Shown: positions 1-64,000 of the stretch, one piece after another
Numbering within the stretch: position 1 is the stretch's first letter
How the letters are laid out: each line of letters opens with the position of its first letter
NCBI GenBank assembly: GCA_963832165.1
Contig: CAWHTE010000005.1
Coordinates: 311,509-375,508 of the forward strand
Origin: an uncultured delta proteobacterium
GTDB lineage: Bacteria > Myxococcota_A > UBA9160 > SMWR01
DNA: 64,000 nt
Reading direction: 5' to 3'
Position numbers and translations under genes: made by a program
Notes under the pieces: generated by a model
Databases searched by the model: none
What the model was told of the DNA's origin: nothing
The model's input: the letters and a program-made list of their open reading frames with translations, nothing else

Positions 1-1023
1 CTCGAGCTCGCTGCCGAAGTCGATCGAGAGCTCCGGCGCGCCCTCGCTGTCGGGGAACTCCTCGCCGAACAATGCGCCCGCGTCGTCGTCGAGCAGTCCG
101 CCGCCCGCGAGCTCGTCCTCGGCGCTGGGTCCGATGTCGTCCTCGTGCGCTGCCTCTTCACCCAGGTCGCCGACGGTGGCGAAGCGCTGCAGGATGTCGC
201 GCGCGCGGCTCTCGTCGCCACGGCTGCGATAGAGCTCGGCGAGCCGGCGCATCACGCGCTCGTATTCGGGGAGCTTCTTCGCGCGCTCGTACAGCGCCGC
301 GAGCTGCTCGTAGTGCTCGGTGCTGCCGTCGTCGAGCTGCAGCGCGCGCTCGGCGAGCGAGATCGCCTCGGCGAGCTTCCCGCGCCGGTCGAGGCTCTTC
401 GCGAGCGTCGCCAGCGCGCGCACGTTGCGCTCGTCGATCTCGAGGATGCGCCGGAACACGCCGCCCACGGCTTCGACGTCGCCCTGCCGCTCGAGCTCCT
501 CGGCCGCGAGCAGGTACTCCGCGATCGCGTCGTCCTTCTTCCCTTCCTGGCGCAACAGGTCTGCGACCTTGATCCGGCTCCGCGTGTTAGTGGGATCCGC
601 GTTCGCCATCTTGCGCAGCAGGTCGAGCGCTTCGCTCTTGCGGCCCTGGCGGTGATATCCGTCCGCGGCGGTCTGCAGCGCGGTGAGTGCCTCGCCGGTG
701 AGTCCCATCCGCTCGTAGAGCTCGGCGAGCGGCGCGTAGGCGTCGAGCCGGTCCGGGTCGAGGTTCAGGAGCTGCTTGAACACAGCCACGGCGCGGGCAT
801 CGAAGCCCTCCGCCATGTACTGCTCGGCGACCTTGCGATAGGTGTCGACGGCCTCTTCGACCTGACCCCAGCGCCGATGGGCATCGCCCACCTCGAGCCG
901 GAGCTTGGCGTCCTTCGGATCGAGCTTGAGGAGCTTCTGATACTCGGCGAGCGCCTTATCCTTGGCGTTCTTCTGAGCCAGCTTGCGCGCGAGCTCGAGG
1001 ATCTTCCGCTTGTCCGCCGCCAA
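1..1023 (-). CDS. sgmX: TPR-repeat protein, SgmX-like (MglA effector); runs off the left edge
   Basis: Own translation from TTG 1023: MAADKRKILELARKLAQKNAKDKALAEYQKLLKLDPKD..., tandem TPRs resembling the SgmX N-terminus; lies downstream of pilQ/mglC as in myxobacteria. Confidence 0.7.
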   Translation of the reverse strand, partial: MAADKRKILELARKLAQKNAKDKALAEYQKLLKLDPKDAKLRLEVGDAHRRWGQVEEAVDTYRKVAEQYMAEGFDARAVAVFKQLLNLDPDRLDAYAPLAELYERMGLTGEALTALQTAADGYHRQGRKSEALDLLRKMANADPTNTRSRIKVADLLRQEGKKDDAIAEYLLAAEELERQGDVEAVGGVFRRILEIDERNVRALATLAKSLDRRGKLAEAISLAERALQLDDGSTEHYEQLAALYERAKKLPEYERVMRRLAELYRSRGDESRARDILQRFATVGDLGEEAAHEDDIGPSAEDELAGGGLLDDDAGALFGEEFPDSEGAPELSIDFGSELE

Positions 1024-1135
1024 CGACAGCCCCGTCCTGCCAGATGGTCTTGGCCCGGCTTCGGCTCGCAGCGCGGAAGCCCGCGGCGCGACACCGAAAA
1101 GTGAACGGCACCGGAGCACTCCGGTACTTTTCCTC

Positions 1136-1163
1136 TCTTCGGTTGCGTGGGCTTCCCGGTTGA
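1136..1163 (-). promoter_or_regulatory. Candidate sigma28-type promoter for the sgmX-like gene
   Basis: TCAA-N16-ACCGAAGA. Confidence 0.5.
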
Positions 1164-1182
1164 GGTTCCCGTGGGGGAAAGT

Positions 1183-1629
1183 TCAGCCGTCCAGCACGTC
1201 CAGCAGCGCCGCGAGTCCGAGCGTGTAGCTGCGAGCGCCGAAGCCCGCGACGAGTCCGACCGCGATCCCCGAGACATAGGAGGTATGGCGGAAGGACTCG
1301 CGCGCGAACACGTTGGAGAGGTGGACCTCGACCACGGGCATCCCCGTGGCCGCGAGCGCATCGCGCAGCACCACGCTCGTGTGGGTGAGCCCGCCCGGGT
1401 TGATCAGGATGCCGTCCGCCCAGCCGATCGCGGCGTGGATGCGGTCGACGAGCACTCCCTCGTGGTTGCTCTGGAAACACTCCACCTCGGCGCCGCGCTC
1501 CTTTGCGGAGTCGGCGAGCGCGGCGTCGATCTCCTCGAGCGTGGTCGCCCCATAGATCTCGGGCTCGCGCGTTCCGAGCAGGTCGAGGTTCGGGCCGTGG
1601 ATGACCTGAATGCGGCGCAGCTCGCTCAA
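1183..1629 (-). CDS. aroQ: Type II 3-dehydroquinate dehydratase
   Basis: [30 protein letters not shown] motifs; TTG start after G-rich RBS. Confidence 0.95.
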
Positions 1630-1660
1630 TGGCCCCCCTCCGACTGGCGAGTGGCGACCC

Positions 1661-2035
1661 TCAGAGCTCCTGGCGGATCGCCAGCAGATGCCGGCGAATG
1701 AGATAGCGCGCCTTGCCGAGGTTGCCATCGGCCGAGAGCACGAGCGCGAGGAACGTGTCGCCATCGATCGGCCGGAACACGAGGCTCATTCGCGCGAGCG
1801 AGACGACCGTCTCGCTCACGGCGCCGCCGCCCAGTGCGTCGGCCGCTTTGCGGATCTCCTCGAGGATGCGCGAGAACTCGATCCCGGCGCTGCCGATGTC
1901 CTCCTGGAGCGGGCCCTCCGGAATCCGATCGGTCACGTACTCCTCGATCGGAATTCCGTCCGCGCCCATCAATACGGCGCCGAGGCCTCCGCCGCACTCC
2001 TCCACGATGCTGCGCAGAATCGATCGGAACGTCAT
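1661..2035 (-). CDS. mglC: Roadblock/LC7 protein, MglC (MglB paralog)
   Basis: MTFRSIL...MGADGI...DGNLGKARY matches the MglC pattern; position downstream of pilQ. Confidence 0.8.
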
Positions 2036-2535
2036 GTCTGTGCTCTCCGCGCGTTCACGAGCCAGCGCTCGAGCGCCGCGATCACCGTTGCATCCTCTCG
2101 CGCGGGCCGATCGGCCGCCGCGACGTCTCCGAGCTGCGCGCGGATGCGCGCCGCGCCGCGGCGATCACCCTGGCGCTCGAGCAGATCCGCCATCGTGCGC
2201 GTCGCGAAGGCGCCGGTCGACGCGACCGTGCTGTGCTCATCCGCAGCGCCATCAGCGAATAGCGCCGCCTCTTCCGCGATCGAGTCGGGCGTGATCATGT
2301 GCGCGAGGTCGGGCTCGGCCGCCTCGAACGCGCGCTCGAGCTCGACTTCCGAGACGCCGGCCGGGACCGGGCCCGCCCTGCGCTGCAAGAGCGGCCGCGC
2401 CGACGCGAGCGCCGATTCGGCCCACGAGTCGATCTCGCGCCGCAGCCCGCCCCGGGCGTCGTGCTGGCGCAGTTCCGCGAGCGCGCGAAGCGCGTTCGCG
2501 AGCTCCGCGATCCGATCCTCCGCTGCGCCGGCCAT
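2032..2535 (-). CDS. Hypothetical protein coupled to mglC
   Basis: ATGA overlap with mglC; C-terminal TMADLLERQG...ALERWL motif. Confidence 0.6.
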   Translation of the reverse strand: MAGAAEDRIAELANALRALAELRQHDARGGLRREIDSWAESALASARPLLQRRAGPVPAGVSEVELERAFEAAEPDLAHMITPDSIAEEAALFADGAADEHSTVASTGAFATRTMADLLERQGDRRGAARIRAQLGDVAAADRPAREDATVIAALERWLVNARRAQT

Positions 2536-2546
2536 CCCTCTCCCCT

Positions 2547-3719
2547 CTACCGGCGGACGCGGCGCCGCGCCGCCCCAACGGTCCCGCGCCCCGACCGGGG
2601 CAGTCGCGCCGGCAGCGCCGCCGCGACCTCCGAGGGCAGGAGCGGCACCGTTCGCGCCGACCCCACACCCCCGAGCACCACGTAGTGGATGCGCGAGTCC
2701 TGCCTCTTCTTATCGACCTGGAGCGCGGAGAGATAAGCGCTTCTCGGGAACGGCGGGGGCTGGGTCGGCAGGCCCAGGCGTCGGCACAGCTTCTCGAGCC
2801 GCGCCGCGGTGCCCAGCGGCGCGTAGCCGAGGGCCTCGGAGCGCTCCGCCGCGTAGACCATCCCGATCGCGACCGCCTCGCCGTGCAGCAGGCCCCGGTA
2901 GTGCGTGAGCGCCTCGATCGCATGGGCGAGCGTGTGGCCGAAGTTGAGCAGCATGCGCACGTCGGCCTCGCGCTCGTCGCGCCGGACCACCTCGGCCTTG
3001 ATCTCCACGGCGCGCCCGAGCACGGGCACGAGCACGGACTCCTCGAGCGCGAGCAAGCCCTCGACGTCCCGCTCGAGTGTCTCGAACAGCTCGGCGTCCC
3101 AGATGATCGCCTTCTTGACCACCTCGGCGAAGCCGGCCGCGCGCTCGCGCGCCGGCAGCGTGCGCAGCGTCGCCACGTCGACCGCCACGAGCCGCGGCTG
3201 GTGGAACGCGCCGACCAGATTCTTGCCCTCGCGCAGGTTCACGCCCGTCTTGCCGCCCACGCTCGCGTCGACCATCGCCAGCACGGTCGTGGGCACCTGA
3301 ACGAACGGGATCCCGCGCAGATAGGTGGCGGCTGCATAGCCGGTGAGGTCGCCCACCATGCCTCCGCCGAGCGCGACGAGAACGCTGTGGCGATCCGCGC
3401 GGGCCCGCAACAGCTCGTGATAGACCCGCTCGACCACGCGCAGGGTCTTGCTCGCGTCGCCGTCGGGCACGTCGATGCGCGCGGTGGCCATTCCGGCAGC
3501 GCGCAGCGAGCGCAGCACGCGCGTCGCATAGCGGCGCCCGACCGGCGGCACCGTGATCACCACGGCGCGGCGCGCACCCGTGCACGCGACCACGCGCTCT
3601 CCGAGCCCCGCGAGCGTTCCCGCGCCGATCTCCACGGGGTACGAGCGATCGCCGAGCTCGACCGTCACGCTGCGCAGCGCGCGGCCCGCGGAGACTTTCG
3701 GCAATCGGTCGTTCGGCAC
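2547..3719 (-). CDS. aroB: 3-dehydroquinate synthase
   Basis: GGGMVGDL, PTTVLAMVDASVGGKTG, LNFGHT motifs. Confidence 0.95.
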   Translation of the reverse strand: MPNDRLPKVSAGRALRSVTVELGDRSYPVEIGAGTLAGLGERVVACTGARRAVVITVPPVGRRYATRVLRSLRAAGMATARIDVPDGDASKTLRVVERVYHELLRARADRHSVLVALGGGMVGDLTGYAAATYLRGIPFVQVPTTVLAMVDASVGGKTGVNLREGKNLVGAFHQPRLVAVDVATLRTLPARERAAGFAEVVKKAIIWDAELFETLERDVEGLLALEESVLVPVLGRAVEIKAEVVRRDEREADVRMLLNFGHTLAHAIEALTHYRGLLHGEAVAIGMVYAAERSEALGYAPLGTAARLEKLCRRLGLPTQPPPFPRSAYLSALQVDKKRQDSRIHYVVLGGVGSARTVPLLPSEVAAALPARLPRSGRGTVGAARRRVRR

Positions 3720-3750
3720 GCGCCGAGTATAAGCGGGCGCCGCGCCCGCG

Positions 3751-3786
3751 AAAACGAAGCGCGGCGGAGGGAGGCCTCCGCCGCGC
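3751..3786 (-). terminator. Intrinsic terminator after pilQ
   Basis: gcgcggcggagg/cctccgccgcgc stem followed by ttcgtttt on the minus strand. Confidence 0.75.
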
Positions 3787-3818
3787 CTGGTTTCACGCCG
3801 TCCAGAGACGGCCGATCG

Positions 3819-6575
3819 CTAGCTCGCCGCGGGCGCCTGCGTGTCCACGACGCGCGGGCTCACGAAGATCAAGAGCTCCTTGCGGTCGTCGCTGACCTCT
3901 TTGCTCCTGAACAGGTTGCCCAGGAACGGCAGCCGCGAGAGGTAGGGCACGGCCGTGCCCGTCTCCGAGCGATCGACCACGTAGATGCCGCCGAGCACGA
4001 GCGTCTGGCCGTCCTTCACGAGCGTCTCGGTCTGCACCTGGTTCTTCGCGATACCGGGCGTGCCGTCGAGCGTCGCGACACTGTCGTCGGGCGCGTTCCG
4101 GCTGACCTTGATCTTCATGATGATGCTGCCGTCGGCCGTGATGTGCGGAGTCACGTCGAGCTTGAGCACGGCGTCGACGAACTCGAGCTGGGCATCCCCG
4201 TTCTCGAACGTCTGGAACGGGATCGACACGCCCTGCTCGATGATCGCCGGGCTGTTGTCGAGCGTCACCACGCGCGGGCTCGAGATCACCTTGCCCTCGC
4301 CGTTCACCTCGGCGGCCTGGAGCTCGAGGTCGAAGTTGAACTTCTCGTCGAGCACCGAAGCGGCCATGCCCAGGATGCCCGTCGGGTTCGACGTGATCGG
4401 GTTGCCGAACACCACGTTGTGTCCGTCGACGAGACCACCCGAACCCGGCGTGAACAGGTAGTCGCGTCCGCCGAGCGTGCCCTCGGTGAGCGGATTCGCA
4501 CCGAAGTTCCAGCGCGTGCCCAGCTCCCGCGAGTACTGGAGGCCGGCCTCGACGATCTTCGCCTCGATCATGACCTGCGGCGTCATCGCGTCGACGGCCT
4601 TGATCAGCGCCGTCGCCTCGTCGATCACCGACGGGATGTCCTTGATGATGATCGTGTTGGTCCGCTTGTCGACGTTCACGGTGCCGCGCTCGGTCAGGAG
4701 CTCCTTCACCATGCTCGACACGTCGCCCACCATCGCGTAGTTCACGGGCTGGAGCTTCACGACGAGGTCCTCGAGCTTCTCCTTCGCGCGCCGCTCCTGG
4801 AGCCGGAGCTCCTCTTCCTGAGCCAGCACGTCGTTCGCCGCGATCCGCAACACGTTGCCGATCCGCGCGAACCCGAGACCCTTCGTCAACAGGATCACGT
4901 CGAGCGCCTGGTCCCACGGCACGTCCACAAGTCGGATCGTGACCTTGCCCTTCACCTCGTCGCCCGCGATCACGTTGAGGTCGGAGACCTCTGCGATCAG
5001 CCGCAGCACGTCGGCGATGTCGACCTCCTTGAAGTCGAGCGAGATGTGACGGCCCACGTACTCCTTGCCGTCCATCAGACCGCCCTCGTTCAGGATCTCG
5101 ATCGCAGCGGGCGGCGTGCCCGACGCCGGATCGGCCGGTGCCGAGGCGGTGGGCAGGCTCGCGCCCTCGGGAGCGATCGAAGCCGGATCCGCCGGCGCGC
5201 CGTCGGCCGGCTGTGAGCCTTCCGCGTACGCGGGCGGAATCGCCGCGATCTTGTCCGCGCCGTTCGCGAAGTCCAGCGTCAGCACCGCGTCGTTCTTCGT
5301 CACCTCGGGCTTGAGGCCCGCGGCGCGCTTCACGACCACGCGCACCTCCGGCGTCTTCACGTCGGGCTGCGCGAACGCGCTCACGAGCGACACCGAACCG
5401 ACCTTCTCGGGGGCGATGCGCACCCGGGCCTCGGGCGCGATCGTCGCGTCCGCGATCGAGACGATCAGCGTCTCGGCATCCGGCTCGTAGACGAGGTAGT
5501 CGATCGGCTGCTCGGAGAGCACGACCACGCGGTCGCGCTCGGGCTGCGCGTCGAACTCCACGCCGAGGATCTTCGCAGGGCCGCTCGCCGTCGCCTTCAC
5601 GGGCGCGGGCTCACCGGCGGACTTCTCCGCAAGCGCCGGCTGCGCGCCGGATGCGTTGGCCACTTCGGCGTCGAGCGCCGCGTCGGAGCCGAGCGCCACC
5701 ACGAGGCCCGACGGCACCGGAATCACGCGCCGGCCCTCGAACGGAGCCGCCTCGGATCCGCCGTCGACCACCACGCGCACCTTGTCGTCGTGGTTGCCCA
5801 CGCGCACGCGCGCGACCTGCTGAGAACCCACTTCCACGGTCGGCTTCGCGACCTTGCTCTTCATCGCGGGCAGATCGACGACGAGCCGCGCCGGATTCTC
5901 GAGCGTAAACGTCACGGCGCTGTCGACGCTGCCATCGCTCTGCAGATGGATCAGCGTGCCTGCGCCCACCGCGCGCGCGTCGACGCCCGTGAGCAGCGTC
6001 GCGGCGGGGGCCTCGATCGAGAGCTCGCCCTCGGCGGGCTCGCCCGTCCAGGCTCCGGCCTCGGCCTCGTCGGCCTGCGCGGTCTCGTCGCCCTGGGGCG
6101 CCGTCCACGGATCCTGCGCATCCGAGCCCGAACCGACCGGAGACAGCGCGATCACGACGCCCTCGGGCCCTGCGGTCACCTCGTGCTCGGCCGCCGATGC
6201 CAGGCGGACCTCGACACGGGTCATCGGCTCGTCACCGGCCTGGTCGACCGCGGTGACCTGGATGTCCTCGACGCGTCCGTCGCCAACCGGAACCAACGCG
6301 ACGTCGCCCGGCTTCACGTTGGCGAGATCGACGACGAGGCGATCCGGATCGTTCTGTTGATAGGCCGTGTAGACCGGATCGACCGGCCCGACCACGGTGA
6401 TGGTGGTGCCATCGTCCGAGGATTCGACGAGAACGTCGACGACTTCGCCCTGCGCACTAGACGCCGACGGCGGCGAGCTCGCGCATGCGAAGGTTCCGAC
6501 GCTGATCAGGCCGCACAGCGCGGCTCCGATCGCGACCTGGATCCCGAAGGTTTTCAAGCCCCGCATCGAAATCAA
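3819..6575 (-). CDS. pilQ: Type IV pilus secretin with N-terminal AMIN domains
   Basis: RLVVDL AMIN repeats, ISLDFKEVDI, VPWDQALD, ELLIFVSPRV secretin motifs. Confidence 0.95.
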   Translation of the reverse strand: MISMRGLKTFGIQVAIGAALCGLISVGTFACASSPPSASSAQGEVVDVLVESSDDGTTITVVGPVDPVYTAYQQNDPDRLVVDLANVKPGDVALVPVGDGRVEDIQVTAVDQAGDEPMTRVEVRLASAAEHEVTAGPEGVVIALSPVGSGSDAQDPWTAPQGDETAQADEAEAGAWTGEPAEGELSIEAPAATLLTGVDARAVGAGTLIHLQSDGSVDSAVTFTLENPARLVVDLPAMKSKVAKPTVEVGSQQVARVRVGNHDDKVRVVVDGGSEAAPFEGRRVIPVPSGLVVALGSDAALDAEVANASGAQPALAEKSAGEPAPVKATASGPAKILGVEFDAQPERDRVVVLSEQPIDYLVYEPDAETLIVSIADATIAPEARVRIAPEKVGSVSLVSAFAQPDVKTPEVRVVVKRAAGLKPEVTKNDAVLTLDFANGADKIAAIPPAYAEGSQPADGAPADPASIAPEGASLPTASAPADPASGTPPAAIEILNEGGLMDGKEYVGRHISLDFKEVDIADVLRLIAEVSDLNVIAGDEVKGKVTIRLVDVPWDQALDVILLTKGLGFARIGNVLRIAANDVLAQEEELRLQERRAKEKLEDLVVKLQPVNYAMVGDVSSMVKELLTERGTVNVDKRTNTIIIKDIPSVIDEATALIKAVDAMTPQVMIEAKIVEAGLQYSRELGTRWNFGANPLTEGTLGGRDYLFTPGSGGLVDGHNVVFGNPITSNPTGILGMAASVLDEKFNFDLELQAAEVNGEGKVISSPRVVTLDNSPAIIEQGVSIPFQTFENGDAQLEFVDAVLKLDVTPHITADGSIIMKIKVSRNAPDDSVATLDGTPGIAKNQVQTETLVKDGQTLVLGGIYVVDRSETGTAVPYLSRLPFLGNLFRSKEVSDDRKELLIFVSPRVVDTQAPAAS

Positions 6576-7154
6576 CCCCCCTCGTTCCGACGCATCCGCA
6601 TCTCAACGTCCTTGGTCGTTTCCTGACCCAGGTAATCGACATAGGTTTCTTTCACGACGACCGTGTTGTCATCGATCGAAATCACGTGTCCGCGGTTCTT
6701 CCCGATCGCGGCGCCGGCTCCGATGATGTACGACTCGCCCGACGGATCCTCGACCAGCGCGCGCGCGTTGCCCGTGCGCCACACGACCGCGACCACCTCG
6801 AGCTGCGAGAGATCGAACTGGCCGAGCGGGCCCGCCTCCGCGACCGCCTGCATCTTGTCCGGGCGGTCCCAGACGAAGCTGCGGAACGGGTCGCGCTTGC
6901 CGGTCGCGTCGTAGGCATAGCCGGTCTCGATCTGCGCCACACCCGAGATCGGATCGATCGCGGGCTCCGCCACGCGGCTTGACCGCGGGCGGCGCCACGG
7001 CCCGTGCCGTGTGCGTGACCGTGGCTTCCTCGCGCGCCTGCGCAAACTCGTTGGCCGTGAGGCCGGCCGGCGGCTGCTCGGTGCAGCCGATCGCGGTCCC
7101 GAGTGAGGCCACCGTCGCGAGCGCCCAGAACGAGCTTCTGCGTCGTTTCGTCAT
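6572..7154 (-). CDS. pilP: PilP lipoprotein (one frameshift near 6980)
   Basis: Lipoprotein signal (AIGC) in one frame; YDATGKRDPF...PLGQFDLSQL in another. Confidence 0.85.
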
Positions 7155-7164
7155 GCCCCTCGCC

Positions 7165-7755
7165 TCAGCTCTTGCTCACGAAGCGGAAGGTGGTCGCGGT
7201 GCCCGACACGACCAGACGCGTCTCGGCCGCCGAGGACGACGCCACCTTCATGTCCAGCGCACCCAAGTTCACGATGCGCGGGAGTCGCGAGACGGAATCG
7301 AAGAATCGCGCGATCTCGTGATAGGTCCCCTCGATCTGCACCGAGATCGGGACCTCCGCGTAGAAGTCGTGGACCTGCTCGTTCTCGCGCTTGAACGACT
7401 TGATCTCGACGCCGGCCGTCTTGCCCAGGTTGCTGATGTCGGCCAGCAGCACCTCGAGCTGCTTCTCGTTCGGAAGCTGGCGCAGCGCCACCCCGAGCTG
7501 AGCCTCGAGCTGCGTGATCTCCGCTTCGAACGCATGGATGTTCGCGGCGATCGTGCGAACTTCGGAGAGCTTGCGCTGGAGCTCGAGCTCCTGCGCGCGC
7601 AGGCCGGTCAGGCGCTCGTGCTCGGCCTGGTAGTACCCGAAGTAGTAGAGCGCGCCGATCAGCAGCGCGACGCCCAGCAGGATGCCCGCGCGCGCGCCGC
7701 GCGAGAGCTTCGCGAGTTGATCGAGCTGAGACTGGAGTCCGGGAGATACTTCCAT
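7165..7755 (-). CDS. pilO: Pilus alignment protein PilO
   Basis: LPNEKQLEVLL, FYAEVPI, GTYHEIARFFD motifs; ATG 7755. Confidence 0.9.
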   Translation of the reverse strand: MEVSPGLQSQLDQLAKLSRGARAGILLGVALLIGALYYFGYYQAEHERLTGLRAQELELQRKLSEVRTIAANIHAFEAEITQLEAQLGVALRQLPNEKQLEVLLADISNLGKTAGVEIKSFKRENEQVHDFYAEVPISVQIEGTYHEIARFFDSVSRLPRIVNLGALDMKVASSSAAETRLVVSGTATTFRFVSKS

Positions 7756-7766
7756 GGCGTCCTCGT

Positions 7767-8389
7767 CTAGCCCTGCTTCTGCGAGGCCGGCGCAGTCGCG
7801 GGAGCCGGCGCTGCGGGAGCGCCCGGCGCCGCCTGCGCGGTCTGCGGCGCGACCATCGTCGCCTGGATCCGGAACTTCACGACCTTGAGGCCGTCGGGGC
7901 CGTTCCCGAGCTCGGTGCTGTTCGAGATCCACGTTGGCGAAGTACGGCGAGTCACCGAGCGAGCCCAGGAACACCGCCACGAGCTCGTTGTCGAGGCTCT
8001 GGCCGGTGATCTCGATCTGGGTGCCCTTGGTCGAGATGGCGTCGAGCCACACGCGCTCGGGCGTGTGCGTGGCCAGCTCGTCCATCACCCGCACCGGGCC
8101 CTTGCGCGCGCGGTCGAGGCCCGCGATCACGTCGATCTTCTTCTGCAGCTCGGCCTTCTTGGCGCGGAACGCGGCCACCTGATCGAGCTGCGGCTGGAAC
8201 TTCGCGATGTCGTTCTGCATCTGCGCGATGCGGTTCGTCGTCGTCTCGATCTGCCCGCTGAGATCGGAGTGCGCGAAGCCGATCAGCGCGCACGACGAGG
8301 ATCATCATCAGAACGAGCTCGAGCACGTTCTGCTTGACGTCCGCCTTGCGCTTGGTTTCGCGGACCGGAAGGAGATTGATCTGGATCAC
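7767..8389 (-). CDS. pilN: PilN (frameshifts near 8290 and 7920)
   Basis: MIQINLLP start; P-x-x-VWL and SPYFANVDL motifs split over three ORF segments. Confidence 0.85.
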
Positions 8390-9462
8390 CGGGCCTCCTC
8401 CCGCAGGGCGAGTCCCACTCCGACGCCCAGCGCGGGCGCGAGGTCATCGAGATAGTCCGGCTCGTAGCGGCTCGACGGGAGCATCCGCGTGAGCGGATTC
8501 AGCACCGCCACCGCGAGGCCGGTGCGGTCGTGGAAGGCCTTCGCGAAGCCGGACACCTTCGAGGCGCCGCCCGCGAGGTAGACCTTCTCGATCCGGCTGT
8601 CGGCGCTCGTCGCGCCGTAGAAGTCGAGCGAGCGGCTGATCTCGCCGATCACGGTCTCGGTCACGCTCTGGATCGCCTGCTCGACTTCCTGCGGCACCAC
8701 GTCCTGGCTGCCGCTCTTGCGTCCGCCGAGCTTGATCCGCTCCGCTTCGCTGAAGCTGATCGAGAGCGCCTTCTGGATCTCTTCGGTGTACTGGTTGCCC
8801 GCGGTCGTGATGTCGCGCGTGAAGCACGGCACGCCGCCCGCGACGATGTTGATGTTGACGACCTGCGCGCCCACGTTCACGAGCGCGACGGTCGAGCCGC
8901 GCGACTCGGCGTAGTTGGCCTCGAACGCGTTCTCCACGGCGAAGGCCGCGACGTCGATCGCCACCGGCACGAGGCCCGCCTCGTGGATCACCTGCACGTA
9001 GTCGTCGATCAGGTCCTTCTTCGCGGCGACGAGCAGGACCTCCATCTGACCCTCGTCGTTGCCTCCGCCGAGGATCTGGAAGTCGAGGTTCACCTCGTTG
9101 ACGTCGAACGGGATGTACTGCTCCGCTTCCCAGCGGATCTGCTCGTCGAGCTCCTCGCGGCTCATCGCGGGAAGGCTCACCTTCTTCACGATCACCGAGT
9201 GGCCCGACACCGCGGCCGCGACGTTCTTGGTCTTGATCTTGCCGTTGTCGATCGCCTCGCGGATCGCCTCGGTGATCGCGCTCGCGTTCAGGAACGCGCC
9301 CTGCACGATCGCCTCGGCGGGCACGTTCGCGACGCCGAGGTGCGACAGCTCGAAGCCGCCCGAGCGGCCCTTCATCGTGAGCTCGACGGCCTTGATCGTG
9401 GACGAGCCGACGTCGAGTCCGACGATCGATCGGGAGTTGAAACGCGGAAGGCTGAATTTCAC
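8386..9462 (-). CDS. pilM: Pilus assembly actin-like protein PilM
   Basis: VGLDVGSSTIK, EAEQYIPF, LAGGASK; GTG start 9462 with GGGGAG RBS. Confidence 0.95.
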   Translation of the reverse strand: MKFSLPRFNSRSIVGLDVGSSTIKAVELTMKGRSGGFELSHLGVANVPAEAIVQGAFLNASAITEAIREAIDNGKIKTKNVAAAVSGHSVIVKKVSLPAMSREELDEQIRWEAEQYIPFDVNEVNLDFQILGGGNDEGQMEVLLVAAKKDLIDDYVQVIHEAGLVPVAIDVAAFAVENAFEANYAESRGSTVALVNVGAQVVNINIVAGGVPCFTRDITTAGNQYTEEIQKALSISFSEAERIKLGGRKSGSQDVVPQEVEQAIQSVTETVIGEISRSLDFYGATSADSRIEKVYLAGGASKVSGFAKAFHDRTGLAVAVLNPLTRMLPSSRYEPDYLDDLAPALGVGVGLALREEAR

Positions 9463-9488
9463 GATGAGATCTCCCCGGGACGCGAGTC

Positions 9489-9740
9489 TCAGGTCTGGTT
9501 CTCGTGCATGGACAGGAGCGCGGCCGCGATCGGCGCGTCGGTGCGCATGCCGAACACGCGGTCCTTGTCGCTGATGCGAAGACCGAGCGCGAGGAGCACC
9601 TTGCGCTTGGTGTCGAGGCGGCACGGACGTCCCGCCTCCACGCGATCGATCGTCAAGGTCGACAGGCCCGCCTTGCGAGCCAGCTCCGCTTTGCTCATCA
9701 TCAGAGCTTCGCGATATCGCTGCACGTTGTTGCTCGGCAC
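9489..9740 (-). CDS. Small XRE-family HTH protein upstream of pilM
   Basis: NNVQRYREALMMSKAELARKAGLSTLTIDRVEAG; GTG 9740 with GAGGGGG RBS. Confidence 0.85.
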   Translation of the reverse strand: MPSNNVQRYREALMMSKAELARKAGLSTLTIDRVEAGRPCRLDTKRKVLLALGLRISDKDRVFGMRTDAPIAAALLSMHENQT

Positions 9741-9802
9741 TCTCCCCCTCCAGCAACCCTGCATCCGCACCTTTTTCCGAGCACGGCAAAAGGACTTCGC
9801 TC

Positions 9803-9830
9803 GTATCGGCGCGAGGTTTGGGCGACTTGA
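9803..9830 (-). promoter_or_regulatory. Candidate sigma28-type promoter for HTH-pilMNOPQ
   Basis: TCAA-N16-GCCGATAC. Confidence 0.65.
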
Positions 9831-9914
9831 GACTGCTTGCTCACTCTGCGCAAGCGCGCGCGTAGGCGGGCTGCGGGCAACTACTGCGCAGCAGGCCAGC
9901 AGCCCGGGATGCAC

Positions 9915-9942
9915 TCACGCAGCGCGCAGGGCGATCCGATAT
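9915..9942 (+). promoter_or_regulatory. Candidate sigma28-type promoter for the degenerate EBP
   Basis: TCAC-N16-TCCGATAT, 7 nt before GTG 9950. Confidence 0.45.
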
Positions 9943-9949
9943 CCCCACG

Positions 9950-11266
9950 GTGGCTGCCCGCATCCTGATCATCGACAGCGACCCTGCCGCCTGGGCGGAG
10001 GTCCAGCGCGCACTCGAGGCCGCGGGGTGTGAAGTGGTTTGCGCAGCCGGCACGCCCGCCGCGCTCGCGGCGCTCGACGGGTCGCGCTTCGATCTCGTGC
10101 TGTGCGACTGGCGCATGCCGTTTCGGGAGGGCTCACCGCTCGCGGCCGAGCTGACGCGGCGCCTGCCCGATGGCCGCTGCGTGATGACCTCGGACGAGGG
10201 GCTCGACGCGCTCGCCGCCGAGGCGATCGCGCGCGGCTGGGCCGAGGTGCTCGCGCTTCCCACGCCGGCCGCCGCGGTGCTGCTCGCGCTGCGCCGCGCG
10301 CGCGAACGCCAGCGCCTGCGCCGGCGCGCATCGCTCTTCGAGGAGGACCTCGCGCGCGCCGCGGGCGATCGGCCGATCGTCGCGGCGTCGCCAGTCATGA
10401 TCGACCTGCTCGAGGAGCTCGAACGGGTCGCAGTCGCGCGCAGCGCGGTGCTGCTCACGGGCGAGCCCGGGAGCGGCCGCGAGGGCATCGCGCGCGCGAT
10501 CCACTCCCAGTCGCCGCGCCGCGGCGGATCGTTCGTCGCCGTGAACTGCGCGCACGGGTCCGATCGCGAGCGCGAGTACCGCCTGTTCGGCAGCGGCCGC
10601 AGCTCGGCACCCGGTTCTGCACTCGCGGACGCGCACGGCGGCACGCTCTACCTCGATACGATCGATGCACTCCCTCTGCCGCTGCAGACACGCCTCGTCA
10701 GCGCGCTGCGCGACGCCGAGTCGGCCAGCGCTTCGGAGGGCGCCAAACCCCGCGCGATCGCCTCGACGCGCGCCGATCTCGACGAGCTCGTGCGGCGCGG
10801 CGCGTTCTGGAAGGAGCTCTACGAGCTGCTGCGCGAGGTCCACCTGCGCGTTCCCCCGCTGCGCGAGCGGCGCGAGGACATCCCGTTGCTCGTCGACCAT
10901 TTCCTCGCGCGCGCGGCCGCCGCACGCGGCCGCACCCAGCTCACGGTCACGGGCGACGCGCTCGACGTGCTCATCGCCTATCGCTGGCCCGGGAACGTGC
11001 GCGAGCTCGCCGCGGTGCTCGAGCACGCCGCAGACCTCTCGGCCGAGGACTCGATCTCCGCGCGCGAGCTGCCCGACGACCTCACGCACGGGCCCGAATC
11101 CGGGAATCCCTTCGCGCTGCGCGCCGCGCGGCGCGCGTTCGAGATCGACCTGATCCGCCGGACTCTGCGCGCAACCGCGGGCAACCGGACCCGGGCCGCG
11201 CGACTGCTCGAGATCAGCCACCGAGCGCTGCTGTACAAGCTCAAGGAGCTCGAGATCCGCGATTAG
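9950..11266 (+). CDS. Degenerate NtrC-type regulator (REC-AAA+-Fis HTH), PilR2-like
   Basis: WPGNVREL and Fis HTH present; Walker A GEPGSGRE, no GAFTGA, Walker B LYLDT. Confidence 0.8.
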   Translation: MAARILIIDSDPAAWAEVQRALEAAGCEVVCAAGTPAALAALDGSRFDLVLCDWRMPFREGSPLAAELTRRLPDGRCVMTSDEGLDALAAEAIARGWAEVLALPTPAAAVLLALRRARERQRLRRRASLFEEDLARAAGDRPIVAASPVMIDLLEELERVAVARSAVLLTGEPGSGREGIARAIHSQSPRRGGSFVAVNCAHGSDREREYRLFGSGRSSAPGSALADAHGGTLYLDTIDALPLPLQTRLVSALRDAESASASEGAKPRAIASTRADLDELVRRGAFWKELYELLREVHLRVPPLRERREDIPLLVDHFLARAAAARGRTQLTVTGDALDVLIAYRWPGNVRELAAVLEHAADLSAEDSISARELPDDLTHGPESGNPFALRAARRAFEIDLIRRTLRATAGNRTRAARLLEISHRALLYKLKELEIRD

Positions 11267-11287
11267 GCGCGGAAGCGCCGCGAACGG

Positions 11288-12700
11288 CTACTCCGGCTCG
11301 TCCTCGCCGCCCGCGCTGGGCTCCTCGAGGCCGAGCTTCTCGAGCCGGTAGCGGAACGAGCGGAACGAGATCCCGAGCCGCTGCGCAGCGCGCTTCTTCA
11401 CGCCCCCGCATTGGTCGAGCGCCTCGACCAGGAGGCCCCGCTCGTAGTCTGCGAGCACGCTCTCGAGGGAGATCCCTTCCGCGGGCAGCCGATCGCGCCC
11501 CGATCCGCTCCGCGCGCGCACCACGGTGGGCGGGAGCACCTCGACGCCGATCTCCCCGCCGCGCGAGAGCGCCACGGCGCGCTCGATCACGTTCTCGAGC
11601 TCGCGCACGTTGCCGGGATAGTCGTAGGCCACGAGCTTCTCGAGCGCCGCGTCGCTCACGCGCTGCACTTCGCGACCGAGCTCGCTCTCGTACTTCGCGA
11701 CGAAGTGCGCGACGAGCAGCGGGATGTCCTCGCGCCGATCGCGGAGCGGAGGCAGCTCCACTTCGATCACGTTCAGGCGGTAGTAGAGGTCCTCGCGGAA
11801 GCGCCCGCCCGCCACCTCCTCCTCGAGCCGGCGATTGGTCGCGGCGACCAGCCGCGCGTCGAAGCGGATGTCGGAAGTGCCCCCGACGCGCCGGAACGTG
11901 CGCTCCTGGATCACGCGCAGGAGCTTCACCTGGAGCGGCAGCGAGAGCTCGCCGATCTCGTCGAGGAAGACCGTGCCCGCGTGCGCGGTCTCGAACAGGC
12001 CCGGCTTGCTGTTCACCGCGCCCGTGAACGCGCCCTTCACGTGGCCGAACAGCTCCGACTCGAGCAGGTTCTCGGGGATCGCGCCGCAGTTGACCGCGAC
12101 GAACGGGCTGTCGCGCCGCTCGCTGCCATCGTGGATCGCGCGCGCGGCGATCTCCTTGCCGGTGCCGCTCTCGCCCGAGATGAGTACGTTCGCCTTGGTC
12201 GCGGCCACCTGTGCGATCAGGTCCACGACGCGTTGCATCACCGCGCTCGTGCCGATCAGGTGGCGTTCGCGGGTTCGGCTGCGCAGCTCGCTGCGCAGGC
12301 GGCGGTTCTCGCTCGACAGCGACTTCTTCTCGATCGCCTTCTCGACGATCAGCCGGATCGCGTCGACCTTGAACGGCTTGGTGATGTAGTCGTAGGCGCC
12401 TTCCTTCATCGCTGCGATCGCGGTCTCGGTGGTCGCGAACGCCGTCATCACGATCACGAGCGTCTCGGCGCCCGAATCCTGGCGCGCGTGCACGTCGCGC
12501 AACAGCTCGAGGCCGCTGCCGCCCGGCATCTGGAGGTCGGTGATCACGAGATCGAAGTCGTCGTGCTCGAGCGCGACACGCGCGGCGGCGACGTCGCCGA
12601 CCGTCACCGCGTCATAGCCCTCGCTGCGCAGGAAGATCTCCAGGAACTCCTGCATGCTCTGCTCGTCGTCGACGACGAGGACCCGCGCGCGCGCGCTCAC
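11288..12700 (-). CDS. pilR: Sigma54-dependent response regulator PilR
   Basis: REC domain, [17 protein letters not shown]; follows pilS. Confidence 0.9.
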   Translation of the reverse strand: MSARARVLVVDDEQSMQEFLEIFLRSEGYDAVTVGDVAAARVALEHDDFDLVITDLQMPGGSGLELLRDVHARQDSGAETLVIVMTAFATTETAIAAMKEGAYDYITKPFKVDAIRLIVEKAIEKKSLSSENRRLRSELRSRTRERHLIGTSAVMQRVVDLIAQVAATKANVLISGESGTGKEIAARAIHDGSERRDSPFVAVNCGAIPENLLESELFGHVKGAFTGAVNSKPGLFETAHAGTVFLDEIGELSLPLQVKLLRVIQERTFRRVGGTSDIRFDARLVAATNRRLEEEVAGGRFREDLYYRLNVIEVELPPLRDRREDIPLLVAHFVAKYESELGREVQRVSDAALEKLVAYDYPGNVRELENVIERAVALSRGGEIGVEVLPPTVVRARSGSGRDRLPAEGISLESVLADYERGLLVEALDQCGGVKKRAAQRLGISFRSFRYRLEKLGLEEPSAGGEDEPE

Positions 12701-14389
12701 GACGCGACCTCTGCGTTCGGAAGCAAGAGGCAGAACGCGGTCCGGAACGCGCCTGCGCGCCGCTCGACGCGCACGAGCCCGTGGTGCTCCGCGACGACGC
12801 GGTGCACGATCGCGAGACCCAGACCGGTACCGCCGGCTTTGGTCGTGAAGAACGGATCGAACACGCGATCCACGATTTCCTTGGGAATGCCGACACCCTG
12901 ATCCATCACGGTGATCTCGGCCCACACGGGTTTCTTCTCGTCCATTCGGCCCGGGAAGCGCTCCCCTTGAGCCGCCCCGCGGCGAGACGGCCGCGCCTCG
13001 ATGCGCAGGGCGCCGCCGTCGGGCATCGCCTGCGCCGCGTTCACGAGCAGGTTCCAGAGCACCTGGCGGAGCTGACCCGGGTCCGCGTGGACGGCGAGCC
13101 CCGCGTGCAGATCGCATTCGACCCCCACCGCCGCGGGGCGCGCGGCCTCGAACATCTCGAGCACCTCGCCCACGAGGTCGGCCAGCGTCACGCGCTCGAT
13201 GCGCGGCTCGCCCGGCCGCGCGAACGAGAGGAAGTCGGTGATCAGCCCGTCGAGCCGGTCGACCTCGCGCAGCACGATCCCCATCAGCCGGTCCGAGTCG
13301 ACGCGGCCTCCGGGGCCGTCCGACTTCATCATCTGGATCGAGCCCGAGATCGCCGCGAGCGGGTTGCGAATCTCGTGCGCGATGCTCGCGGACAGCTCGC
13401 CGACCGCGGCCAGCCGCTCGGAGCGGCGCAGCTCGCGCTCCATCGCCACGACGTCGGTGACGTCCTGGAAGATCACCACCTCGCCCGCCGCAGCGTTCGA
13501 GGCGTCGCGCAGCACGTAGGCGCCGATGCCGAGATGCAGCGAGCTCCCTTCCGGCCCCGCGAACACCATGCGCGCGCGCGCGCCAGGCTCGCTCGGGTGC
13601 GCGCCCGGGAAGCAGCGAGCGCACGCCCGGAAGCACCTGCTCGACGTCGCGCCCGAGCGCTTCGGTGCGCGCGAGCCCGGTGATCCGCTGCGCCTCCTGG
13701 TTGAACGAGGTGACGCGGCCCTCGAGGTCGGTGGTGAGCAGCCCGCTCTTCAGGCTCTCCACGGTGCGCTGGTGCAGCGTGCGGAGCTGCTCGAGGTCCT
13801 GCGTGCGCTCGGCGAGCGCGGTGCCCGTGCGCATGAGCTCGCGCGCGAGGAAGCCCGAGAGCCCGGATGCGCCGAACAGAGCCGAAGCGTGGACCGCCCA
13901 GCTCGTGAACAGCACCGCGAACGGCTCGGAGCCGAGCGCGGGTCCGAGCCAGCCGCGGTGGCCGAGCAAGAGCACGCAGGCGTAGGCGAGCGTCCCCGCG
14001 CTCGCGCACGCGAGCGCACCCACGCCCGGGAACAGCACACCCGCGTACAGCCCCACGGCGACGTACAGAAACGTGAACACCGAATCCTTGCCGCCCGAGA
14101 ACAGCACGAGCGCCGATACCAGCGCGAGGTCGGTGGCCACGTTGATTGCCGCGAACGCGCGCGGGCGCTCGATCCGGCCCACGAGCGGCCGGTACACGAG
14201 CGTCGCGACGAAGCACAGCGCAACGGCGACGTAGAAGCCGGGCCACTGCGTCGCGGGCGTCTCGCGCCCGATCGCATCGAGCGTGATGCCGATCGCGAGA
14301 CCGCCGATCGCGAGCGCGAGCCGCGATGCCATCAGCACGAGCAGCACCCGCTCGACCCGAGGGTCGCGGTTCGGCCAGCGCGAGCTCAC
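12697..14389 (-). CDS. pilS: Sensor histidine kinase PilS (frameshift near 13600)
   Basis: Multi-TM N-terminus, PAS, AHEIRNPL, FDPFFTTK, GTGLGL. Confidence 0.85.
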
Positions 14390-14432
14390 CTGCTCCGCCC
14401 TCCCGTTCCGGATCCCCGCTCCTGCGCGTCGC

Positions 14433-15648
14433 TCAGCCGATCGTGTCCGCGATCTTGAAGATCGGCAGGTACATCGCGATCAGCAGGCCGCCGACCGTGC
14501 CGCCGAGGAACACCATCATCAGCGGCTCGAGCATCGCGGTGAGCGCCTCGACCGCCGCGTCGACCTCTTCGTCGTAGAAGTCGGCGATCTTCGAGAGCAT
14601 CGTGTCCATCGCGCCGGTCTGCTCACCGACCGCGATCATCTGCACGACCATGCCCGGGAACACGTCCGACTCCGCGAGCGGCTCCGCGATCGTCTTGCCC
14701 TCGGTGATCGCCGCGCGCACCTTCCGGAGCGCCTCCTCGATCACCATGTTGCCGGCCGTGCGCGCGACGATGTCGAGCGCGTCGAGGATCGGCACGCCCG
14801 ACGAGATCATCGTGCCGAGCGTGCGCGTGAAGCGCGCGACGGCCACCTTGCGCAGCAGCGGGCCGAACACGGGCATCTTCAGGAACGATCGCGTCGGTCG
14901 CGCGGCGGAACTTCAGGTTCTTGCGGCGCGCCGTCATGAACGCGATGAACGAACCGACGAGTACGACCATGAACAGCGCGATCCAGTCCTGCATGAAGTG
15001 CGAGAGCTCGATGACGAACTGCGGTCGGGCCCGGGCAGCTCGCCGCCGAAGTCCGCGAACATCTTCTCGAAGATCGGGATGACCTTGATCAGCATCAGGA
15101 CCACGACGCCGATCGCGACGACGAGCACGGTGGTCGGGTAGACCATCGCGCCCTTGACCTGGCGCTTCGAGCGCGTCCGCCTTCTCGATGTAGACGGCGA
15201 GGCGGTTCAGGATCGTGTCGAGGATGCCGCCGATCTCGCCGGCCTGGACCAGGTTGACGTAGAGGTCGTCGAAGAGCTTCGGGTGCTTGCGCAGCGCGTC
15301 GGCGAAGGTCGAGCCCTGCTCGACGTCCGCCTTCACCTCGCGAATGATCGCCTTGAAGGTCTTGTTCGGCTGCTGGTTGCCGAGGATGTCGAGGCACTGC
15401 ACGAGCGGCAGGCCGGCGTCGATCATCGTCGCGAACTGGCGGGTGAAGATCACGAGCTCGCGGGTCTTGATGCCCTGCTTGAGGAACGGCAGGTACTCGC
15501 TGAGGTCCTTCGACTTCTCCTTGACCGTGACGGGCAGGAGCAGCTGCGAGCGAAGCTGCGCCATCACGGCGGCTTCGTTCATCGCCTCGATCTCGCCCTT
15601 CTTCAGCTTCCCGGTGCGGGTCCGCGCTTTCCACTGAAAGATCGGCAT
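14433..15648 (-). CDS. pilC: Platform protein PilC (frameshifts ~15165, ~15025, ~14885)
   Basis: [40 protein letters not shown]. Confidence 0.9.
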
Positions 15649-15685
15649 CGCCCTCTACTCCTCCGCTCTCGAGTCGAGAGCCCCC

Positions 15686-16805
<1,120 letters not shown>

Positions 16806-16822
16806 CGAATCCGACTCCTGGC

Positions 16823-18532
<1,710 letters not shown>

Positions 18533-18606
18533 AACCCCCCCGCGCGCCAGCCGTGCAGTCCCAGCGGAGCTGCGCGAGCGCGCAATTCTGCCGAGATGCC
18601 GCAGAG

Positions 18607-18634
18607 ATATCGGTCCGCGGAGCAGTGACCTTTA
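18607..18634 (-). promoter_or_regulatory. Candidate sigma28-type promoter for pilBTCSR
   Basis: TAAA-N16-ACCGATAT. Confidence 0.65.
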
Positions 18635-18820
18635 CCGTCACCGCTCGGACGAAGTGCGCAGCCGCGCGCACGCAGGTTGCAGCCGCGGGCGAGGGTTCCA
18701 AGCGAGCTGGATTCAGATCCAGCTCATCGCAGAGTCGCGTGAAGCAGCTCCGCTTCGAGGGAAAGCCGCCCCCTTCGTTCCCTGAAAGCCAAACCAGGAG
18801 TGCCTGGGCAGTCCCGCCCC

Positions 18821-19507
18821 CTACACCGAACGTCCGGGGATCTCCTCCGGATCCAGCAACCCGCTCCCCCGCCAGCCGATAGCCAGGAGCCAGGATCGAG
18901 GTAGGGCTACCGGCGACGACTCCACGACCTGGACCGTTGGCCGTCTCTTCCAGCCATCGAACCAACGCCCCGAGGACGCCGGATCGATCCGCAAAGCACT
19001 CGAAAGAGTCCGGCCGGCCTTCGCCGCATGCCGCCGTGCGTTCAGCAGCACGTAGGCGAGCGCATTCCGCACCTCGCGTGGGGTCCGCAGCACGCGCATG
19101 TGGTAGCGATCGGCCAAGACCGGCCCCGAGCGCCCGAAGATGCGATTCACTCCTCGCGCGAGGCGCGCGCCCAACGCCTTCATTCCGCGGCCGAGAGCGT
19201 TCGCATCGGCGGCTTCGATGATCAGGTGGGCGTGATTGCTCTGGAGTGAGTAGTGAACCAGCCGAAAATCGTCGCGCTCACAGCCGGCAGCGAAGCTCCG
19301 CTCGAGTTCGCGCACCAGCCGGACCGTGCGCAGCGAAGGAATTCCTTCGCGGACCTTCAGGGTCACGTGACACGGTAGACGATGCGCGAACGCGCCGCGC
19401 GATCGATGCCGTATCCGCGGGTTCAGACCTGGCTTCCGTCCGGCGCCGGGTCTTCGACCCCCATGCCGAACCCGATCGAGCTCGAGCTGTTCCGCTATGT
19501 GACGCAT
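18821..19507 (-). mobile_element. Y1 HUH transposase, IS200/REP-associated tyrosine transposase (RAYT)-like
   Basis: HVT motif, NHAHL HUH motif, DRY and ALAYVLLN catalytic Tyr; lower GC than neighbours. Confidence 0.85.
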
Positions 19508-19658
19508 CGCAGTGTAGATTAGGGCTATGTTCCAGAGGAGTCAACAGCCCATCGATGAATCGCGCGTTAGGCGCCAGATTCAGACGTTATGCGCCGCTTC
19601 GATGGATCGAAATCCATTCCCTCGGAGCCAGCCGGCCGCGGTTGAGGCTCCCAGGCTG

Positions 19659-20675
19659 CTATTCAGCGGCTCCGCTCGGCGCCGAGCCGGGCAGATCGCG
19701 CAGGTGGACGTGCCGCGAGCGCATCACGAGCGCGCCGGTGCCGGTCATCGTGAACCAGAAGACGGCGTGGGCGAGCGTTCCGATCGCGACCGCGGTCTCC
19801 GCGGAGACGCCGAACTGCTCGAGCGCGAGGCGACACGCGGAGTGGTAGAGGCCGAAGAACCCCGGCGCCGCGGGCAGCGCCACGGCGACGCCGAGCGCGG
19901 AGAGCGTCATCCAGCACGCGGCGAGCGTGCGGACCGGGCCCCCGAGGTCCAGCCCGACCGCCCAGATCGCGGCGAGGATCGGCAGCGTCGATACGATCAG
20001 CCAGACCGCGATCGACTCCACCGCGATCCACGCGAGATGCGAGCCGCCGCGCAGCGCGCCGAGGCCCGCCGCGAAGCCGCGCAGCTGGTGCAGCACCCAC
20101 TCCGAGATGCGCGCGGGGGTCGGGCGCAGCATCAGTGCGGCGAGTCCGAGCAGGGACTCCGGCGCTGCGCGCAGCCAGACGAGCCCTGCGAGCGGCACGA
20201 GCGCGACCGGCGCGAGCCAGAGCACTCCGCGCCGGAACACCTCGCTCTCGCCGCCCGCGAACGCCATGGCGGCGAGCGCCATCGCGAGCACGGACAGGCC
20301 GTCGATCACGCGCTCGAGCACGACCGTCGCGAGCACGGCGGGGACCGGGGCCTGCGTCTCGCGCGCGAGGAAGCCCACGCGCACGAATTCGCCGATCCGC
20401 AGCGGGAAGATGTTGTTGGCCATGAAGCCGACCGCGACGGCGCGAAACAGCGCCGCGCGCGGCATCGGCGCAATCGCGTCGGTCAGGTGACCCCAGCGCA
20501 GCGCGCGCAACCAGACCACCGCGACATAGGAAGGCACGGAGATCCCGATCAAGAGGCCCCAGCGCGCGCGCCGGAACTCGGCCCCGAGTGCGCCGAAGTC
20601 CACGCCGCGCAGCGCGAACCACACTGCGAGCAGCGCGACCGCGAGGCCAAGTGCGATGCGCAGGCGCTGGTTCAA
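19659..20675 (-). CDS. Lysylphosphatidylglycerol synthase TM / flippase-like membrane protein
   Basis: RALRW, VGFMANNIFPLRIGE, ERVID motifs; TTGA overlap with ribF. Confidence 0.85.
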   Translation of the reverse strand: MNQRLRIALGLAVALLAVWFALRGVDFGALGAEFRRARWGLLIGISVPSYVAVVWLRALRWGHLTDAIAPMPRAALFRAVAVGFMANNIFPLRIGEFVRVGFLARETQAPVPAVLATVVLERVIDGLSVLAMALAAMAFAGGESEVFRRGVLWLAPVALVPLAGLVWLRAAPESLLGLAALMLRPTPARISEWVLHQLRGFAAGLGALRGGSHLAWIAVESIAVWLIVSTLPILAAIWAVGLDLGGPVRTLAACWMTLSALGVAVALPAAPGFFGLYHSACRLALEQFGVSAETAVAIGTLAHAVFWFTMTGTGALVMRSRHVHLRDLPGSAPSGAAE

Positions 20676-21628
20676 ACGTCCTGCTCGGCGAGCCGGTGGC
20701 GCGCTTCGTCTGCGTCGGCGCCGATCTGGGTGCGCAGCGCGTCGACGCTGGGGAACTTCCGCTCCGCGCGCAGCCAGATCGGAAACGACAGCTCGACGCG
20801 GCGCCCATAGAGGTCGCCGCTCCAGTCGAGCGCGTGCGCCTCGGCGAGCACCTTCTCGCCGCGCTCGAAGGTCGGCCGGCGCCCGACGTTCGTCACCACG
20901 GGCAGGCGCGTGCCGGCCGCAGGATCGCCCGCGTCGAGCAGACGCAGCTCGCCCGCATACACCCCGGGAGCCGGCAGCACCTCGCTCTCCGGGTCGAGAT
21001 TGGCGGTCGGGAAGCCGAGCGTGCGGCCGCGCTCGTCGCCGCGCACCACCGTGCCGCGCACCGCGTACGGGCGGCCCAACATGCGCGCGGCGAGCTCGGG
21101 CAGACCGTCCGAGAGCAGGCGGCGGATCCGCGTCGAGTTGACGTCGCCCTCGTCCACCGTCACCTCCGGAATGATCGTCACGGCGAAGCCCAGGCGGGGC
21201 CCGAGCTCGGTCAACAGACGCATCGACCCGCTGCGGTCGCGACCGAAGTGGAAGTCGTATCCCACGTACACTTCCACGGGTCGCAGCCGGCGATGCAGGC
21301 ACTCGCGGATGAATGTCTCCGCGTCCGTGCGCGCGAAGTCGAGCGTGAACGGCTCGACGATCACCGCCTCGACGCCGTGCTGCTCGAGCAGCTCGATCTT
21401 CTGATCGAGCGTCGTGAGCAGGCCCGGCGCGCTGTCGGGTCGCAGCACCTTGCGCGGGTGCGGATCGAACGTGTAGACGACCGCTTCTCCACCCACGACG
21501 CGCGCGCGCGCGACGACCGTGCGCAGGATCGCCTGGTGGCCGAGATGGATCCCGTCGAAGTTCCCGACCGTGACGACCGGGCTGACCAGCGATCCCGCCG
21601 CTGCCGCGCTGCCCTTCAAGACCCTCAA
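20672..21628 (-). CDS. ribF: Bifunctional riboflavin kinase/FAD synthetase
   Basis: GNFDGIHLGH, TFDPHP, GFPTAN, NVGRRPT. Confidence 0.95.
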   Translation of the reverse strand: MRVLKGSAAAAGSLVSPVVTVGNFDGIHLGHQAILRTVVARARVVGGEAVVYTFDPHPRKVLRPDSAPGLLTTLDQKIELLEQHGVEAVIVEPFTLDFARTDAETFIRECLHRRLRPVEVYVGYDFHFGRDRSGSMRLLTELGPRLGFAVTIIPEVTVDEGDVNSTRIRRLLSDGLPELAARMLGRPYAVRGTVVRGDERGRTLGFPTANLDPESEVLPAPGVYAGELRLLDAGDPAAGTRLPVVTNVGRRPTFERGEKVLAEAHALDWSGDLYGRRVELSFPIWLRAERKFPSVDALRTQIGADADEARHRLAEQDV

Positions 21629-21702
21629 GCGTGTGCCTCGCACGTGATCCGGGCGCGCTGCACCCGGGCTCTCCCGCGGGAGCGCGATGCTAGCCTCCCG
21701 CG

Positions 21703-22779
21703 GTGCGCATCCTCTCGCGCTACTTCGTTCTCGGCTACCTGACCTACTACGCCGCAATCCTCATCGTCTCGATCCTCGTGGTCGCAATCGTCGAGATGAT
21801 GGTGAACTTCGATCACGTGATCGAGTACGGCGCGGGGATCATGGGCGCCGCCTCCTATCTCTTCCTGCGTCTCCCATCCTATTACCTGCCGTTCCTGCTC
21901 CCCGTGGGTTCCTTCGGGGCGGCGTTCCTGTGCCTCGGGCTCCCCGCGCGCGCGCTGGAGATCCTCGCGGCGCGCACGAGCGGCATCGCACCGCTGCGGC
22001 TCGCGGCACCCGTGCTCGCCACGGCGACCGTGTTCGCGGTGCTCGCGCTGTACCTGAACGAGACGGTCGTGCTCCGCGCCGCGCAGCGCGTCGACCGCGG
22101 GTCGGAAGGCGGTGAGCTGTTCCAGTCGCGGGGCGAATTCTGGTACCAACGCGGGAACACGCTGTTCAACATCAAGGCGGCGGACCGCGACACCCGGACA
22201 CTCCAAGGTGTCGCGATCTACGAGCGCGATGCCGCAGGCCGGCTCGTGCGCAGCGTGCAGGCCGAAGTCGCCCACATCCAGCCCGATCACCGCTGGCGCC
22301 TCGAGAACGCGCTGTTTCGCGACTTCCCGACCGGCGAACCCGAAGCCGCACCGCGCACCGAGGCGCGCGAATCGGCGTTCTTCGAGTTCGGCAGCTCGGC
22401 CGACCTCGCGCTGCTGGGCGCGGACCCGCGCGAGCTCTCGCTTCCGCGCCTGCGCGCGTACATCCATGCGGTCGACAGCGAAGGCCGCGACACCAGGCGC
22501 TTTCGCTCTCTGTTTCATGCGCGGCTGGTCGACCCGTTCTCGGTGCTGCTGTTCGCGGTGCTCGCCACTCCGCTCGGATTCTCGGTGGAGCGCGCGCGCA
22601 GCCTCGGCGCGGCGGTGCTCCAGGGCATCGCGCTGCTCGGCGGCTATTACGGGCTGCAGACGACCGCCAGCGTGATCGGCGCCGGCGGGTTCGGCCCGGC
22701 CGCGTCGGTGGCCCCGTGGCTCGTGCTCGGCGCGTTCTCCGCGTTCGGGGCGTGGCGGCTCGCGCGCATGAGCGGCTGA
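21703..22779 (+). CDS. lptG: LptF/LptG family permease
   Basis: MRILSRY start, 3+3 TM layout with central beta-rich domain. Confidence 0.8.
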   Translation: MRILSRYFVLGYLTYYAAILIVSILVVAIVEMMVNFDHVIEYGAGIMGAASYLFLRLPSYYLPFLLPVGSFGAAFLCLGLPARALEILAARTSGIAPLRLAAPVLATATVFAVLALYLNETVVLRAAQRVDRGSEGGELFQSRGEFWYQRGNTLFNIKAADRDTRTLQGVAIYERDAAGRLVRSVQAEVAHIQPDHRWRLENALFRDFPTGEPEAAPRTEARESAFFEFGSSADLALLGADPRELSLPRLRAYIHAVDSEGRDTRRFRSLFHARLVDPFSVLLFAVLATPLGFSVERARSLGAAVLQGIALLGGYYGLQTTASVIGAGGFGPAASVAPWLVLGAFSAFGAWRLARMSG

Positions 22780-22801
22780 TCGGCGCGCGGGCGCCGCGCG
22801 C

Positions 22802-23680
22802 TCACTCGCGCCCCTGACCCTCGAGGTACTTGAAGAACTCGGTGTCGGGCGAGAGCACGAGCGTGGTGTGCCCGTCGATCGTCTTGCGGTACGCCTCGAG
22901 GCTGCGCACGAACGCGTAGAAATCGGGATCGGCCGAGTAGGCCTCGCCGTAGATGCGCGCCGCCTCGGCGTCACCGATACCGCGCTGGATCTCGGCATCG
23001 CGACGCGCGTTCGCGACGATCACGCGCGCCTCGCGGTCGGCCTCGGCTCGGACCTTGCGCGCGCGCTCGTCGCCCTCCGCGCGGTTCTTCTTCGCGAGCC
23101 GCTCGCGCTCGGTCTTCATTCGCGCGTAGACCGACTCCTCGGTGCCGGGCGGCAGTTCGGTGCGGTTGATCCGCACGTCGTTCACCTCGACCCCGAGCGG
23201 CGCCAGCTGCTGATGTGCCCCCTCGGTGATCGTGGCCATGATCGCGGCACGCTGGCTCTCGAGCACCTCGGAGAGCGTGTGGCGGCCGATCACGCTGCGC
23301 ACGGCGTCGCGCACGACGCGGTCGATTCGCTGCTCCGCGGTATCAACGCTCCCGAACGAGAAGTTGAACTTGCGTGGGTCTGCGATCCGCCAGATCGTGT
23401 AGTTGTCGACCACGAGCTGCTCGCCGTCCTTGGTCTGGATTCCCTGAGCGTCGGTGCTGTTGTAGAGCCACGCGCTGGGATAGGTCCGGATCACTTCGAC
23501 GAACGGGAACGCAAGCGAGATGCCGGGCTCCGTCACGTCGCGCACGTCGCCGAACAAGAGCACGAGCTTCTGCTCTCCCTCGCGCGTGATCACGACGGGC
23601 GGAATCCCGAGGTTGCCCGCCGCCACCGCGAGCACCGCAAGTGCGACGCCGAACAGCGCGAACAGCGCGAACTTCCTCAC
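22802..23680 (-). CDS. hflC: Protease modulator HflC
   Basis: IWRIADP, VYARMKTERER, DPDFYAFVRSLEAY. Confidence 0.9.
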   Translation of the reverse strand: MRKFALFALFGVALAVLAVAAGNLGIPPVVITREGEQKLVLLFGDVRDVTEPGISLAFPFVEVIRTYPSAWLYNSTDAQGIQTKDGEQLVVDNYTIWRIADPRKFNFSFGSVDTAEQRIDRVVRDAVRSVIGRHTLSEVLESQRAAIMATITEGAHQQLAPLGVEVNDVRINRTELPPGTEESVYARMKTERERLAKKNRAEGDERARKVRAEADREARVIVANARRDAEIQRGIGDAEAARIYGEAYSADPDFYAFVRSLEAYRKTIDGHTTLVLSPDTEFFKYLEGQGRE

Positions 23681-24660
23681 TTCGCAGCCCGCGCTCGATC
23701 GAGCGGCAGATAGGGCACGACCTGGCCCGGCTTCACGATCACCTTCTCGACGCCGGGCAGCACCGATTCCATCGTCTCGAGGTAGAGGCGCTTGCGCGTC
23801 ACCGCGGGCGCCTTCCGGTACTCGGCACTCACGGCCGTGAAACGCGCGGCCTCGCCGGCCGCCTCGGCGATGCGCGCTTCGCGGTAGCCGTTGGCAGCCT
23901 CTACGAGCTCGATCGCCTCGGCCCGCGCATTCGGGATCACCTGGTTGCGATAGCCCTCTGCCTCGTTCACATGCCGGCTCGCGTCCTGGATCGCGGCGAC
24001 CACGTCGTCGAATGCGGCGCGAACCTGCAACGGAGCCTGGACGTCTTGAAGCTCCACGGCGTCCACCGCGATCATGTCCTTGCTGTAGCGGTCGAACACG
24101 CCCTGCAACGTGGCGCGCACCTCCGAGGTCAGGGCGGCGCGGCGTTCTCGCAACACGCCGTCCACGGTCATGCGGCCCACCACCTCGCGCATGGCTGCGG
24201 CCGACGCGCTGCGCACGACGGACTTCAAATCGTCCACCTTGTAGAGCGCGGCGTAGGGATCCCCGATCCGATACTGAAGCGTGAAGCTCACGCGCACGAT
24301 GTTGTTGTCGCTCGTCTGCATGCTCGCTTCGTGCACGAGCGCATCCGCGTCGGCGGGCTGGTCGGGTCCAGGGACGCCGAAGTCCTCGTTGCGCACCATA
24401 CCCACGTTCTCGACCACACGGATCGTGATCGGGGGCGGAAGCGTCCAGTGGAAACCCTCGTCGCTGACCGTGCCGACGTGGCGGCCGAGTCGCAGCAGAA
24501 TCGCCGCCTCGCCCGGATCGAGCGTGTACGCGCCCAGCGACAGCCACACGGCGAGTGCGCCGACCAGCACCGTGCCGAGCGTGAGGTTGCCCAGCGTCCG
24601 CGCGACCGAGCGCCGCACGCGCTGCTCGGTCGACAGCCCCTCCGGCTCCTCGTCGGCCAC
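23677..24660 (-). CDS. hflK: Protease modulator HflK
   Basis: TSDNNIV, AFDDV, APAVTRKRLYLETM. Confidence 0.9.
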   Translation of the reverse strand: MADEEPEGLSTEQRVRRSVARTLGNLTLGTVLVGALAVWLSLGAYTLDPGEAAILLRLGRHVGTVSDEGFHWTLPPPITIRVVENVGMVRNEDFGVPGPDQPADADALVHEASMQTSDNNIVRVSFTLQYRIGDPYAALYKVDDLKSVVRSASAAAMREVVGRMTVDGVLRERRAALTSEVRATLQGVFDRYSKDMIAVDAVELQDVQAPLQVRAAFDDVVAAIQDASRHVNEAEGYRNQVIPNARAEAIELVEAANGYREARIAEAAGEAARFTAVSAEYRKAPAVTRKRLYLETMESVLPGVEKVIVKPGQVVPYLPLDRARAAK

Positions 24661-24663
24661 TGC

Positions 24664-25434
24664 CTAGCGCCCCTCCGTCGATTCGCTCTTGCGCGCCATC
24701 TCGTAGAACGGCCGCAGGATGTCGATCGGGATCGGGAACAGCGTGGTCGAATTGTTCTCGGTGGCGATCTCGGCGAGCGTCTGGAGATAGCGCAGCTGGA
24801 GCGCCGACTCCTGCGACGAGAGCACGCGCGCCGCGTCGGCGAGGCGTTGCGCCGCCTGGAACTCGCCCTCGGCGTGGATCACCTTGCTGCGCTTCTCGCG
24901 CTCGGCCTCGGCCTGGCGCGCCATCGCGCGCTGCATCTCGACCGGCAGGTCGATCTGCTTCACCTCGACCGCGCGCACCTTCACGCCCCACGGCTCGGTC
25001 TGGTTGTCGATGATCTCCTGGAGCTTCTGGTTCACCTGCTCCCGCTCCGCGAGCAGCTCGTCGAGGTCTTGCTGGCCGCAGACGCTGCGCAGCGTCGTCT
25101 GCGCCATCTGCGAGGTGCCGTAGAGGTAGTTCTCGACCTGGATCACCGCCTTCTCCGGGTGGAGCACGCGGAAGTAGAGCACCGCGTTCACCTTCAGCGA
25201 GACGTTGTCGCGCGTGATCACCTCCTGCGCCGGCACGTCCATGACGATCTCGCGCAGGCTGATCCGCACCAGCCGGTCCACGCCCGGGATGATCCATTTG
25301 AGGCCGGCCGCCTTCACCTCGCGGAACCGGCCGAGCCGGAAGATCACGCCGCGCTCGTATTCCTGCAGCACGCGAACGCCCATCAGGAACAGCACCGCGA
25401 GGATCGCGAACGCACCCAGAAGCCCTGTCGACAT
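24664..25434 (-). CDS. SPFH/slipin (stomatin-like) protein
   Basis: [30 protein letters not shown]. Confidence 0.9.
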
Positions 25435-25464
25435 AACCTTCCTCCTGGCGCGAGCCGCCGCGCG

Positions 25465-26787
25465 TTAGGGCGTACCCAGCGCGCGTCGCACGCGCAGCTG
25501 CAGGCCCTCGACTGCAATCACCTCGACGCGCGAGCCGCGCGGGATCGTCTCGATGCCGACGGCGCTCCAGTACTCGCCGCGGATGAAGACCTTGCCCGCC
25601 GGATCGAGATCTCCCACCGCCTTGCCCGTCGTGCCGATCAGCTCGTCGACGCCGGCGGTCTGGCGCAGCATCATTGTGCGCCCGACCGCGAACGCCACGA
25701 GTCCCGCGAACACGACGAACGCACCGACCGTAGGCACGAGCACCGGCCAGAACGACACCGACAAATCGCTCACCTCGGGAAGGTCGAAGACCATAGTGCC
25801 CCCGAGCAGCATGCACAGCAGGCCCGCGACGAGCAGGACGCCGTAGGCGGACACGATGAGCTCCGCAGCGATCAGACCGATCCCGAGCAGGAGCATCATG
25901 AGCCCCACCCACGAGAACGGCAGGATCTGGAATGCGATGCCCGCGAGCACGAGGCACACGATCCCCGCGATGCCGGGCAGGACCACGCCGGGCTGGTTCA
26001 CTTCGATGTAGAGACCGAGCAGCCCCGCGAGCAGGAGGATGAACGCGACATCCGGGCTCGCGAGCGTATTGAACAGACGCGTGAGCGGCGGCATCTCGAT
26101 CGTACGGCGCTCTGCGCCCGCGACGCGCAGCTCGACCGTCTTGCCCGCCACCTCCACCTTGCGGCCGTCGATCGCGCGGAACAGGTCATCGACGTCGGCC
26201 GCCACCACGTCGATCACGCCGAGCCGGAGCGCCTCGTCCTGGTTGATCGCCTCGGCCTCGCGCACCGCTTTGGACGCCCATTCGACGTTGCGCTTGCGCT
26301 GCTTCGCGATCGCCTCGATGAACGCGGTCGTGAACTTCTCCGCCTTCTCGGCGCCGACGTCCTCGCGCTTGCCCTCGTCGTCGCGCGTGCCGCCCTCCCC
26401 GCTGGCGCCGACCGGTGACGCCGCGCCGATGCTCGTGCCGGGCGCCATCGCCGCGACGTGACCCGCCATCGTGATGAACGCGCCGGCCGAGGCCGCCCAT
26501 GCGCCCTGCGGCGAGACGAACACGATCACGGGCACGCGCGCATTCAGCATCGCCTGGACGATGTCCTTGGTGGCGGCGAGCAGCCCGCCCGGCGTGTCGA
26601 GCTCGACGAGCACGGCCGCCGCACCGTCCGACTCGCTGCGCTTGATCACCTGCTGCAGGTGGTCGGAGGAGGCGGGATTGATCGAGCCGTCGATCGTCAC
26701 CACGTTCACGTGCGCGGCGTCCGCCGCGAGCGGAAGCGCACAGAGCAGAAGCCCGGCGATCTGGGCCAGGCTGTGGCGCAACCTCAC
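25465..26787 (-). CDS. nfeD: NfeD membrane-bound serine protease
   Basis: LDTPGG, AASAGAFI, C-terminal GEYWSA OB-fold. Confidence 0.9.
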   Translation of the reverse strand: MRLRHSLAQIAGLLLCALPLAADAAHVNVVTIDGSINPASSDHLQQVIKRSESDGAAAVLVELDTPGGLLAATKDIVQAMLNARVPVIVFVSPQGAWAASAGAFITMAGHVAAMAPGTSIGAASPVGASGEGGTRDDEGKREDVGAEKAEKFTTAFIEAIAKQRKRNVEWASKAVREAEAINQDEALRLGVIDVVAADVDDLFRAIDGRKVEVAGKTVELRVAGAERRTIEMPPLTRLFNTLASPDVAFILLLAGLLGLYIEVNQPGVVLPGIAGIVCLVLAGIAFQILPFSWVGLMMLLLGIGLIAAELIVSAYGVLLVAGLLCMLLGGTMVFDLPEVSDLSVSFWPVLVPTVGAFVVFAGLVAFAVGRTMMLRQTAGVDELIGTTGKAVGDLDPAGKVFIRGEYWSAVGIETIPRGSRVEVIAVEGLQLRVRRALGTP

Positions 26788-27992
26788 CCGCGCTCTCCGA
26801 GCAGCTTCGCGATGCGGTCGAGCAGACGATCGGCGACCTCGTCCTTGTCGAGCGGGGGCAGCGACTCGACGTCGCCCGCGGGCCACACGAAGCTCACGGT
26901 GTTGCGGTCGCCGTCGAAGCCGGAGTCGGGCGCCGAGACGTCGTTTGCGACCAGGAGGTCGCAGCCCTTGCGCGCGATCTTGCGCCGCGCGGACTCGATC
27001 ACGTCCTCGCTCTCCGCGGCAAAGCCCACGATCACGCGCGACCCCTTCTCGCGACACAGCTCGGCGAGGATGTCGGGATTGCGCACGAGCTCGATCGCGA
27101 TCCCGGCGCCCTCGGCGAGGTCCTCCTTGCGGATCTTGCGCCCCGAGACGCTTGCGGGCCGGAAATCGGCCACCGCGGCCGCCTTCACCACGACATCGGC
27201 GCTCGCGAACTCGCGGCGCACTGCGTCGCGCATCTCGAGCGCGCTGCCCACGTCGATCCGCCGCACACCGGCGGGTGTCGCGAGCGAGCTGGGGCCGCTC
27301 ACGAGCACCACTTCGGCCCCGCGCCGCGCCGCCTGACGCGCGACCGCGTAGCCCATCTTCCCGGACGAGCGGTTGCCCAGGAACCGCACGGTGTCGAGCG
27401 GCTCGCGCGTGCCGCCCGCGGTGACCAGGACGCGCACGCCCACGAGGTCGCGCGGGCCGAGCAGCTCCTGTGCGCGCTCGGCGATCCGCGCCGGGTCGCT
27501 CATGCGGCCCTCGCCCTCCCAGCCGCACGCGAGCTCGCCCGCGTCCGGGCCCACCCAGTGCGCTCCGCGCTCGGTGAGGATCCCCACGTTGTGCGCGGTG
27601 GCCGGATGGCGCCACATGTTCACGTTCATCGCGGGTGCGAGCAGCAGCGGCGCGCGCGTCGCGAGCACCACGGTGGAGACGAGGTCATCGGCGAGCCCCG
27701 CGGCGAAGCGCGCGAGCGCGTGCGCGGTGGCGGGCGCCACGATCACGAGCTCGGCCCAGTCCGCGAGCGCGATGTGATCGATCTGCCCCTCTTCGGCCGC
27801 GTCGAACAGGTCGCGGCGCACGGCCTGGCCCGAGACGGTCTGCAGCGCGAGCGGGCTCACGAACTCGGCCGCCGCGCGCGTCATGACGCAGCGCACGGCG
27901 TGCCCCGCGCGCCGCAGCGCGCGGACCAGCTCCGGCGTCTTGTAGGCCGCGATGCCGCCGGTCACCGCCAGGAGGATGCGCCGCTCTTCCAC
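26784..27992 (-). CDS. coaBC: Phosphopantothenoylcysteine decarboxylase/ligase
   Basis: TGGIAAYK, APAMNVNMW, NRSSGKMG, GFAAE. Confidence 0.95.
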   Translation of the reverse strand: MEERRILLAVTGGIAAYKTPELVRALRRAGHAVRCVMTRAAAEFVSPLALQTVSGQAVRRDLFDAAEEGQIDHIALADWAELVIVAPATAHALARFAAGLADDLVSTVVLATRAPLLLAPAMNVNMWRHPATAHNVGILTERGAHWVGPDAGELACGWEGEGRMSDPARIAERAQELLGPRDLVGVRVLVTAGGTREPLDTVRFLGNRSSGKMGYAVARQAARRGAEVVLVSGPSSLATPAGVRRIDVGSALEMRDAVRREFASADVVVKAAAVADFRPASVSGRKIRKEDLAEGAGIAIELVRNPDILAELCREKGSRVIVGFAAESEDVIESARRKIARKGCDLLVANDVSAPDSGFDGDRNTVSFVWPAGDVESLPPLDKDEVADRLLDRIAKLLGERG

Positions 27993-28004
27993 GCGCTGCT
28001 CATT

Positions 28005-28171
28005 GTAGGGCGGATTAGCCCCGCAAGCCTCGCGCAGCGAGCCGAAGGCGAGCGAAGGCCATTCGAAGGGCGTAATCCGCCCTCGGCGATAGGCGGCTGC
28101 GGGATGGCGGATTCCGCTCGGTCGGTGATCCGCGTGTAGCTCGGTGGTACGCGCGAGCTAATCCGCCCTAC
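28005..28171. repeat. GTAG-family REP doublet (REPIN-like) with a 43-bp insert in the left loop
   Basis: GTAGGGCGGATTAGC...GCTAATCCGCCCTAC terminal inverted repeat; compare 43921-44008. Confidence 0.85.
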
Positions 28172-28656
28172 GCGAACCGCTCGCGCAGCTTCTTGGCCAC
28201 GAGCGGCGGCACGAACTCGTCCACCTCGCGGCCGAATCGGGTCAGCTCCTTGAGGCGCGAGGAGCTCACGTAGAGGTATTCCTGGCTCGGCATCATGAAC
28301 AGCGTCTCCACGTCCGCGTAGAGGTGCTTGTTCATGAGCGCCATCTCGAACTCGTACTCGAAATCGGACATCGCGCGCACGCCGCGAATGATCGCGATCG
28401 CGCCGATCTCGCGCGCGTAGTCGACCGTGAGCCCTTCGAACGCCGTGACCCGGAGCGCGGGCTCTTCGCTCACCACGGAGCTGAGCATCTCGATGCGATC
28501 CTCGAGCGAGAACGTCTCGGTCTTCCCGACGTTCACCGCGACCGCGAGCACCACCTCGTCGAACAGCCGCAGCGCGCGCCGCGCAATGTCCAGGTGGCCG
28601 TTGGTCACCGGATCGAAGCTGGCCGGAAAGAGCGCGACCCGCCGCGCACTGCTCAT
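28168..28656 (-). CDS. coaD: Pantetheine-phosphate adenylyltransferase
   Basis: PASFDPVTNGH, RGVRAMSDFEYE, VSSS. Confidence 0.95.
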   Translation of the reverse strand: MSSARRVALFPASFDPVTNGHLDIARRALRLFDEVVLAVAVNVGKTETFSLEDRIEMLSSVVSEEPALRVTAFEGLTVDYAREIGAIAIIRGVRAMSDFEYEFEMALMNKHLYADVETLFMMPSQEYLYVSSSRLKELTRFGREVDEFVPPLVAKKLRERFA

Positions 28657-29231
28657 GCTTCTGAACCCCCCTGATCGGCCGGCGCCGGGAGGCCGGCCCC
28701 CAACCACTCGAGTTCGGTGTCTCCGTAGCGCCGCACCTCGTGCGACACCAGACCATCGATCGCCGGCAGAGGATGACGCCGACTGCGCTCGACGACCACG
28801 GTCGCGCCCGGCGCGAGCAGCTGGCCCGAAACGAGCTGAGCGAGCGGGCCCGTGAGCGCGCGATCCTCGTAGGGCGGATCGACGAGCACCAGATCGAAGC
28901 GCCATCCCTCACCGGCGAGGCGCCGCAGTGCTCCGCGCGCGTCACCGCGCACGACGCGCGCGCATTCGTCGAGCTCGAGTGCGTGCAGATTGCGGCGCAG
29001 CACAGCGAGACTCGCGTGACTGCGATCGACGAACACTGCGCGCTCGGCCCCCCGGGAAAGCGCTTCGATGCCGAGCGCGCCCGTGCCTGCGTACAAGTCG
29101 AGCACACACGCGCCGTCGAGATCGCGCAAGCGCGCGAACAACGCCTCGCGCACGCGATCTGCCGTCGGACGAACTCCCGACGGTGCCGCGACGAGACGTC
29201 GTCCTCCCAGTCGACCGCCGGTGACACGCAT
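28653..29231 (-). CDS. rsmD: 16S rRNA m2G966 methyltransferase
   Basis: RPTADRVREALF, LDLYAGTG, DPPY. Confidence 0.9.
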   Translation of the reverse strand: MRVTGGRLGGRRLVAAPSGVRPTADRVREALFARLRDLDGACVLDLYAGTGALGIEALSRGAERAVFVDRSHASLAVLRRNLHALELDECARVVRGDARGALRRLAGEGWRFDLVLVDPPYEDRALTGPLAQLVSGQLLAPGATVVVERSRRHPLPAIDGLVSHEVRRYGDTELEWLGAGLPAPADQGGSEA

Positions 29232-29354
29232 TTGTGCGTTTCTCTCACAGTTCTGTTCACAGTGGTCGCGCATTTTCATGTTGCCCGCCACGCGCTCATT
29301 GCTAGGATCGCCGTCCCGTAACCCCCGCTTGCGGCGACACAGGAGAGAGACGGA

Positions 29355-29600
29355 ATGACGATTGCCTCGGTGGACCGCATCAAACGCAAGCTGCCCGATC
29401 GAATTGCTCAGATTCGCGGCGAGCGATCGCAACGACAGTTCGCGCGCGATCTCGGCGTGTTTCAACAGAACGTGAATCGCTACGAGAGCGGCACGACACC
29501 GCACACGGACTTTCTGATCACGCTCGCGGTGAAAGAGAACGTGTCGATGGATTGGCTGCTGCTCGGTCGCGGAAAGATGAAGCGCGGCGGGCGCCCGTAG
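29355..29600 (+). CDS. XRE-family HTH regulator
   Basis: SQRQFARDLGVFQQNVNRYESG, VSMDWLLLG; AGGAG RBS. Confidence 0.85.
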   Translation: MTIASVDRIKRKLPDRIAQIRGERSQRQFARDLGVFQQNVNRYESGTTPHTDFLITLAVKENVSMDWLLLGRGKMKRGGRP

Positions 29601-29855
29601 CGCGCGCCTGATAGTCGCAGTAGCGCTTCCGCTCGATCTGGCCTTCGGAAGGCACGGAACATGGGACCCCTGCCGCGGGGCTGATTCCGCCCCGGAGGGG
29701 GTCCCCGCACGGAACCGGTGGCGGCAGGCGACCTCCGGAGTGGAAGAAGACTTCCCTCCTGCCGCGACCGCACCCGGGCGCTGCCGCTCGATGGACAGGC
29801 AACCGGCCGGGGCAAGCCCGCACGGCCGCGGCCGAACTCGCGTTTCGAGCCGATT

Positions 29856-29872
29856 GGGGCACGCGGCTTGCT
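29856..29872 (+). promoter_or_regulatory. Sigma54 (-24/-12) promoter
   Basis: GGGCAC-GCGGC-TTGCT; GG 29858-59 and GC 29870-71 spaced by 10 nt. Confidence 0.65.
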
Positions 29873-29906
29873 TTTCAGGAGCCCCGAGACCGAATCCGGA
29901 GGCTCT

Positions 29907-30239
29907 GTGTACGTCCTGGCGATCCTGACGATCCTGCTGTCCGCAGCAGACCATTGGACGACGTACCTCTGCCTCCGGGCGCCCGTCACGGGCTGGCACG
30001 TTGCCGAGGCAAACCCGCTCGCGCAGTGGCTATTCGATTCGTTCGGTCTCGTGCCCGGGCTGCTGATCGATAGCGGCGTCACGCTCGGGGCGATCGCGTT
30101 CCTGCTCTCGACCCACCAGATCCCGAAGCTGACCAAAGGGCTCTTCTTCGGACTGGTGATCGCGGGCACGACCGTCGCGGTCTACAACAACTGGGTTGCG
30201 ATCCAGGCGTTGGGACTCTCGCCGCTGGGGAGCGCCTGA
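29907..30239 (+). CDS. Small membrane protein with D-x-x-TT and EANP motifs (DUF5658-like)
   Basis: GGAGG RBS then GTG; hydrophobic helices; EANPL. Confidence 0.7.
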   Translation: MYVLAILTILLSAADHWTTYLCLRAPVTGWHVAEANPLAQWLFDSFGLVPGLLIDSGVTLGAIAFLLSTHQIPKLTKGLFFGLVIAGTTVAVYNNWVAIQALGLSPLGSA

Positions 30240-30241
30240 TC

Positions 30242-30853
30242 ATGCTGCAGTTGTCCCGCATTCGTGTCCTTCCGCTCGCAGCCCTCGTGCTCTTTTCGCT
30301 CTCGTGCGCGGTGACCCCTGCGCGTCTGCCGATCGCAGACCTCGCTGCGCCCGTCGCCGCCGCGCCGGCTACGGGCGATCCGTCCGTCGCAGCGGTGCGC
30401 GCGCGGCTCGCGGTCCACCAGGCGCGCACGGGCCTCACCGATGCCGAGGTCGATCGGCTCGCGCAGACGATCGTGGTCGAGGCGCGCCGCTACCACTTCG
30501 ATCCCCAGCTCGTGCTCGCGGTGATCCACGTCGAGAGCCGCTTCGATGTCTACGCCGTCTCCCCGAAGGACGCGCTCGGCCTGATGCAGCTCCTGCCCAG
30601 CACGGGTGAGTGGCTCGCTCCGATCGTGGGCGTCGAGTGGCACGGCCCGCAGACCCTGTTCGACCCGATCGCGAACGTGCAGCTCGGCGTCGCGTACCTG
30701 CGCCAGCTCACCGACCGCTACAACGGCAGCGTGCGCACCGCGCTCCTCGCCTACAACTGGGGCCCGGGCCGCATCGACCAGGTGGTGGCCGCGGGCGGCC
30801 CGTTGCCGCGCGAGTATTCGCAGCTCGTGCTCGCGGCGTACGATCGCTCGTAG
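30242..30853 (+). CDS. Lytic transglycosylase (SLT), probable lipoprotein
   Basis: VES catalytic Glu, GLMQL, AYNWG motifs; LSC lipobox. Confidence 0.9.
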   Translation: MLQLSRIRVLPLAALVLFSLSCAVTPARLPIADLAAPVAAAPATGDPSVAAVRARLAVHQARTGLTDAEVDRLAQTIVVEARRYHFDPQLVLAVIHVESRFDVYAVSPKDALGLMQLLPSTGEWLAPIVGVEWHGPQTLFDPIANVQLGVAYLRQLTDRYNGSVRTALLAYNWGPGRIDQVVAAGGPLPREYSQLVLAAYDRS

Positions 30854-30868
30854 CCGATCTGCGGCGGG

Positions 30869-32314
30869 TCAGGTCCCGCCGCCGTCGACGAGCACGCCCG
30901 CGAAGACGTCGACCGCCGCCATCGCCTCGTCGGCTCCGCCGCGGAAGCCGTTCACGAGAATCGAGAACGAGAGCGTGCGCCCATCGGCGCGCCGCGCGAG
31001 GCCCGAGAGTCCGGTCACGCGCGTGAGCAGTCCGGTCTTCGCGCGAAGCTCGGCCCCTGCGCGCGACGCGCGCTTCTCGAGCGTGCCATCGGTGTGGCCG
31101 ATCGGCAGGCTCGCGACGAACTCGGCGCCGTAGCGGAACGAGCGGGAGGCCTCGCGCAGCGCCGCAACGAGCAGGCGCGGCGGGACGCGGTCGTCGTAGG
31201 AGAGCCCGGAGCCGTCGACCTGGACGAGGCCCGCGGTCGGCAGGCCGAGGGCATCGAGCTCGCGCCGCACCACCGCGACGCCACCCTTCCAGTTGCCGGG
31301 TCCCCCATCCACAGAGACGGAGAGCGACTTGATCAGCGCCTCGCCGATCGGGTTGCTGCTGAACTTGAGGAAACGCCGCACGACGTCGGACAACGGGCGC
31401 CCCTCGAACGCGACCAGCTCGTGCGCGGCTTTGGGCACATAGGCGCGCCGGACGGTGCCCCCGACCGGGATCCCGACCGCCGCGAGCTGCATCTGCAACA
31501 CGCTCGCCGCATAGCCCGCGGGATCGAGCACGCTTCGCTGGAACGTGCGCTCGGCGCCGCGCGGCCAGGTGCCACCGACCACGACCTCCTCGCCGCCCTC
31601 GATCGCGCGCCGGTCCACCACGAGGCGCCGGCCGCTCCCGGTGCGCGCCTGGTTCGACACGCGGAAGAACGCGAGCGGTGGATCGACCGCGATCCGAACC
31701 GCTTCGCCGTTGCGCTTCGCGCCCTCCACGACCACCGCGTACGCGCTGTAGTTCGCCATCAGTGCGCCGACGGGCGCGACGTAGGCGCGCGCCGTGGTCG
31801 GCTGCCAGCTCGGGTGCCAGCGCTCACCGTCGAAGAGCGAATCGTCGACCGCGATGTCGCCGCGCACGCGGCGCAGCCCGGCGCGGTGCAGATCGGCGGC
31901 GAGCCGCCAGTAGTCTTCGGAGGTGAGGCCGGGGTCGCCGCCACCGCGCACGTAGAGCGTGCCGACGCCGCCCTCGGCGTCGGGCTCGGCGTCGGCGTAC
32001 ACGCGCGTCGCGAACGTGTGCGCGGGCCCGAACACGCGCAGCGCCGCGAGCGCGGTGAGGATCTTCAGGTTCGACGCGGGAACGAGCGGCTGGTCGGGGT
32101 CGCGCTCGAACACCACGCGTCCATCGGCGTCGTCCACCACGAGCGCACCCACACGCGCTCCGCGCAGCGCGCGCGCATCGAGCGCGTGGGCGAGCGCGCG
32201 CCGCAGCGCCGAGTCCACGGGCGCTGCCGGCTCGGCCGCGCGCAGCGGGCCGGCGGCGGCGAGCAGCACCCCACCCATGGCAGACAGTTGGCGCAACAGT
32301 TGGCGCGACAGCAC
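30869..32314 (-). CDS. dacB: D-Ala-D-Ala carboxypeptidase/endopeptidase (PBP4, peptidase S13)
   Basis: PASNLK (SxxK), SSN (SxN), DGSGLS, KTG. Confidence 0.9.
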   Translation of the reverse strand: MLSRQLLRQLSAMGGVLLAAAGPLRAAEPAAPVDSALRRALAHALDARALRGARVGALVVDDADGRVVFERDPDQPLVPASNLKILTALAALRVFGPAHTFATRVYADAEPDAEGGVGTLYVRGGGDPGLTSEDYWRLAADLHRAGLRRVRGDIAVDDSLFDGERWHPSWQPTTARAYVAPVGALMANYSAYAVVVEGAKRNGEAVRIAVDPPLAFFRVSNQARTGSGRRLVVDRRAIEGGEEVVVGGTWPRGAERTFQRSVLDPAGYAASVLQMQLAAVGIPVGGTVRRAYVPKAAHELVAFEGRPLSDVVRRFLKFSSNPIGEALIKSLSVSVDGGPGNWKGGVAVVRRELDALGLPTAGLVQVDGSGLSYDDRVPPRLLVAALREASRSFRYGAEFVASLPIGHTDGTLEKRASRAGAELRAKTGLLTRVTGLSGLARRADGRTLSFSILVNGFRGGADEAMAAVDVFAGVLVDGGGT

Positions 32315-32405
32315 ACCGATCCAATCCGGGGGAAGGCGGGGATTGACGCGGGCGAAGTTATCCGGGAGCTTGCGCCCGGGCAATTTCCAGCGCATGGGGG
32401 CGCGG

Positions 32406-33707
32406 GTGCTCAACGCAATCTGGCTCGGCCTCGTGCTCATCTCCGTCTTGTACGCGGCGTACGCGGGGACGATGCCCGCGGTCACGGCTGCCGCTTTCAA
32501 GAGCGCCGAGACCGCGATCGGCGACGTCATCAAGCTCACCGGGTTCATGATCTTCATGCTCGGCGTGATGCGCGTCGCGAGCGAGGGCGGGCTGCTCGCG
32601 GCGATCGCGCGCGGGCTCTCGCCGATCCTGCGGCGCCTGTTCCCCGAAGTGCCGCCCGATCACCCGGCCATGGGCGCGATGGTGATGAACATGGCCGCGA
32701 ACATGCTCGGACTCGGCAACGCCGCGACGCCGTTCGGGCTCAAGGCGATGGCCGAGCTGAACAAGCTGAATCCGTATCCGGGCGTCGCGACCGACGCGAT
32801 GGTGCTGTTCCTCGTGATCAACGCGACCGCGATCCACCTGATGCCGCCGACCGGAACGATGGCGGTGCGAGCGGCCGCGGGTTCCGCCGCGCCGAGCGCG
32901 ATCTGGGTGCCGACGCTGATCGCGACGACCTGCGCGATGACCGTCGGCGTGCTCGTCGTATTCCTGCTGCGCAGACGCGAGCGCTACGCCGCGCGCCCGC
33001 TTCCCGATGCCGAGCCGGCCGTGGCGCGCAGCGCGGCGCCCGATCTGCCGGACACGACGCTGCCGATGCCCGGCCCCGCCAGCCCGGTGCGGAACGCGCT
33101 CACGATCGCGATCGGACTCGCGCTGCTCGCGGCGGTCGTCTGGGCGATCGCCGTGCCCGGTGATCGCACGCGCGCCGACATCGCGAAGGAGATCGTGAAT
33201 CAGTGGCTGATCGTGCTGCTCGTGGTGGGCCTGTTGCTCGTGGGTCTGCGCGGCGGCGTGCGGATCTACGACGAGATGGTCGCGGGCGCGCGCGAGGGCC
33301 TCGATGTCGTGGTCCGGATCGCGCCCTATCTCGTGGTGATCCTGGTCGCCGTCGGGATGTTCCGCGCCTCGGGTGCACTCGACCTCCTGATCGGCGCGCT
33401 GGATCCGTTCACGAGCGCGATCGGATTCCCCGCAGCCGCGCTGCCGATGGCGCTCTTGCGTCCGCTCTCGGGCTCGGGCTCGTTTGCGGTGATGGCGGAG
33501 ATCCTGCATGCCCACGGGCCGGACAGCTTCGTCGGCATGGTCGCGAGCACGCTCCAGGGGTCGACGGAGACGACCTTCTACGTGTTGACCGTGTACTTCG
33601 GGTCCGTGGGCGTCCGGGAGATGCGACACGTGCTCCCGGCCCTGCTGATCGGAGACCTCGCGGGCTTCGCCGGTGCCACCGCCGCGTGTCACCTCTTCTT
33701 CGACTGA
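32406..33707 (+). CDS. spmAB: Fused SpmA-SpmB nucleoside-gate membrane protein
   Basis: ANMLGLGNAATPFGLKAM (SpmA) and RPLSGSGS, GSTETTFYV (SpmB). Confidence 0.9.
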   Translation: MLNAIWLGLVLISVLYAAYAGTMPAVTAAAFKSAETAIGDVIKLTGFMIFMLGVMRVASEGGLLAAIARGLSPILRRLFPEVPPDHPAMGAMVMNMAANMLGLGNAATPFGLKAMAELNKLNPYPGVATDAMVLFLVINATAIHLMPPTGTMAVRAAAGSAAPSAIWVPTLIATTCAMTVGVLVVFLLRRRERYAARPLPDAEPAVARSAAPDLPDTTLPMPGPASPVRNALTIAIGLALLAAVVWAIAVPGDRTRADIAKEIVNQWLIVLLVVGLLLVGLRGGVRIYDEMVAGAREGLDVVVRIAPYLVVILVAVGMFRASGALDLLIGALDPFTSAIGFPAAALPMALLRPLSGSGSFAVMAEILHAHGPDSFVGMVASTLQGSTETTFYVLTVYFGSVGVREMRHVLPALLIGDLAGFAGATAACHLFFD

Positions 33708-33714
33708 GCGCGCG

Positions 33715-34758
33715 ATGAGCGAGCCGGACGCGCTCGAGCCGCAGCTCCTCCGCGTGTGCCGCGCCGCGGGACTCGAGCCGTTGCGCATCGAGTGGCTGCC
33801 CGCTGCGCTCTCGCTGCGCCGCTTCGCGCGGATCCATACCCGCACCGCGACGGCCGTGGCGCGGATCGAGACGCCCGAGGATCCGGCCGGTCGGCCCGCG
33901 AGCACCGCACCGGAGCCGCCCCACGAGCCGATCCGCGCGCTGCTCGAAAGCGCCGGGCTGCCGGTGCCGCGGCGCCTCGGCGGCGATCCCGCGGCCGGCA
34001 TCGACCTGCTCGAGGACGCGGGGACGCTCTCGCTCCAGAGCGCGGCCGAAACGCTCGCGCCCGCTGCGCGCGCCGATCTCTACCGCGAGGCGTGCGAGCT
34101 CGTGCCGCGGATCCAGTCGGTCGCGCCGGCACCCGGTGTCGCCGCGTTCGCCCGGTCGCTCGACGCCGCGCTGTTCTCGTACAAGGGCGATCTCTTCGCG
34201 CGCTACGGGCTCGCCGCGCGCGGCCGCGATACCACGGCCGCCGAGACCGCCGTGGTGCGCGACACCTTCGCGTGGATCGCCACGCAGATGAGCGAAGCTC
34301 CGCAGCGGCTCGCACACCGGGACTTCCAGAGCAGCAACCTCTACGTGCGCGAAGGTGCTCCGCGCGGCGCACGCCTGTGCATGATCGACCTCCAGGGCGC
34401 GTTCCTCGCGCCGCCCGAGTACGACCTCGTGTGCCTGCTGCGCGACTCGTACGTGGAGCTGCCCGAGGACGAGATCGACGCGCACTGCGCGGCCGTGCGC
34501 GCCGCACTGCCCGACGCGCCCGACGCCGACACCTTTGCGCGCCGCTTCGATCTGCTCACGCTCACGCGCAAGGGCAAGGACCACGCGCGCTTCCTCTACG
34601 CCGCGCGCGAGCGCGGCGACTCGCGCTTCCTGCGCTACGCACCCGTCGCGGTGCGCCAGCTGCAGCGCGCCGCGGCGCGCGCGAGCGCGCGCGACACGCG
34701 CGTCGCCGATCTCGCCGCGCTGATCCACGAGCTGCCGGAGTCGCCATGCGAGCGATGA
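33715..34758 (+). CDS. amgK: APH-fold anomeric MurNAc/GlcNAc kinase, AmgK-like
   Basis: HRDFQSSN, IDLQGA, YDLVCLLRD; upstream of murU. Confidence 0.75.
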   Translation: MSEPDALEPQLLRVCRAAGLEPLRIEWLPAALSLRRFARIHTRTATAVARIETPEDPAGRPASTAPEPPHEPIRALLESAGLPVPRRLGGDPAAGIDLLEDAGTLSLQSAAETLAPAARADLYREACELVPRIQSVAPAPGVAAFARSLDAALFSYKGDLFARYGLAARGRDTTAAETAVVRDTFAWIATQMSEAPQRLAHRDFQSSNLYVREGAPRGARLCMIDLQGAFLAPPEYDLVCLLRDSYVELPEDEIDAHCAAVRAALPDAPDADTFARRFDLLTLTRKGKDHARFLYAARERGDSRFLRYAPVAVRQLQRAAARASARDTRVADLAALIHELPESPCER

Positions 34759-35690
34759 TCGTCGCCGCGGGCCTCGGCACGCGGCTGCGCCCGCTCACCG
34801 AGTGGCTTCCCAAGCCGGCCGTACCCGTGCGCGGAATCCCGCTGATCGCCTACCAGCTCGCGCTGCTCGCACACCACGGCGTGCGCGAGGTGGTCGTGAA
34901 CACACACCATCTGCCCGAGCGGCTCGAAGCCGCCGCGCGGCGCCATTGCCCGCCCGGCCTCGCGCTCACGTTCTCGCGCGAGCGCGAGCTGCTCGACACG
35001 GGCGGCGGAATCCGGCGCGTCGCCGCGTTCCTGCGCGAGAGCGACCCCTGCCTGCTCGTGGGCGGCGACATGCTGCTCGACGTCGACCTCGGCGCGCTCG
35101 TTCGCGCACACCGCGAGCGCGGAGCGGCCGTTACGCTGCTCCTGCGCGAGGACCCGCGCGCGGCCGAGTTCGGCAGCATCGGCGTCGATCGCGAGGGGGT
35201 GGTCTGTCGGATCGGATCGCGCTTCCGGTTCGCGAGCGAGGCGGGCGCCGAGGCGCGCGCGGGGCTGTACGCCTGGGCCAACGTCGTGTCCGCGAGCGCG
35301 CTCGACACGCTGCCCGAGCGCGAAGTCTTCGGGCACTTCGACCACTGGCTCGCGCCGCGGCTCGCGGCCGGCGCGCGCGACGTCTACGGCGCATTCCTGC
35401 CCTGTACTTGGGAGCCGGTCGGCACCCTCGCGGAGTACCTCGCCGTGAATCGGCGAGCGGCGCCGCTCTCCTACCTCGACGCCGACGCCGTCGCGCGCGC
35501 GGCCGGCGTGCGCTTCGAGCACGAGAGCGTGATCGGCGTTGGCGCGATCCTCGGCAGTGGCGCTAGCGTGAACAGGGTCGTGGTATGGGACGGAGAGCGG
35601 GTACCCGACGGCTGTCGCGCTCAAGACGCAGTGTTTGCGGGCGGACGGCTCCACTCTCTAGACCCGAACTCCGGCAGGAGTGCACCGTGA
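34746..35690 (+). CDS. murU: Nucleotidyltransferase, MurU-like
   Basis: MRAMIVAAGLGTRLRPLT...PKP, LLDTGGGI. Confidence 0.75.
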   Translation: MRAMIVAAGLGTRLRPLTEWLPKPAVPVRGIPLIAYQLALLAHHGVREVVVNTHHLPERLEAAARRHCPPGLALTFSRERELLDTGGGIRRVAAFLRESDPCLLVGGDMLLDVDLGALVRAHRERGAAVTLLLREDPRAAEFGSIGVDREGVVCRIGSRFRFASEAGAEARAGLYAWANVVSASALDTLPEREVFGHFDHWLAPRLAAGARDVYGAFLPCTWEPVGTLAEYLAVNRRAAPLSYLDADAVARAAGVRFEHESVIGVGAILGSGASVNRVVVWDGERVPDGCRAQDAVFAGGRLHSLDPNSGRSAP

Positions 35691-35733
35691 ACCGGCGACC
35701 GGGGATCCGGGTGAAGTCGCGCGCCGCTCCGAC

Positions 35734-36471
35734 GTGACGGAAATCACCTTCGTCGGAACCAGCGATGCCTTCGGCGCAGGCGGACGGCGGCAGTCTGCGA
35801 TCCTCGTGCGCGGCGCCTCGGGCGGTGCGCTGCTCGACTGCGGCGCCACCACGGGCAGCGGCCTTCACGCACTCGGCATCGCGATCGACGAGATCGACGA
35901 CATCCTGGTCTCGCACTTTCACGGCGATCACTTCGGCGGCATCCCGCTCCTGCTGCTCGACGCGCTCTACGAGGAGCAGCGCAAGCGCGCGCTGCGGATC
36001 GCGGGGCCGCCTGGGATCGAGGCGCGCGTGCAGCGGCTCGCAGCCGCGATGGGTCACCCGCTCGAGGGACGCGAGTGGGCGTTCCCGATCCAGTTCGTCG
36101 AGCTGCCGGCGGGCGTCCGCAGCGAGGTCGGCTCGCTGAAGGTCCGCTCATTCGCGACGCACCACAATCCCGACGCGCACCCGCACGGTCTGCTGATCGA
36201 CACCGGGGACGCGAAGATCGCGTACTCGGGTGACACGGGCTGGTTCGAGGGACTGCCGCGTCAGGTCGCGGGCAGCGACCTGTTCATCTGCGAGTGCACC
36301 TATCACCGCAACAACTTCGAGTACCACCTCTCGCACGAGGAGCTGGTCGAGAACAAGCACCTCTTCGATTGCGGTCGCTGGATCATCACGCACCTCGGCG
36401 AGGAGATGACGACCCGGCGCGCGAGCAGCGAGTTCGAAGCCGCCGACGACGGCCTCACGATCCGAATCTGA
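35734..36471 (+). CDS. MBL-fold metallohydrolase (RNase Z/phosphodiesterase-like)
   Basis: LDCG, SHFHGDH, YSGDT, THL. Confidence 0.85.
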   Translation: MTEITFVGTSDAFGAGGRRQSAILVRGASGGALLDCGATTGSGLHALGIAIDEIDDILVSHFHGDHFGGIPLLLLDALYEEQRKRALRIAGPPGIEARVQRLAAAMGHPLEGREWAFPIQFVELPAGVRSEVGSLKVRSFATHHNPDAHPHGLLIDTGDAKIAYSGDTGWFEGLPRQVAGSDLFICECTYHRNNFEYHLSHEELVENKHLFDCGRWIITHLGEEMTTRRASSEFEAADDGLTIRI

Positions 36472-37615
36472 GCCCGCGGCCGCCCGGAACGATCTCGCCG
36501 AGCACGCGCTCGCCGCGCGCGCCCGTGGTGCGCGGCAGGTGGTTCGGGAGACCCAGCAGCGCGTTGCGACCCAGCAGCGCGAACGCGATCGCCTCCGCGG
36601 CGCCGACCGGCACGCCGTGCGCGTCGAACGTCTCGACCGCGGCGCCGGGCACCGACGCGCGCAGCGCGCGCAGGAACGCGGGATTCCGCGCGCCGCCGCC
36701 GCCGACGAGCAGCCGCGCGATGCGCCCGCCAGCGCCCAGATGCTCGCGGCACGCGTGTCCGACCGCTTCGGCGCTGAACGCGAGCAGCGTCGCGACGAGG
36801 TCGTCGAGCTCGCGATCGCCCCAGCGGTCGACGAGCGCCTCGGCTTCCGCGAGGCCATAGCGCTCTCGCCCCGTCGATTTGGGCGGCGAGACGCGCAGGA
36901 AGTCGTCGTCGAGCAGATCCGCGAGCAGTGCCGCGTCGACCGTGCCGCGCAGCGCGCGGCGCCCATCCGCGTCCATGCGCTCCGCACCGCGCGTCGCGCG
37001 TTGCACCACGCCGTCGATCAGCGAGTTGGCCGGGCCCACGTCGAACGCGATCACGTCGTCGGGTTTCGCGCCCGCGGGCAACCACGTCACGTTGGCGATT
37101 CCGCCCAGGTTCAACACGACGCGGCTCTCCCCGGGATCCGCGAACGCCGCGAAGTGGAAGAACGGCGCGAGCGGCGCCCCCTCCCCGCCCGCGGCGATGT
37201 CGCGCGGGCGGAAGTCCGCGACCGTCGTGACGCCGGTGCGCTCCGCGATCACGGATGGGTCGCCGATCTGGAGCGTGGCGTGCAGCTCGGGGTGGTGCGC
37301 GACCGTCTGACCGTGCGAGGCAATCGCGGCGACCCGATCGAGCGGGACGCCCGCGTCGTGCGCCACCAGGATCGCGGCCTCTGCGAAGCGCTCGCCGAGC
37401 GCGACGTCGAGCGCGGCGAACTCGCGCAGCGCGGTGCTCGCGGGGGTGCGGCCGGCCGCGAGCGCGTGGATGCGCTCTTGAAGCTCCGCGGGAAAGGCGT
37501 CCTCGCGCTGCGCGACGAGGCGGAACGGGCGCGCCGCTTCGCCGGGCGGCCACTCGACCAGGGCCGCGTCGACGCCATCGGCGGAAGTGCCGGACATGAG
37601 ACCAATCACGTACAT
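36455..37615 (-). CDS. anmK: Anhydro-N-acetylmuramic acid kinase
   Basis: GLMSGTSADGVD, HGQT, GGEGAPL, NLGGIAN, PPKSTGRE. Confidence 0.95.
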   Translation of the reverse strand: MYVIGLMSGTSADGVDAALVEWPPGEAARPFRLVAQREDAFPAELQERIHALAAGRTPASTALREFAALDVALGERFAEAAILVAHDAGVPLDRVAAIASHGQTVAHHPELHATLQIGDPSVIAERTGVTTVADFRPRDIAAGGEGAPLAPFFHFAAFADPGESRVVLNLGGIANVTWLPAGAKPDDVIAFDVGPANSLIDGVVQRATRGAERMDADGRRALRGTVDAALLADLLDDDFLRVSPPKSTGRERYGLAEAEALVDRWGDRELDDLVATLLAFSAEAVGHACREHLGAGGRIARLLVGGGGARNPAFLRALRASVPGAAVETFDAHGVPVGAAEAIAFALLGRNALLGLPNHLPRTTGARGERVLGEIVPGGRGLRFGS

Positions 37616-37631
37616 GGGTCGGAAACGTACC

Positions 37632-37714
37632 CGATGGCCTTCGCTCGCCGATGGCTCGCTGCGCGAGGCTTGCTGATGGCCTTCGCTCGCCGATGGCTCG
37701 CTGCGCGAGGCTGC
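37632..37714 (-). repeat. Two tandem copies of the ~42-bp repeat
   Basis: 37632-37673 and 37674-37714; reverse complement gcaagcctcgcgcagcgagccatcggcgagcgaaggccatc. Confidence 0.9.
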
Positions 37715-37732
37715 TGAAACTCGGATCCGCAT

Positions 37733-37761
37733 TTGACATGCCGTCACGGCGCTGGGATCAT
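37733..37761 (+). promoter_or_regulatory. Candidate sigma70 promoter
   Basis: TTGACA-N17-GATCAT. Confidence 0.5.
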
Positions 37762-37845
37762 CCCGGCCCGATCGATCCCGATCGGGGTCCTTCCCTCCCA
37801 TCCATTCCGCCTGCAACCCACCCCCGAAGCCATTCGGAGCCATCG

Positions 37846-38109
37846 ATGAGCGACTCTTCGCGAACCCAGGGCGGCCTGATCTGTGTGGGCGTGGTGATCC
37901 TCGCCGCGCTGTTCCTGCTCGGACTCCTCCAGCAGAGCTACCTGGCGCTCGCAATTCCCGTGGCCTTCGCGGTCTCGTTCGTGCTCGGTCTCGTGTTCTG
38001 GGTGGGCTACACGATCGCGACGATCCGGGTCGAGCCCGAGCACGATCCCGGCCGCGCTGCGGAGTCCGAGGCGCCGACCCAGGCGACGCCGACGCAGCAG
38101 TCGGCCTAG
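37846..38109 (+). CDS. Small two-TM membrane protein
   Basis: GGAG RBS, two hydrophobic helices. Confidence 0.65.
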   Translation: MSDSSRTQGGLICVGVVILAALFLLGLLQQSYLALAIPVAFAVSFVLGLVFWVGYTIATIRVEPEHDPGRAAESEAPTQATPTQQSA

Positions 38110-38125
38110 AGCTCCCGGCCCCCCT

Positions 38126-39379
38126 TTGCGGATCGCGCTGCTCACCTATCGCGGGAACATGTTCTGCGGCGGTCAGGGCATCTACGCCGCCTACCTCGCG
38201 CGCGAGTGGCAGCGCGCAGGCCACGAAGTACACGTGATCGCGGGCCCGCCGCTGCCCGAGCTCGAGCCCGGCATCCCGCTGCACGTGATCCCGAACGAGA
38301 ACGTGTTCGGCGTCCGGCACCCCGACTGGGCGCGGCGCGACAACCCGTTCGCGTTGCTCAAGCCGCTCTCGCTCTGGGAGCTCGGCGTCTCGCGGATCGG
38401 CGTGTTCCCGGAGATGCAGACCTTCTCGCTGCGACTGCTCGCGCGCTGGAAGCGACTGCAGGCAGAGCACCGCTTCGACATCGTGTTCGACAACCAATGC
38501 CTGGGCTGGGGGCTGCTCGGGATCCGCGCGACCGGCGTGCCGGTCGTGTCGGTGATCCACCATCCGCTGCACATCGACCGCGAGGCAGATTTCGCGATCG
38601 ATCCGATCCTGACCAAGAAGATCAAGCGCACGCTCTATTTCCCGCTGTTCATGCAGCAGCAGGTCGCGCCGCGGCTCGACCGGATCGTGACGGTGAGCGA
38701 GGCGTCGCGCGCGGAGATCGAGCGCTATTTCGGGATCCCCGAGAAGGAGATCCGCGTCGTCTACAACGGCACCGACAGCGATCTGTTCCACCCGGTCGAG
38801 GTCGAGAAGCAGGCGGATCTGCTGTTCGTGGGCCGCACCGAGGACCGCAAGAAGGGACTCGGCTCGCTGCTCGAGGCGATGGCGCTGTTGCCCGACACCA
38901 CGCTCAAGATCGTGGACGGACGCATCCCCGAAGACGGGCTCGTGATGCGCTACCTGCGCCGCACCGGCATCGGCGATCGCGTGATCCTGCACCGCCGCAT
39001 GCTCACGACCCAGGAGCTCGTGCGCGAGTATTCGACCGCGCGCGCAGCCGTGGTGCCCTCGTTCTTCGAGGGATTCGGCTTCCCGGCCAGCGAGGCGATG
39101 GCCTGCGGACTGCCCGTGATCGCAAACGCCGCGGGCGCACTGCCCGAAGTCGTCGGCACCGACGGCAGCGCGGGCCGGCTGGTTCCGCCGCGCGACCCCG
39201 CGGCGATGGCCAAAGCGATCACCGAGGTGCTCGGTGAGCCGGGGCTCGCCGAGGCGATGGGGCGCGCTGCACGCGCGCGCGTGCAGCGGCTGTTCCGCTG
39301 GGAGCGCGCCGCCGCCGAGCTGATCGGCGTGTTCGAGGAGACGCTGCGTGCTGCTCACGGTCGATCTCGAGCGGCTTAG
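38126..39379 (+). CDS. GT4 glycosyltransferase
   Basis: CGGQG, EGFGFPASEAMACG. Confidence 0.9.
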   Translation: MRIALLTYRGNMFCGGQGIYAAYLAREWQRAGHEVHVIAGPPLPELEPGIPLHVIPNENVFGVRHPDWARRDNPFALLKPLSLWELGVSRIGVFPEMQTFSLRLLARWKRLQAEHRFDIVFDNQCLGWGLLGIRATGVPVVSVIHHPLHIDREADFAIDPILTKKIKRTLYFPLFMQQQVAPRLDRIVTVSEASRAEIERYFGIPEKEIRVVYNGTDSDLFHPVEVEKQADLLFVGRTEDRKKGLGSLLEAMALLPDTTLKIVDGRIPEDGLVMRYLRRTGIGDRVILHRRMLTTQELVREYSTARAAVVPSFFEGFGFPASEAMACGLPVIANAAGALPEVVGTDGSAGRLVPPRDPAAMAKAITEVLGEPGLAEAMGRAARARVQRLFRWERAAAELIGVFEETLRAAHGRSRAA

Positions 39380-40115
39380 GGTCCGCCGCGGCGAGCGACT
39401 GCTCGATGCGGGCTGCGGCGAGGGCCGCCACTGCTTCGGTGCGATCGAGCGCGGCGCGCACGTCGTCGGCCTCGACCTCGACCGCGACTCGCTGAAGAAG
39501 GCCGCTGGCGCGCTGCGCTTCCGCGGCGCGGAGCTCGGCCGGCTCGGCGCGATGCTCCAGGGCGACGCGTTCCATCTGCCCTTCGCCGACGCGAGCTTCG
39601 ACAAGGTCATCTGCTCGGAGGTGATGGAGCACGTCCACGACTTCACGGGCGCCGCACGCGAGCTCGCGCGCGTGCTGCGTCCGGGCGGGCTCGTCGCGGT
39701 GACGATCCCGACCGCGACCAGCGAACACCTCTACCTGCACGTCGGTGACGACTACTTCGAATCGCCCGGCGGCCACATCCGCATCTTTCGTCCGCGCCAG
39801 CTCGCCGAGGGCCTCGCGCGCGCGGGTCTCGCCACCCAGGGCGTCGGCTTCGCGCACGCGCTGCACACGCCTTACTGGCTGCTGCGCTCGGTGGCCGGCC
39901 TGCCGCGCGCCGACGAGAGCGCGCTCGTGCGCGCGTATCGGCGGTTCCTGATCCGCGCGAGCGTATCGCCCGCGATGGCGCGGCTCGAGAACGCGCTCAA
40001 CTACTTCTGCCCGAAGAGCGTGATCCTGTACGCCGAGAAGCCGCGCGTGGCGGTGCGCCCCCCTCGTGGACTTCGCTCGCCTTCGGTTCATTACGCGCCG
40101 GACGGCTCGCGGTGA
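39348..40115 (+). CDS. Class I SAM-dependent methyltransferase
   Basis: LDAGCGEGRH, LPFADASFD, VLRPGG. Confidence 0.9.
   Translation: MLLTVDLERLRVRRGERLLDAGCGEGRHCFGAIERGAHVVGLDLDRDSLKKAAGALRFRGAELGRLGAMLQGDAFHLPFADASFDKVICSEVMEHVHDFTGAARELARVLRPGGLVAVTIPTATSEHLYLHVGDDYFESPGGHIRIFRPRQLAEGLARAGLATQGVGFAHALHTPYWLLRSVAGLPRADESALVRAYRRFLIRASVSPAMARLENALNYFCPKSVILYAEKPRVAVRPPRGLRSPSVHYAPDGSR
40065..40097 (-). repeat. Degenerate copy of the ~42-bp repeat in the methyltransferase tail
   Basis: Reverse complement cgcgtaatgaaccgaaggcgagcgaagtccacg. Confidence 0.65.
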
Positions 40116-41368
40116 CTCCGCTGCGCATCGCGTTCGTCGCCTATCGCGGCAACATGCGCTGCGGCGGTCAGGGCGTGTATCTGTGGTTCCTCGCGCGCGA
40201 GCTCGCGCGGCTGGGCCACCGCGTCGACGTCTGGGTCGGTCCGCCCTACCCCGACCCGATGCCGTTCGCGCGCAACGTGAATCCGCTGCGCAACCACCAG
40301 TACTGGGGGAAGTGGTTCTCGAAGGATCGCCGCGCCCTGATCCCCGAGCCGCGCACGCGCCTGCTCAACCCGCTCGAGTTCTACGAGCTCGGCGCGAGCT
40401 ACCTCGGCTTCCTGCCGGAGCCGCTCGCGTTCAGCGTGCGCGCGCTGCGCGCGATCGCGGCGAGCCTGCGCGCGGGCGAGCGCTACGACATCGTGCACGA
40501 CGTGCAGTGCCTCGGCTTTGGACTCCTGGGCCTGCGCGCGCTCGGCCTGCCGGTGGTCACGACGGTCCATCACCCGCTCACGGTCGACCGCCGCTCGTCG
40601 TTCCTGCGCGATACGAGCCTGCGCGAAGCGATCGGTACGATGAAGTTCTATCCGGTCGGGATGCAGGCGTTCGTCGCGCGCCGCGTCGACCGCCTGTTCA
40701 CGTCTTCCGAGGTCAGCGCGCGCCAGATCGAGCGCGATTTCGGCGTCGCGCCCGAGCGGATCCGGATGGTGGCCAACGGCGTCGACACCGATCTGTTCAG
40801 CCCCGATGCCGGGGTCGCACGCGATCCCCACGAGGTGCTCTGTGTCGGGCGCGCGAGCGACCCGAACAAGGGGGTGCCGACGCTCGTGGAAGCGATCGCG
40901 CGGCTGCCGCGCCCGACCCGCCTCACGCTCGTCGACGACCCGCACCGCGACAACCCCGCGCTCCAGCGCGCGCGCTCGCTCGGCATCGAGGACCGCATCG
41001 ACGTGGTCGGACGCGTGCCCGTGGAGACCCTCGTGGGCCTGTACCGGCGCGCGGCGCTCGTGGCGGTGCCGTCGCTATTCGAGGGCTTCGGCCTGCCCGC
41101 TGCCGAGGCGATGGCGTGCGGCACACCCGTCGTCTCCACCGCGGCGGGCTCGCTGCCCGAGGTGATCGGCACCGCGGGCGGCGGGATCCTCGTGCGCGCG
41201 CACTCCGCGGATGCGCTCGCGAGCGGGATCGCCGAGCTGCTCGCGCAGCCCGCCGCGCGCGCCGAGCTCGGCGCGCTCGGCCGCAAGGGCGTCGTCGCGG
41301 CCTACTCGTGGCCGAGCGTGGCGCGGCGGACCGCGGACGTCTACGCCGAGCTGGTTCAGTCGAGCTGA
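40112..41368 (+). CDS. GT4 glycosyltransferase, paralog of 38126-39379
   Basis: CGGQG, HHPL, EGFGLPAAEAMACG. Confidence 0.9.
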   Translation: MTPLRIAFVAYRGNMRCGGQGVYLWFLARELARLGHRVDVWVGPPYPDPMPFARNVNPLRNHQYWGKWFSKDRRALIPEPRTRLLNPLEFYELGASYLGFLPEPLAFSVRALRAIAASLRAGERYDIVHDVQCLGFGLLGLRALGLPVVTTVHHPLTVDRRSSFLRDTSLREAIGTMKFYPVGMQAFVARRVDRLFTSSEVSARQIERDFGVAPERIRMVANGVDTDLFSPDAGVARDPHEVLCVGRASDPNKGVPTLVEAIARLPRPTRLTLVDDPHRDNPALQRARSLGIEDRIDVVGRVPVETLVGLYRRAALVAVPSLFEGFGLPAAEAMACGTPVVSTAAGSLPEVIGTAGGGILVRAHSADALASGIAELLAQPAARAELGALGRKGVVAAYSWPSVARRTADVYAELVQSS

Positions 41369-41411
41369 TCGCGTGCGGCCTCGCGTGCGGCCATCCTGAT
41401 CGCTTCGTGCG

Positions 41412-41604
41412 GCCGGGGTGGTTGGCTTGCTGCGGCTCATGGCTCGCCGGCCTGGGGGCGACGTTCTCTCTCGCCCGAAGGGTCCGAAGCCAGCGATGGC
41501 TTCAGGCTTTCAGATTGCCGGTCCAACCCAAGTTGCCACGAGCCGTGCGACGGCCCGTGGCCGGCTCCGCTTTTACTTCGCCGCAGCAAGCCAACCACCC
41601 CGGC
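41412..41604. repeat. 193-bp element with perfect 24-bp terminal inverted repeats (MITE/REPIN-like)
   Basis: gccggggtggttggcttgctgcgg (41412-35) and its exact reverse complement (41581-604). Confidence 0.7.
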
Positions 41605-41823
41605 ACTCGAACTCGTACGCCCTGAAAACGTGAACCTCTCGATGCGCTAGGCCGGGCGGATGATTTAGTCGCGCAGGCAAGGGCGCAGGCGCGCGGGCGG
41701 TGCGAACGACCCGTCGCGCATCGGCTCGAACGCCGCGTGACTCCGCGTTCACTGCCGAAGCCCGGGCCGGAGCGACAAACATCCGCGCGGCCAGGGCAAC
41801 CCGTTGCCCCGCCGACGCGACGA

Positions 41824-42606
41824 TCAGCCCGCGGCGCCGCGCCGCGGAGTGCCCGCGAGCAGGATCACGTCCGCGCCCCCGGGCCAGCGCCGCGCGATCG
41901 CGTCGAACGTCCCGAGCAGCCACTGCGTCAGCGACGCCGGCAGCTGGCGCGCGAGCCGCGACCAGCGCGGCATTCCCCAGCCGAGCGAGATCCCCTCGAC
42001 GAAGTCGAGCTCGAGACACTCACCCGCCTGCTCGCGCATCAAGCCGAGGTCGTAGCGCGTGAAGTGGTCGTGCGGGACGTCATAGTGACGGCGCCCGCGC
42101 GCCAGCTGGCGCCCCCTGCGCGCGCTCCACGAATCCAGCTTGCGCGCTACGCGACACGAGAACGACTCGAAGTTCGCGATCGCGAGCACCACTCGGCCGC
42201 CCTCGCGCGTGACGCGCGCCATCTCCGTGATCGCCTCGGCCGGCGTGTCGAAGTGATCGAGCGCGCCCTTGCAGTAGACCGCGTCGAAGCTGCCAGTCGC
42301 AAACGGGAGCGCATCGGCCCAGCCGCGCACGTGGTAGATCGGCGCGCTGCCCTTGCGGTCCTGCAGCTTCGCGAGTGCCGACATCCGCGCAGACGGCTCG
42401 GCCGCCACAGCGATCGCACCGAATTCCGCAAGCGCTCGCGCATCCTGTCCGAATCCGCTCGCGACGTCGAGCACCCGGTGCCCCGGTGCGCCGCGCGCGC
42501 AATCGAGCGTGCGGCGCGTCATCTGCTCGAACAGATAGTCGCTGTCCGGACTGGTCGACGTGGGGATCACGTCGCGCATGTCTCGATCGAGGTCGACGAC
42601 GCGCAT
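41824..42606 (-). CDS. Class I SAM-dependent methyltransferase
   Basis: VLDVASGFG, ALPFATGSFD, EMARV. Confidence 0.8.
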   Translation of the reverse strand: MRVVDLDRDMRDVIPTSTSPDSDYLFEQMTRRTLDCARGAPGHRVLDVASGFGQDARALAEFGAIAVAAEPSARMSALAKLQDRKGSAPIYHVRGWADALPFATGSFDAVYCKGALDHFDTPAEAITEMARVTREGGRVVLAIANFESFSCRVARKLDSWSARRGRQLARGRRHYDVPHDHFTRYDLGLMREQAGECLELDFVEGISLGWGMPRWSRLARQLPASLTQWLLGTFDAIARRWPGGADVILLAGTPRRGAAG

Positions 42607-42646
42607 GGGAGCGGGACGGTAGCGTGGGCTCCGGTATGATGGCTGG

Positions 42647-43924
42647 GTGGCGGAACGGATTGCGGCGGCCGCGGTGCGCCCGGACTCCGGAGCGGGCCCG
42701 GGCGGCGATCGGCGGGCCCCCGGAAGCGGGCTCGAGCGGCTCGCATCGTTCCGCGTCACCTACTTCGCGATCGCCGCATTCATGGCGCTCTACATCGCGA
42801 GCATCGCCGGGGTCGAGCGCGCGCTCCACGCGAGCTTCCGCGCCGGTGTCGAGCGCGCCACGCGCGTAAATCCCGCAGACGGACCGATCGTCACGCAGAT
42901 CCAGAATCGCGTCTCCGAGCTCGTGTCCGAGTCGCCCTGGGTCCGCTACGGCGGTGTGCGCGTGAACGCCACCGTGCTAGGTGCGGATGGGCTGACACCG
43001 CTCTACGTCGGCGGCGGCAAGGTGCTGCCGCCGCCCCCCGAGCGGAGCCCCCGCGGCGTGATGCGCGAGTGGATCCAGCTCCTCCCCGCGATCGCCGACG
43101 TGTACGTGTCGGTGCCCCACGGCTCCCCGCTGTCGACCGGGATCTTCGTGGGCTATGGCGCGATCCTGGTGCAGGGTCTGCTCGTCTATACGCGCCGGAT
43201 CACCGGACAGGCGCAGGAGCACCTCGCTGCGGCGATCGCTGCGCGCGACTCGTCGGTCGACCGCGCCCGCGCGATCGAAGAGGAGCTCGCCAAGGTGAGC
43301 GATCGCCTGCACGAGGTCGAGCCGGCCGAGCGCGCGCGCGCGGCAGAGATCGACGTGCTGGAGCAGGAGCGCGCCGACCTGCACGCGAAGCTGCGCGAGC
43401 TGGCCGAGCGCGAGGCGGCACTGCGCGCGAACGCGGCGCGCACGCTCGAGGAGGAGCGCCGCGCACTCGAAGACCTGCTCGACGAAGCGCTCGCGGACGT
43501 CTCGAACAAGGACACGGAGATCGCGAGCCTCCAGGACCGCCTGCGCAGCGAGGACAAGAAGCAGGTGTCGCAGAGCAAGGGCCGCTCGCGCGAGACGGAA
43601 CGCATCGCCAAGCGCTTCGGCGCGCTGTACCGCAACCTCGAGGTCGACGAACGGGCGATCGCGGACCTGGTCGCGCTCGGCGACGAGTCGCAGAAGCTGC
43701 GCGCGGAGGAGGTGCTCAAGCGCCTCGACGACGACCCCGACACCGCCACGATCCGCCGCAAGGTGGGCGGACTGCCGCCGCACCTCTCGATCTTCGAGCT
43801 GGGCTTCGCGGGCAAGTACCGGATCTACTACATGCGCAGCGAACGCGGCGGCTACCGCGTGCTCGCGATGGGCGGCAAGGCCACTCAGAAGCAGGATCTC
43901 GAGTACCTGAGCCGGCTCACGTAG
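42647..43924 (+). CDS. Two-TM coiled-coil protein with a C-terminal RelE/HigB-like domain
   Basis: Two hydrophobic segments, long heptad region, IFELGFAGKYRIYY...VLAMGGKATQKQDL tail. Confidence 0.65.
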   Translation: MAERIAAAAVRPDSGAGPGGDRRAPGSGLERLASFRVTYFAIAAFMALYIASIAGVERALHASFRAGVERATRVNPADGPIVTQIQNRVSELVSESPWVRYGGVRVNATVLGADGLTPLYVGGGKVLPPPPERSPRGVMREWIQLLPAIADVYVSVPHGSPLSTGIFVGYGAILVQGLLVYTRRITGQAQEHLAAAIAARDSSVDRARAIEEELAKVSDRLHEVEPAERARAAEIDVLEQERADLHAKLRELAEREAALRANAARTLEEERRALEDLLDEALADVSNKDTEIASLQDRLRSEDKKQVSQSKGRSRETERIAKRFGALYRNLEVDERAIADLVALGDESQKLRAEEVLKRLDDDPDTATIRRKVGGLPPHLSIFELGFAGKYRIYYMRSERGGYRVLAMGGKATQKQDLEYLSRLT

Positions 43925-44008
43925 GGCGGATTGGCCCGAAGGGCGTAATCCGCCATTCCGGGATTCGAATGGCGGATTACGCTCGCTTCGCTCGCTAATC
44001 CGCCCTAC
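43921..44008. repeat. GTAG-family REP doublet (REPIN-like)
   Basis: GTAGGGCGGATTGGCCCGAAGGGCGTAATCCGCC plus inverted GGCGGATTACGC...GCTAATCCGCCCTAC. Confidence 0.9.
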
Positions 44009-44388
44009 ATCGGCTCCCCGCCCACCGCGGTGCGCAGCGTCTCCTTGAGCACGGTGTCATCCCAGGGCTTCGAGAGCACCGCGTGCACGCCGAGCCGCTC
44101 GAGCCCGTCGCGATCGATCTCGCTGTTCCAGCCCGTGATCAATACGCGCACGGCGTCCGGGCGCCGTATGGCGATCCGCTCGAGCAGCTCGATACCGGTC
44201 ATGCCGGGCATCTTGTGGTCGGATAGCACGCAGTCGACCGCGCTCAGCTCGACCAGGCGCAGCGCTTCCGCGGGTGTCTGCGCGCTCAAGAGCTCGTAGC
44301 CCTCGCGGCGAAGCACGCGCTGCAGCGCGGACAGGATGCGCGGCTCGTCGTCGACCAGGAGGACGACGGGTCGGCGCCCGTCGATCAA
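44005..44388 (-). CDS. Single-domain response regulator
   Basis: LVDDEP, SDHKMPGMTG, KPW. Confidence 0.85.
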   Translation of the reverse strand: MIDGRRPVVLLVDDEPRILSALQRVLRREGYELLSAQTPAEALRLVELSAVDCVLSDHKMPGMTGIELLERIAIRRPDAVRVLITGWNSEIDRDGLERLGVHAVLSKPWDDTVLKETLRTAVGGEPM

Positions 44389-46058
44389 AGGTCGCTCCCG
44401 TTCTCCAGGTCGCTCCCGCTGTCTTCGCTCAGCAATGGCAGGTGGATCCGGAACGTGGTGCCACGCCCGAGCGCGCTCTCGACGCGCATCGTGCCCCCGT
44501 GCCGGCGCACGATGTTGAACGAAGTCGACAGACCCAGACCGGTTCCGGCGCCCACCTTCTTCGTGGTGAAGAACGGGTCGAAGATCCGGTCGACGTGGTC
44601 GGGCGCGATTCCGGTGCCGGTGTCGGTGATCTCGACCAGCACTCCGCCGTCGTGGGGAGCCGTGGAGAGCGTGACGGTGCCCATCCCGCCGCCGCGCTTG
44701 GACACCACCTCTTCGATCGCCTGATACGCGTTCACGAGCAGGTTCATGAACACCTGCTTGAGCTGCATCGGGTAGCACGGCACCGGCGGCAGATCGCCGT
44801 AGTGCTTCGACAGTACGACGACGTGTTTCATCATGGGCCACACGATGTTGGCCGTGGAATCGAGACATTGATTGATGTCCGCGAGCACCCGCTCGCCCGT
44901 GTCGTGGTGCGAGAAGTCGCGCAGGTCCTGCACGATGTGGCGGATCCGCTCGGAACCCTCCTGCGACTCGCGGATCGCCTTCGCGAGGTCCTGCAGCAGG
45001 AACCCGACGTCGAGCTCGGTGGCCACCTCGCTGAGCTCGGCGGCCGCGCGGTGCACCGTCTCCGCATCGTCGCCGTTCACCGCCTTGAGCAGCACCTCGG
45101 CGCGGCTCCAGATCTGGCGCAGATCCGCCACGTACTCCGTCATCTGGAACAGATTCGCGTGGATGAACCCCATCGGGTTGTTGATCTCGTGGGCTACGCC
45201 CGCGGCCAGCTGCCCGATCGAGGCCATCTTCTCGGTCTGGAGCACGTGTGCGCGCCACTGCTGCGCGTCGGACAGGTCGCGGAACGCGGCTACCGCGCCG
45301 CTGGGCTGTCCCTCGCTTCCCATCACGGGCCCGCACGAGAGCGCGATCGGCACGAAGAACCCGTCGATGCGCCGGATCCGGGTCTCCACGCCCGGCGTGG
45401 CCTCGCCGCGCTCGAGCGCGCTCGCGAGCAGCTTCTTGCCGACGTCTTCCTCGAGGAAGTCGCGCAGCGGCCTGCCGTGCAGATCGACCATGCCGCCGAG
45501 GATCTGCTCCGCGGCCGGGTTCGCGAACGTGATGTCGCCCGCGGCGTCCACGAGCACGACCGCGCTGCCGAGATGGCGCAGGATTCCGTCGGCGGCCCCG
45601 GGTACACCGTCGCCGCCCTCTCCCCCCGCGCGCGCCGCGTGCACGCGTTCGAGCTGCTCGCGCGCCGCATGCCGCAGCCCGCCGAAGTCGCGGTCGGCCA
45701 GCACGACCTCGGCCGCTCCGCGCCGGAACCACGCGAGCGCCGCGGCATCACTCGGCGTGCGCTGCAGTACCAGCAACGCGGACCCGCTGCGGCGCAGGCG
45801 CGCCACGATCTCCTCCGCCTCGGCGCCCAGGCCCTCGTCGACCACGACGAGGTCGAAGTGGGAGCGCTTCGCGCAATCGATGCACTCGGAGAGGCTCGCC
45901 ACCGTCACGACTTCGACCGGCGCAGCGGCGAGCAGTCCGATCGTGAGCACGCCGAGCGCGTCCGACGCGGACAGCACACGCGGGCCCAGGTCCAGCTCCG
46001 CCACGAGAATACGCGGACCCGCGCCGGGCTTCCCCCAGCCGATCGAATCGCTCGTCAC
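44385..46058 (-). CDS. REC-like/PAS sensor histidine kinase
   Basis: EKMASIGQLAAGVAHEINNP, FDPFFTTK, GTGLGL. Confidence 0.9.
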   Translation of the reverse strand: MTSDSIGWGKPGAGPRILVAELDLGPRVLSASDALGVLTIGLLAAAPVEVVTVASLSECIDCAKRSHFDLVVVDEGLGAEAEEIVARLRRSGSALLVLQRTPSDAAALAWFRRGAAEVVLADRDFGGLRHAAREQLERVHAARAGGEGGDGVPGAADGILRHLGSAVVLVDAAGDITFANPAAEQILGGMVDLHGRPLRDFLEEDVGKKLLASALERGEATPGVETRIRRIDGFFVPIALSCGPVMGSEGQPSGAVAAFRDLSDAQQWRAHVLQTEKMASIGQLAAGVAHEINNPMGFIHANLFQMTEYVADLRQIWSRAEVLLKAVNGDDAETVHRAAAELSEVATELDVGFLLQDLAKAIRESQEGSERIRHIVQDLRDFSHHDTGERVLADINQCLDSTANIVWPMMKHVVVLSKHYGDLPPVPCYPMQLKQVFMNLLVNAYQAIEEVVSKRGGGMGTVTLSTAPHDGGVLVEITDTGTGIAPDHVDRIFDPFFTTKKVGAGTGLGLSTSFNIVRRHGGTMRVESALGRGTTFRIHLPLLSEDSGSDLENGSDL

Positions 46059-46171
46059 GTCGCTCCCCGTTTCCGCCCGATCGATCCGATCGGCGCGCGG
46101 CCATGAGAGGGGGGGTGCGCCAAGCGTAACGCAGGCGCGTTCGCGCGCGCTCCTGGCCGCAGGAGCGCGGG

Positions 46172-47566
46172 CTAGCGCGCGCGGAGGCCGTGGTGCGCGA
46201 GCTTCCGGTACAGCGTGCTGCGGCCGATCCCGAGCCGGCGCGCGGCCGCGCGCGCATCGCCGCGCGCCTCCGCGAGCGCGCGCTCGAGCGCGGCGCGCTC
46301 GTAACTCGCGAGCGAGAGCGGGAGATCCGCGGGAAGGCTCGCGACGGGCGAGGACGACGTCCGGCGTTCGCGCGGCAGATCGGCCGCGCGCAGGCGCGGT
46401 CCCGGCGCGAGCGCGAGCGCCGATTCGATCACGTTCTCGAGCTCGCGCACGTTGCCGGGCCATTCGTGTGCGCAGAGCAGCTCGAGTGCGTCGTCGTCGA
46501 TGCCCTCGATCGGCAGCCCGGGGCGCGCGTGCTTGGCGATGAAGTGCTGCGCGAGCAGCGGGATGTCTTCGCGGCGATCGCGCAGCGGCGGGATCTCGAT
46601 CCGCACCACGTCGAGGCGGTAGAACAGGTCGGTGCGGAACGAGCCGTCCGCGACCATCTGCTGCAGATCGCGGTGCGTCGCGGCGATGATCCGCAGATCC
46701 ACGGAGACGGACTCCGCCGAGCCGACCGGCCGCACCTCCTTCTCCTGGAGTGCGCGCAGGAGCTTCACCTGGACCGCCTGCGGCAGCTCGCCCACCTCGT
46801 CGAGAAACAGCGTCCCGCCGTCGGCGACGCGGAACAGGCCCGTCGCCCCGGTCGCGCCCGTGAAGGCACCCTTGGCGTGCCCGAACAGCTCGCTCTCGAT
46901 GATCGACTCGGGCAGCGCGCCGCAGTCGACCGGCACGAAACGGTGACTCGCGCGCGGACTCACCGCGTGCAGCGCGCGCGCCACGAGCTCCTTGCCCGTG
47001 CCGCTCTCGCCGCGCACGAGCACGTGGCTCTGGTTGTGGCGCAGGCTCGCGATCGTGCGGGCGAGCGCGCGCATGCGCGGCGAACGCCCGATCAGCTCGG
47101 GGCCGGCGCCGCGCTCGCGCAGCGCTTCCTCGAGCTCGCGGTTGCGGCGCACCAGGCGGCGGCGTTCGACGGCGCGGCGCACGGTGGTGCGCACGCGGTG
47201 CTCGTCGAACGGCTTCGCGAGATAGTCGAACGCGCCGCGTCGGATGCACTCGACCGCGCTCTCGATGCTCGCGTTGCCGGTCATCACGATCACTTCGACC
47301 TCGGGACGCTCGCGCTTCAAGCGCTCGAGCAGCGCGAGACCGCTGTCGGGTCCGAGACCGAGATCGAGCAGCACGACGTCGGGCTCGGATTCGGCCAGGC
47401 GCGGTTCCGCGGAATCGGCCGACTCGGCCATCGCGGTGCGATAGCCCTCGCCCTCGAGCGTTCGACGCAGCGAGCGCAAGAGCAGCGGCTCGTCGTCGAT
47501 CAGGAGCACCGTGACCGGCTCTTCGCGGCCCGGCGCTCCATCCGTGCGCATGGGCGCAATGGTCAT
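46172..47566 (-). CDS. Sigma54-dependent response regulator (NtrC family)
   Basis: [28 protein letters not shown]. Confidence 0.9.
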
Positions 47567-47573
47567 GGTTCGC

Positions 47574-47600
47574 TCTTCGTCCGAACGCACTCCGACTTGA
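47574..47600 (-). promoter_or_regulatory. Candidate sigma28-type promoter
   Basis: TCAA-N15-GACGAAGA, 7 nt before ATG 47566. Confidence 0.4.
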
Positions 47601-47726
47601 ATCATTTCAGTCGCACGCGAACTGCGTTCGAGTCGCGCGGAGGCCGTTGACGGGTGCAACGCCTCGGCTACGCTGGCCGCCTGGCGTTCGAGCACCACCC
47701 CCCCTCCGCGGCGCGGAGGAGAACAA

Positions 47727-49109
47727 GTGGCTAAGTCGCACGTCCTCGTCGTAGACGACGAGGAGCTGTACCGGCGTTCGCTCGGGCGAATTCTCTCTCG
47801 CGTTGGTCATCAGGTCAGCGAGGCGCGAGATGCTGCCGAAGCGCTCGCGCTGCTCGGACAAGGTGGGCTCGATCTGGTCGTTGCCGACGTCCGGATGCCC
47901 GGCTTGAACGGTCTCGAGCTCGTCCGCCAGATCCACGAGATCGATCCCGACCTGCCCTGCATCGTCGTGACCGGCTACGGCAGCGCCGAGAGCTCGATCG
48001 AAGCACTGCGCGCAGGGGCATTCTGGTACCTCGAGAAGCCGTTCGATCAGGGGCACCTCGACGTGGTGCGGCGCCTGGTCGAGCAGGCGATCGAGCACGG
48101 TCGACTCAAGGCGGAGAACCGCGCGCTCCAGAGCGAGCTGCGCACGAAGTACCGCTTCGAGAACATCGTGGGCCACAGCGGCGCGCTGCGCGGCGTACTC
48201 GACGTGGTGTCGAAGGTGGCGCGCACCGACAGCACGGTGCTGATCACGGGCGAGAGCGGCACGGGCAAGGAGCTGATCGCGCGCGCGATCCACTACAACA
48301 GCCGCCGCGTCGAGCGCCGGCTCGTCACGGTCAACTGCGGCGCCATCCCCGAAGAGCTGCTCGAGTCGGAGCTGTTCGGACACGTGCGCGGCGCATTCAC
48401 CAACGCGATCAGCTCGCGTGAGGGGCGCTTCTCGCTCGCGAACGGCGGCACGATCTTCCTGGACGAGATCGGGGACATGAGCCCGAACCTGCAGGTCAAG
48501 CTCCTGCGCGTGCTCCAGGAGCGGACCTTCGAGCCCGTGGGCTCCTCGAAGTCCGAGACCGTGAACGTGCGCGTGATCGCCGCGACCAACCAGGATCTCG
48601 AAACGGCAATCCGCAACGGCCGCTTCCGCGAAGACCTCTTCTACCGGCTCAACGTGATCCCGATCGAGGTGCCTCCGCTGCGTCAGCGCAGCGAGGACGT
48701 TCCGTTGCTCGTGATGCACTTCCTCGAGGTGCTCAACTCGGAGCGCGGCACCAAGATCGAGTCGATCTCCGACCGCGCGCTCGAAATGCTGTGCCGCTAC
48801 GACTGGCCCGGCAACGTGCGCGAGCTCGAGAATCTCATGGAGCGGGTCACGGTGCTTCGCGGCGGCGGAGACCTCGATATCGAGGATCTGCCGGAATCGA
48901 TGCGGCGTGCACCCGCGCCCGCGTGCGACGGCGAATCGCCCACGAACGGAGACAGCGACTTCCGCAGCGCGGTGGATCGCTTCCAGTCCGATCTGATCCG
49001 GGACGCGCTCGTGAAGAGCCGCGGCAACAAGAAAGAGGCCGCCGAATTCCTGGGCCTGAACCGGACGACGCTGATCGAGAAGATCAAGAAGCTGGGCCTC
49101 GAGTCCTGA
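47727..49109 (+). CDS. Sigma54-dependent response regulator upstream of fliA
   Basis: [17 protein letters not shown] variant, FREDLFYRL, LNRTTL HTH. Confidence 0.9.
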   Translation: MAKSHVLVVDDEELYRRSLGRILSRVGHQVSEARDAAEALALLGQGGLDLVVADVRMPGLNGLELVRQIHEIDPDLPCIVVTGYGSAESSIEALRAGAFWYLEKPFDQGHLDVVRRLVEQAIEHGRLKAENRALQSELRTKYRFENIVGHSGALRGVLDVVSKVARTDSTVLITGESGTGKELIARAIHYNSRRVERRLVTVNCGAIPEELLESELFGHVRGAFTNAISSREGRFSLANGGTIFLDEIGDMSPNLQVKLLRVLQERTFEPVGSSKSETVNVRVIAATNQDLETAIRNGRFREDLFYRLNVIPIEVPPLRQRSEDVPLLVMHFLEVLNSERGTKIESISDRALEMLCRYDWPGNVRELENLMERVTVLRGGGDLDIEDLPESMRRAPAPACDGESPTNGDSDFRSAVDRFQSDLIRDALVKSRGNKKEAAEFLGLNRTTLIEKIKKLGLES

Positions 49110-49123
49110 TCCCAGCTCGGCTG

Positions 49124-49219
49124 GCAAGGAGGCCGACGAGGTCGGCCGACGCGCAGCGAGGCGAAGCCGAGCGAAGGCCGGAACCCGAGCGCGAGCGATC
49201 AGCGAGCGCGAAGGCCCGG
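49124..49219 (+). repeat. Extended variant of the gcaag...gcgcagcgag...gagcgaaggcc repeat
   Basis: gcaaggaggccgacgaggtcggccgacgcgcagcgaggcgaagccgagcgaaggcc; near-identical start at 51243. Confidence 0.75.
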
Positions 49220-49473
49220 CTAGAACGGGGGCGGACTACGTCCCCCAGCGCGTCAAGAAACCCCGCACCGCGTCGGCTCTCCGGCGGAACCGCGGGGCGG
49301 CAGCGGAGCTCTGCCATCGCGAGCGGCGGCAGCTCTGTGCATCCAATTGCGTAGCGGCCCCGGGCAAACGCGGCCCAAAACCGCTGTGATCGCAAGGATC
49401 TCCGCATCTTCGGTCGCGCGGTTCCCAGCGCCGGGACGGGTGCCGTTTCGCGGCACTGCTGCCGATTTCGGCC

Positions 49474-49490
49474 TTGGCACAGTGCGTGCT
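49474..49490 (+). promoter_or_regulatory. Sigma54 (-24/-12) promoter of fliA
   Basis: TTGGCAC-AGTGC-GTGCT; GG 49476-77 and GC 49488-89 spaced by 10 nt. Confidence 0.7.
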
Positions 49491-49575
49491 TCCAGTGTCA
49501 TTCGACTTTGGGCACGCGACTCGGTGGCGGGGGATGCACCGAGCGCCACAGCGATTCAAGGGAGAACCGCGTCGA

Positions 49576-50340
49576 ATGGAAACACTGCTGCGCGAGGCGA
49601 AGGAAAGCAACGATGAGATCCCGGCTCGACTCAAGGAGCAGATCGTCCTCGAACACACGCCGCTGATCCGTTACATCGTGAACCGCATCGCCGTGCGCCT
49701 GCCGTCGCACATCGACCTCGACGACCTGCACAACACGGGCGTGATCGGTCTGATGGATGCGATCGAGAAGTACGACCCCGAGAAGAACTGCAAGTTCAAG
49801 ACGTATGCGGAGTTCCGGATCAAGGGCGCGATCCTCGATCAGCTCCGCTCGCTCGATTGGGTCCCGCGCAGCGTGCGACAGAAGAGCCGCCGGCTCGAGC
49901 GCGCCTACGGCGAGGTGGAGCAGCGCCTCGGCCGCACCGCGAGCGAGGAGGAAGTGGCCGACTCGCTGGGCCTTCAGCTCGAGAAGTTCCACGAGCTGCT
50001 CAACCAGGTGCGCGGCATCTCGCTCGTGAACCTGGAGGAGATCCGCGGCACGAACGCCGAAGGCGATCGCGCCGGCACGTTCGCCGACATCGTCGAGGAC
50101 GTGAACTCGGAGAATCCGTTCGCGTCGCTCAAGCTCAACGAGACCAAGCAGGTGATCGCCGAGACGATCGCGAGCCTCCCCGAGAAGGAGCGCCTCGTGA
50201 TCTCGCTCTACTACTACGAAGATCTCAACATGAAGGAGATCGGGCTGATCCTCGGGATCACCGAGTCGCGCGTGTGCCAGATCCACACCAAGTCGGTTCT
50301 GCGCCTGCGCGCGAAGCTCAAGAGCATGCTGGAACGCTAG
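49576..50340 (+). CDS. fliA: FliA/WhiG-family sigma28 factor
   Basis: RLPSHID, FKTYAEFRIKGAILDQLRSLDWVPRSVR, YYYEDLNMKEIG, ESRVCQIH. Confidence 0.95.
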   Translation: METLLREAKESNDEIPARLKEQIVLEHTPLIRYIVNRIAVRLPSHIDLDDLHNTGVIGLMDAIEKYDPEKNCKFKTYAEFRIKGAILDQLRSLDWVPRSVRQKSRRLERAYGEVEQRLGRTASEEEVADSLGLQLEKFHELLNQVRGISLVNLEEIRGTNAEGDRAGTFADIVEDVNSENPFASLKLNETKQVIAETIASLPEKERLVISLYYYEDLNMKEIGLILGITESRVCQIHTKSVLRLRAKLKSMLER

Positions 50341-50366
50341 TCCGCAGGGTCCTGTCGGACCTCTGT

Positions 50367-50414
50367 GCCGCCCGGTGGTGTAGGTCAGGCCTTCACCCCG
50401 GGCGGTTCTCTTTT
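50367..50414 (+). terminator. Intrinsic terminator after fliA
   Basis: ccgcccgg...ccgggcgg stem then ttctctttt. Confidence 0.65.
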
Positions 50415-50418
50415 CGGG

Positions 50419-51150
50419 CTACGAGTGCTCGTCGCAGCGGACGAGCGCGACGGTGATGTTGTCGTCGCCGCCGCGCGCGTTCGCGAGGCCCACCAGACGC
50501 GCGCAGGCCTGGTCCAGATCCGCTTCCGCGGCGACGCACGCGGCGATCTCGGGATCCTGTACGAGCGTGGTGAGTCCGTCGGAGCACAGCACGATCACGT
50601 CGTTCGGCGCGGGCGTGAGCTCGGCGAGGTCGGGATCGACCGAGCGCCGCACGCCGAGAGCGCGCGTGAGCACGTGGCGGTGCGGATGGTCCTGCGCGGC
50701 GTCGGGCGAGAGCTCGCGCCGCCGCACGAGCTCTGCGACCAGCGAGTGATCGTCGGTGAGCTGGCGGATCCGCCCGCCGCGCACCAGATAGGCGCGGCTG
50801 TCGCCCACGTGCGCGAGCGCGAGCCGTCCCCCGCCCGCGAGCAGCACGACGAGCGTGGTGCCCATGCCCGCGACCTCGGGCTTCTCCTGAGCAGTCGCGA
50901 ACACGTGGTGGTTCGCAGCGGCCACGCAGTAGCGCAGCTTCTCGGTCAGCGAGGCGCTGCGCTGGGCGACCAGCTCGAGCGCCTCGACGACGTGCTCGGC
51001 CGCGAGCCGGCTCGCGAGCTGGCCAGCCACGTGGCCGCCCATGCCGTCCGCCACGAGGTAGAGCCCGAGCTCCGGAGCGAGCGCATAGGCGTCCTCGTTC
51101 GCGGTGCGCCGCATTCCGACATCCGAGAGGGCAGCGGCGCTGAGCTTCAT
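50419..51150 (-). CDS. PP2C-family Ser/Thr phosphatase
   Basis: NED, VADGMGGH, HVGDSR, CSDGL, GGDDNIT. Confidence 0.95.
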   Translation of the reverse strand: MKLSAAALSDVGMRRTANEDAYALAPELGLYLVADGMGGHVAGQLASRLAAEHVVEALELVAQRSASLTEKLRYCVAAANHHVFATAQEKPEVAGMGTTLVVLLAGGGRLALAHVGDSRAYLVRGGRIRQLTDDHSLVAELVRRRELSPDAAQDHPHRHVLTRALGVRRSVDPDLAELTPAPNDVIVLCSDGLTTLVQDPEIAACVAAEADLDQACARLVGLANARGGDDNITVALVRCDEHS

Positions 51151-51206
51151 CGAACAGGGCCCCTCCGTGCACCCCCGGGGCCGGGGTCAGCATGCGGGCT
51201 CTCGCT

Positions 51207-51234
51207 GCATCGGAGCACTCCGCGCAGCGCTTGA
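51207..51234 (-). promoter_or_regulatory. Candidate sigma28-type promoter for PP2C
   Basis: TCAA-N16-TCCGATGC. Confidence 0.55.
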
Positions 51235-51242
51235 ACGTCTCC

Positions 51243-51342
51243 GCAAGGAGGCCGACGAAGTCGGCCGACGCGCAGCGAGCTGCAAGTTTCGCGCAGCGAG
51301 CCAAAGGCGAGCGAAGACCATCGGGTGGGCCGAGCGAAGGCC
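51243..51342 (+). repeat. Extended repeat with a nested 42-bp copy (51282-51323)
   Basis: Matches the 49124 element but its loop holds gcaagtttcgcgcagcgagccaaaggcgagcgaagaccatcg. Confidence 0.8.
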
Positions 51343-51413
51343 CTTCAGGAAAGCAAGCGAAGGCGGTCCCCCGCAAAAGGAGGGCGTGCTGGACTTGGAC
51401 CAAGAAAAACCAT

Positions 51414-51441
51414 TCAATGCGGGTGAATCTGCCGACGATAA
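51414..51441 (+). promoter_or_regulatory. Candidate sigma28-type promoter for romR
   Basis: TCAA-N16-GACGATAA. Confidence 0.55.
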
Positions 51442-51493
51442 ATGGGGACGAGGGAATTTCCGCGAGCCTGTGCGCCCGCGACCGGGGGAATTC

Positions 51494-52828
51494 ATGCCCA
51501 AGACCCTGCTGCTGGCTGACGACAGCGTCACCATCCAGAAGGTGGTGGGGATCAGCTTCGCCAACGAAGACATCGAGATCACCACGGTCGACAACGGCCG
51601 CGACGCGGTGGCCAAGGCGCGCACGATCCGCCCCGACATCATCCTCGCCGACGTCGTGATGCCGGGCCTGTCCGGCTACGAGGTCTGCGAGGCCGTGAAG
51701 GCCGACCCGAACCTGCGCCACGTCCCGGTGCTCCTGCTCACGGGCACGTTCGAGGCGTTCGATCAGGCGCGGGCGACCGCGGTCGGTGCCGCAGGACACG
51801 TGGCGAAGCCGTTCGAGGCCCAGACGCTCGTGGATCGCGTGAAGCAGCTGCTCGCCGCCGCACCCGCGCCGCGCGCGAGCGCGCCGCAGTCGGCTCCCGC
51901 CGCCGCTTCGGCCTCCGTGGACGACGCATTCGATTTCTTCTCCGACGAGCCGAAGCGGGTCGTCCCCGCGCCGCCGCCCGTCCCGTCCGCGAGCGCGTTC
52001 GATCTCGACGAGCCCGACGCCGCATTCGAGTTCGGCGACGAGGACCTCGCCGAGGCGCCGCCGGCTCCCGCCGCCGCGCCCGGGCGCCGCGCCGAGGCCA
52101 CGGTCGCGATCCTGGCCGCTGCGCCGGGCGGCAGCCAGGACGACGCGTTCGAGTTCTCGTTCGATGGCAACGCCGACACGCTCGAGCCGATCGATGCCGA
52201 GGACCCGCTCGCCCACACGGCGCTGCTCGATCCCGAGGCCCACTCCGAGTTCGACGTGTCCTCCTCGGATATCGCGCCTTCGCGCGCTCCCGACTCCGCG
52301 ACGCAGCTGTTCTCGATGGACGACGACGGACCGGAGTCGCTCGCGCTCGAGGCCGAGGACGCCGAGTTCGACCTCGCCGAGCCCGAGCCGTTCGCGGCGC
52401 CCGAAGCCATGGAGCCGCTCGGCGCCGACCCGTTCGAGACCACCCTCCCCCCGATCGAGCGCGCACCGCGAGGCCAGTCCTTCGATCCGTTCGCGCGCGA
52501 GCCGTTCGAGGCGGAGCCGGTGCTGGCCGGCGAGCCGCTGTCGGCCGGCGAAGAGGTCGAGGCCGAGCCCTGGGACGACGCCTCCTACGCAGCGTCCCCC
52601 GCGCTCGAAGTGTCGTCGGCCGCGTCGGGAGCCCCCGAGCTCTCGCGCGCCGAGCTGCACGACATGCTCGAGAAGATCGCCTGGGATGCGTTCGCTCCGA
52701 TCACCGAGAAGATCGTCCGCGAGGCGATCGCGCGGATCGAGCAGGTCGCCTGGGAAGTCGTTCCGAAGCTCGCGGAGACGCTGATCCAGGAGGAGATCCG
52801 CCGGCTCAAGGGCGGAGGCTCCTCCTAA
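51494..52828 (+). CDS. romR: Polarity response regulator RomR
   Basis: LLADDSVTIQKVV receiver, long Pro/acidic linker, C-terminal IEQVAWEVVPKLAETLIQEEI motif. Confidence 0.85.
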   Translation: MPKTLLLADDSVTIQKVVGISFANEDIEITTVDNGRDAVAKARTIRPDIILADVVMPGLSGYEVCEAVKADPNLRHVPVLLLTGTFEAFDQARATAVGAAGHVAKPFEAQTLVDRVKQLLAAAPAPRASAPQSAPAAASASVDDAFDFFSDEPKRVVPAPPPVPSASAFDLDEPDAAFEFGDEDLAEAPPAPAAAPGRRAEATVAILAAAPGGSQDDAFEFSFDGNADTLEPIDAEDPLAHTALLDPEAHSEFDVSSSDIAPSRAPDSATQLFSMDDDGPESLALEAEDAEFDLAEPEPFAAPEAMEPLGADPFETTLPPIERAPRGQSFDPFAREPFEAEPVLAGEPLSAGEEVEAEPWDDASYAASPALEVSSAASGAPELSRAELHDMLEKIAWDAFAPITEKIVREAIARIEQVAWEVVPKLAETLIQEEIRRLKGGGSS

Positions 52829-52868
52829 CTCCGGCCCTCCGGCGCGGCCCTCGCGCTACCCTGGTCCC

Positions 52869-53738
52869 ATGCTCGCCCCGGTGGAGCTTCCCCCGCCCCG
52901 CCTCTGGCGCGCGCTCGTCGAGCGCGCGATCGATGAAGATCTCGGCTCCGGCGACGTGACCTCGGCTCTGGTCGTGCCCCCGGACGCCGAAGCGCCCGGC
53001 GTGATCGAGGCCCGCCAGGATCTCGTGGTCTGCGGGATCGAGGTGGCCCGCGAGGTGTTCGCAGTGATCGAGCCGCGGCTCGCATTCGAGCCCGCAGCCG
53101 CCGATGGCGACGCGGTCGCGGCCGGCACCCCGCTCGCGCGCATCTCCGGGCCGCTGCGCGCACTGCTCGCGGGCGAGCGCACCGCGCTGAACTTCCTCAT
53201 GCGCATGTGCGGCATCGCGACCGCGACGCGGCGCTATGTGGAGGCCGTGGCCGGAACCGGCGCCGAGATCGTCGACACGCGCAAGACGCTGCCGGGCTGG
53301 CGCGCGCTCGACAAGTACGCGACCGCGGTCGGCGGCGCGCGCAATCACCGCGTCGGCCTCTACGACGGCATCCTGCTCAAGGACAACCACGTCGCGTTCG
53401 CGGGGGGCGTCGTCCCCGCGCTCAAGGCCGCGCGCTCGGCGGCGCCGGCGGGCCTGCGCGTGCAGGTCGAGGTCGAATCGGAGGAGGACGCGCAGGCCGC
53501 CGTCGACGCAGGCGCGGACTTCCTGCTGCTCGACAACTGCGGCATCGACGTGCTGCGCCGGATCGCGCAGCGCCTGCAGGGCAAAGCCCTGCTCGAGGCG
53601 AGCGGCGGCGTGAATCTCGCCAACGTGCGCGCGGTCGCGGAGACCGGCGTGCAGCGGATCTCGATCGGCGCGCTCACCCACTCGGCACCCGCGGCAGACG
53701 TCGCGCTCGAGCTTGCTGTCGGAGGGGCTCGTAAGTGA
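52869..53738 (+). CDS. nadC: Quinolinate phosphoribosyltransferase
   Basis: DTRKT, NHR, LLKDNH, EASGG, GALTHS. Confidence 0.95.
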   Translation: MLAPVELPPPRLWRALVERAIDEDLGSGDVTSALVVPPDAEAPGVIEARQDLVVCGIEVAREVFAVIEPRLAFEPAAADGDAVAAGTPLARISGPLRALLAGERTALNFLMRMCGIATATRRYVEAVAGTGAEIVDTRKTLPGWRALDKYATAVGGARNHRVGLYDGILLKDNHVAFAGGVVPALKAARSAAPAGLRVQVEVESEEDAQAAVDAGADFLLLDNCGIDVLRRIAQRLQGKALLEASGGVNLANVRAVAETGVQRISIGALTHSAPAADVALELAVGGARK

Positions 53739-54774
53739 GCGCGGGGCCGGTGCGCGTGCTCGACGCGCTGCGCCGCGCCGGCGACCGGCCCAGTTCGGGT
53801 GAAGCGCTGTCCCAGGAGTACGGGATCTCGCGCGCCCAGGTCTGGAAGGACGTCGAGACGCTGCGCGCGCGCGGCTACCAGATCGAGGCCGCCCCCGGCG
53901 GCGGCTACCGGCTGTGCGGCGCGCCCGATCGCCTCTATCCCGAGGAGATCGCGCACGGGCTCACCACCCGATGGCTCGCGAAGCACGTCCACTACTTCGA
54001 CGAGACCGATTCCACCAATCGCGTCGCGCTCGATCTCGCGCGCGAGGGAGCACCGCACGGCACCGCGGTAGTGGCCGAGGGCCAGAGCGCGGGGCGCGGG
54101 CGGCTCGGGCGCCGCTTCCACTCACCGCCCTACCTGAACCTCTACACCTCGATCGTGCTGCGCCCCGAGCTCAGCCTGCCCGACGCCCCCGCGTGGACGC
54201 TCGCGTCCGCGGTGGCGGTCGCGGACACCGTGGCCGAAGCGATCGACGCAAGTCTCGCGCAGCGAGCCGAAGGCGAGCGAAGGCCATCGGGCGGGGACGA
54301 CGCCGTCGAGATCAAATGGCCCAACGACGTGCTGGTCGACGGGCGCAAGGCGTGCGGGATCCTGCTCGAGCTCGCCGCCGAGGCCACCCGCGTGGCGTTC
54401 CTCGTGCTCGGGATCGGCGTGAACCTGAACGTCGATCCCGCCACCTTCCCCGAGGAGTTCCGCGCCAGCGCGACGAGCCTGTCGGCTCACACGGGGCGCC
54501 CGATCGATCGCGCCGCCTTCGCGCGCGCTCTCTACACGCGGCTGGAACGCATGCTCGACGCCTGCGCGGTGACCGGGTTCCGTGGGATACTGCCCCGGTT
54601 CGAGGCCCGCTTCCGGATGCGCGGACGCCGCGTGCGCGTGCGCGAGCTCGATGGCAGCGAGCAGGAGGGTTGGGTGCACGGAATCGATGACGACGGGGCG
54701 CTCCGGCTCGCCCTCGCGAGCGGCGCCCAGGTCCGCTTCCTGGCCGGGGACGTGTCTCTCGCGAAGGAGTCCGC

Positions 54775-54778
<4 letters not shown>
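53735..54778 (+). CDS. birA: Biotin-protein ligase/repressor carrying a 14-aa repeat-derived insert
   Basis: N-terminal HTH, DSTN, GRGRLGR, KWPND, GIGVN. Confidence 0.95.
54248..54289 (+). repeat. 42-bp repeat in-frame inside birA (ASLAQRAEGERRPS)
   Basis: gcaagtctcgcgcagcgagccgaaggcgagcgaaggccatcg, near-identical to 28023-28064. Confidence 0.9.
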
Positions 54779-55578
<800 letters not shown>

Positions 55579-55579
55579 C

Positions 55580-55660
55580 GCGCGCGTAGCGAGACAAGTT
55601 TCGCGCAGCGAGCCGAAGGCGAGCGAAGACCAGAAGGAATGCCGAGCGAAGACCCATCAG
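55580..55660 (+). repeat. 42-bp repeat (55594-55636) nested within a degenerate copy of itself
   Basis: gcgcgtagcgag[acaagtttcgcgcagcgagccgaaggcgagcgaagaccagaag]gaatgccgagcgaagacc. Confidence 0.75.
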
Positions 55661-55686
55661 GTGGATACCGGAGAAGGAGCCGCCCC

Positions 55687-57744
55687 ATGAAAGACATCAA
55701 GGTCAGCGACACACACAACTTCGCGCTCGTGGGGCACGCACACGACGGAAAGACGTCGCTCGGCGAGGCGATCCTGCACGCGGCCGGCGCCACCCACGCG
55801 CTCGGCAGCGTCGTCGCGGGCACCTCGGTGCTGAACCAGCTGCCCGAAGAGAAGGAGCGCAAGTCGACGATGACGTCGTGCGTGTTCAGCTACGACGCGG
55901 GTGGCAAGCACTACTCGCTCGTCGACACGCCCGGCGATTCGAACTTCGCGGGCGACGCGCAGATCGTGCTGCAGCGCCTCGACGGCGCAGTGCTGGTCGT
56001 GTCCGCGCTGGACGGCGCACGCGTGGGCACCGATCGCTCGTACCGCTTCTGCCGCGAGCACGGAATCCCGATGGTCGCGTTCGTGAACGGTCTCGACCGC
56101 GAGCGCGCGTCGCTCGACACGGCACTCGAATCGATCGCGGCGCTCTCGGCCAAGCCCGTGCTGCTCACGCTGCCGATCGGCGAGCACGAGGGACTCCGCG
56201 GCGTGGTGGACCTGTGGACGGGCCGCGCGCACACGGCCGCGGGCGAGAGCGATCCGCCGGCCGAGCTCGCCGACGAGATCGCGGCAGCGCGCGAGAAGCT
56301 CGTCGAAGACGCCGCGGAGTGCGACGACGCGATCCTCGAGAAGTACCTCGAGGAGGGCGAGCTCTCGAGCGAGGACCTGCGCCAGGCGCTCGTCTCCGGC
56401 ACGCGTTCGGGCGCGATCCTGCCCGTGCTGTGCGGCTCCGCGACCCACGAGCTGGGAATCCGCCCGCTCCTGCACGCGATCTCGGATCTTCTGCCGTCTG
56501 CGGCGGACCGCGCGCGCGCGTTCTCGAGCGCGAGCGGTGAGGAGATCGCGGCCGATCCCGACGCACCGTTCACGGCACAGGTGATCAAGACCGCGATCGA
56601 CCGCTACACCGGCACCCTCTCGATCTTTCGCGTCGTCTCGGGCCGGATCCACCCCGACACTCCCATCCTCGACGCGACGCGCGACGGCAAGGAGCGGATC
56701 GGGAAGCTGTTCCTGATGCGCGGCAGCGAGCACGTCGAGGTGCCGGAGGCCGGCCCGGGCGACGTCATCGCGGTGGCCAAGCTCAAGCACGTTCACACGG
56801 GCGATGCGCTCACTGCGGAAAAAGGCGGTGTGGCGCTTGCCCCGATCACCATTCCCCAGGGTGTCATTTCCTATGCCATCCGCGCGAAATCAAAGGGAGA
56901 TGAGGATAAAGTCTTCACCTCGCTCGGCCGACTCGTAGAGGAGGATCCGACCCTCCAGCTCGGGCGCGATCCGTCCACCGGCGAATACCTGCTCACGGGG
57001 CGCGGAGAGCTGCACGTGCGGATGACGGTCCACAAGCTGCACCGGATGTACGGCGTCGACGTGGACCTGCGCACGCCGAAGGTCCCCTACCGCGAGACAG
57101 TCAAGAAGAAGGCCGAGAACGTCGAGGGGAAGCTCAAGAAGCAGAGCGGCGGCAAGGGAATGTTCGGAGTCTGTTACCTCACGATCGAGCCCCTGCCGCG
57201 CGGCGCGGGCATCGAGTTCTCCGACGAGATCGTCGGCGGCTCGATTCCGCGCAACCTGATCCCGGCCGTCGAAAAGGGCGTGATCGAGGCCGCGCAGGTG
57301 GGACCGCTCGCGGGCTACCCGGTCGTGGACGTGCGCGTGCGCTGCATCGACGGCAAGCACCACTCGGTCGACTCGAACGAGATGGCGTTCAAGCTCGCGG
57401 GATCGTTCGGCTTCAAGGCGGCGATCGAGGCCGCCTCGCCGACGCTGCTCGAGCCCGTGATGAACCTGCACGTGTCGGTGCCCGACCACTGCGTCGGCGA
57501 CGTGATGGGCGACCTCTCGAGCCGGCGCGGACGCGTCGGGTCCGGCGAGGCACAGGGCACCTCGCAGGTGATCGCGGCACAGGTACCGATGTCGGAGCTG
57601 CTCGAGTACGCGAGCGCGCTCACGAGCATCACGGGCGGCCAGGGCGAGTTCCACATGGAATTCTCCCACTACGACGAGGCGCCCTCACACGTCCGGGAGA
57701 AGGTGATCGCCGAGGCCCAGGCCAAGAAGAACGAAGCGTCCTGA
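55687..57744 (+). CDS. fusA2: Divergent elongation factor G paralog (EF-G II type)
   Basis: GHAHDGKT, DTPGD, NGLD, EEDPT, KQSGG, SVDSNEMAF, LLEP. Confidence 0.9.
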   Translation: MKDIKVSDTHNFALVGHAHDGKTSLGEAILHAAGATHALGSVVAGTSVLNQLPEEKERKSTMTSCVFSYDAGGKHYSLVDTPGDSNFAGDAQIVLQRLDGAVLVVSALDGARVGTDRSYRFCREHGIPMVAFVNGLDRERASLDTALESIAALSAKPVLLTLPIGEHEGLRGVVDLWTGRAHTAAGESDPPAELADEIAAAREKLVEDAAECDDAILEKYLEEGELSSEDLRQALVSGTRSGAILPVLCGSATHELGIRPLLHAISDLLPSAADRARAFSSASGEEIAADPDAPFTAQVIKTAIDRYTGTLSIFRVVSGRIHPDTPILDATRDGKERIGKLFLMRGSEHVEVPEAGPGDVIAVAKLKHVHTGDALTAEKGGVALAPITIPQGVISYAIRAKSKGDEDKVFTSLGRLVEEDPTLQLGRDPSTGEYLLTGRGELHVRMTVHKLHRMYGVDVDLRTPKVPYRETVKKKAENVEGKLKKQSGGKGMFGVCYLTIEPLPRGAGIEFSDEIVGGSIPRNLIPAVEKGVIEAAQVGPLAGYPVVDVRVRCIDGKHHSVDSNEMAFKLAGSFGFKAAIEAASPTLLEPVMNLHVSVPDHCVGDVMGDLSSRRGRVGSGEAQGTSQVIAAQVPMSELLEYASALTSITGGQGEFHMEFSHYDEAPSHVREKVIAEAQAKKNEAS
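56907..56934 (+). promoter_or_regulatory. Candidate intragenic sigma28-type promoter
   Basis: TAAA-N16-GCCGACTC preceded by an AT-rich codon patch. Confidence 0.45.
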
Positions 57745-57804
57745 GCCGGTCGTCCCCGACTCGGCTCGGACGGCGCGGGAGCGCGTCCCGCGTGAACGGA
57801 GTGC

Positions 57805-58893
57805 GTGTCGATGGAACGCCAGCCCAAGAAGATCCGCCTCGCGCTCTCGCCGCAGGCGGAGAAGTACGCGCGCCGCGATGCGCCGCGCGAGGTTCGACTC
57901 ATGGCGGCGCGCGGCGCGCTGCCGCTCCAACCGGTCGAGCTCGCCACGGTGCTGTTCGCGCTCATGCACGACGAGGACGCCGAGGTGAAGTCGACAGCGC
58001 GCGACAGCCTCGAGGATCTGCCCGACGCCGTGATCGGCGCGGTGCTCACCGCGCCCGCGCACCCTGCCCTGCTCGACCACCTCGCGCGCGCGTTCTCCGA
58101 CAGCGAGGACCGCCTCGAGCGGATCGCGCTCAATCCCGCCACGGACGACCGCACGATCGCGTACCTCGCGGGCCGGCCGTTCAAGGGCGTCGTCGAGATC
58201 GTCGCGAACAATCAGCTGCGCCTGATGCGCAGCCCCCCGATCGTCGAGGCGCTCGGCGCCAATCCGATGACGGGCCGCTCGGTGATCGAGCGCATCCTCG
58301 TGTTCCTGGGCGTGCCCGCACCCGAGCGGGATGACGACGACGACGCCCCGCCCCCCACCCCCGTCGAGGAGGTGAGCGAGGAGCAGGCGCGCACCGCGCT
58401 CGAGGTGGTGCTCGGCGCGAGCTTCTCCGCACTGGTCGAGGAGCGGGCCGAGCCCGTCGACGAGAAGGAGCTCGAGCAGGGCGGCAGCCTCTACAGCCTG
58501 ATCCAGAATCTGTCCGTGTTCCAGAAGATCAAGCTCGGCCGCCTCGGCAACAAGGAGGCGCGCAGCCTGCTCGTGCGCGATCGCAACAAGATCGTCGCGA
58601 TCGCCGCGATCACGAGCCCCAAGATCACCGAGCAGGAGCTGCTCTCCGTGGCGCAGTCGCGCGCCGTCGGCGACGAGGTGATCCGCGTGATCTGCCGCAA
58701 CAAGGACGCCACGCGCAGCTACCAGATGAAGCTCGCGCTCGCGACGAACCCGAAGACGCCGCAGGCGAACGCGATGAAATTCGTGAACTATCTGCAGGAC
58801 AAGGATCTCCAGAAGCTCATGAAGAGCAAGGACGTCCCGACCGTGATCTCGACCCACGCGCGGCGCCTCCTGACGAGAAAGGGAAAGGTCTGA
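57805..58893 (+). CDS. Helical-repeat (HEAT/LRV-like) hypothetical protein
   Basis: Repeated ALNP/TNPKTP helical motifs; TGATG coupling to the next gene. Confidence 0.75.
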   Translation: MSMERQPKKIRLALSPQAEKYARRDAPREVRLMAARGALPLQPVELATVLFALMHDEDAEVKSTARDSLEDLPDAVIGAVLTAPAHPALLDHLARAFSDSEDRLERIALNPATDDRTIAYLAGRPFKGVVEIVANNQLRLMRSPPIVEALGANPMTGRSVIERILVFLGVPAPERDDDDDAPPPTPVEEVSEEQARTALEVVLGASFSALVEERAEPVDEKELEQGGSLYSLIQNLSVFQKIKLGRLGNKEARSLLVRDRNKIVAIAAITSPKITEQELLSVAQSRAVGDEVIRVICRNKDATRSYQMKLALATNPKTPQANAMKFVNYLQDKDLQKLMKSKDVPTVISTHARRLLTRKGKV

Positions 58894-59879
58894 TGGCTAA
58901 AGTCAGCCCGAGCGGCGCCGAGGTGAACGCGCGGATCGTGTACTGGGGCATCGAGGGCGCCGGCAAGCGCACGAGCCTCGCGGGCGTCTATCGCAAGCTG
59001 CGGCCCGACCACCGCGGCGACATGCGCGAGGTGCCGACGCGCTTCGATCCCTCCGTCAGCTACACGGTGCTGCCGATCGAGCTCGGCGACGTCAGCGGTC
59101 AACACACGCGGATCGAGCTGATCGCCGTGCCGGGAGCGCCCGAGCACGCGCCGACCCGCAAGCAGCTGCTCGATCAGGTCGACGGGATCGTGCTCGTAGT
59201 CGACTGCCGTCGCGAGTGCCTCGAGGAGAACCTCGCCAGCGTCGAGGAGCTCGCCAAGGCGCTCGAAGACTACGCGCGCCCGATCGACGAGATGCCGCTC
59301 GTCGTCCAGTACAACAAGCGCGACCTCGCCGATGCCTACGACGCCGACGAGCTGCACCGGCGGCTCGGGCTCGCGGGCGCGACCGTGTTCGAATCGGTCG
59401 CCACGCAGGGCACCGGTCTGCTCCAGGCGCTCTCGACGATCTCGAAGAAGGTGATCCGCGCGCTGCGCGGCGAGAGCCTCGGCTCCACGCGCGCGCCGTT
59501 CGCGGCGGAGCCCGCCGTCGCAACGCGAGCGCCCGAGCCCGTCGCCACCGAGCGCGTGATGCCCACGCCACAGCAGGCGATGGAGGAGGCGATCCTCGCC
59601 GAGGCCGATCACCCCGACATGCGCGCGATCGACGCGGAGTCGCAAGCGGCCGCAGCGGCGCTCTCCGATCAACCGTGGCTGCACGAACCCGATCCGGCCG
59701 ACGTGCGCGGCGGCGCGCGGATCGGCAGCAGCCTCACGATCGTCTCGGTCGGCGAAGCGACGCGCGCCGACGAGCGCAGCGTGCGCATCCCGCTCGTACT
59801 CGGAGACGACGAGGGAGGAACTTCGACCGTGGTGCTCACGGTGCGGATCGATCCTCTGCTCGGAGAGAGCGGAGACTGA
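58893..59879 (+). CDS. MglA-like small GTPase paralog with degenerate catalytic residues and C-terminal extension
   Basis: IVYWG..GK, VPG, VDGIVLVVD, QYNKRDL colinear with MglA. Confidence 0.85.
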   Translation: MAKVSPSGAEVNARIVYWGIEGAGKRTSLAGVYRKLRPDHRGDMREVPTRFDPSVSYTVLPIELGDVSGQHTRIELIAVPGAPEHAPTRKQLLDQVDGIVLVVDCRRECLEENLASVEELAKALEDYARPIDEMPLVVQYNKRDLADAYDADELHRRLGLAGATVFESVATQGTGLLQALSTISKKVIRALRGESLGSTRAPFAAEPAVATRAPEPVATERVMPTPQQAMEEAILAEADHPDMRAIDAESQAAAAALSDQPWLHEPDPADVRGGARIGSSLTIVSVGEATRADERSVRIPLVLGDDEGGTSTVVLTVRIDPLLGESGD

Positions 59880-62167
59880 TGCGAAAGCGGATCGGCATCT
59901 ACGGGGCCTCGGACGAGGCCCTCGCGCTGATTCCGCTGCTCAGCGCCAATCCGGCCGTCGAGATCGCGGCGGTCGTGGATCCCGATGCGCTGCAGCTGCA
60001 CGCGCGGCTGCCGCACCTTCCGCCCGGCGTCGCCGCGCTGCTCGAGCAGACGCTCACGAACGATCCGCAGGCGCTGCTCGGCGACGCGTCGCTGCACGCC
60101 GTGATCGACGCGGGCGCCGAGCGTTCGTTCGCGGAGCGCTTTCCCGCCGCGCTCGAGCGCGGCCTCCAGGTCGTATCGCCGCTCACGGCGCGTCTGCTCT
60201 GGGGATTCGGCGTGCCGTCACACGATCGCCAGGCCGACCTGCTCCAGGCGCTCCACGAGGTGGTCGAGTCCTACAACCTCACAGTCGACGCGGACGAGCT
60301 GTTCGCGCGCATGCTCGAGATCGCGATCGCGGTGACGGGCGCCGAGGGCGGCTCGCTCATGCTCGCGGACGAATCGGCCCGCGAGCTCTCGGTGCGCGTG
60401 GCCGTGGGCGTCGAGCGCGAGCTGTGGCCGAAGATCCGCGTGCCGTTCGGCGACGGGATCGCGGGCCGCGTCGCCGCGGAAGGTCGGTCGCTGCGCCTGC
60501 GCGGCAAGGCCGATCGGGCGCGGTTTCGGATCGTGCGCGAGCGGCTCGACGTGGAGTCCGCGGTGTCGGTTCCGCTCCTGCACGACGGCCGCGTACTCGG
60601 CGTGCTGAATCTGCACCACCGCACCCGCCCCGACGCGTTCGGCGAAGAGGACTTCGCGTTCACGGAAGAGCTCGCGCGGCTCGACGCGCAGATCATCGCG
60701 CGTGCGCAGGAGCACGAGGCGCTCGCTCGCCAGGCCGCACGCTATGCGGCGGTGCAGGAGGTGCGCGCGATCCTGTCCGGGCGCGAGCCGATCGCGGAGC
60801 GCCTGCGCAGGCTGTGCGAGTGGGTCGCGGCGCGCACGGGCGGCGGGATCGCGTCGATCTACCAGCTCGATCGCGCGGCGGGCGGCCTGCGCCTCGCCGC
60901 GACCACGCTCGCGAGCGGGAGCCTCGGCGGCGAGTACCGCGTCCAGCCCGGGCGCGGGATCGACGGCCGGGCCGCCCAGAGCCGCACCCCGGCCTTCCTG
61001 CGTCAGCCCGACGGTGCGGTCGCCTACGCGGCCCTCCCGCTCGTGAACGAGACAGAGCTCGTCGGTGTGCTGTCGATCCAGAGCGGCGCCGAGCCGCCGC
61101 GCGGGCGCGCTGCCGAGGAGACGCTGCTCGAGATCGCTTCGACCGCCGCGCGCGAGATCGCCGACGCCGAGCGCGCCGTGCAGATGGCCGCGCGCGCCGA
61201 GCGCACGGCCGCGATCCATGAGGCCGGGATCCGCATGATCACGACCACCGACCCCGCGGAGGTGCTGCGGCTCGGCACGTCGTCGGCCGCGATGGTGCTC
61301 GAGGCCGATCACGCCGTGCTGCGCCTGCAGGACGAGGACACCCAGCGCTTCGTGATCCGGTCCTACTTCGGATCCGCGGACGGCCGGCTCCAGGAACGGC
61401 TGTTCCGGCTCGACAAGGACGTCTCGGTCGACGTGCTGCGCCGACGCGCGCCGCGCCTCGAGCGCGAGGTGTCGGCCGATGCGCGGCTCTCGGCGCACGG
61501 CAGCGAAGTGCGCTCGCTGCTCGCCGCGCCGCTGCGCCGCGACGGGCAGCTGGTCGGAACGCTCGCGCTCTACGACAAGATCGCCGCGGACCGCTTTACC
61601 GCGGGCTCGTTCAACGACGAGGACGCCCAGCTGTTCGCACAGTTCGTGTCGTACTTCGAGCGCGCGATCGCGAACGCGGTCTTCTACGACAAAGCCCGGC
61701 GCTTCCGCAACTTCGACGAAGACACGGGACTGCCCAACGCCGCCTATCTCGCCCAGCGGGTCCGCGAGGAGACCGCGCGCGCGGGCGCGCGCGACGGTGC
61801 GTTCGCGCTCGTGGTCGTTCGAATTGCGAACTTTGCCGAGGTCGAGGCGGCCGGCGATCCCGTGAAGACGCGCCGCGTGGTCCAGACGGTGGTGGATGCG
61901 CTGCGACGCAACTCGCGCGAGTTCGACGTCCTCACGCGCTGCGAGAACGCGGAGTTCGCGCTGCTGGTCCCCGAGCCCGGCCACGACCCGGCGCAGCGCG
62001 TGCTCGACCTCGCGCGTGCGGTGTCCGAGGACGTGACGCGCGACGAGCGCGTGAACACCCCGCACCGGGTGGCGCTCGCGTTCGGCTACGCGATCCATGG
62101 CAAGGACGGACCCGACGTCCAGAGCCTGCTCGCGCGCGCGCGCGATCCGCGCATCCACATGGTGTAG
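59879..62167 (+). CDS. Rossmann-like/multi-GAF/degenerate GGDEF protein
   Basis: GDGIAGRVA and VLGVLNL GAF motifs; DEDTGLPN; REFD-VLTR-CENAEF in place of RxxD...GGDEF. Confidence 0.85.
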   Translation: MRKRIGIYGASDEALALIPLLSANPAVEIAAVVDPDALQLHARLPHLPPGVAALLEQTLTNDPQALLGDASLHAVIDAGAERSFAERFPAALERGLQVVSPLTARLLWGFGVPSHDRQADLLQALHEVVESYNLTVDADELFARMLEIAIAVTGAEGGSLMLADESARELSVRVAVGVERELWPKIRVPFGDGIAGRVAAEGRSLRLRGKADRARFRIVRERLDVESAVSVPLLHDGRVLGVLNLHHRTRPDAFGEEDFAFTEELARLDAQIIARAQEHEALARQAARYAAVQEVRAILSGREPIAERLRRLCEWVAARTGGGIASIYQLDRAAGGLRLAATTLASGSLGGEYRVQPGRGIDGRAAQSRTPAFLRQPDGAVAYAALPLVNETELVGVLSIQSGAEPPRGRAAEETLLEIASTAAREIADAERAVQMAARAERTAAIHEAGIRMITTTDPAEVLRLGTSSAAMVLEADHAVLRLQDEDTQRFVIRSYFGSADGRLQERLFRLDKDVSVDVLRRRAPRLEREVSADARLSAHGSEVRSLLAAPLRRDGQLVGTLALYDKIAADRFTAGSFNDEDAQLFAQFVSYFERAIANAVFYDKARRFRNFDEDTGLPNAAYLAQRVREETARAGARDGAFALVVVRIANFAEVEAAGDPVKTRRVVQTVVDALRRNSREFDVLTRCENAEFALLVPEPGHDPAQRVLDLARAVSEDVTRDERVNTPHRVALAFGYAIHGKDGPDVQSLLARARDPRIHMV

Positions 62168-62205
62168 GGCCACTCGGTCACCGGCCTCTCGGTTATCATG
62201 CGCGC

Positions 62206-63006
62206 GTGACCCCCGAGCAGCGCGACACCTACGCGAAGACCGGCTACCTCGTGGTGCGCGCGCTGTTCAGCGCTCAACAGATCGCGCCCTGGCTCGAACG
62301 CCTCGAGGAGCTGCTCGGTGGCGATGCGCCGCCGGCCGCCGGAATGCTCGTGATGCGCGACGTGATGGTTGCCAAGGGCGTCGTCGAACCCGACACGCGC
62401 GCGAAGGCGATCGCGAAGATCCAGGATTTCGAGAACGACGCGGTGCTCTGGACCTACGTCGAGCACCCGCTCCTGCTCGACTGGGTCGAGCAGTTCACCG
62501 GGCCGGATGTGGCATCGATCCACACGATGCTGATCAACAAGCCGCCCGACGTGGACGGTCGCCATCCGCTGCACCAGGACCTGCTCTACTTCCCGTTCCG
62601 CCCCGCCGAGCAGATCGTTGCCGCCTGGACGGCGCTCGAGTCCTGCACGCGCGAGAACGGCTGCCTCGCCGTCGTGCCCGGAACGCACCGAGGTGAGCTC
62701 TTGCGGCACGGCAACCCCGACTGGGAGTTCGTGAACGGGGGCTACTTCGGCGCCGAGGGCGTCGGTGCGCATCCCGACCGCGTGCACCTCGAAATGGAGC
62801 CCGGCGACACGGTCTTCTTCCACCCGCTGCTCCTGCACGGCTCCGGCCGCAACCGAAGCCCGGGATTCCGGCGCGCAATCTCCGCGCACTACGCGAGCGC
62901 CGGCTGCCGCTGGCTCGCCGACGGACACCGCCACGGCGGGCGGCCGTTCCAACTCTTGCGCGGGAGCGCCGATCCCGACGGGATCGTGGGAGCGCGTACG
63001 CGGTGA
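62206..63006 (+). CDS. Phytanoyl-CoA dioxygenase (PhyH) family protein
   Basis: HQD, ENGCL.VVPGTH, LLHGSG.N, RRAIS. Confidence 0.9.
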   Translation: MTPEQRDTYAKTGYLVVRALFSAQQIAPWLERLEELLGGDAPPAAGMLVMRDVMVAKGVVEPDTRAKAIAKIQDFENDAVLWTYVEHPLLLDWVEQFTGPDVASIHTMLINKPPDVDGRHPLHQDLLYFPFRPAEQIVAAWTALESCTRENGCLAVVPGTHRGELLRHGNPDWEFVNGGYFGAEGVGAHPDRVHLEMEPGDTVFFHPLLLHGSGRNRSPGFRRAISAHYASAGCRWLADGHRHGGRPFQLLRGSADPDGIVGARTR

Positions 63007-63773
63007 TGCAGGGCCGGATCGCGATCGGCGACTACTCGCTGCGCTATGCGGACTCGGAAAGCGGCGAGCCCGTGTTCCTGTGCGTGCACGGCCTCGCCGA
63101 CACGCTCGAAGTATGGGACGCGCTCGCGGAGCCGCTCGCGCAGCGCGGCCGCGTGGTGCGCATCGACCAGCGCGGCCACGGCGAGTCGGGCGCGCCGGCG
63201 GGTCCCTGCACGCGCGAGGATCTCGCTCGCGATCTGCTGCGCGTGCTCGACGCGCTCGAGGTTTCACGCGCAGTCCTGGTCGGCCATTCGGTGGGCGGGA
63301 TCGTCGCGATGACGGCCGCGCTCGCGGCGCCCGATCGCGTCGCGGGCCTGGTCCTGCTCGGCACCGCGAGCCGCTGCAGCGAGCGCACGGCGGCCTGGTA
63401 CGAGCGGATCGCGCTCGCGGCCGAGCAGCACGGCGGCGAAGGACTCGTGCGCGCGATCTACGGCGAGGGCTCGGGCCGGCGCGTGCGCGGCGACGCGCGC
63501 GCGATCGCGCAGGTCGCACGCATGCTGTGCAGCCTCCATCACGACCCGCTCACGCCGAAGCTCGCCGCGATCGCGTGCCCGGTGCTGCTGCTCGTCGGCG
63601 AGAAGGACCTCATGGGTCCGAAGGCGTCGCAGACGATCCGCGACGCACTGCCGCCCGGCCGCGCGGAGCTGATCGAGATGCCGGGCTGCGGGCACTGGCT
63701 GCAGCTGGACGTGCCCACCGACGTGATCGCCGCGTTCGACCGCTGGTGGGCGCGCGCGCAGGAGGCCGCATGA
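63003..63773 (+). CDS. Alpha/beta hydrolase
   Basis: HG, DQRGHG, GHSVGG, GH motifs. Confidence 0.9.
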   Translation: MMQGRIAIGDYSLRYADSESGEPVFLCVHGLADTLEVWDALAEPLAQRGRVVRIDQRGHGESGAPAGPCTREDLARDLLRVLDALEVSRAVLVGHSVGGIVAMTAALAAPDRVAGLVLLGTASRCSERTAAWYERIALAAEQHGGEGLVRAIYGEGSGRRVRGDARAIAQVARMLCSLHHDPLTPKLAAIACPVLLLVGEKDLMGPKASQTIRDALPPGRAELIEMPGCGHWLQLDVPTDVIAAFDRWWARAQEAA

Positions 63774-64000
63774 GCGAGCGCCGCGTCGAGCTCCTGGATC
63801 CCGAGGCCGCGCGCAAGGCCGCCGACACGGTGGGCGTGCCCACCGCGTTCGCGGACCTGAACATCTTCCGCGTGCTCCTGCACCGCCCCGCAACGGCCAA
63901 GGGCTTCGCCGACCTGCTCGTGTCGCTCCTGTTCCGCGGCGAGCTCGACCACCGGCTTCGCGAGCTCGTGATCATGCGCATCGGCTGGGTGACCGCCTCC
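63770..64000 (+). CDS. Carboxymuconolactone decarboxylase/AhpD-family protein, truncated at right edge
   Basis: Own translation from ATG 63770: ...LNIFRVLLHRP...LDHRLRELVIMRIGW. Confidence 0.75.
   Translation, partial: MSERRVELLDPEAARKAADTVGVPTAFADLNIFRVLLHRPATAKGFADLLVSLLFRGELDHRLRELVIMRIGWVTAS

Follow-up and report, generated by a model that had tools for sequence, protein, structure and literature searches.

Within the window, the whole 64,000-nucleotide stretch of DNA analysed here, the forward-strand gene at 58893..59879 encodes a candidate MglA-derived pseudo-GTPase of 328 aa, whose AlphaFold model, built from 101 orthologs, has a mean pLDDT of 87.9. The protein consists of an MglA-fold G domain (residues 1-195, 58893..59477), a Pro/Ala-rich variable linker of low pLDDT and poor conservation (residues 196-225, 59478..59567), two predicted helices (226-237 and 243-258, 59568..59666) that are missing from some short members of the family and covary with the beta domain, and a C-terminal beta domain of four strands that is typical of the family (59736..59846). 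Myxococcus xanthus MglA (PDB entry) aligns to residues 4-192 without gaps by phmmer (E 1e-31), so that MglA numbering applies directly to the ORF. The identity is about 34%, and the VPG of the G3 motif, the NKRD motif (residues 141-144 of the ORF) and the β2–β3 insertion are common to both proteins. The top Foldseek matches of the model are MglA (E 7e-20, rmsd 1.8-3.1) and the nearest named proteins are from Myxococcota.

The G domain carries a degenerate P-loop (residues 19-27, 58947..58973) with E21 (GAG), K25 (AAG) and R26 (CGC). In the switch I/β2 segment (59049..59066), where the roles of the MglA residues are described in PMC3199381, PMC6785124 and PMC11016934, P53 (CCC) replaces the arginine finger, S54 (TCC) replaces Thr, T58 (ACG) replaces the Mg2+ ligand D58 and F56 is lost, and by alignment to MglA the catalytic glutamine is replaced by A82 (GCG, 59136..59138). 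The ungapped alignment and the codons confirm the preliminary description of this gene, which listed G21E, T26R, R53P and Q82A with K25 and NKRD intact, and its C-terminal extension of ~130 aa agrees with the ~133 aa that follow the G domain. Beyond those four changes, D58T (a Walker-B-like Mg2+ ligand) and T54S were found, and F56/F59 and the switch II residues V83-F84-Y85 are also gone. Compared with Group 1 MglA, the G1 motif GxxxxGK[T/S] reads GK-R, the glutamine of the G3 motif TVPGQ is A82 and the arginine finger is P53, while the G4 motif NKxD (as NKRD) and the fold with its extra β2–β3 insertion are present. Neither the adjacent mglB and F56/F57/F59 face of a coupled MglA-MglB pair nor the conserved arginine finger of SofG-type orphan MglA is found, and the combination of a GTPase fold with degenerate catalytic motifs is that of a pseudoGTPase. 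Since G1, G2 and G3 fail while the fold and G4 are kept, the protein is placed as MglA-derived but outside the active Group 1 family.

These substitutions are not assembly errors, because contigs from other public DNA runs, one spanning 58919-59194 with two differing letters and one spanning 59098-59312 with none, and close relatives carrying the same substitutions all agree. The one RNA run was uninformative, with near-identical contigs over the upstream HEAT gene and short partial matches over the pseudo-GTPase gene, and a promoter and terminator scan gave a chance-level result.

In the window the gene overlaps both of its neighbours, also on the forward strand, by one base. Upstream lies a HEAT/LRV-like gene (57805..58893) whose stop overlaps the pseudo-GTPase start as TGATG; a HEAT gene is directly upstream in all 102 testable orthologs and the TGATG junction is found in 70 of the 103. 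Downstream, with its start overlapping the pseudo-GTPase stop, lies a gene (59879..62167) for a protein with an N-terminal domain, three GAF domains and a GGDEF fold, which is directly downstream in 91/102 testable orthologs. The GGDEF motif is absent from this protein and RxxD (61916-61927) is kept in 35/35 orthologs, a combination also described for c-di-GMP receptors, SgmT and PopA among them (PMC3509222), which makes it a candidate c-di-GMP receptor whose only I-site feature is RxxD. Its N-terminal domain has conserved acidic residues, E13 and E28. Of ten genomes without the GAF gene at this position, nine carry the pseudo-GTPase family, and in nine of the ten the GAF gene was not found elsewhere. 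A complex prediction for the pseudo-GTPase, the HEAT protein and residues 1-290 of the GAF protein scored 0.00 and carries no weight either way.

The cluster extends further upstream, again on the forward strand, through an EF-G2-like gene (55639..57744) in which Asp replaces the catalytic His, as in 41 of 42 distinct homolog matches from the fetched loci, with a variable G2 motif; canonical EF-G-like genes are located elsewhere in the same genome. At its head is a RomR-like gene (51494..52828) with a receiver, a disordered acidic linker and a conserved C-terminal helix, a label that reflects a match of architecture to the description in PMC12719032 rather than a sequence comparison with M. 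xanthus RomR. The order romR-like, nadC, birA, coaX, efg2, HEAT, pseudo-GTPase, GAF3-GGDEF is conserved across the class, with the romR-like gene at the head in 21 of the 25 loci that reach that far. As nadC, birA and coaX are housekeeping genes, being neighbours in this operon argues only weakly for a common function. The HEAT gene is present in many genomes without the pseudo-GTPase family and, in other lineages, adjoins canonical mglA or PATAN/receiver genes, neighbours that hint at a place for it in polarity control. At several loci outside the class (L201 in G298, L069 and L072 in G235 and G254, L227 in G201, L228 in G203) it directly follows canonical mglA or lies close to it, or else precedes receiver-DUF4388-TPR genes or ones like them. 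A position equivalent to that of frzS after rasA (MXAN_4149 and MXAN_4150) was considered and set aside: DUF2336, the RasA (MXAN_4150) domain, had no match in 67 HEAT members, which gave no support to orthology with RasA, and in the outside-class loci no downstream gene was recognised as FrzS-like; among 57 receiver matches found by BLAST in the genome, none was a FrzS-like pseudo-receiver with a long tail. In a locus titled Bdellovibrionota (L180), birA and the HEAT gene are clustered with a romR-like C-terminus, without the pseudo-GTPase family, which suggests that the cluster is older than the pseudo-GTPase.

The same genome encodes a conventional polarity module. The preliminary description had noted that no mglB is adjacent, and indeed no roadblock gene adjoins the pseudo-GTPase gene; the sole PF03259 match in the genome is the canonical mglB on another contig (C11), where it forms a pair with canonical mglA. 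This mglA (G000:C11:118427-119045, L104) shifts frame near codon 136, and since the mglA genes of relatives are intact, the change is likely an assembly indel. A third, orphan MglA-like paralog (G000:C5:53179-53745, L105) has R53, T54, Q82 and D58 intact, has similar copies in five other genomes of the class and is possibly the counterpart of SofG. Within the window, mglC lies at 1661-2035 and an SgmX-like TPR gene (1055 aa) runs off the start. The region 1-19000 also holds putative pil genes and an aroQ-like gene, as judged from the translations, and the pilC/pilB-like genes at ~14433-18085 look split into several ORFs.

The pseudo-GTPase belongs to a family that is widespread in its class. 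In 177 of 201 class genomes the best match reached E 1e-40 or better (counted from the match table), a level that canonical MglA stayed short of in the five class genomes for which all matches were shown. The ortholog set used throughout holds 103 proteins, one per genome: 30 from the best loci, 60 chosen for family spread among 150 matches listed, 12 from the class through other searches and one from outside the class; 32 canonical MglAs of the same phylum served for comparison. Members outside the class were found in five genomes (G238, G533, G436, G223 and G272), each directly 3' of the HEAT gene. A profile search of 400 genomes missed G436, G223, G272 and G533, the last not being in its sample, and the range given here is therefore a lower bound. 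Both the P-loop and the G4 motif are missing from the members in G223 and G272, and in these genomes (97% and 93% complete, respectively) canonical MglA and a PF03259 roadblock MglB were not found, although both have an SgmX-like match. In one genome of the same order (L090 in G007, 95% complete) searches recovered the HEAT gene but no member of the pseudo-GTPase family, no canonical MglA, no roadblock MglB, and neither the GAF gene nor the romR-like gene.

Phylogenetic analysis, which the preliminary description had proposed as a check, sets the HEAT-linked family apart from canonical MglA: in a tree of 43 rows, all 23 HEAT-linked proteins are found together on the same side of a branch supported at 97/99. 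A long branch carries the two rows that are most degenerate, and a larger quick tree is concordant. The ORF at 58893-59879 can thus be regarded, from its sequence, as the founding example of a conserved subfamily of old, vertically kept MglA paralogs. Outside the class, other long MglA-like proteins (L251-L254, L256, L257 and L271 in family f19; L270 in f32) also lack Q82 and show a changed switch I. In the tree they lie apart from the pseudo-GTPase family, so degeneration of MglA occurred more than once.

The most consistent property of the subfamily is the loss of the catalytic residues. R53 is kept in none of the 103 orthologs, Q82 in two and G21 in one, whereas each is present in 32/32 canonical MglAs; in a de-duplicated set of 235 sequences Q82 occurs in 10 and R53 in one, counts taken from the raw alignment, in which slips are possible. 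R53 provides MglA with its intrinsic arginine finger, and hydrolysis is lost or much reduced in the R53A and Q82A variants (PMC3199381), while an arginine finger beside the G2 Thr is reported to be conserved in all Group 1 members (PMC4316618). The replacements vary among the 103 orthologs (E21 in 49, R26 in 20, P53 in 92, A82 in 36), and all four occur together in three. The loss of R53, Q82 and G21 is therefore family-wide, while the exact replacements vary, and the notion of natural copies of laboratory 'locked' mutations is not supported: the family lost the catalytic machine rather than copying laboratory alleles. The MglB-binding face has eroded likewise. F56, F57 and F59, the β2 residues of MglA that bind MglB (PMC6785124), are complete in 0/103, with an aromatic kept at position 56 in six and at 59 in four, and V83/F84/Y85 of switch II are complete in 0/103 (singly kept in one, none and two). 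These losses weaken the proposed role as a decoy for MglB/C, as does the persistence of the family in G223 and G272, two genomes in which neither MglA nor a roadblock MglB turned up. Loss of catalysis throughout the family is well supported by sequence, and meaningful GTP hydrolysis is unlikely to persist.

It could be argued that the protein has remained a GTPase switch and receives its catalytic residues in trans from a GAP in the style of Rab and Rap (perhaps the HEAT protein), or that R50 acts as a shifted finger. The full binding set (GK[T/S], T/S54, D/E58 and NKxD) is kept in 43/103 (GK[T/S] in 62 and NKxD in 86), R50 is present in 72/103, and Group 1 Rup GTPases, which have no Gln, have been proposed to receive it in trans (PMC4316618). 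However, 28/103 have no Arg anywhere in positions 48-56, a residue other than Gly at 21 (102/103) would be expected, from the example of G21V (PMC3199381), to obstruct a finger, and K25 (lost in 14/103, with nine changes on the tree) and T26/D58 have been lost several times without the gene or its synteny being lost. As the explanation is also inapplicable to the fully degenerate members, it is considered improbable.

The Mg2+ site has followed a different course. The Mg2+ ligands of MglA are T26, T54 and D58 (PMC3199381, PMC6785124), D58 being the Walker B residue (PMC11016934). Among the 103 orthologs, T/S at position 26 and D/E at position 58 are both present in 73 and both absent in 27, with two and one discordant, giving a coupling (phi) of 0.93 where the next best column gives 0.46. 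On a tree built without columns 26 and 58, the two traits change seven and eight times but nine times jointly, so that six changes are shared, compared with at most three for 78 control traits. The pair is also the strongest by MI-APC (z 9.3, 235 sequences), although an independent-pairs test, with only three pairs on well-supported branches, was not significant (p 0.5). As the two ligands are kept or lost together, typical members likely still use the metal site and bind Mg-nucleotide, and nucleotide binding by such members is rated as reasonably probable. Several lineages, including that of the ORF itself (R26, T58), appear to have dismantled the site. T26R, found in 20/103 and gained or lost four times on the tree, is thus lineage-specific and accompanied by loss of D58, and because the joint loss removes the Mg2+ site it is the opposite of a GTP-locking change. 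Since Mg2+ reportedly adds little or nothing to the nucleotide affinity of MglA (PMC3199381), it is plausible that R26 provides a counter-charge in place of the metal and permits metal-free binding of guanine nucleotide; for the ORF product, the chances of nucleotide binding are evenly balanced. The sequences suggest that the family ranges from nucleotide-binding members to ones without P-loop or G4.

The same residues bear on whether the protein imitates MglA-GTP in a permanently 'on' state, as the laboratory mutants G21V and Q82A do, and engages MglA effectors, SgmX among them, at the pole. The loss of G21, R53 and Q82 would fit, Bdellovibrio MglA with its natural S21 offers a precedent (PMC3983030), the model is nearest to GTPγS-bound MglA (rmsd 1.8, a small gap from the 2.0-2.2 of GDP forms), and SgmX-like homologs persist even in the two genomes where MglA was not found. 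Such a mimic is nonetheless unlikely. With switch II and F56/F59 so rarely kept, the effector surface that responds to nucleotide does not resemble that of MglA; the Mg2+ site is removed by T26R together with D58T, and T26/27N in MglA is reported to lower its GTP affinity (PMC3000849); and the distant members are without any P-loop or G4.

The family has, by contrast with these losses, retained a basic back face. It is formed by the end of α1 (K35, R37, R41), the β2–β3 loop (L64, I67) and α5 (K185, R189, R192), and the set K35, R37, R41, R189 and R192 is complete in 84/103 orthologs and in none of the 32 canonical MglAs. K185 and L64 are each found in 102/103 and I/V/L67 in 100/103, although folding may be the reason why L64 and I67 are conserved; remnants of the face persist in the most degenerate members. 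It overlaps the MglA pocket (α5/β2–β3) that receives the acidic C-terminal helix of MglB (PMC6785124). The protein might therefore be a sink for the acidic C-terminal helix of MglB or of RomR, tuning the MglA cycle, and the near-invariant K185, L64 and I/V/L67, the extra basic residues on α5, the acidic C-terminal helix retained by the MglBs of the class and the romR-like gene at the head of the cluster can all be read in that way. Yet K181, which belongs to the helix pocket, is lost in 103/103, and members are present in G223 and G272 where canonical MglA and a PF03259 roadblock were not found, so that this role too has a low probability. Docking of the protein's own acidic helix (226-237) on the α5 pocket, in the style of the MglB helix, was also considered and dropped, because mutual information pairs the helices with the C-terminal beta domain and gives no clear pairs with the G domain.

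The C-terminal domain matched no Pfam family, no PDB sequence and no Atlas entry, and structure searches gave a best E of 0.08 (Foldseek) and a best Z of 4.0 (VIA), values that neither imply nor deny a new fold. In a search of representatives, which listed the best 150 of 244 matches, the single-stretch matches that were checked proved to belong to the family, whole or in pieces, apart from two records that look chimeric. Among the checked matches the domain occurred nowhere but at the end of a family member or fragment; giant repeat proteins match one hairpin of it only.

The sequences of the family change faster than those of canonical MglA (58% vs 82% mean identity) but under constraint, with a G-domain dN/dS of ~0.1-0.25 over 11 close pairs (simple NG86 on GC-rich DNA) against ~0.02-0.07 for three canonical pairs by the same method. 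A functionless duplicate in decay, preserved because it is linked to neighbours that are essential, for which this faster evolution and the very degenerate or lost copies of some lineages (G007) might be cited, is very improbable and largely refuted by selection, given dN/dS well below 1, reading frames intact across 11 families within the 103-genome set, the family's own near-invariant residues, the conservation of the C-terminal domain and the survival of the gene in distant lineages. The pseudo-GTPase scaffold proposed in the preliminary description is supported, with both catalytic residues absent across a conserved clade under purifying selection.

The explanation preferred here, held with moderate confidence, is a non-hydrolysing pseudo-GTPase adaptor in pilus or polarity control, with the back face and the C-terminal domain as its docking surfaces. 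The sequences show that the family has lost R53, Q82, the MglB strand and switch II while the fold, G4 and the basic back face stayed. The back face might dock an acidic partner surface, and the C-terminal domain might anchor or oligomerise the protein. Its partners would probably be the HEAT protein, to which it is translationally coupled, and also, in the majority of lineages, the GAF-GGDEF c-di-GMP receptor; with them it would serve the type IV pilus and polarity machinery, beside the canonical MglA switch, as a stationary landmark or a coupler of signals. A role in polarity or pilus control, taken by itself, is slightly favoured; the genome also has mglB/mglA, mglC, an SgmX-like TPR gene and pil genes. 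A more elaborate version remains tentative: the family would form a decay series, from Mg-nucleotide binders through metal-free binders in which arginine repeatedly took the place of the Mg2+ site to site-less members that have outlived MglA and MglB, and would act as a static polar landmark coupling the c-di-GMP receptor and the HEAT protein to the type IV pilus, in an operon with two other pseudo-enzymes (the His-less EF-G2 and the I-site-only GGDEF protein).

Compared with MglA of M. xanthus and Thermus thermophilus (PDB 6H17, 6IZW, 3T12), the ORF has the same fold, ungapped alignment and NKRD, but is without R53, Q82, G21, T26, D58, the MglB face and the switch II aromatics, is uncoupled from mglB, has an extra C-terminal domain and coexists with a canonical mglBA. 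SofG-type paralogs are likewise orphans in genomes with mglBA, but SofG keeps and needs its arginine finger (PMC4316618), and it is L105 that has R53, T54 and Q82 intact. Bdellovibrio MglA is the closest bacterial precedent. According to PMC3983030 it has a natural S21, comparable with the non-Gly residue 21 of the ORF, has no coupled MglB, and is the hub for a TPR protein (Bd2492), RomR and the degenerate GGDEF receptor CdgA, an association with a degenerate GGDEF c-di-GMP receptor that the ORF shares. However, it is described there as the sole MglA, 64% identical to that of M. xanthus and with most functional residues kept, whereas the pseudo-GTPase family is a separate clade without both catalytic residues. 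The eukaryotic pseudoGTPases (the AAGAB psGD, the p190RhoGAP domains and septin classes I-III) also combine a G fold with degenerate motifs and a proposed use as an interaction module. AAGAB is reported to interact through a non-switch surface (PMC12490416), and septins show graded, repeated decay like that of the present family (PMC10731463). They belong to unrelated lineages and have been proven inactive biochemically, whereas the bacterial family is known here from sequence.

The evidence defines a real, conserved bacterial pseudo-GTPase subfamily that is apparently undescribed, none of the literature searched, which included few subscription papers, containing a description of it. Its carriers are known here from genome assemblies. 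PseudoGTPases have so far been characterised mainly in eukaryotes, and if the interpretation is correct, a non-cycling component would join the best-studied bacterial Ras-like polarity module. The natural variants (T26/E58, R26/T58 and fully degenerate) would provide a matched set for studying the transition from GTPase to scaffold, and the same variants bear on whether an arginine can replace Mg2+.
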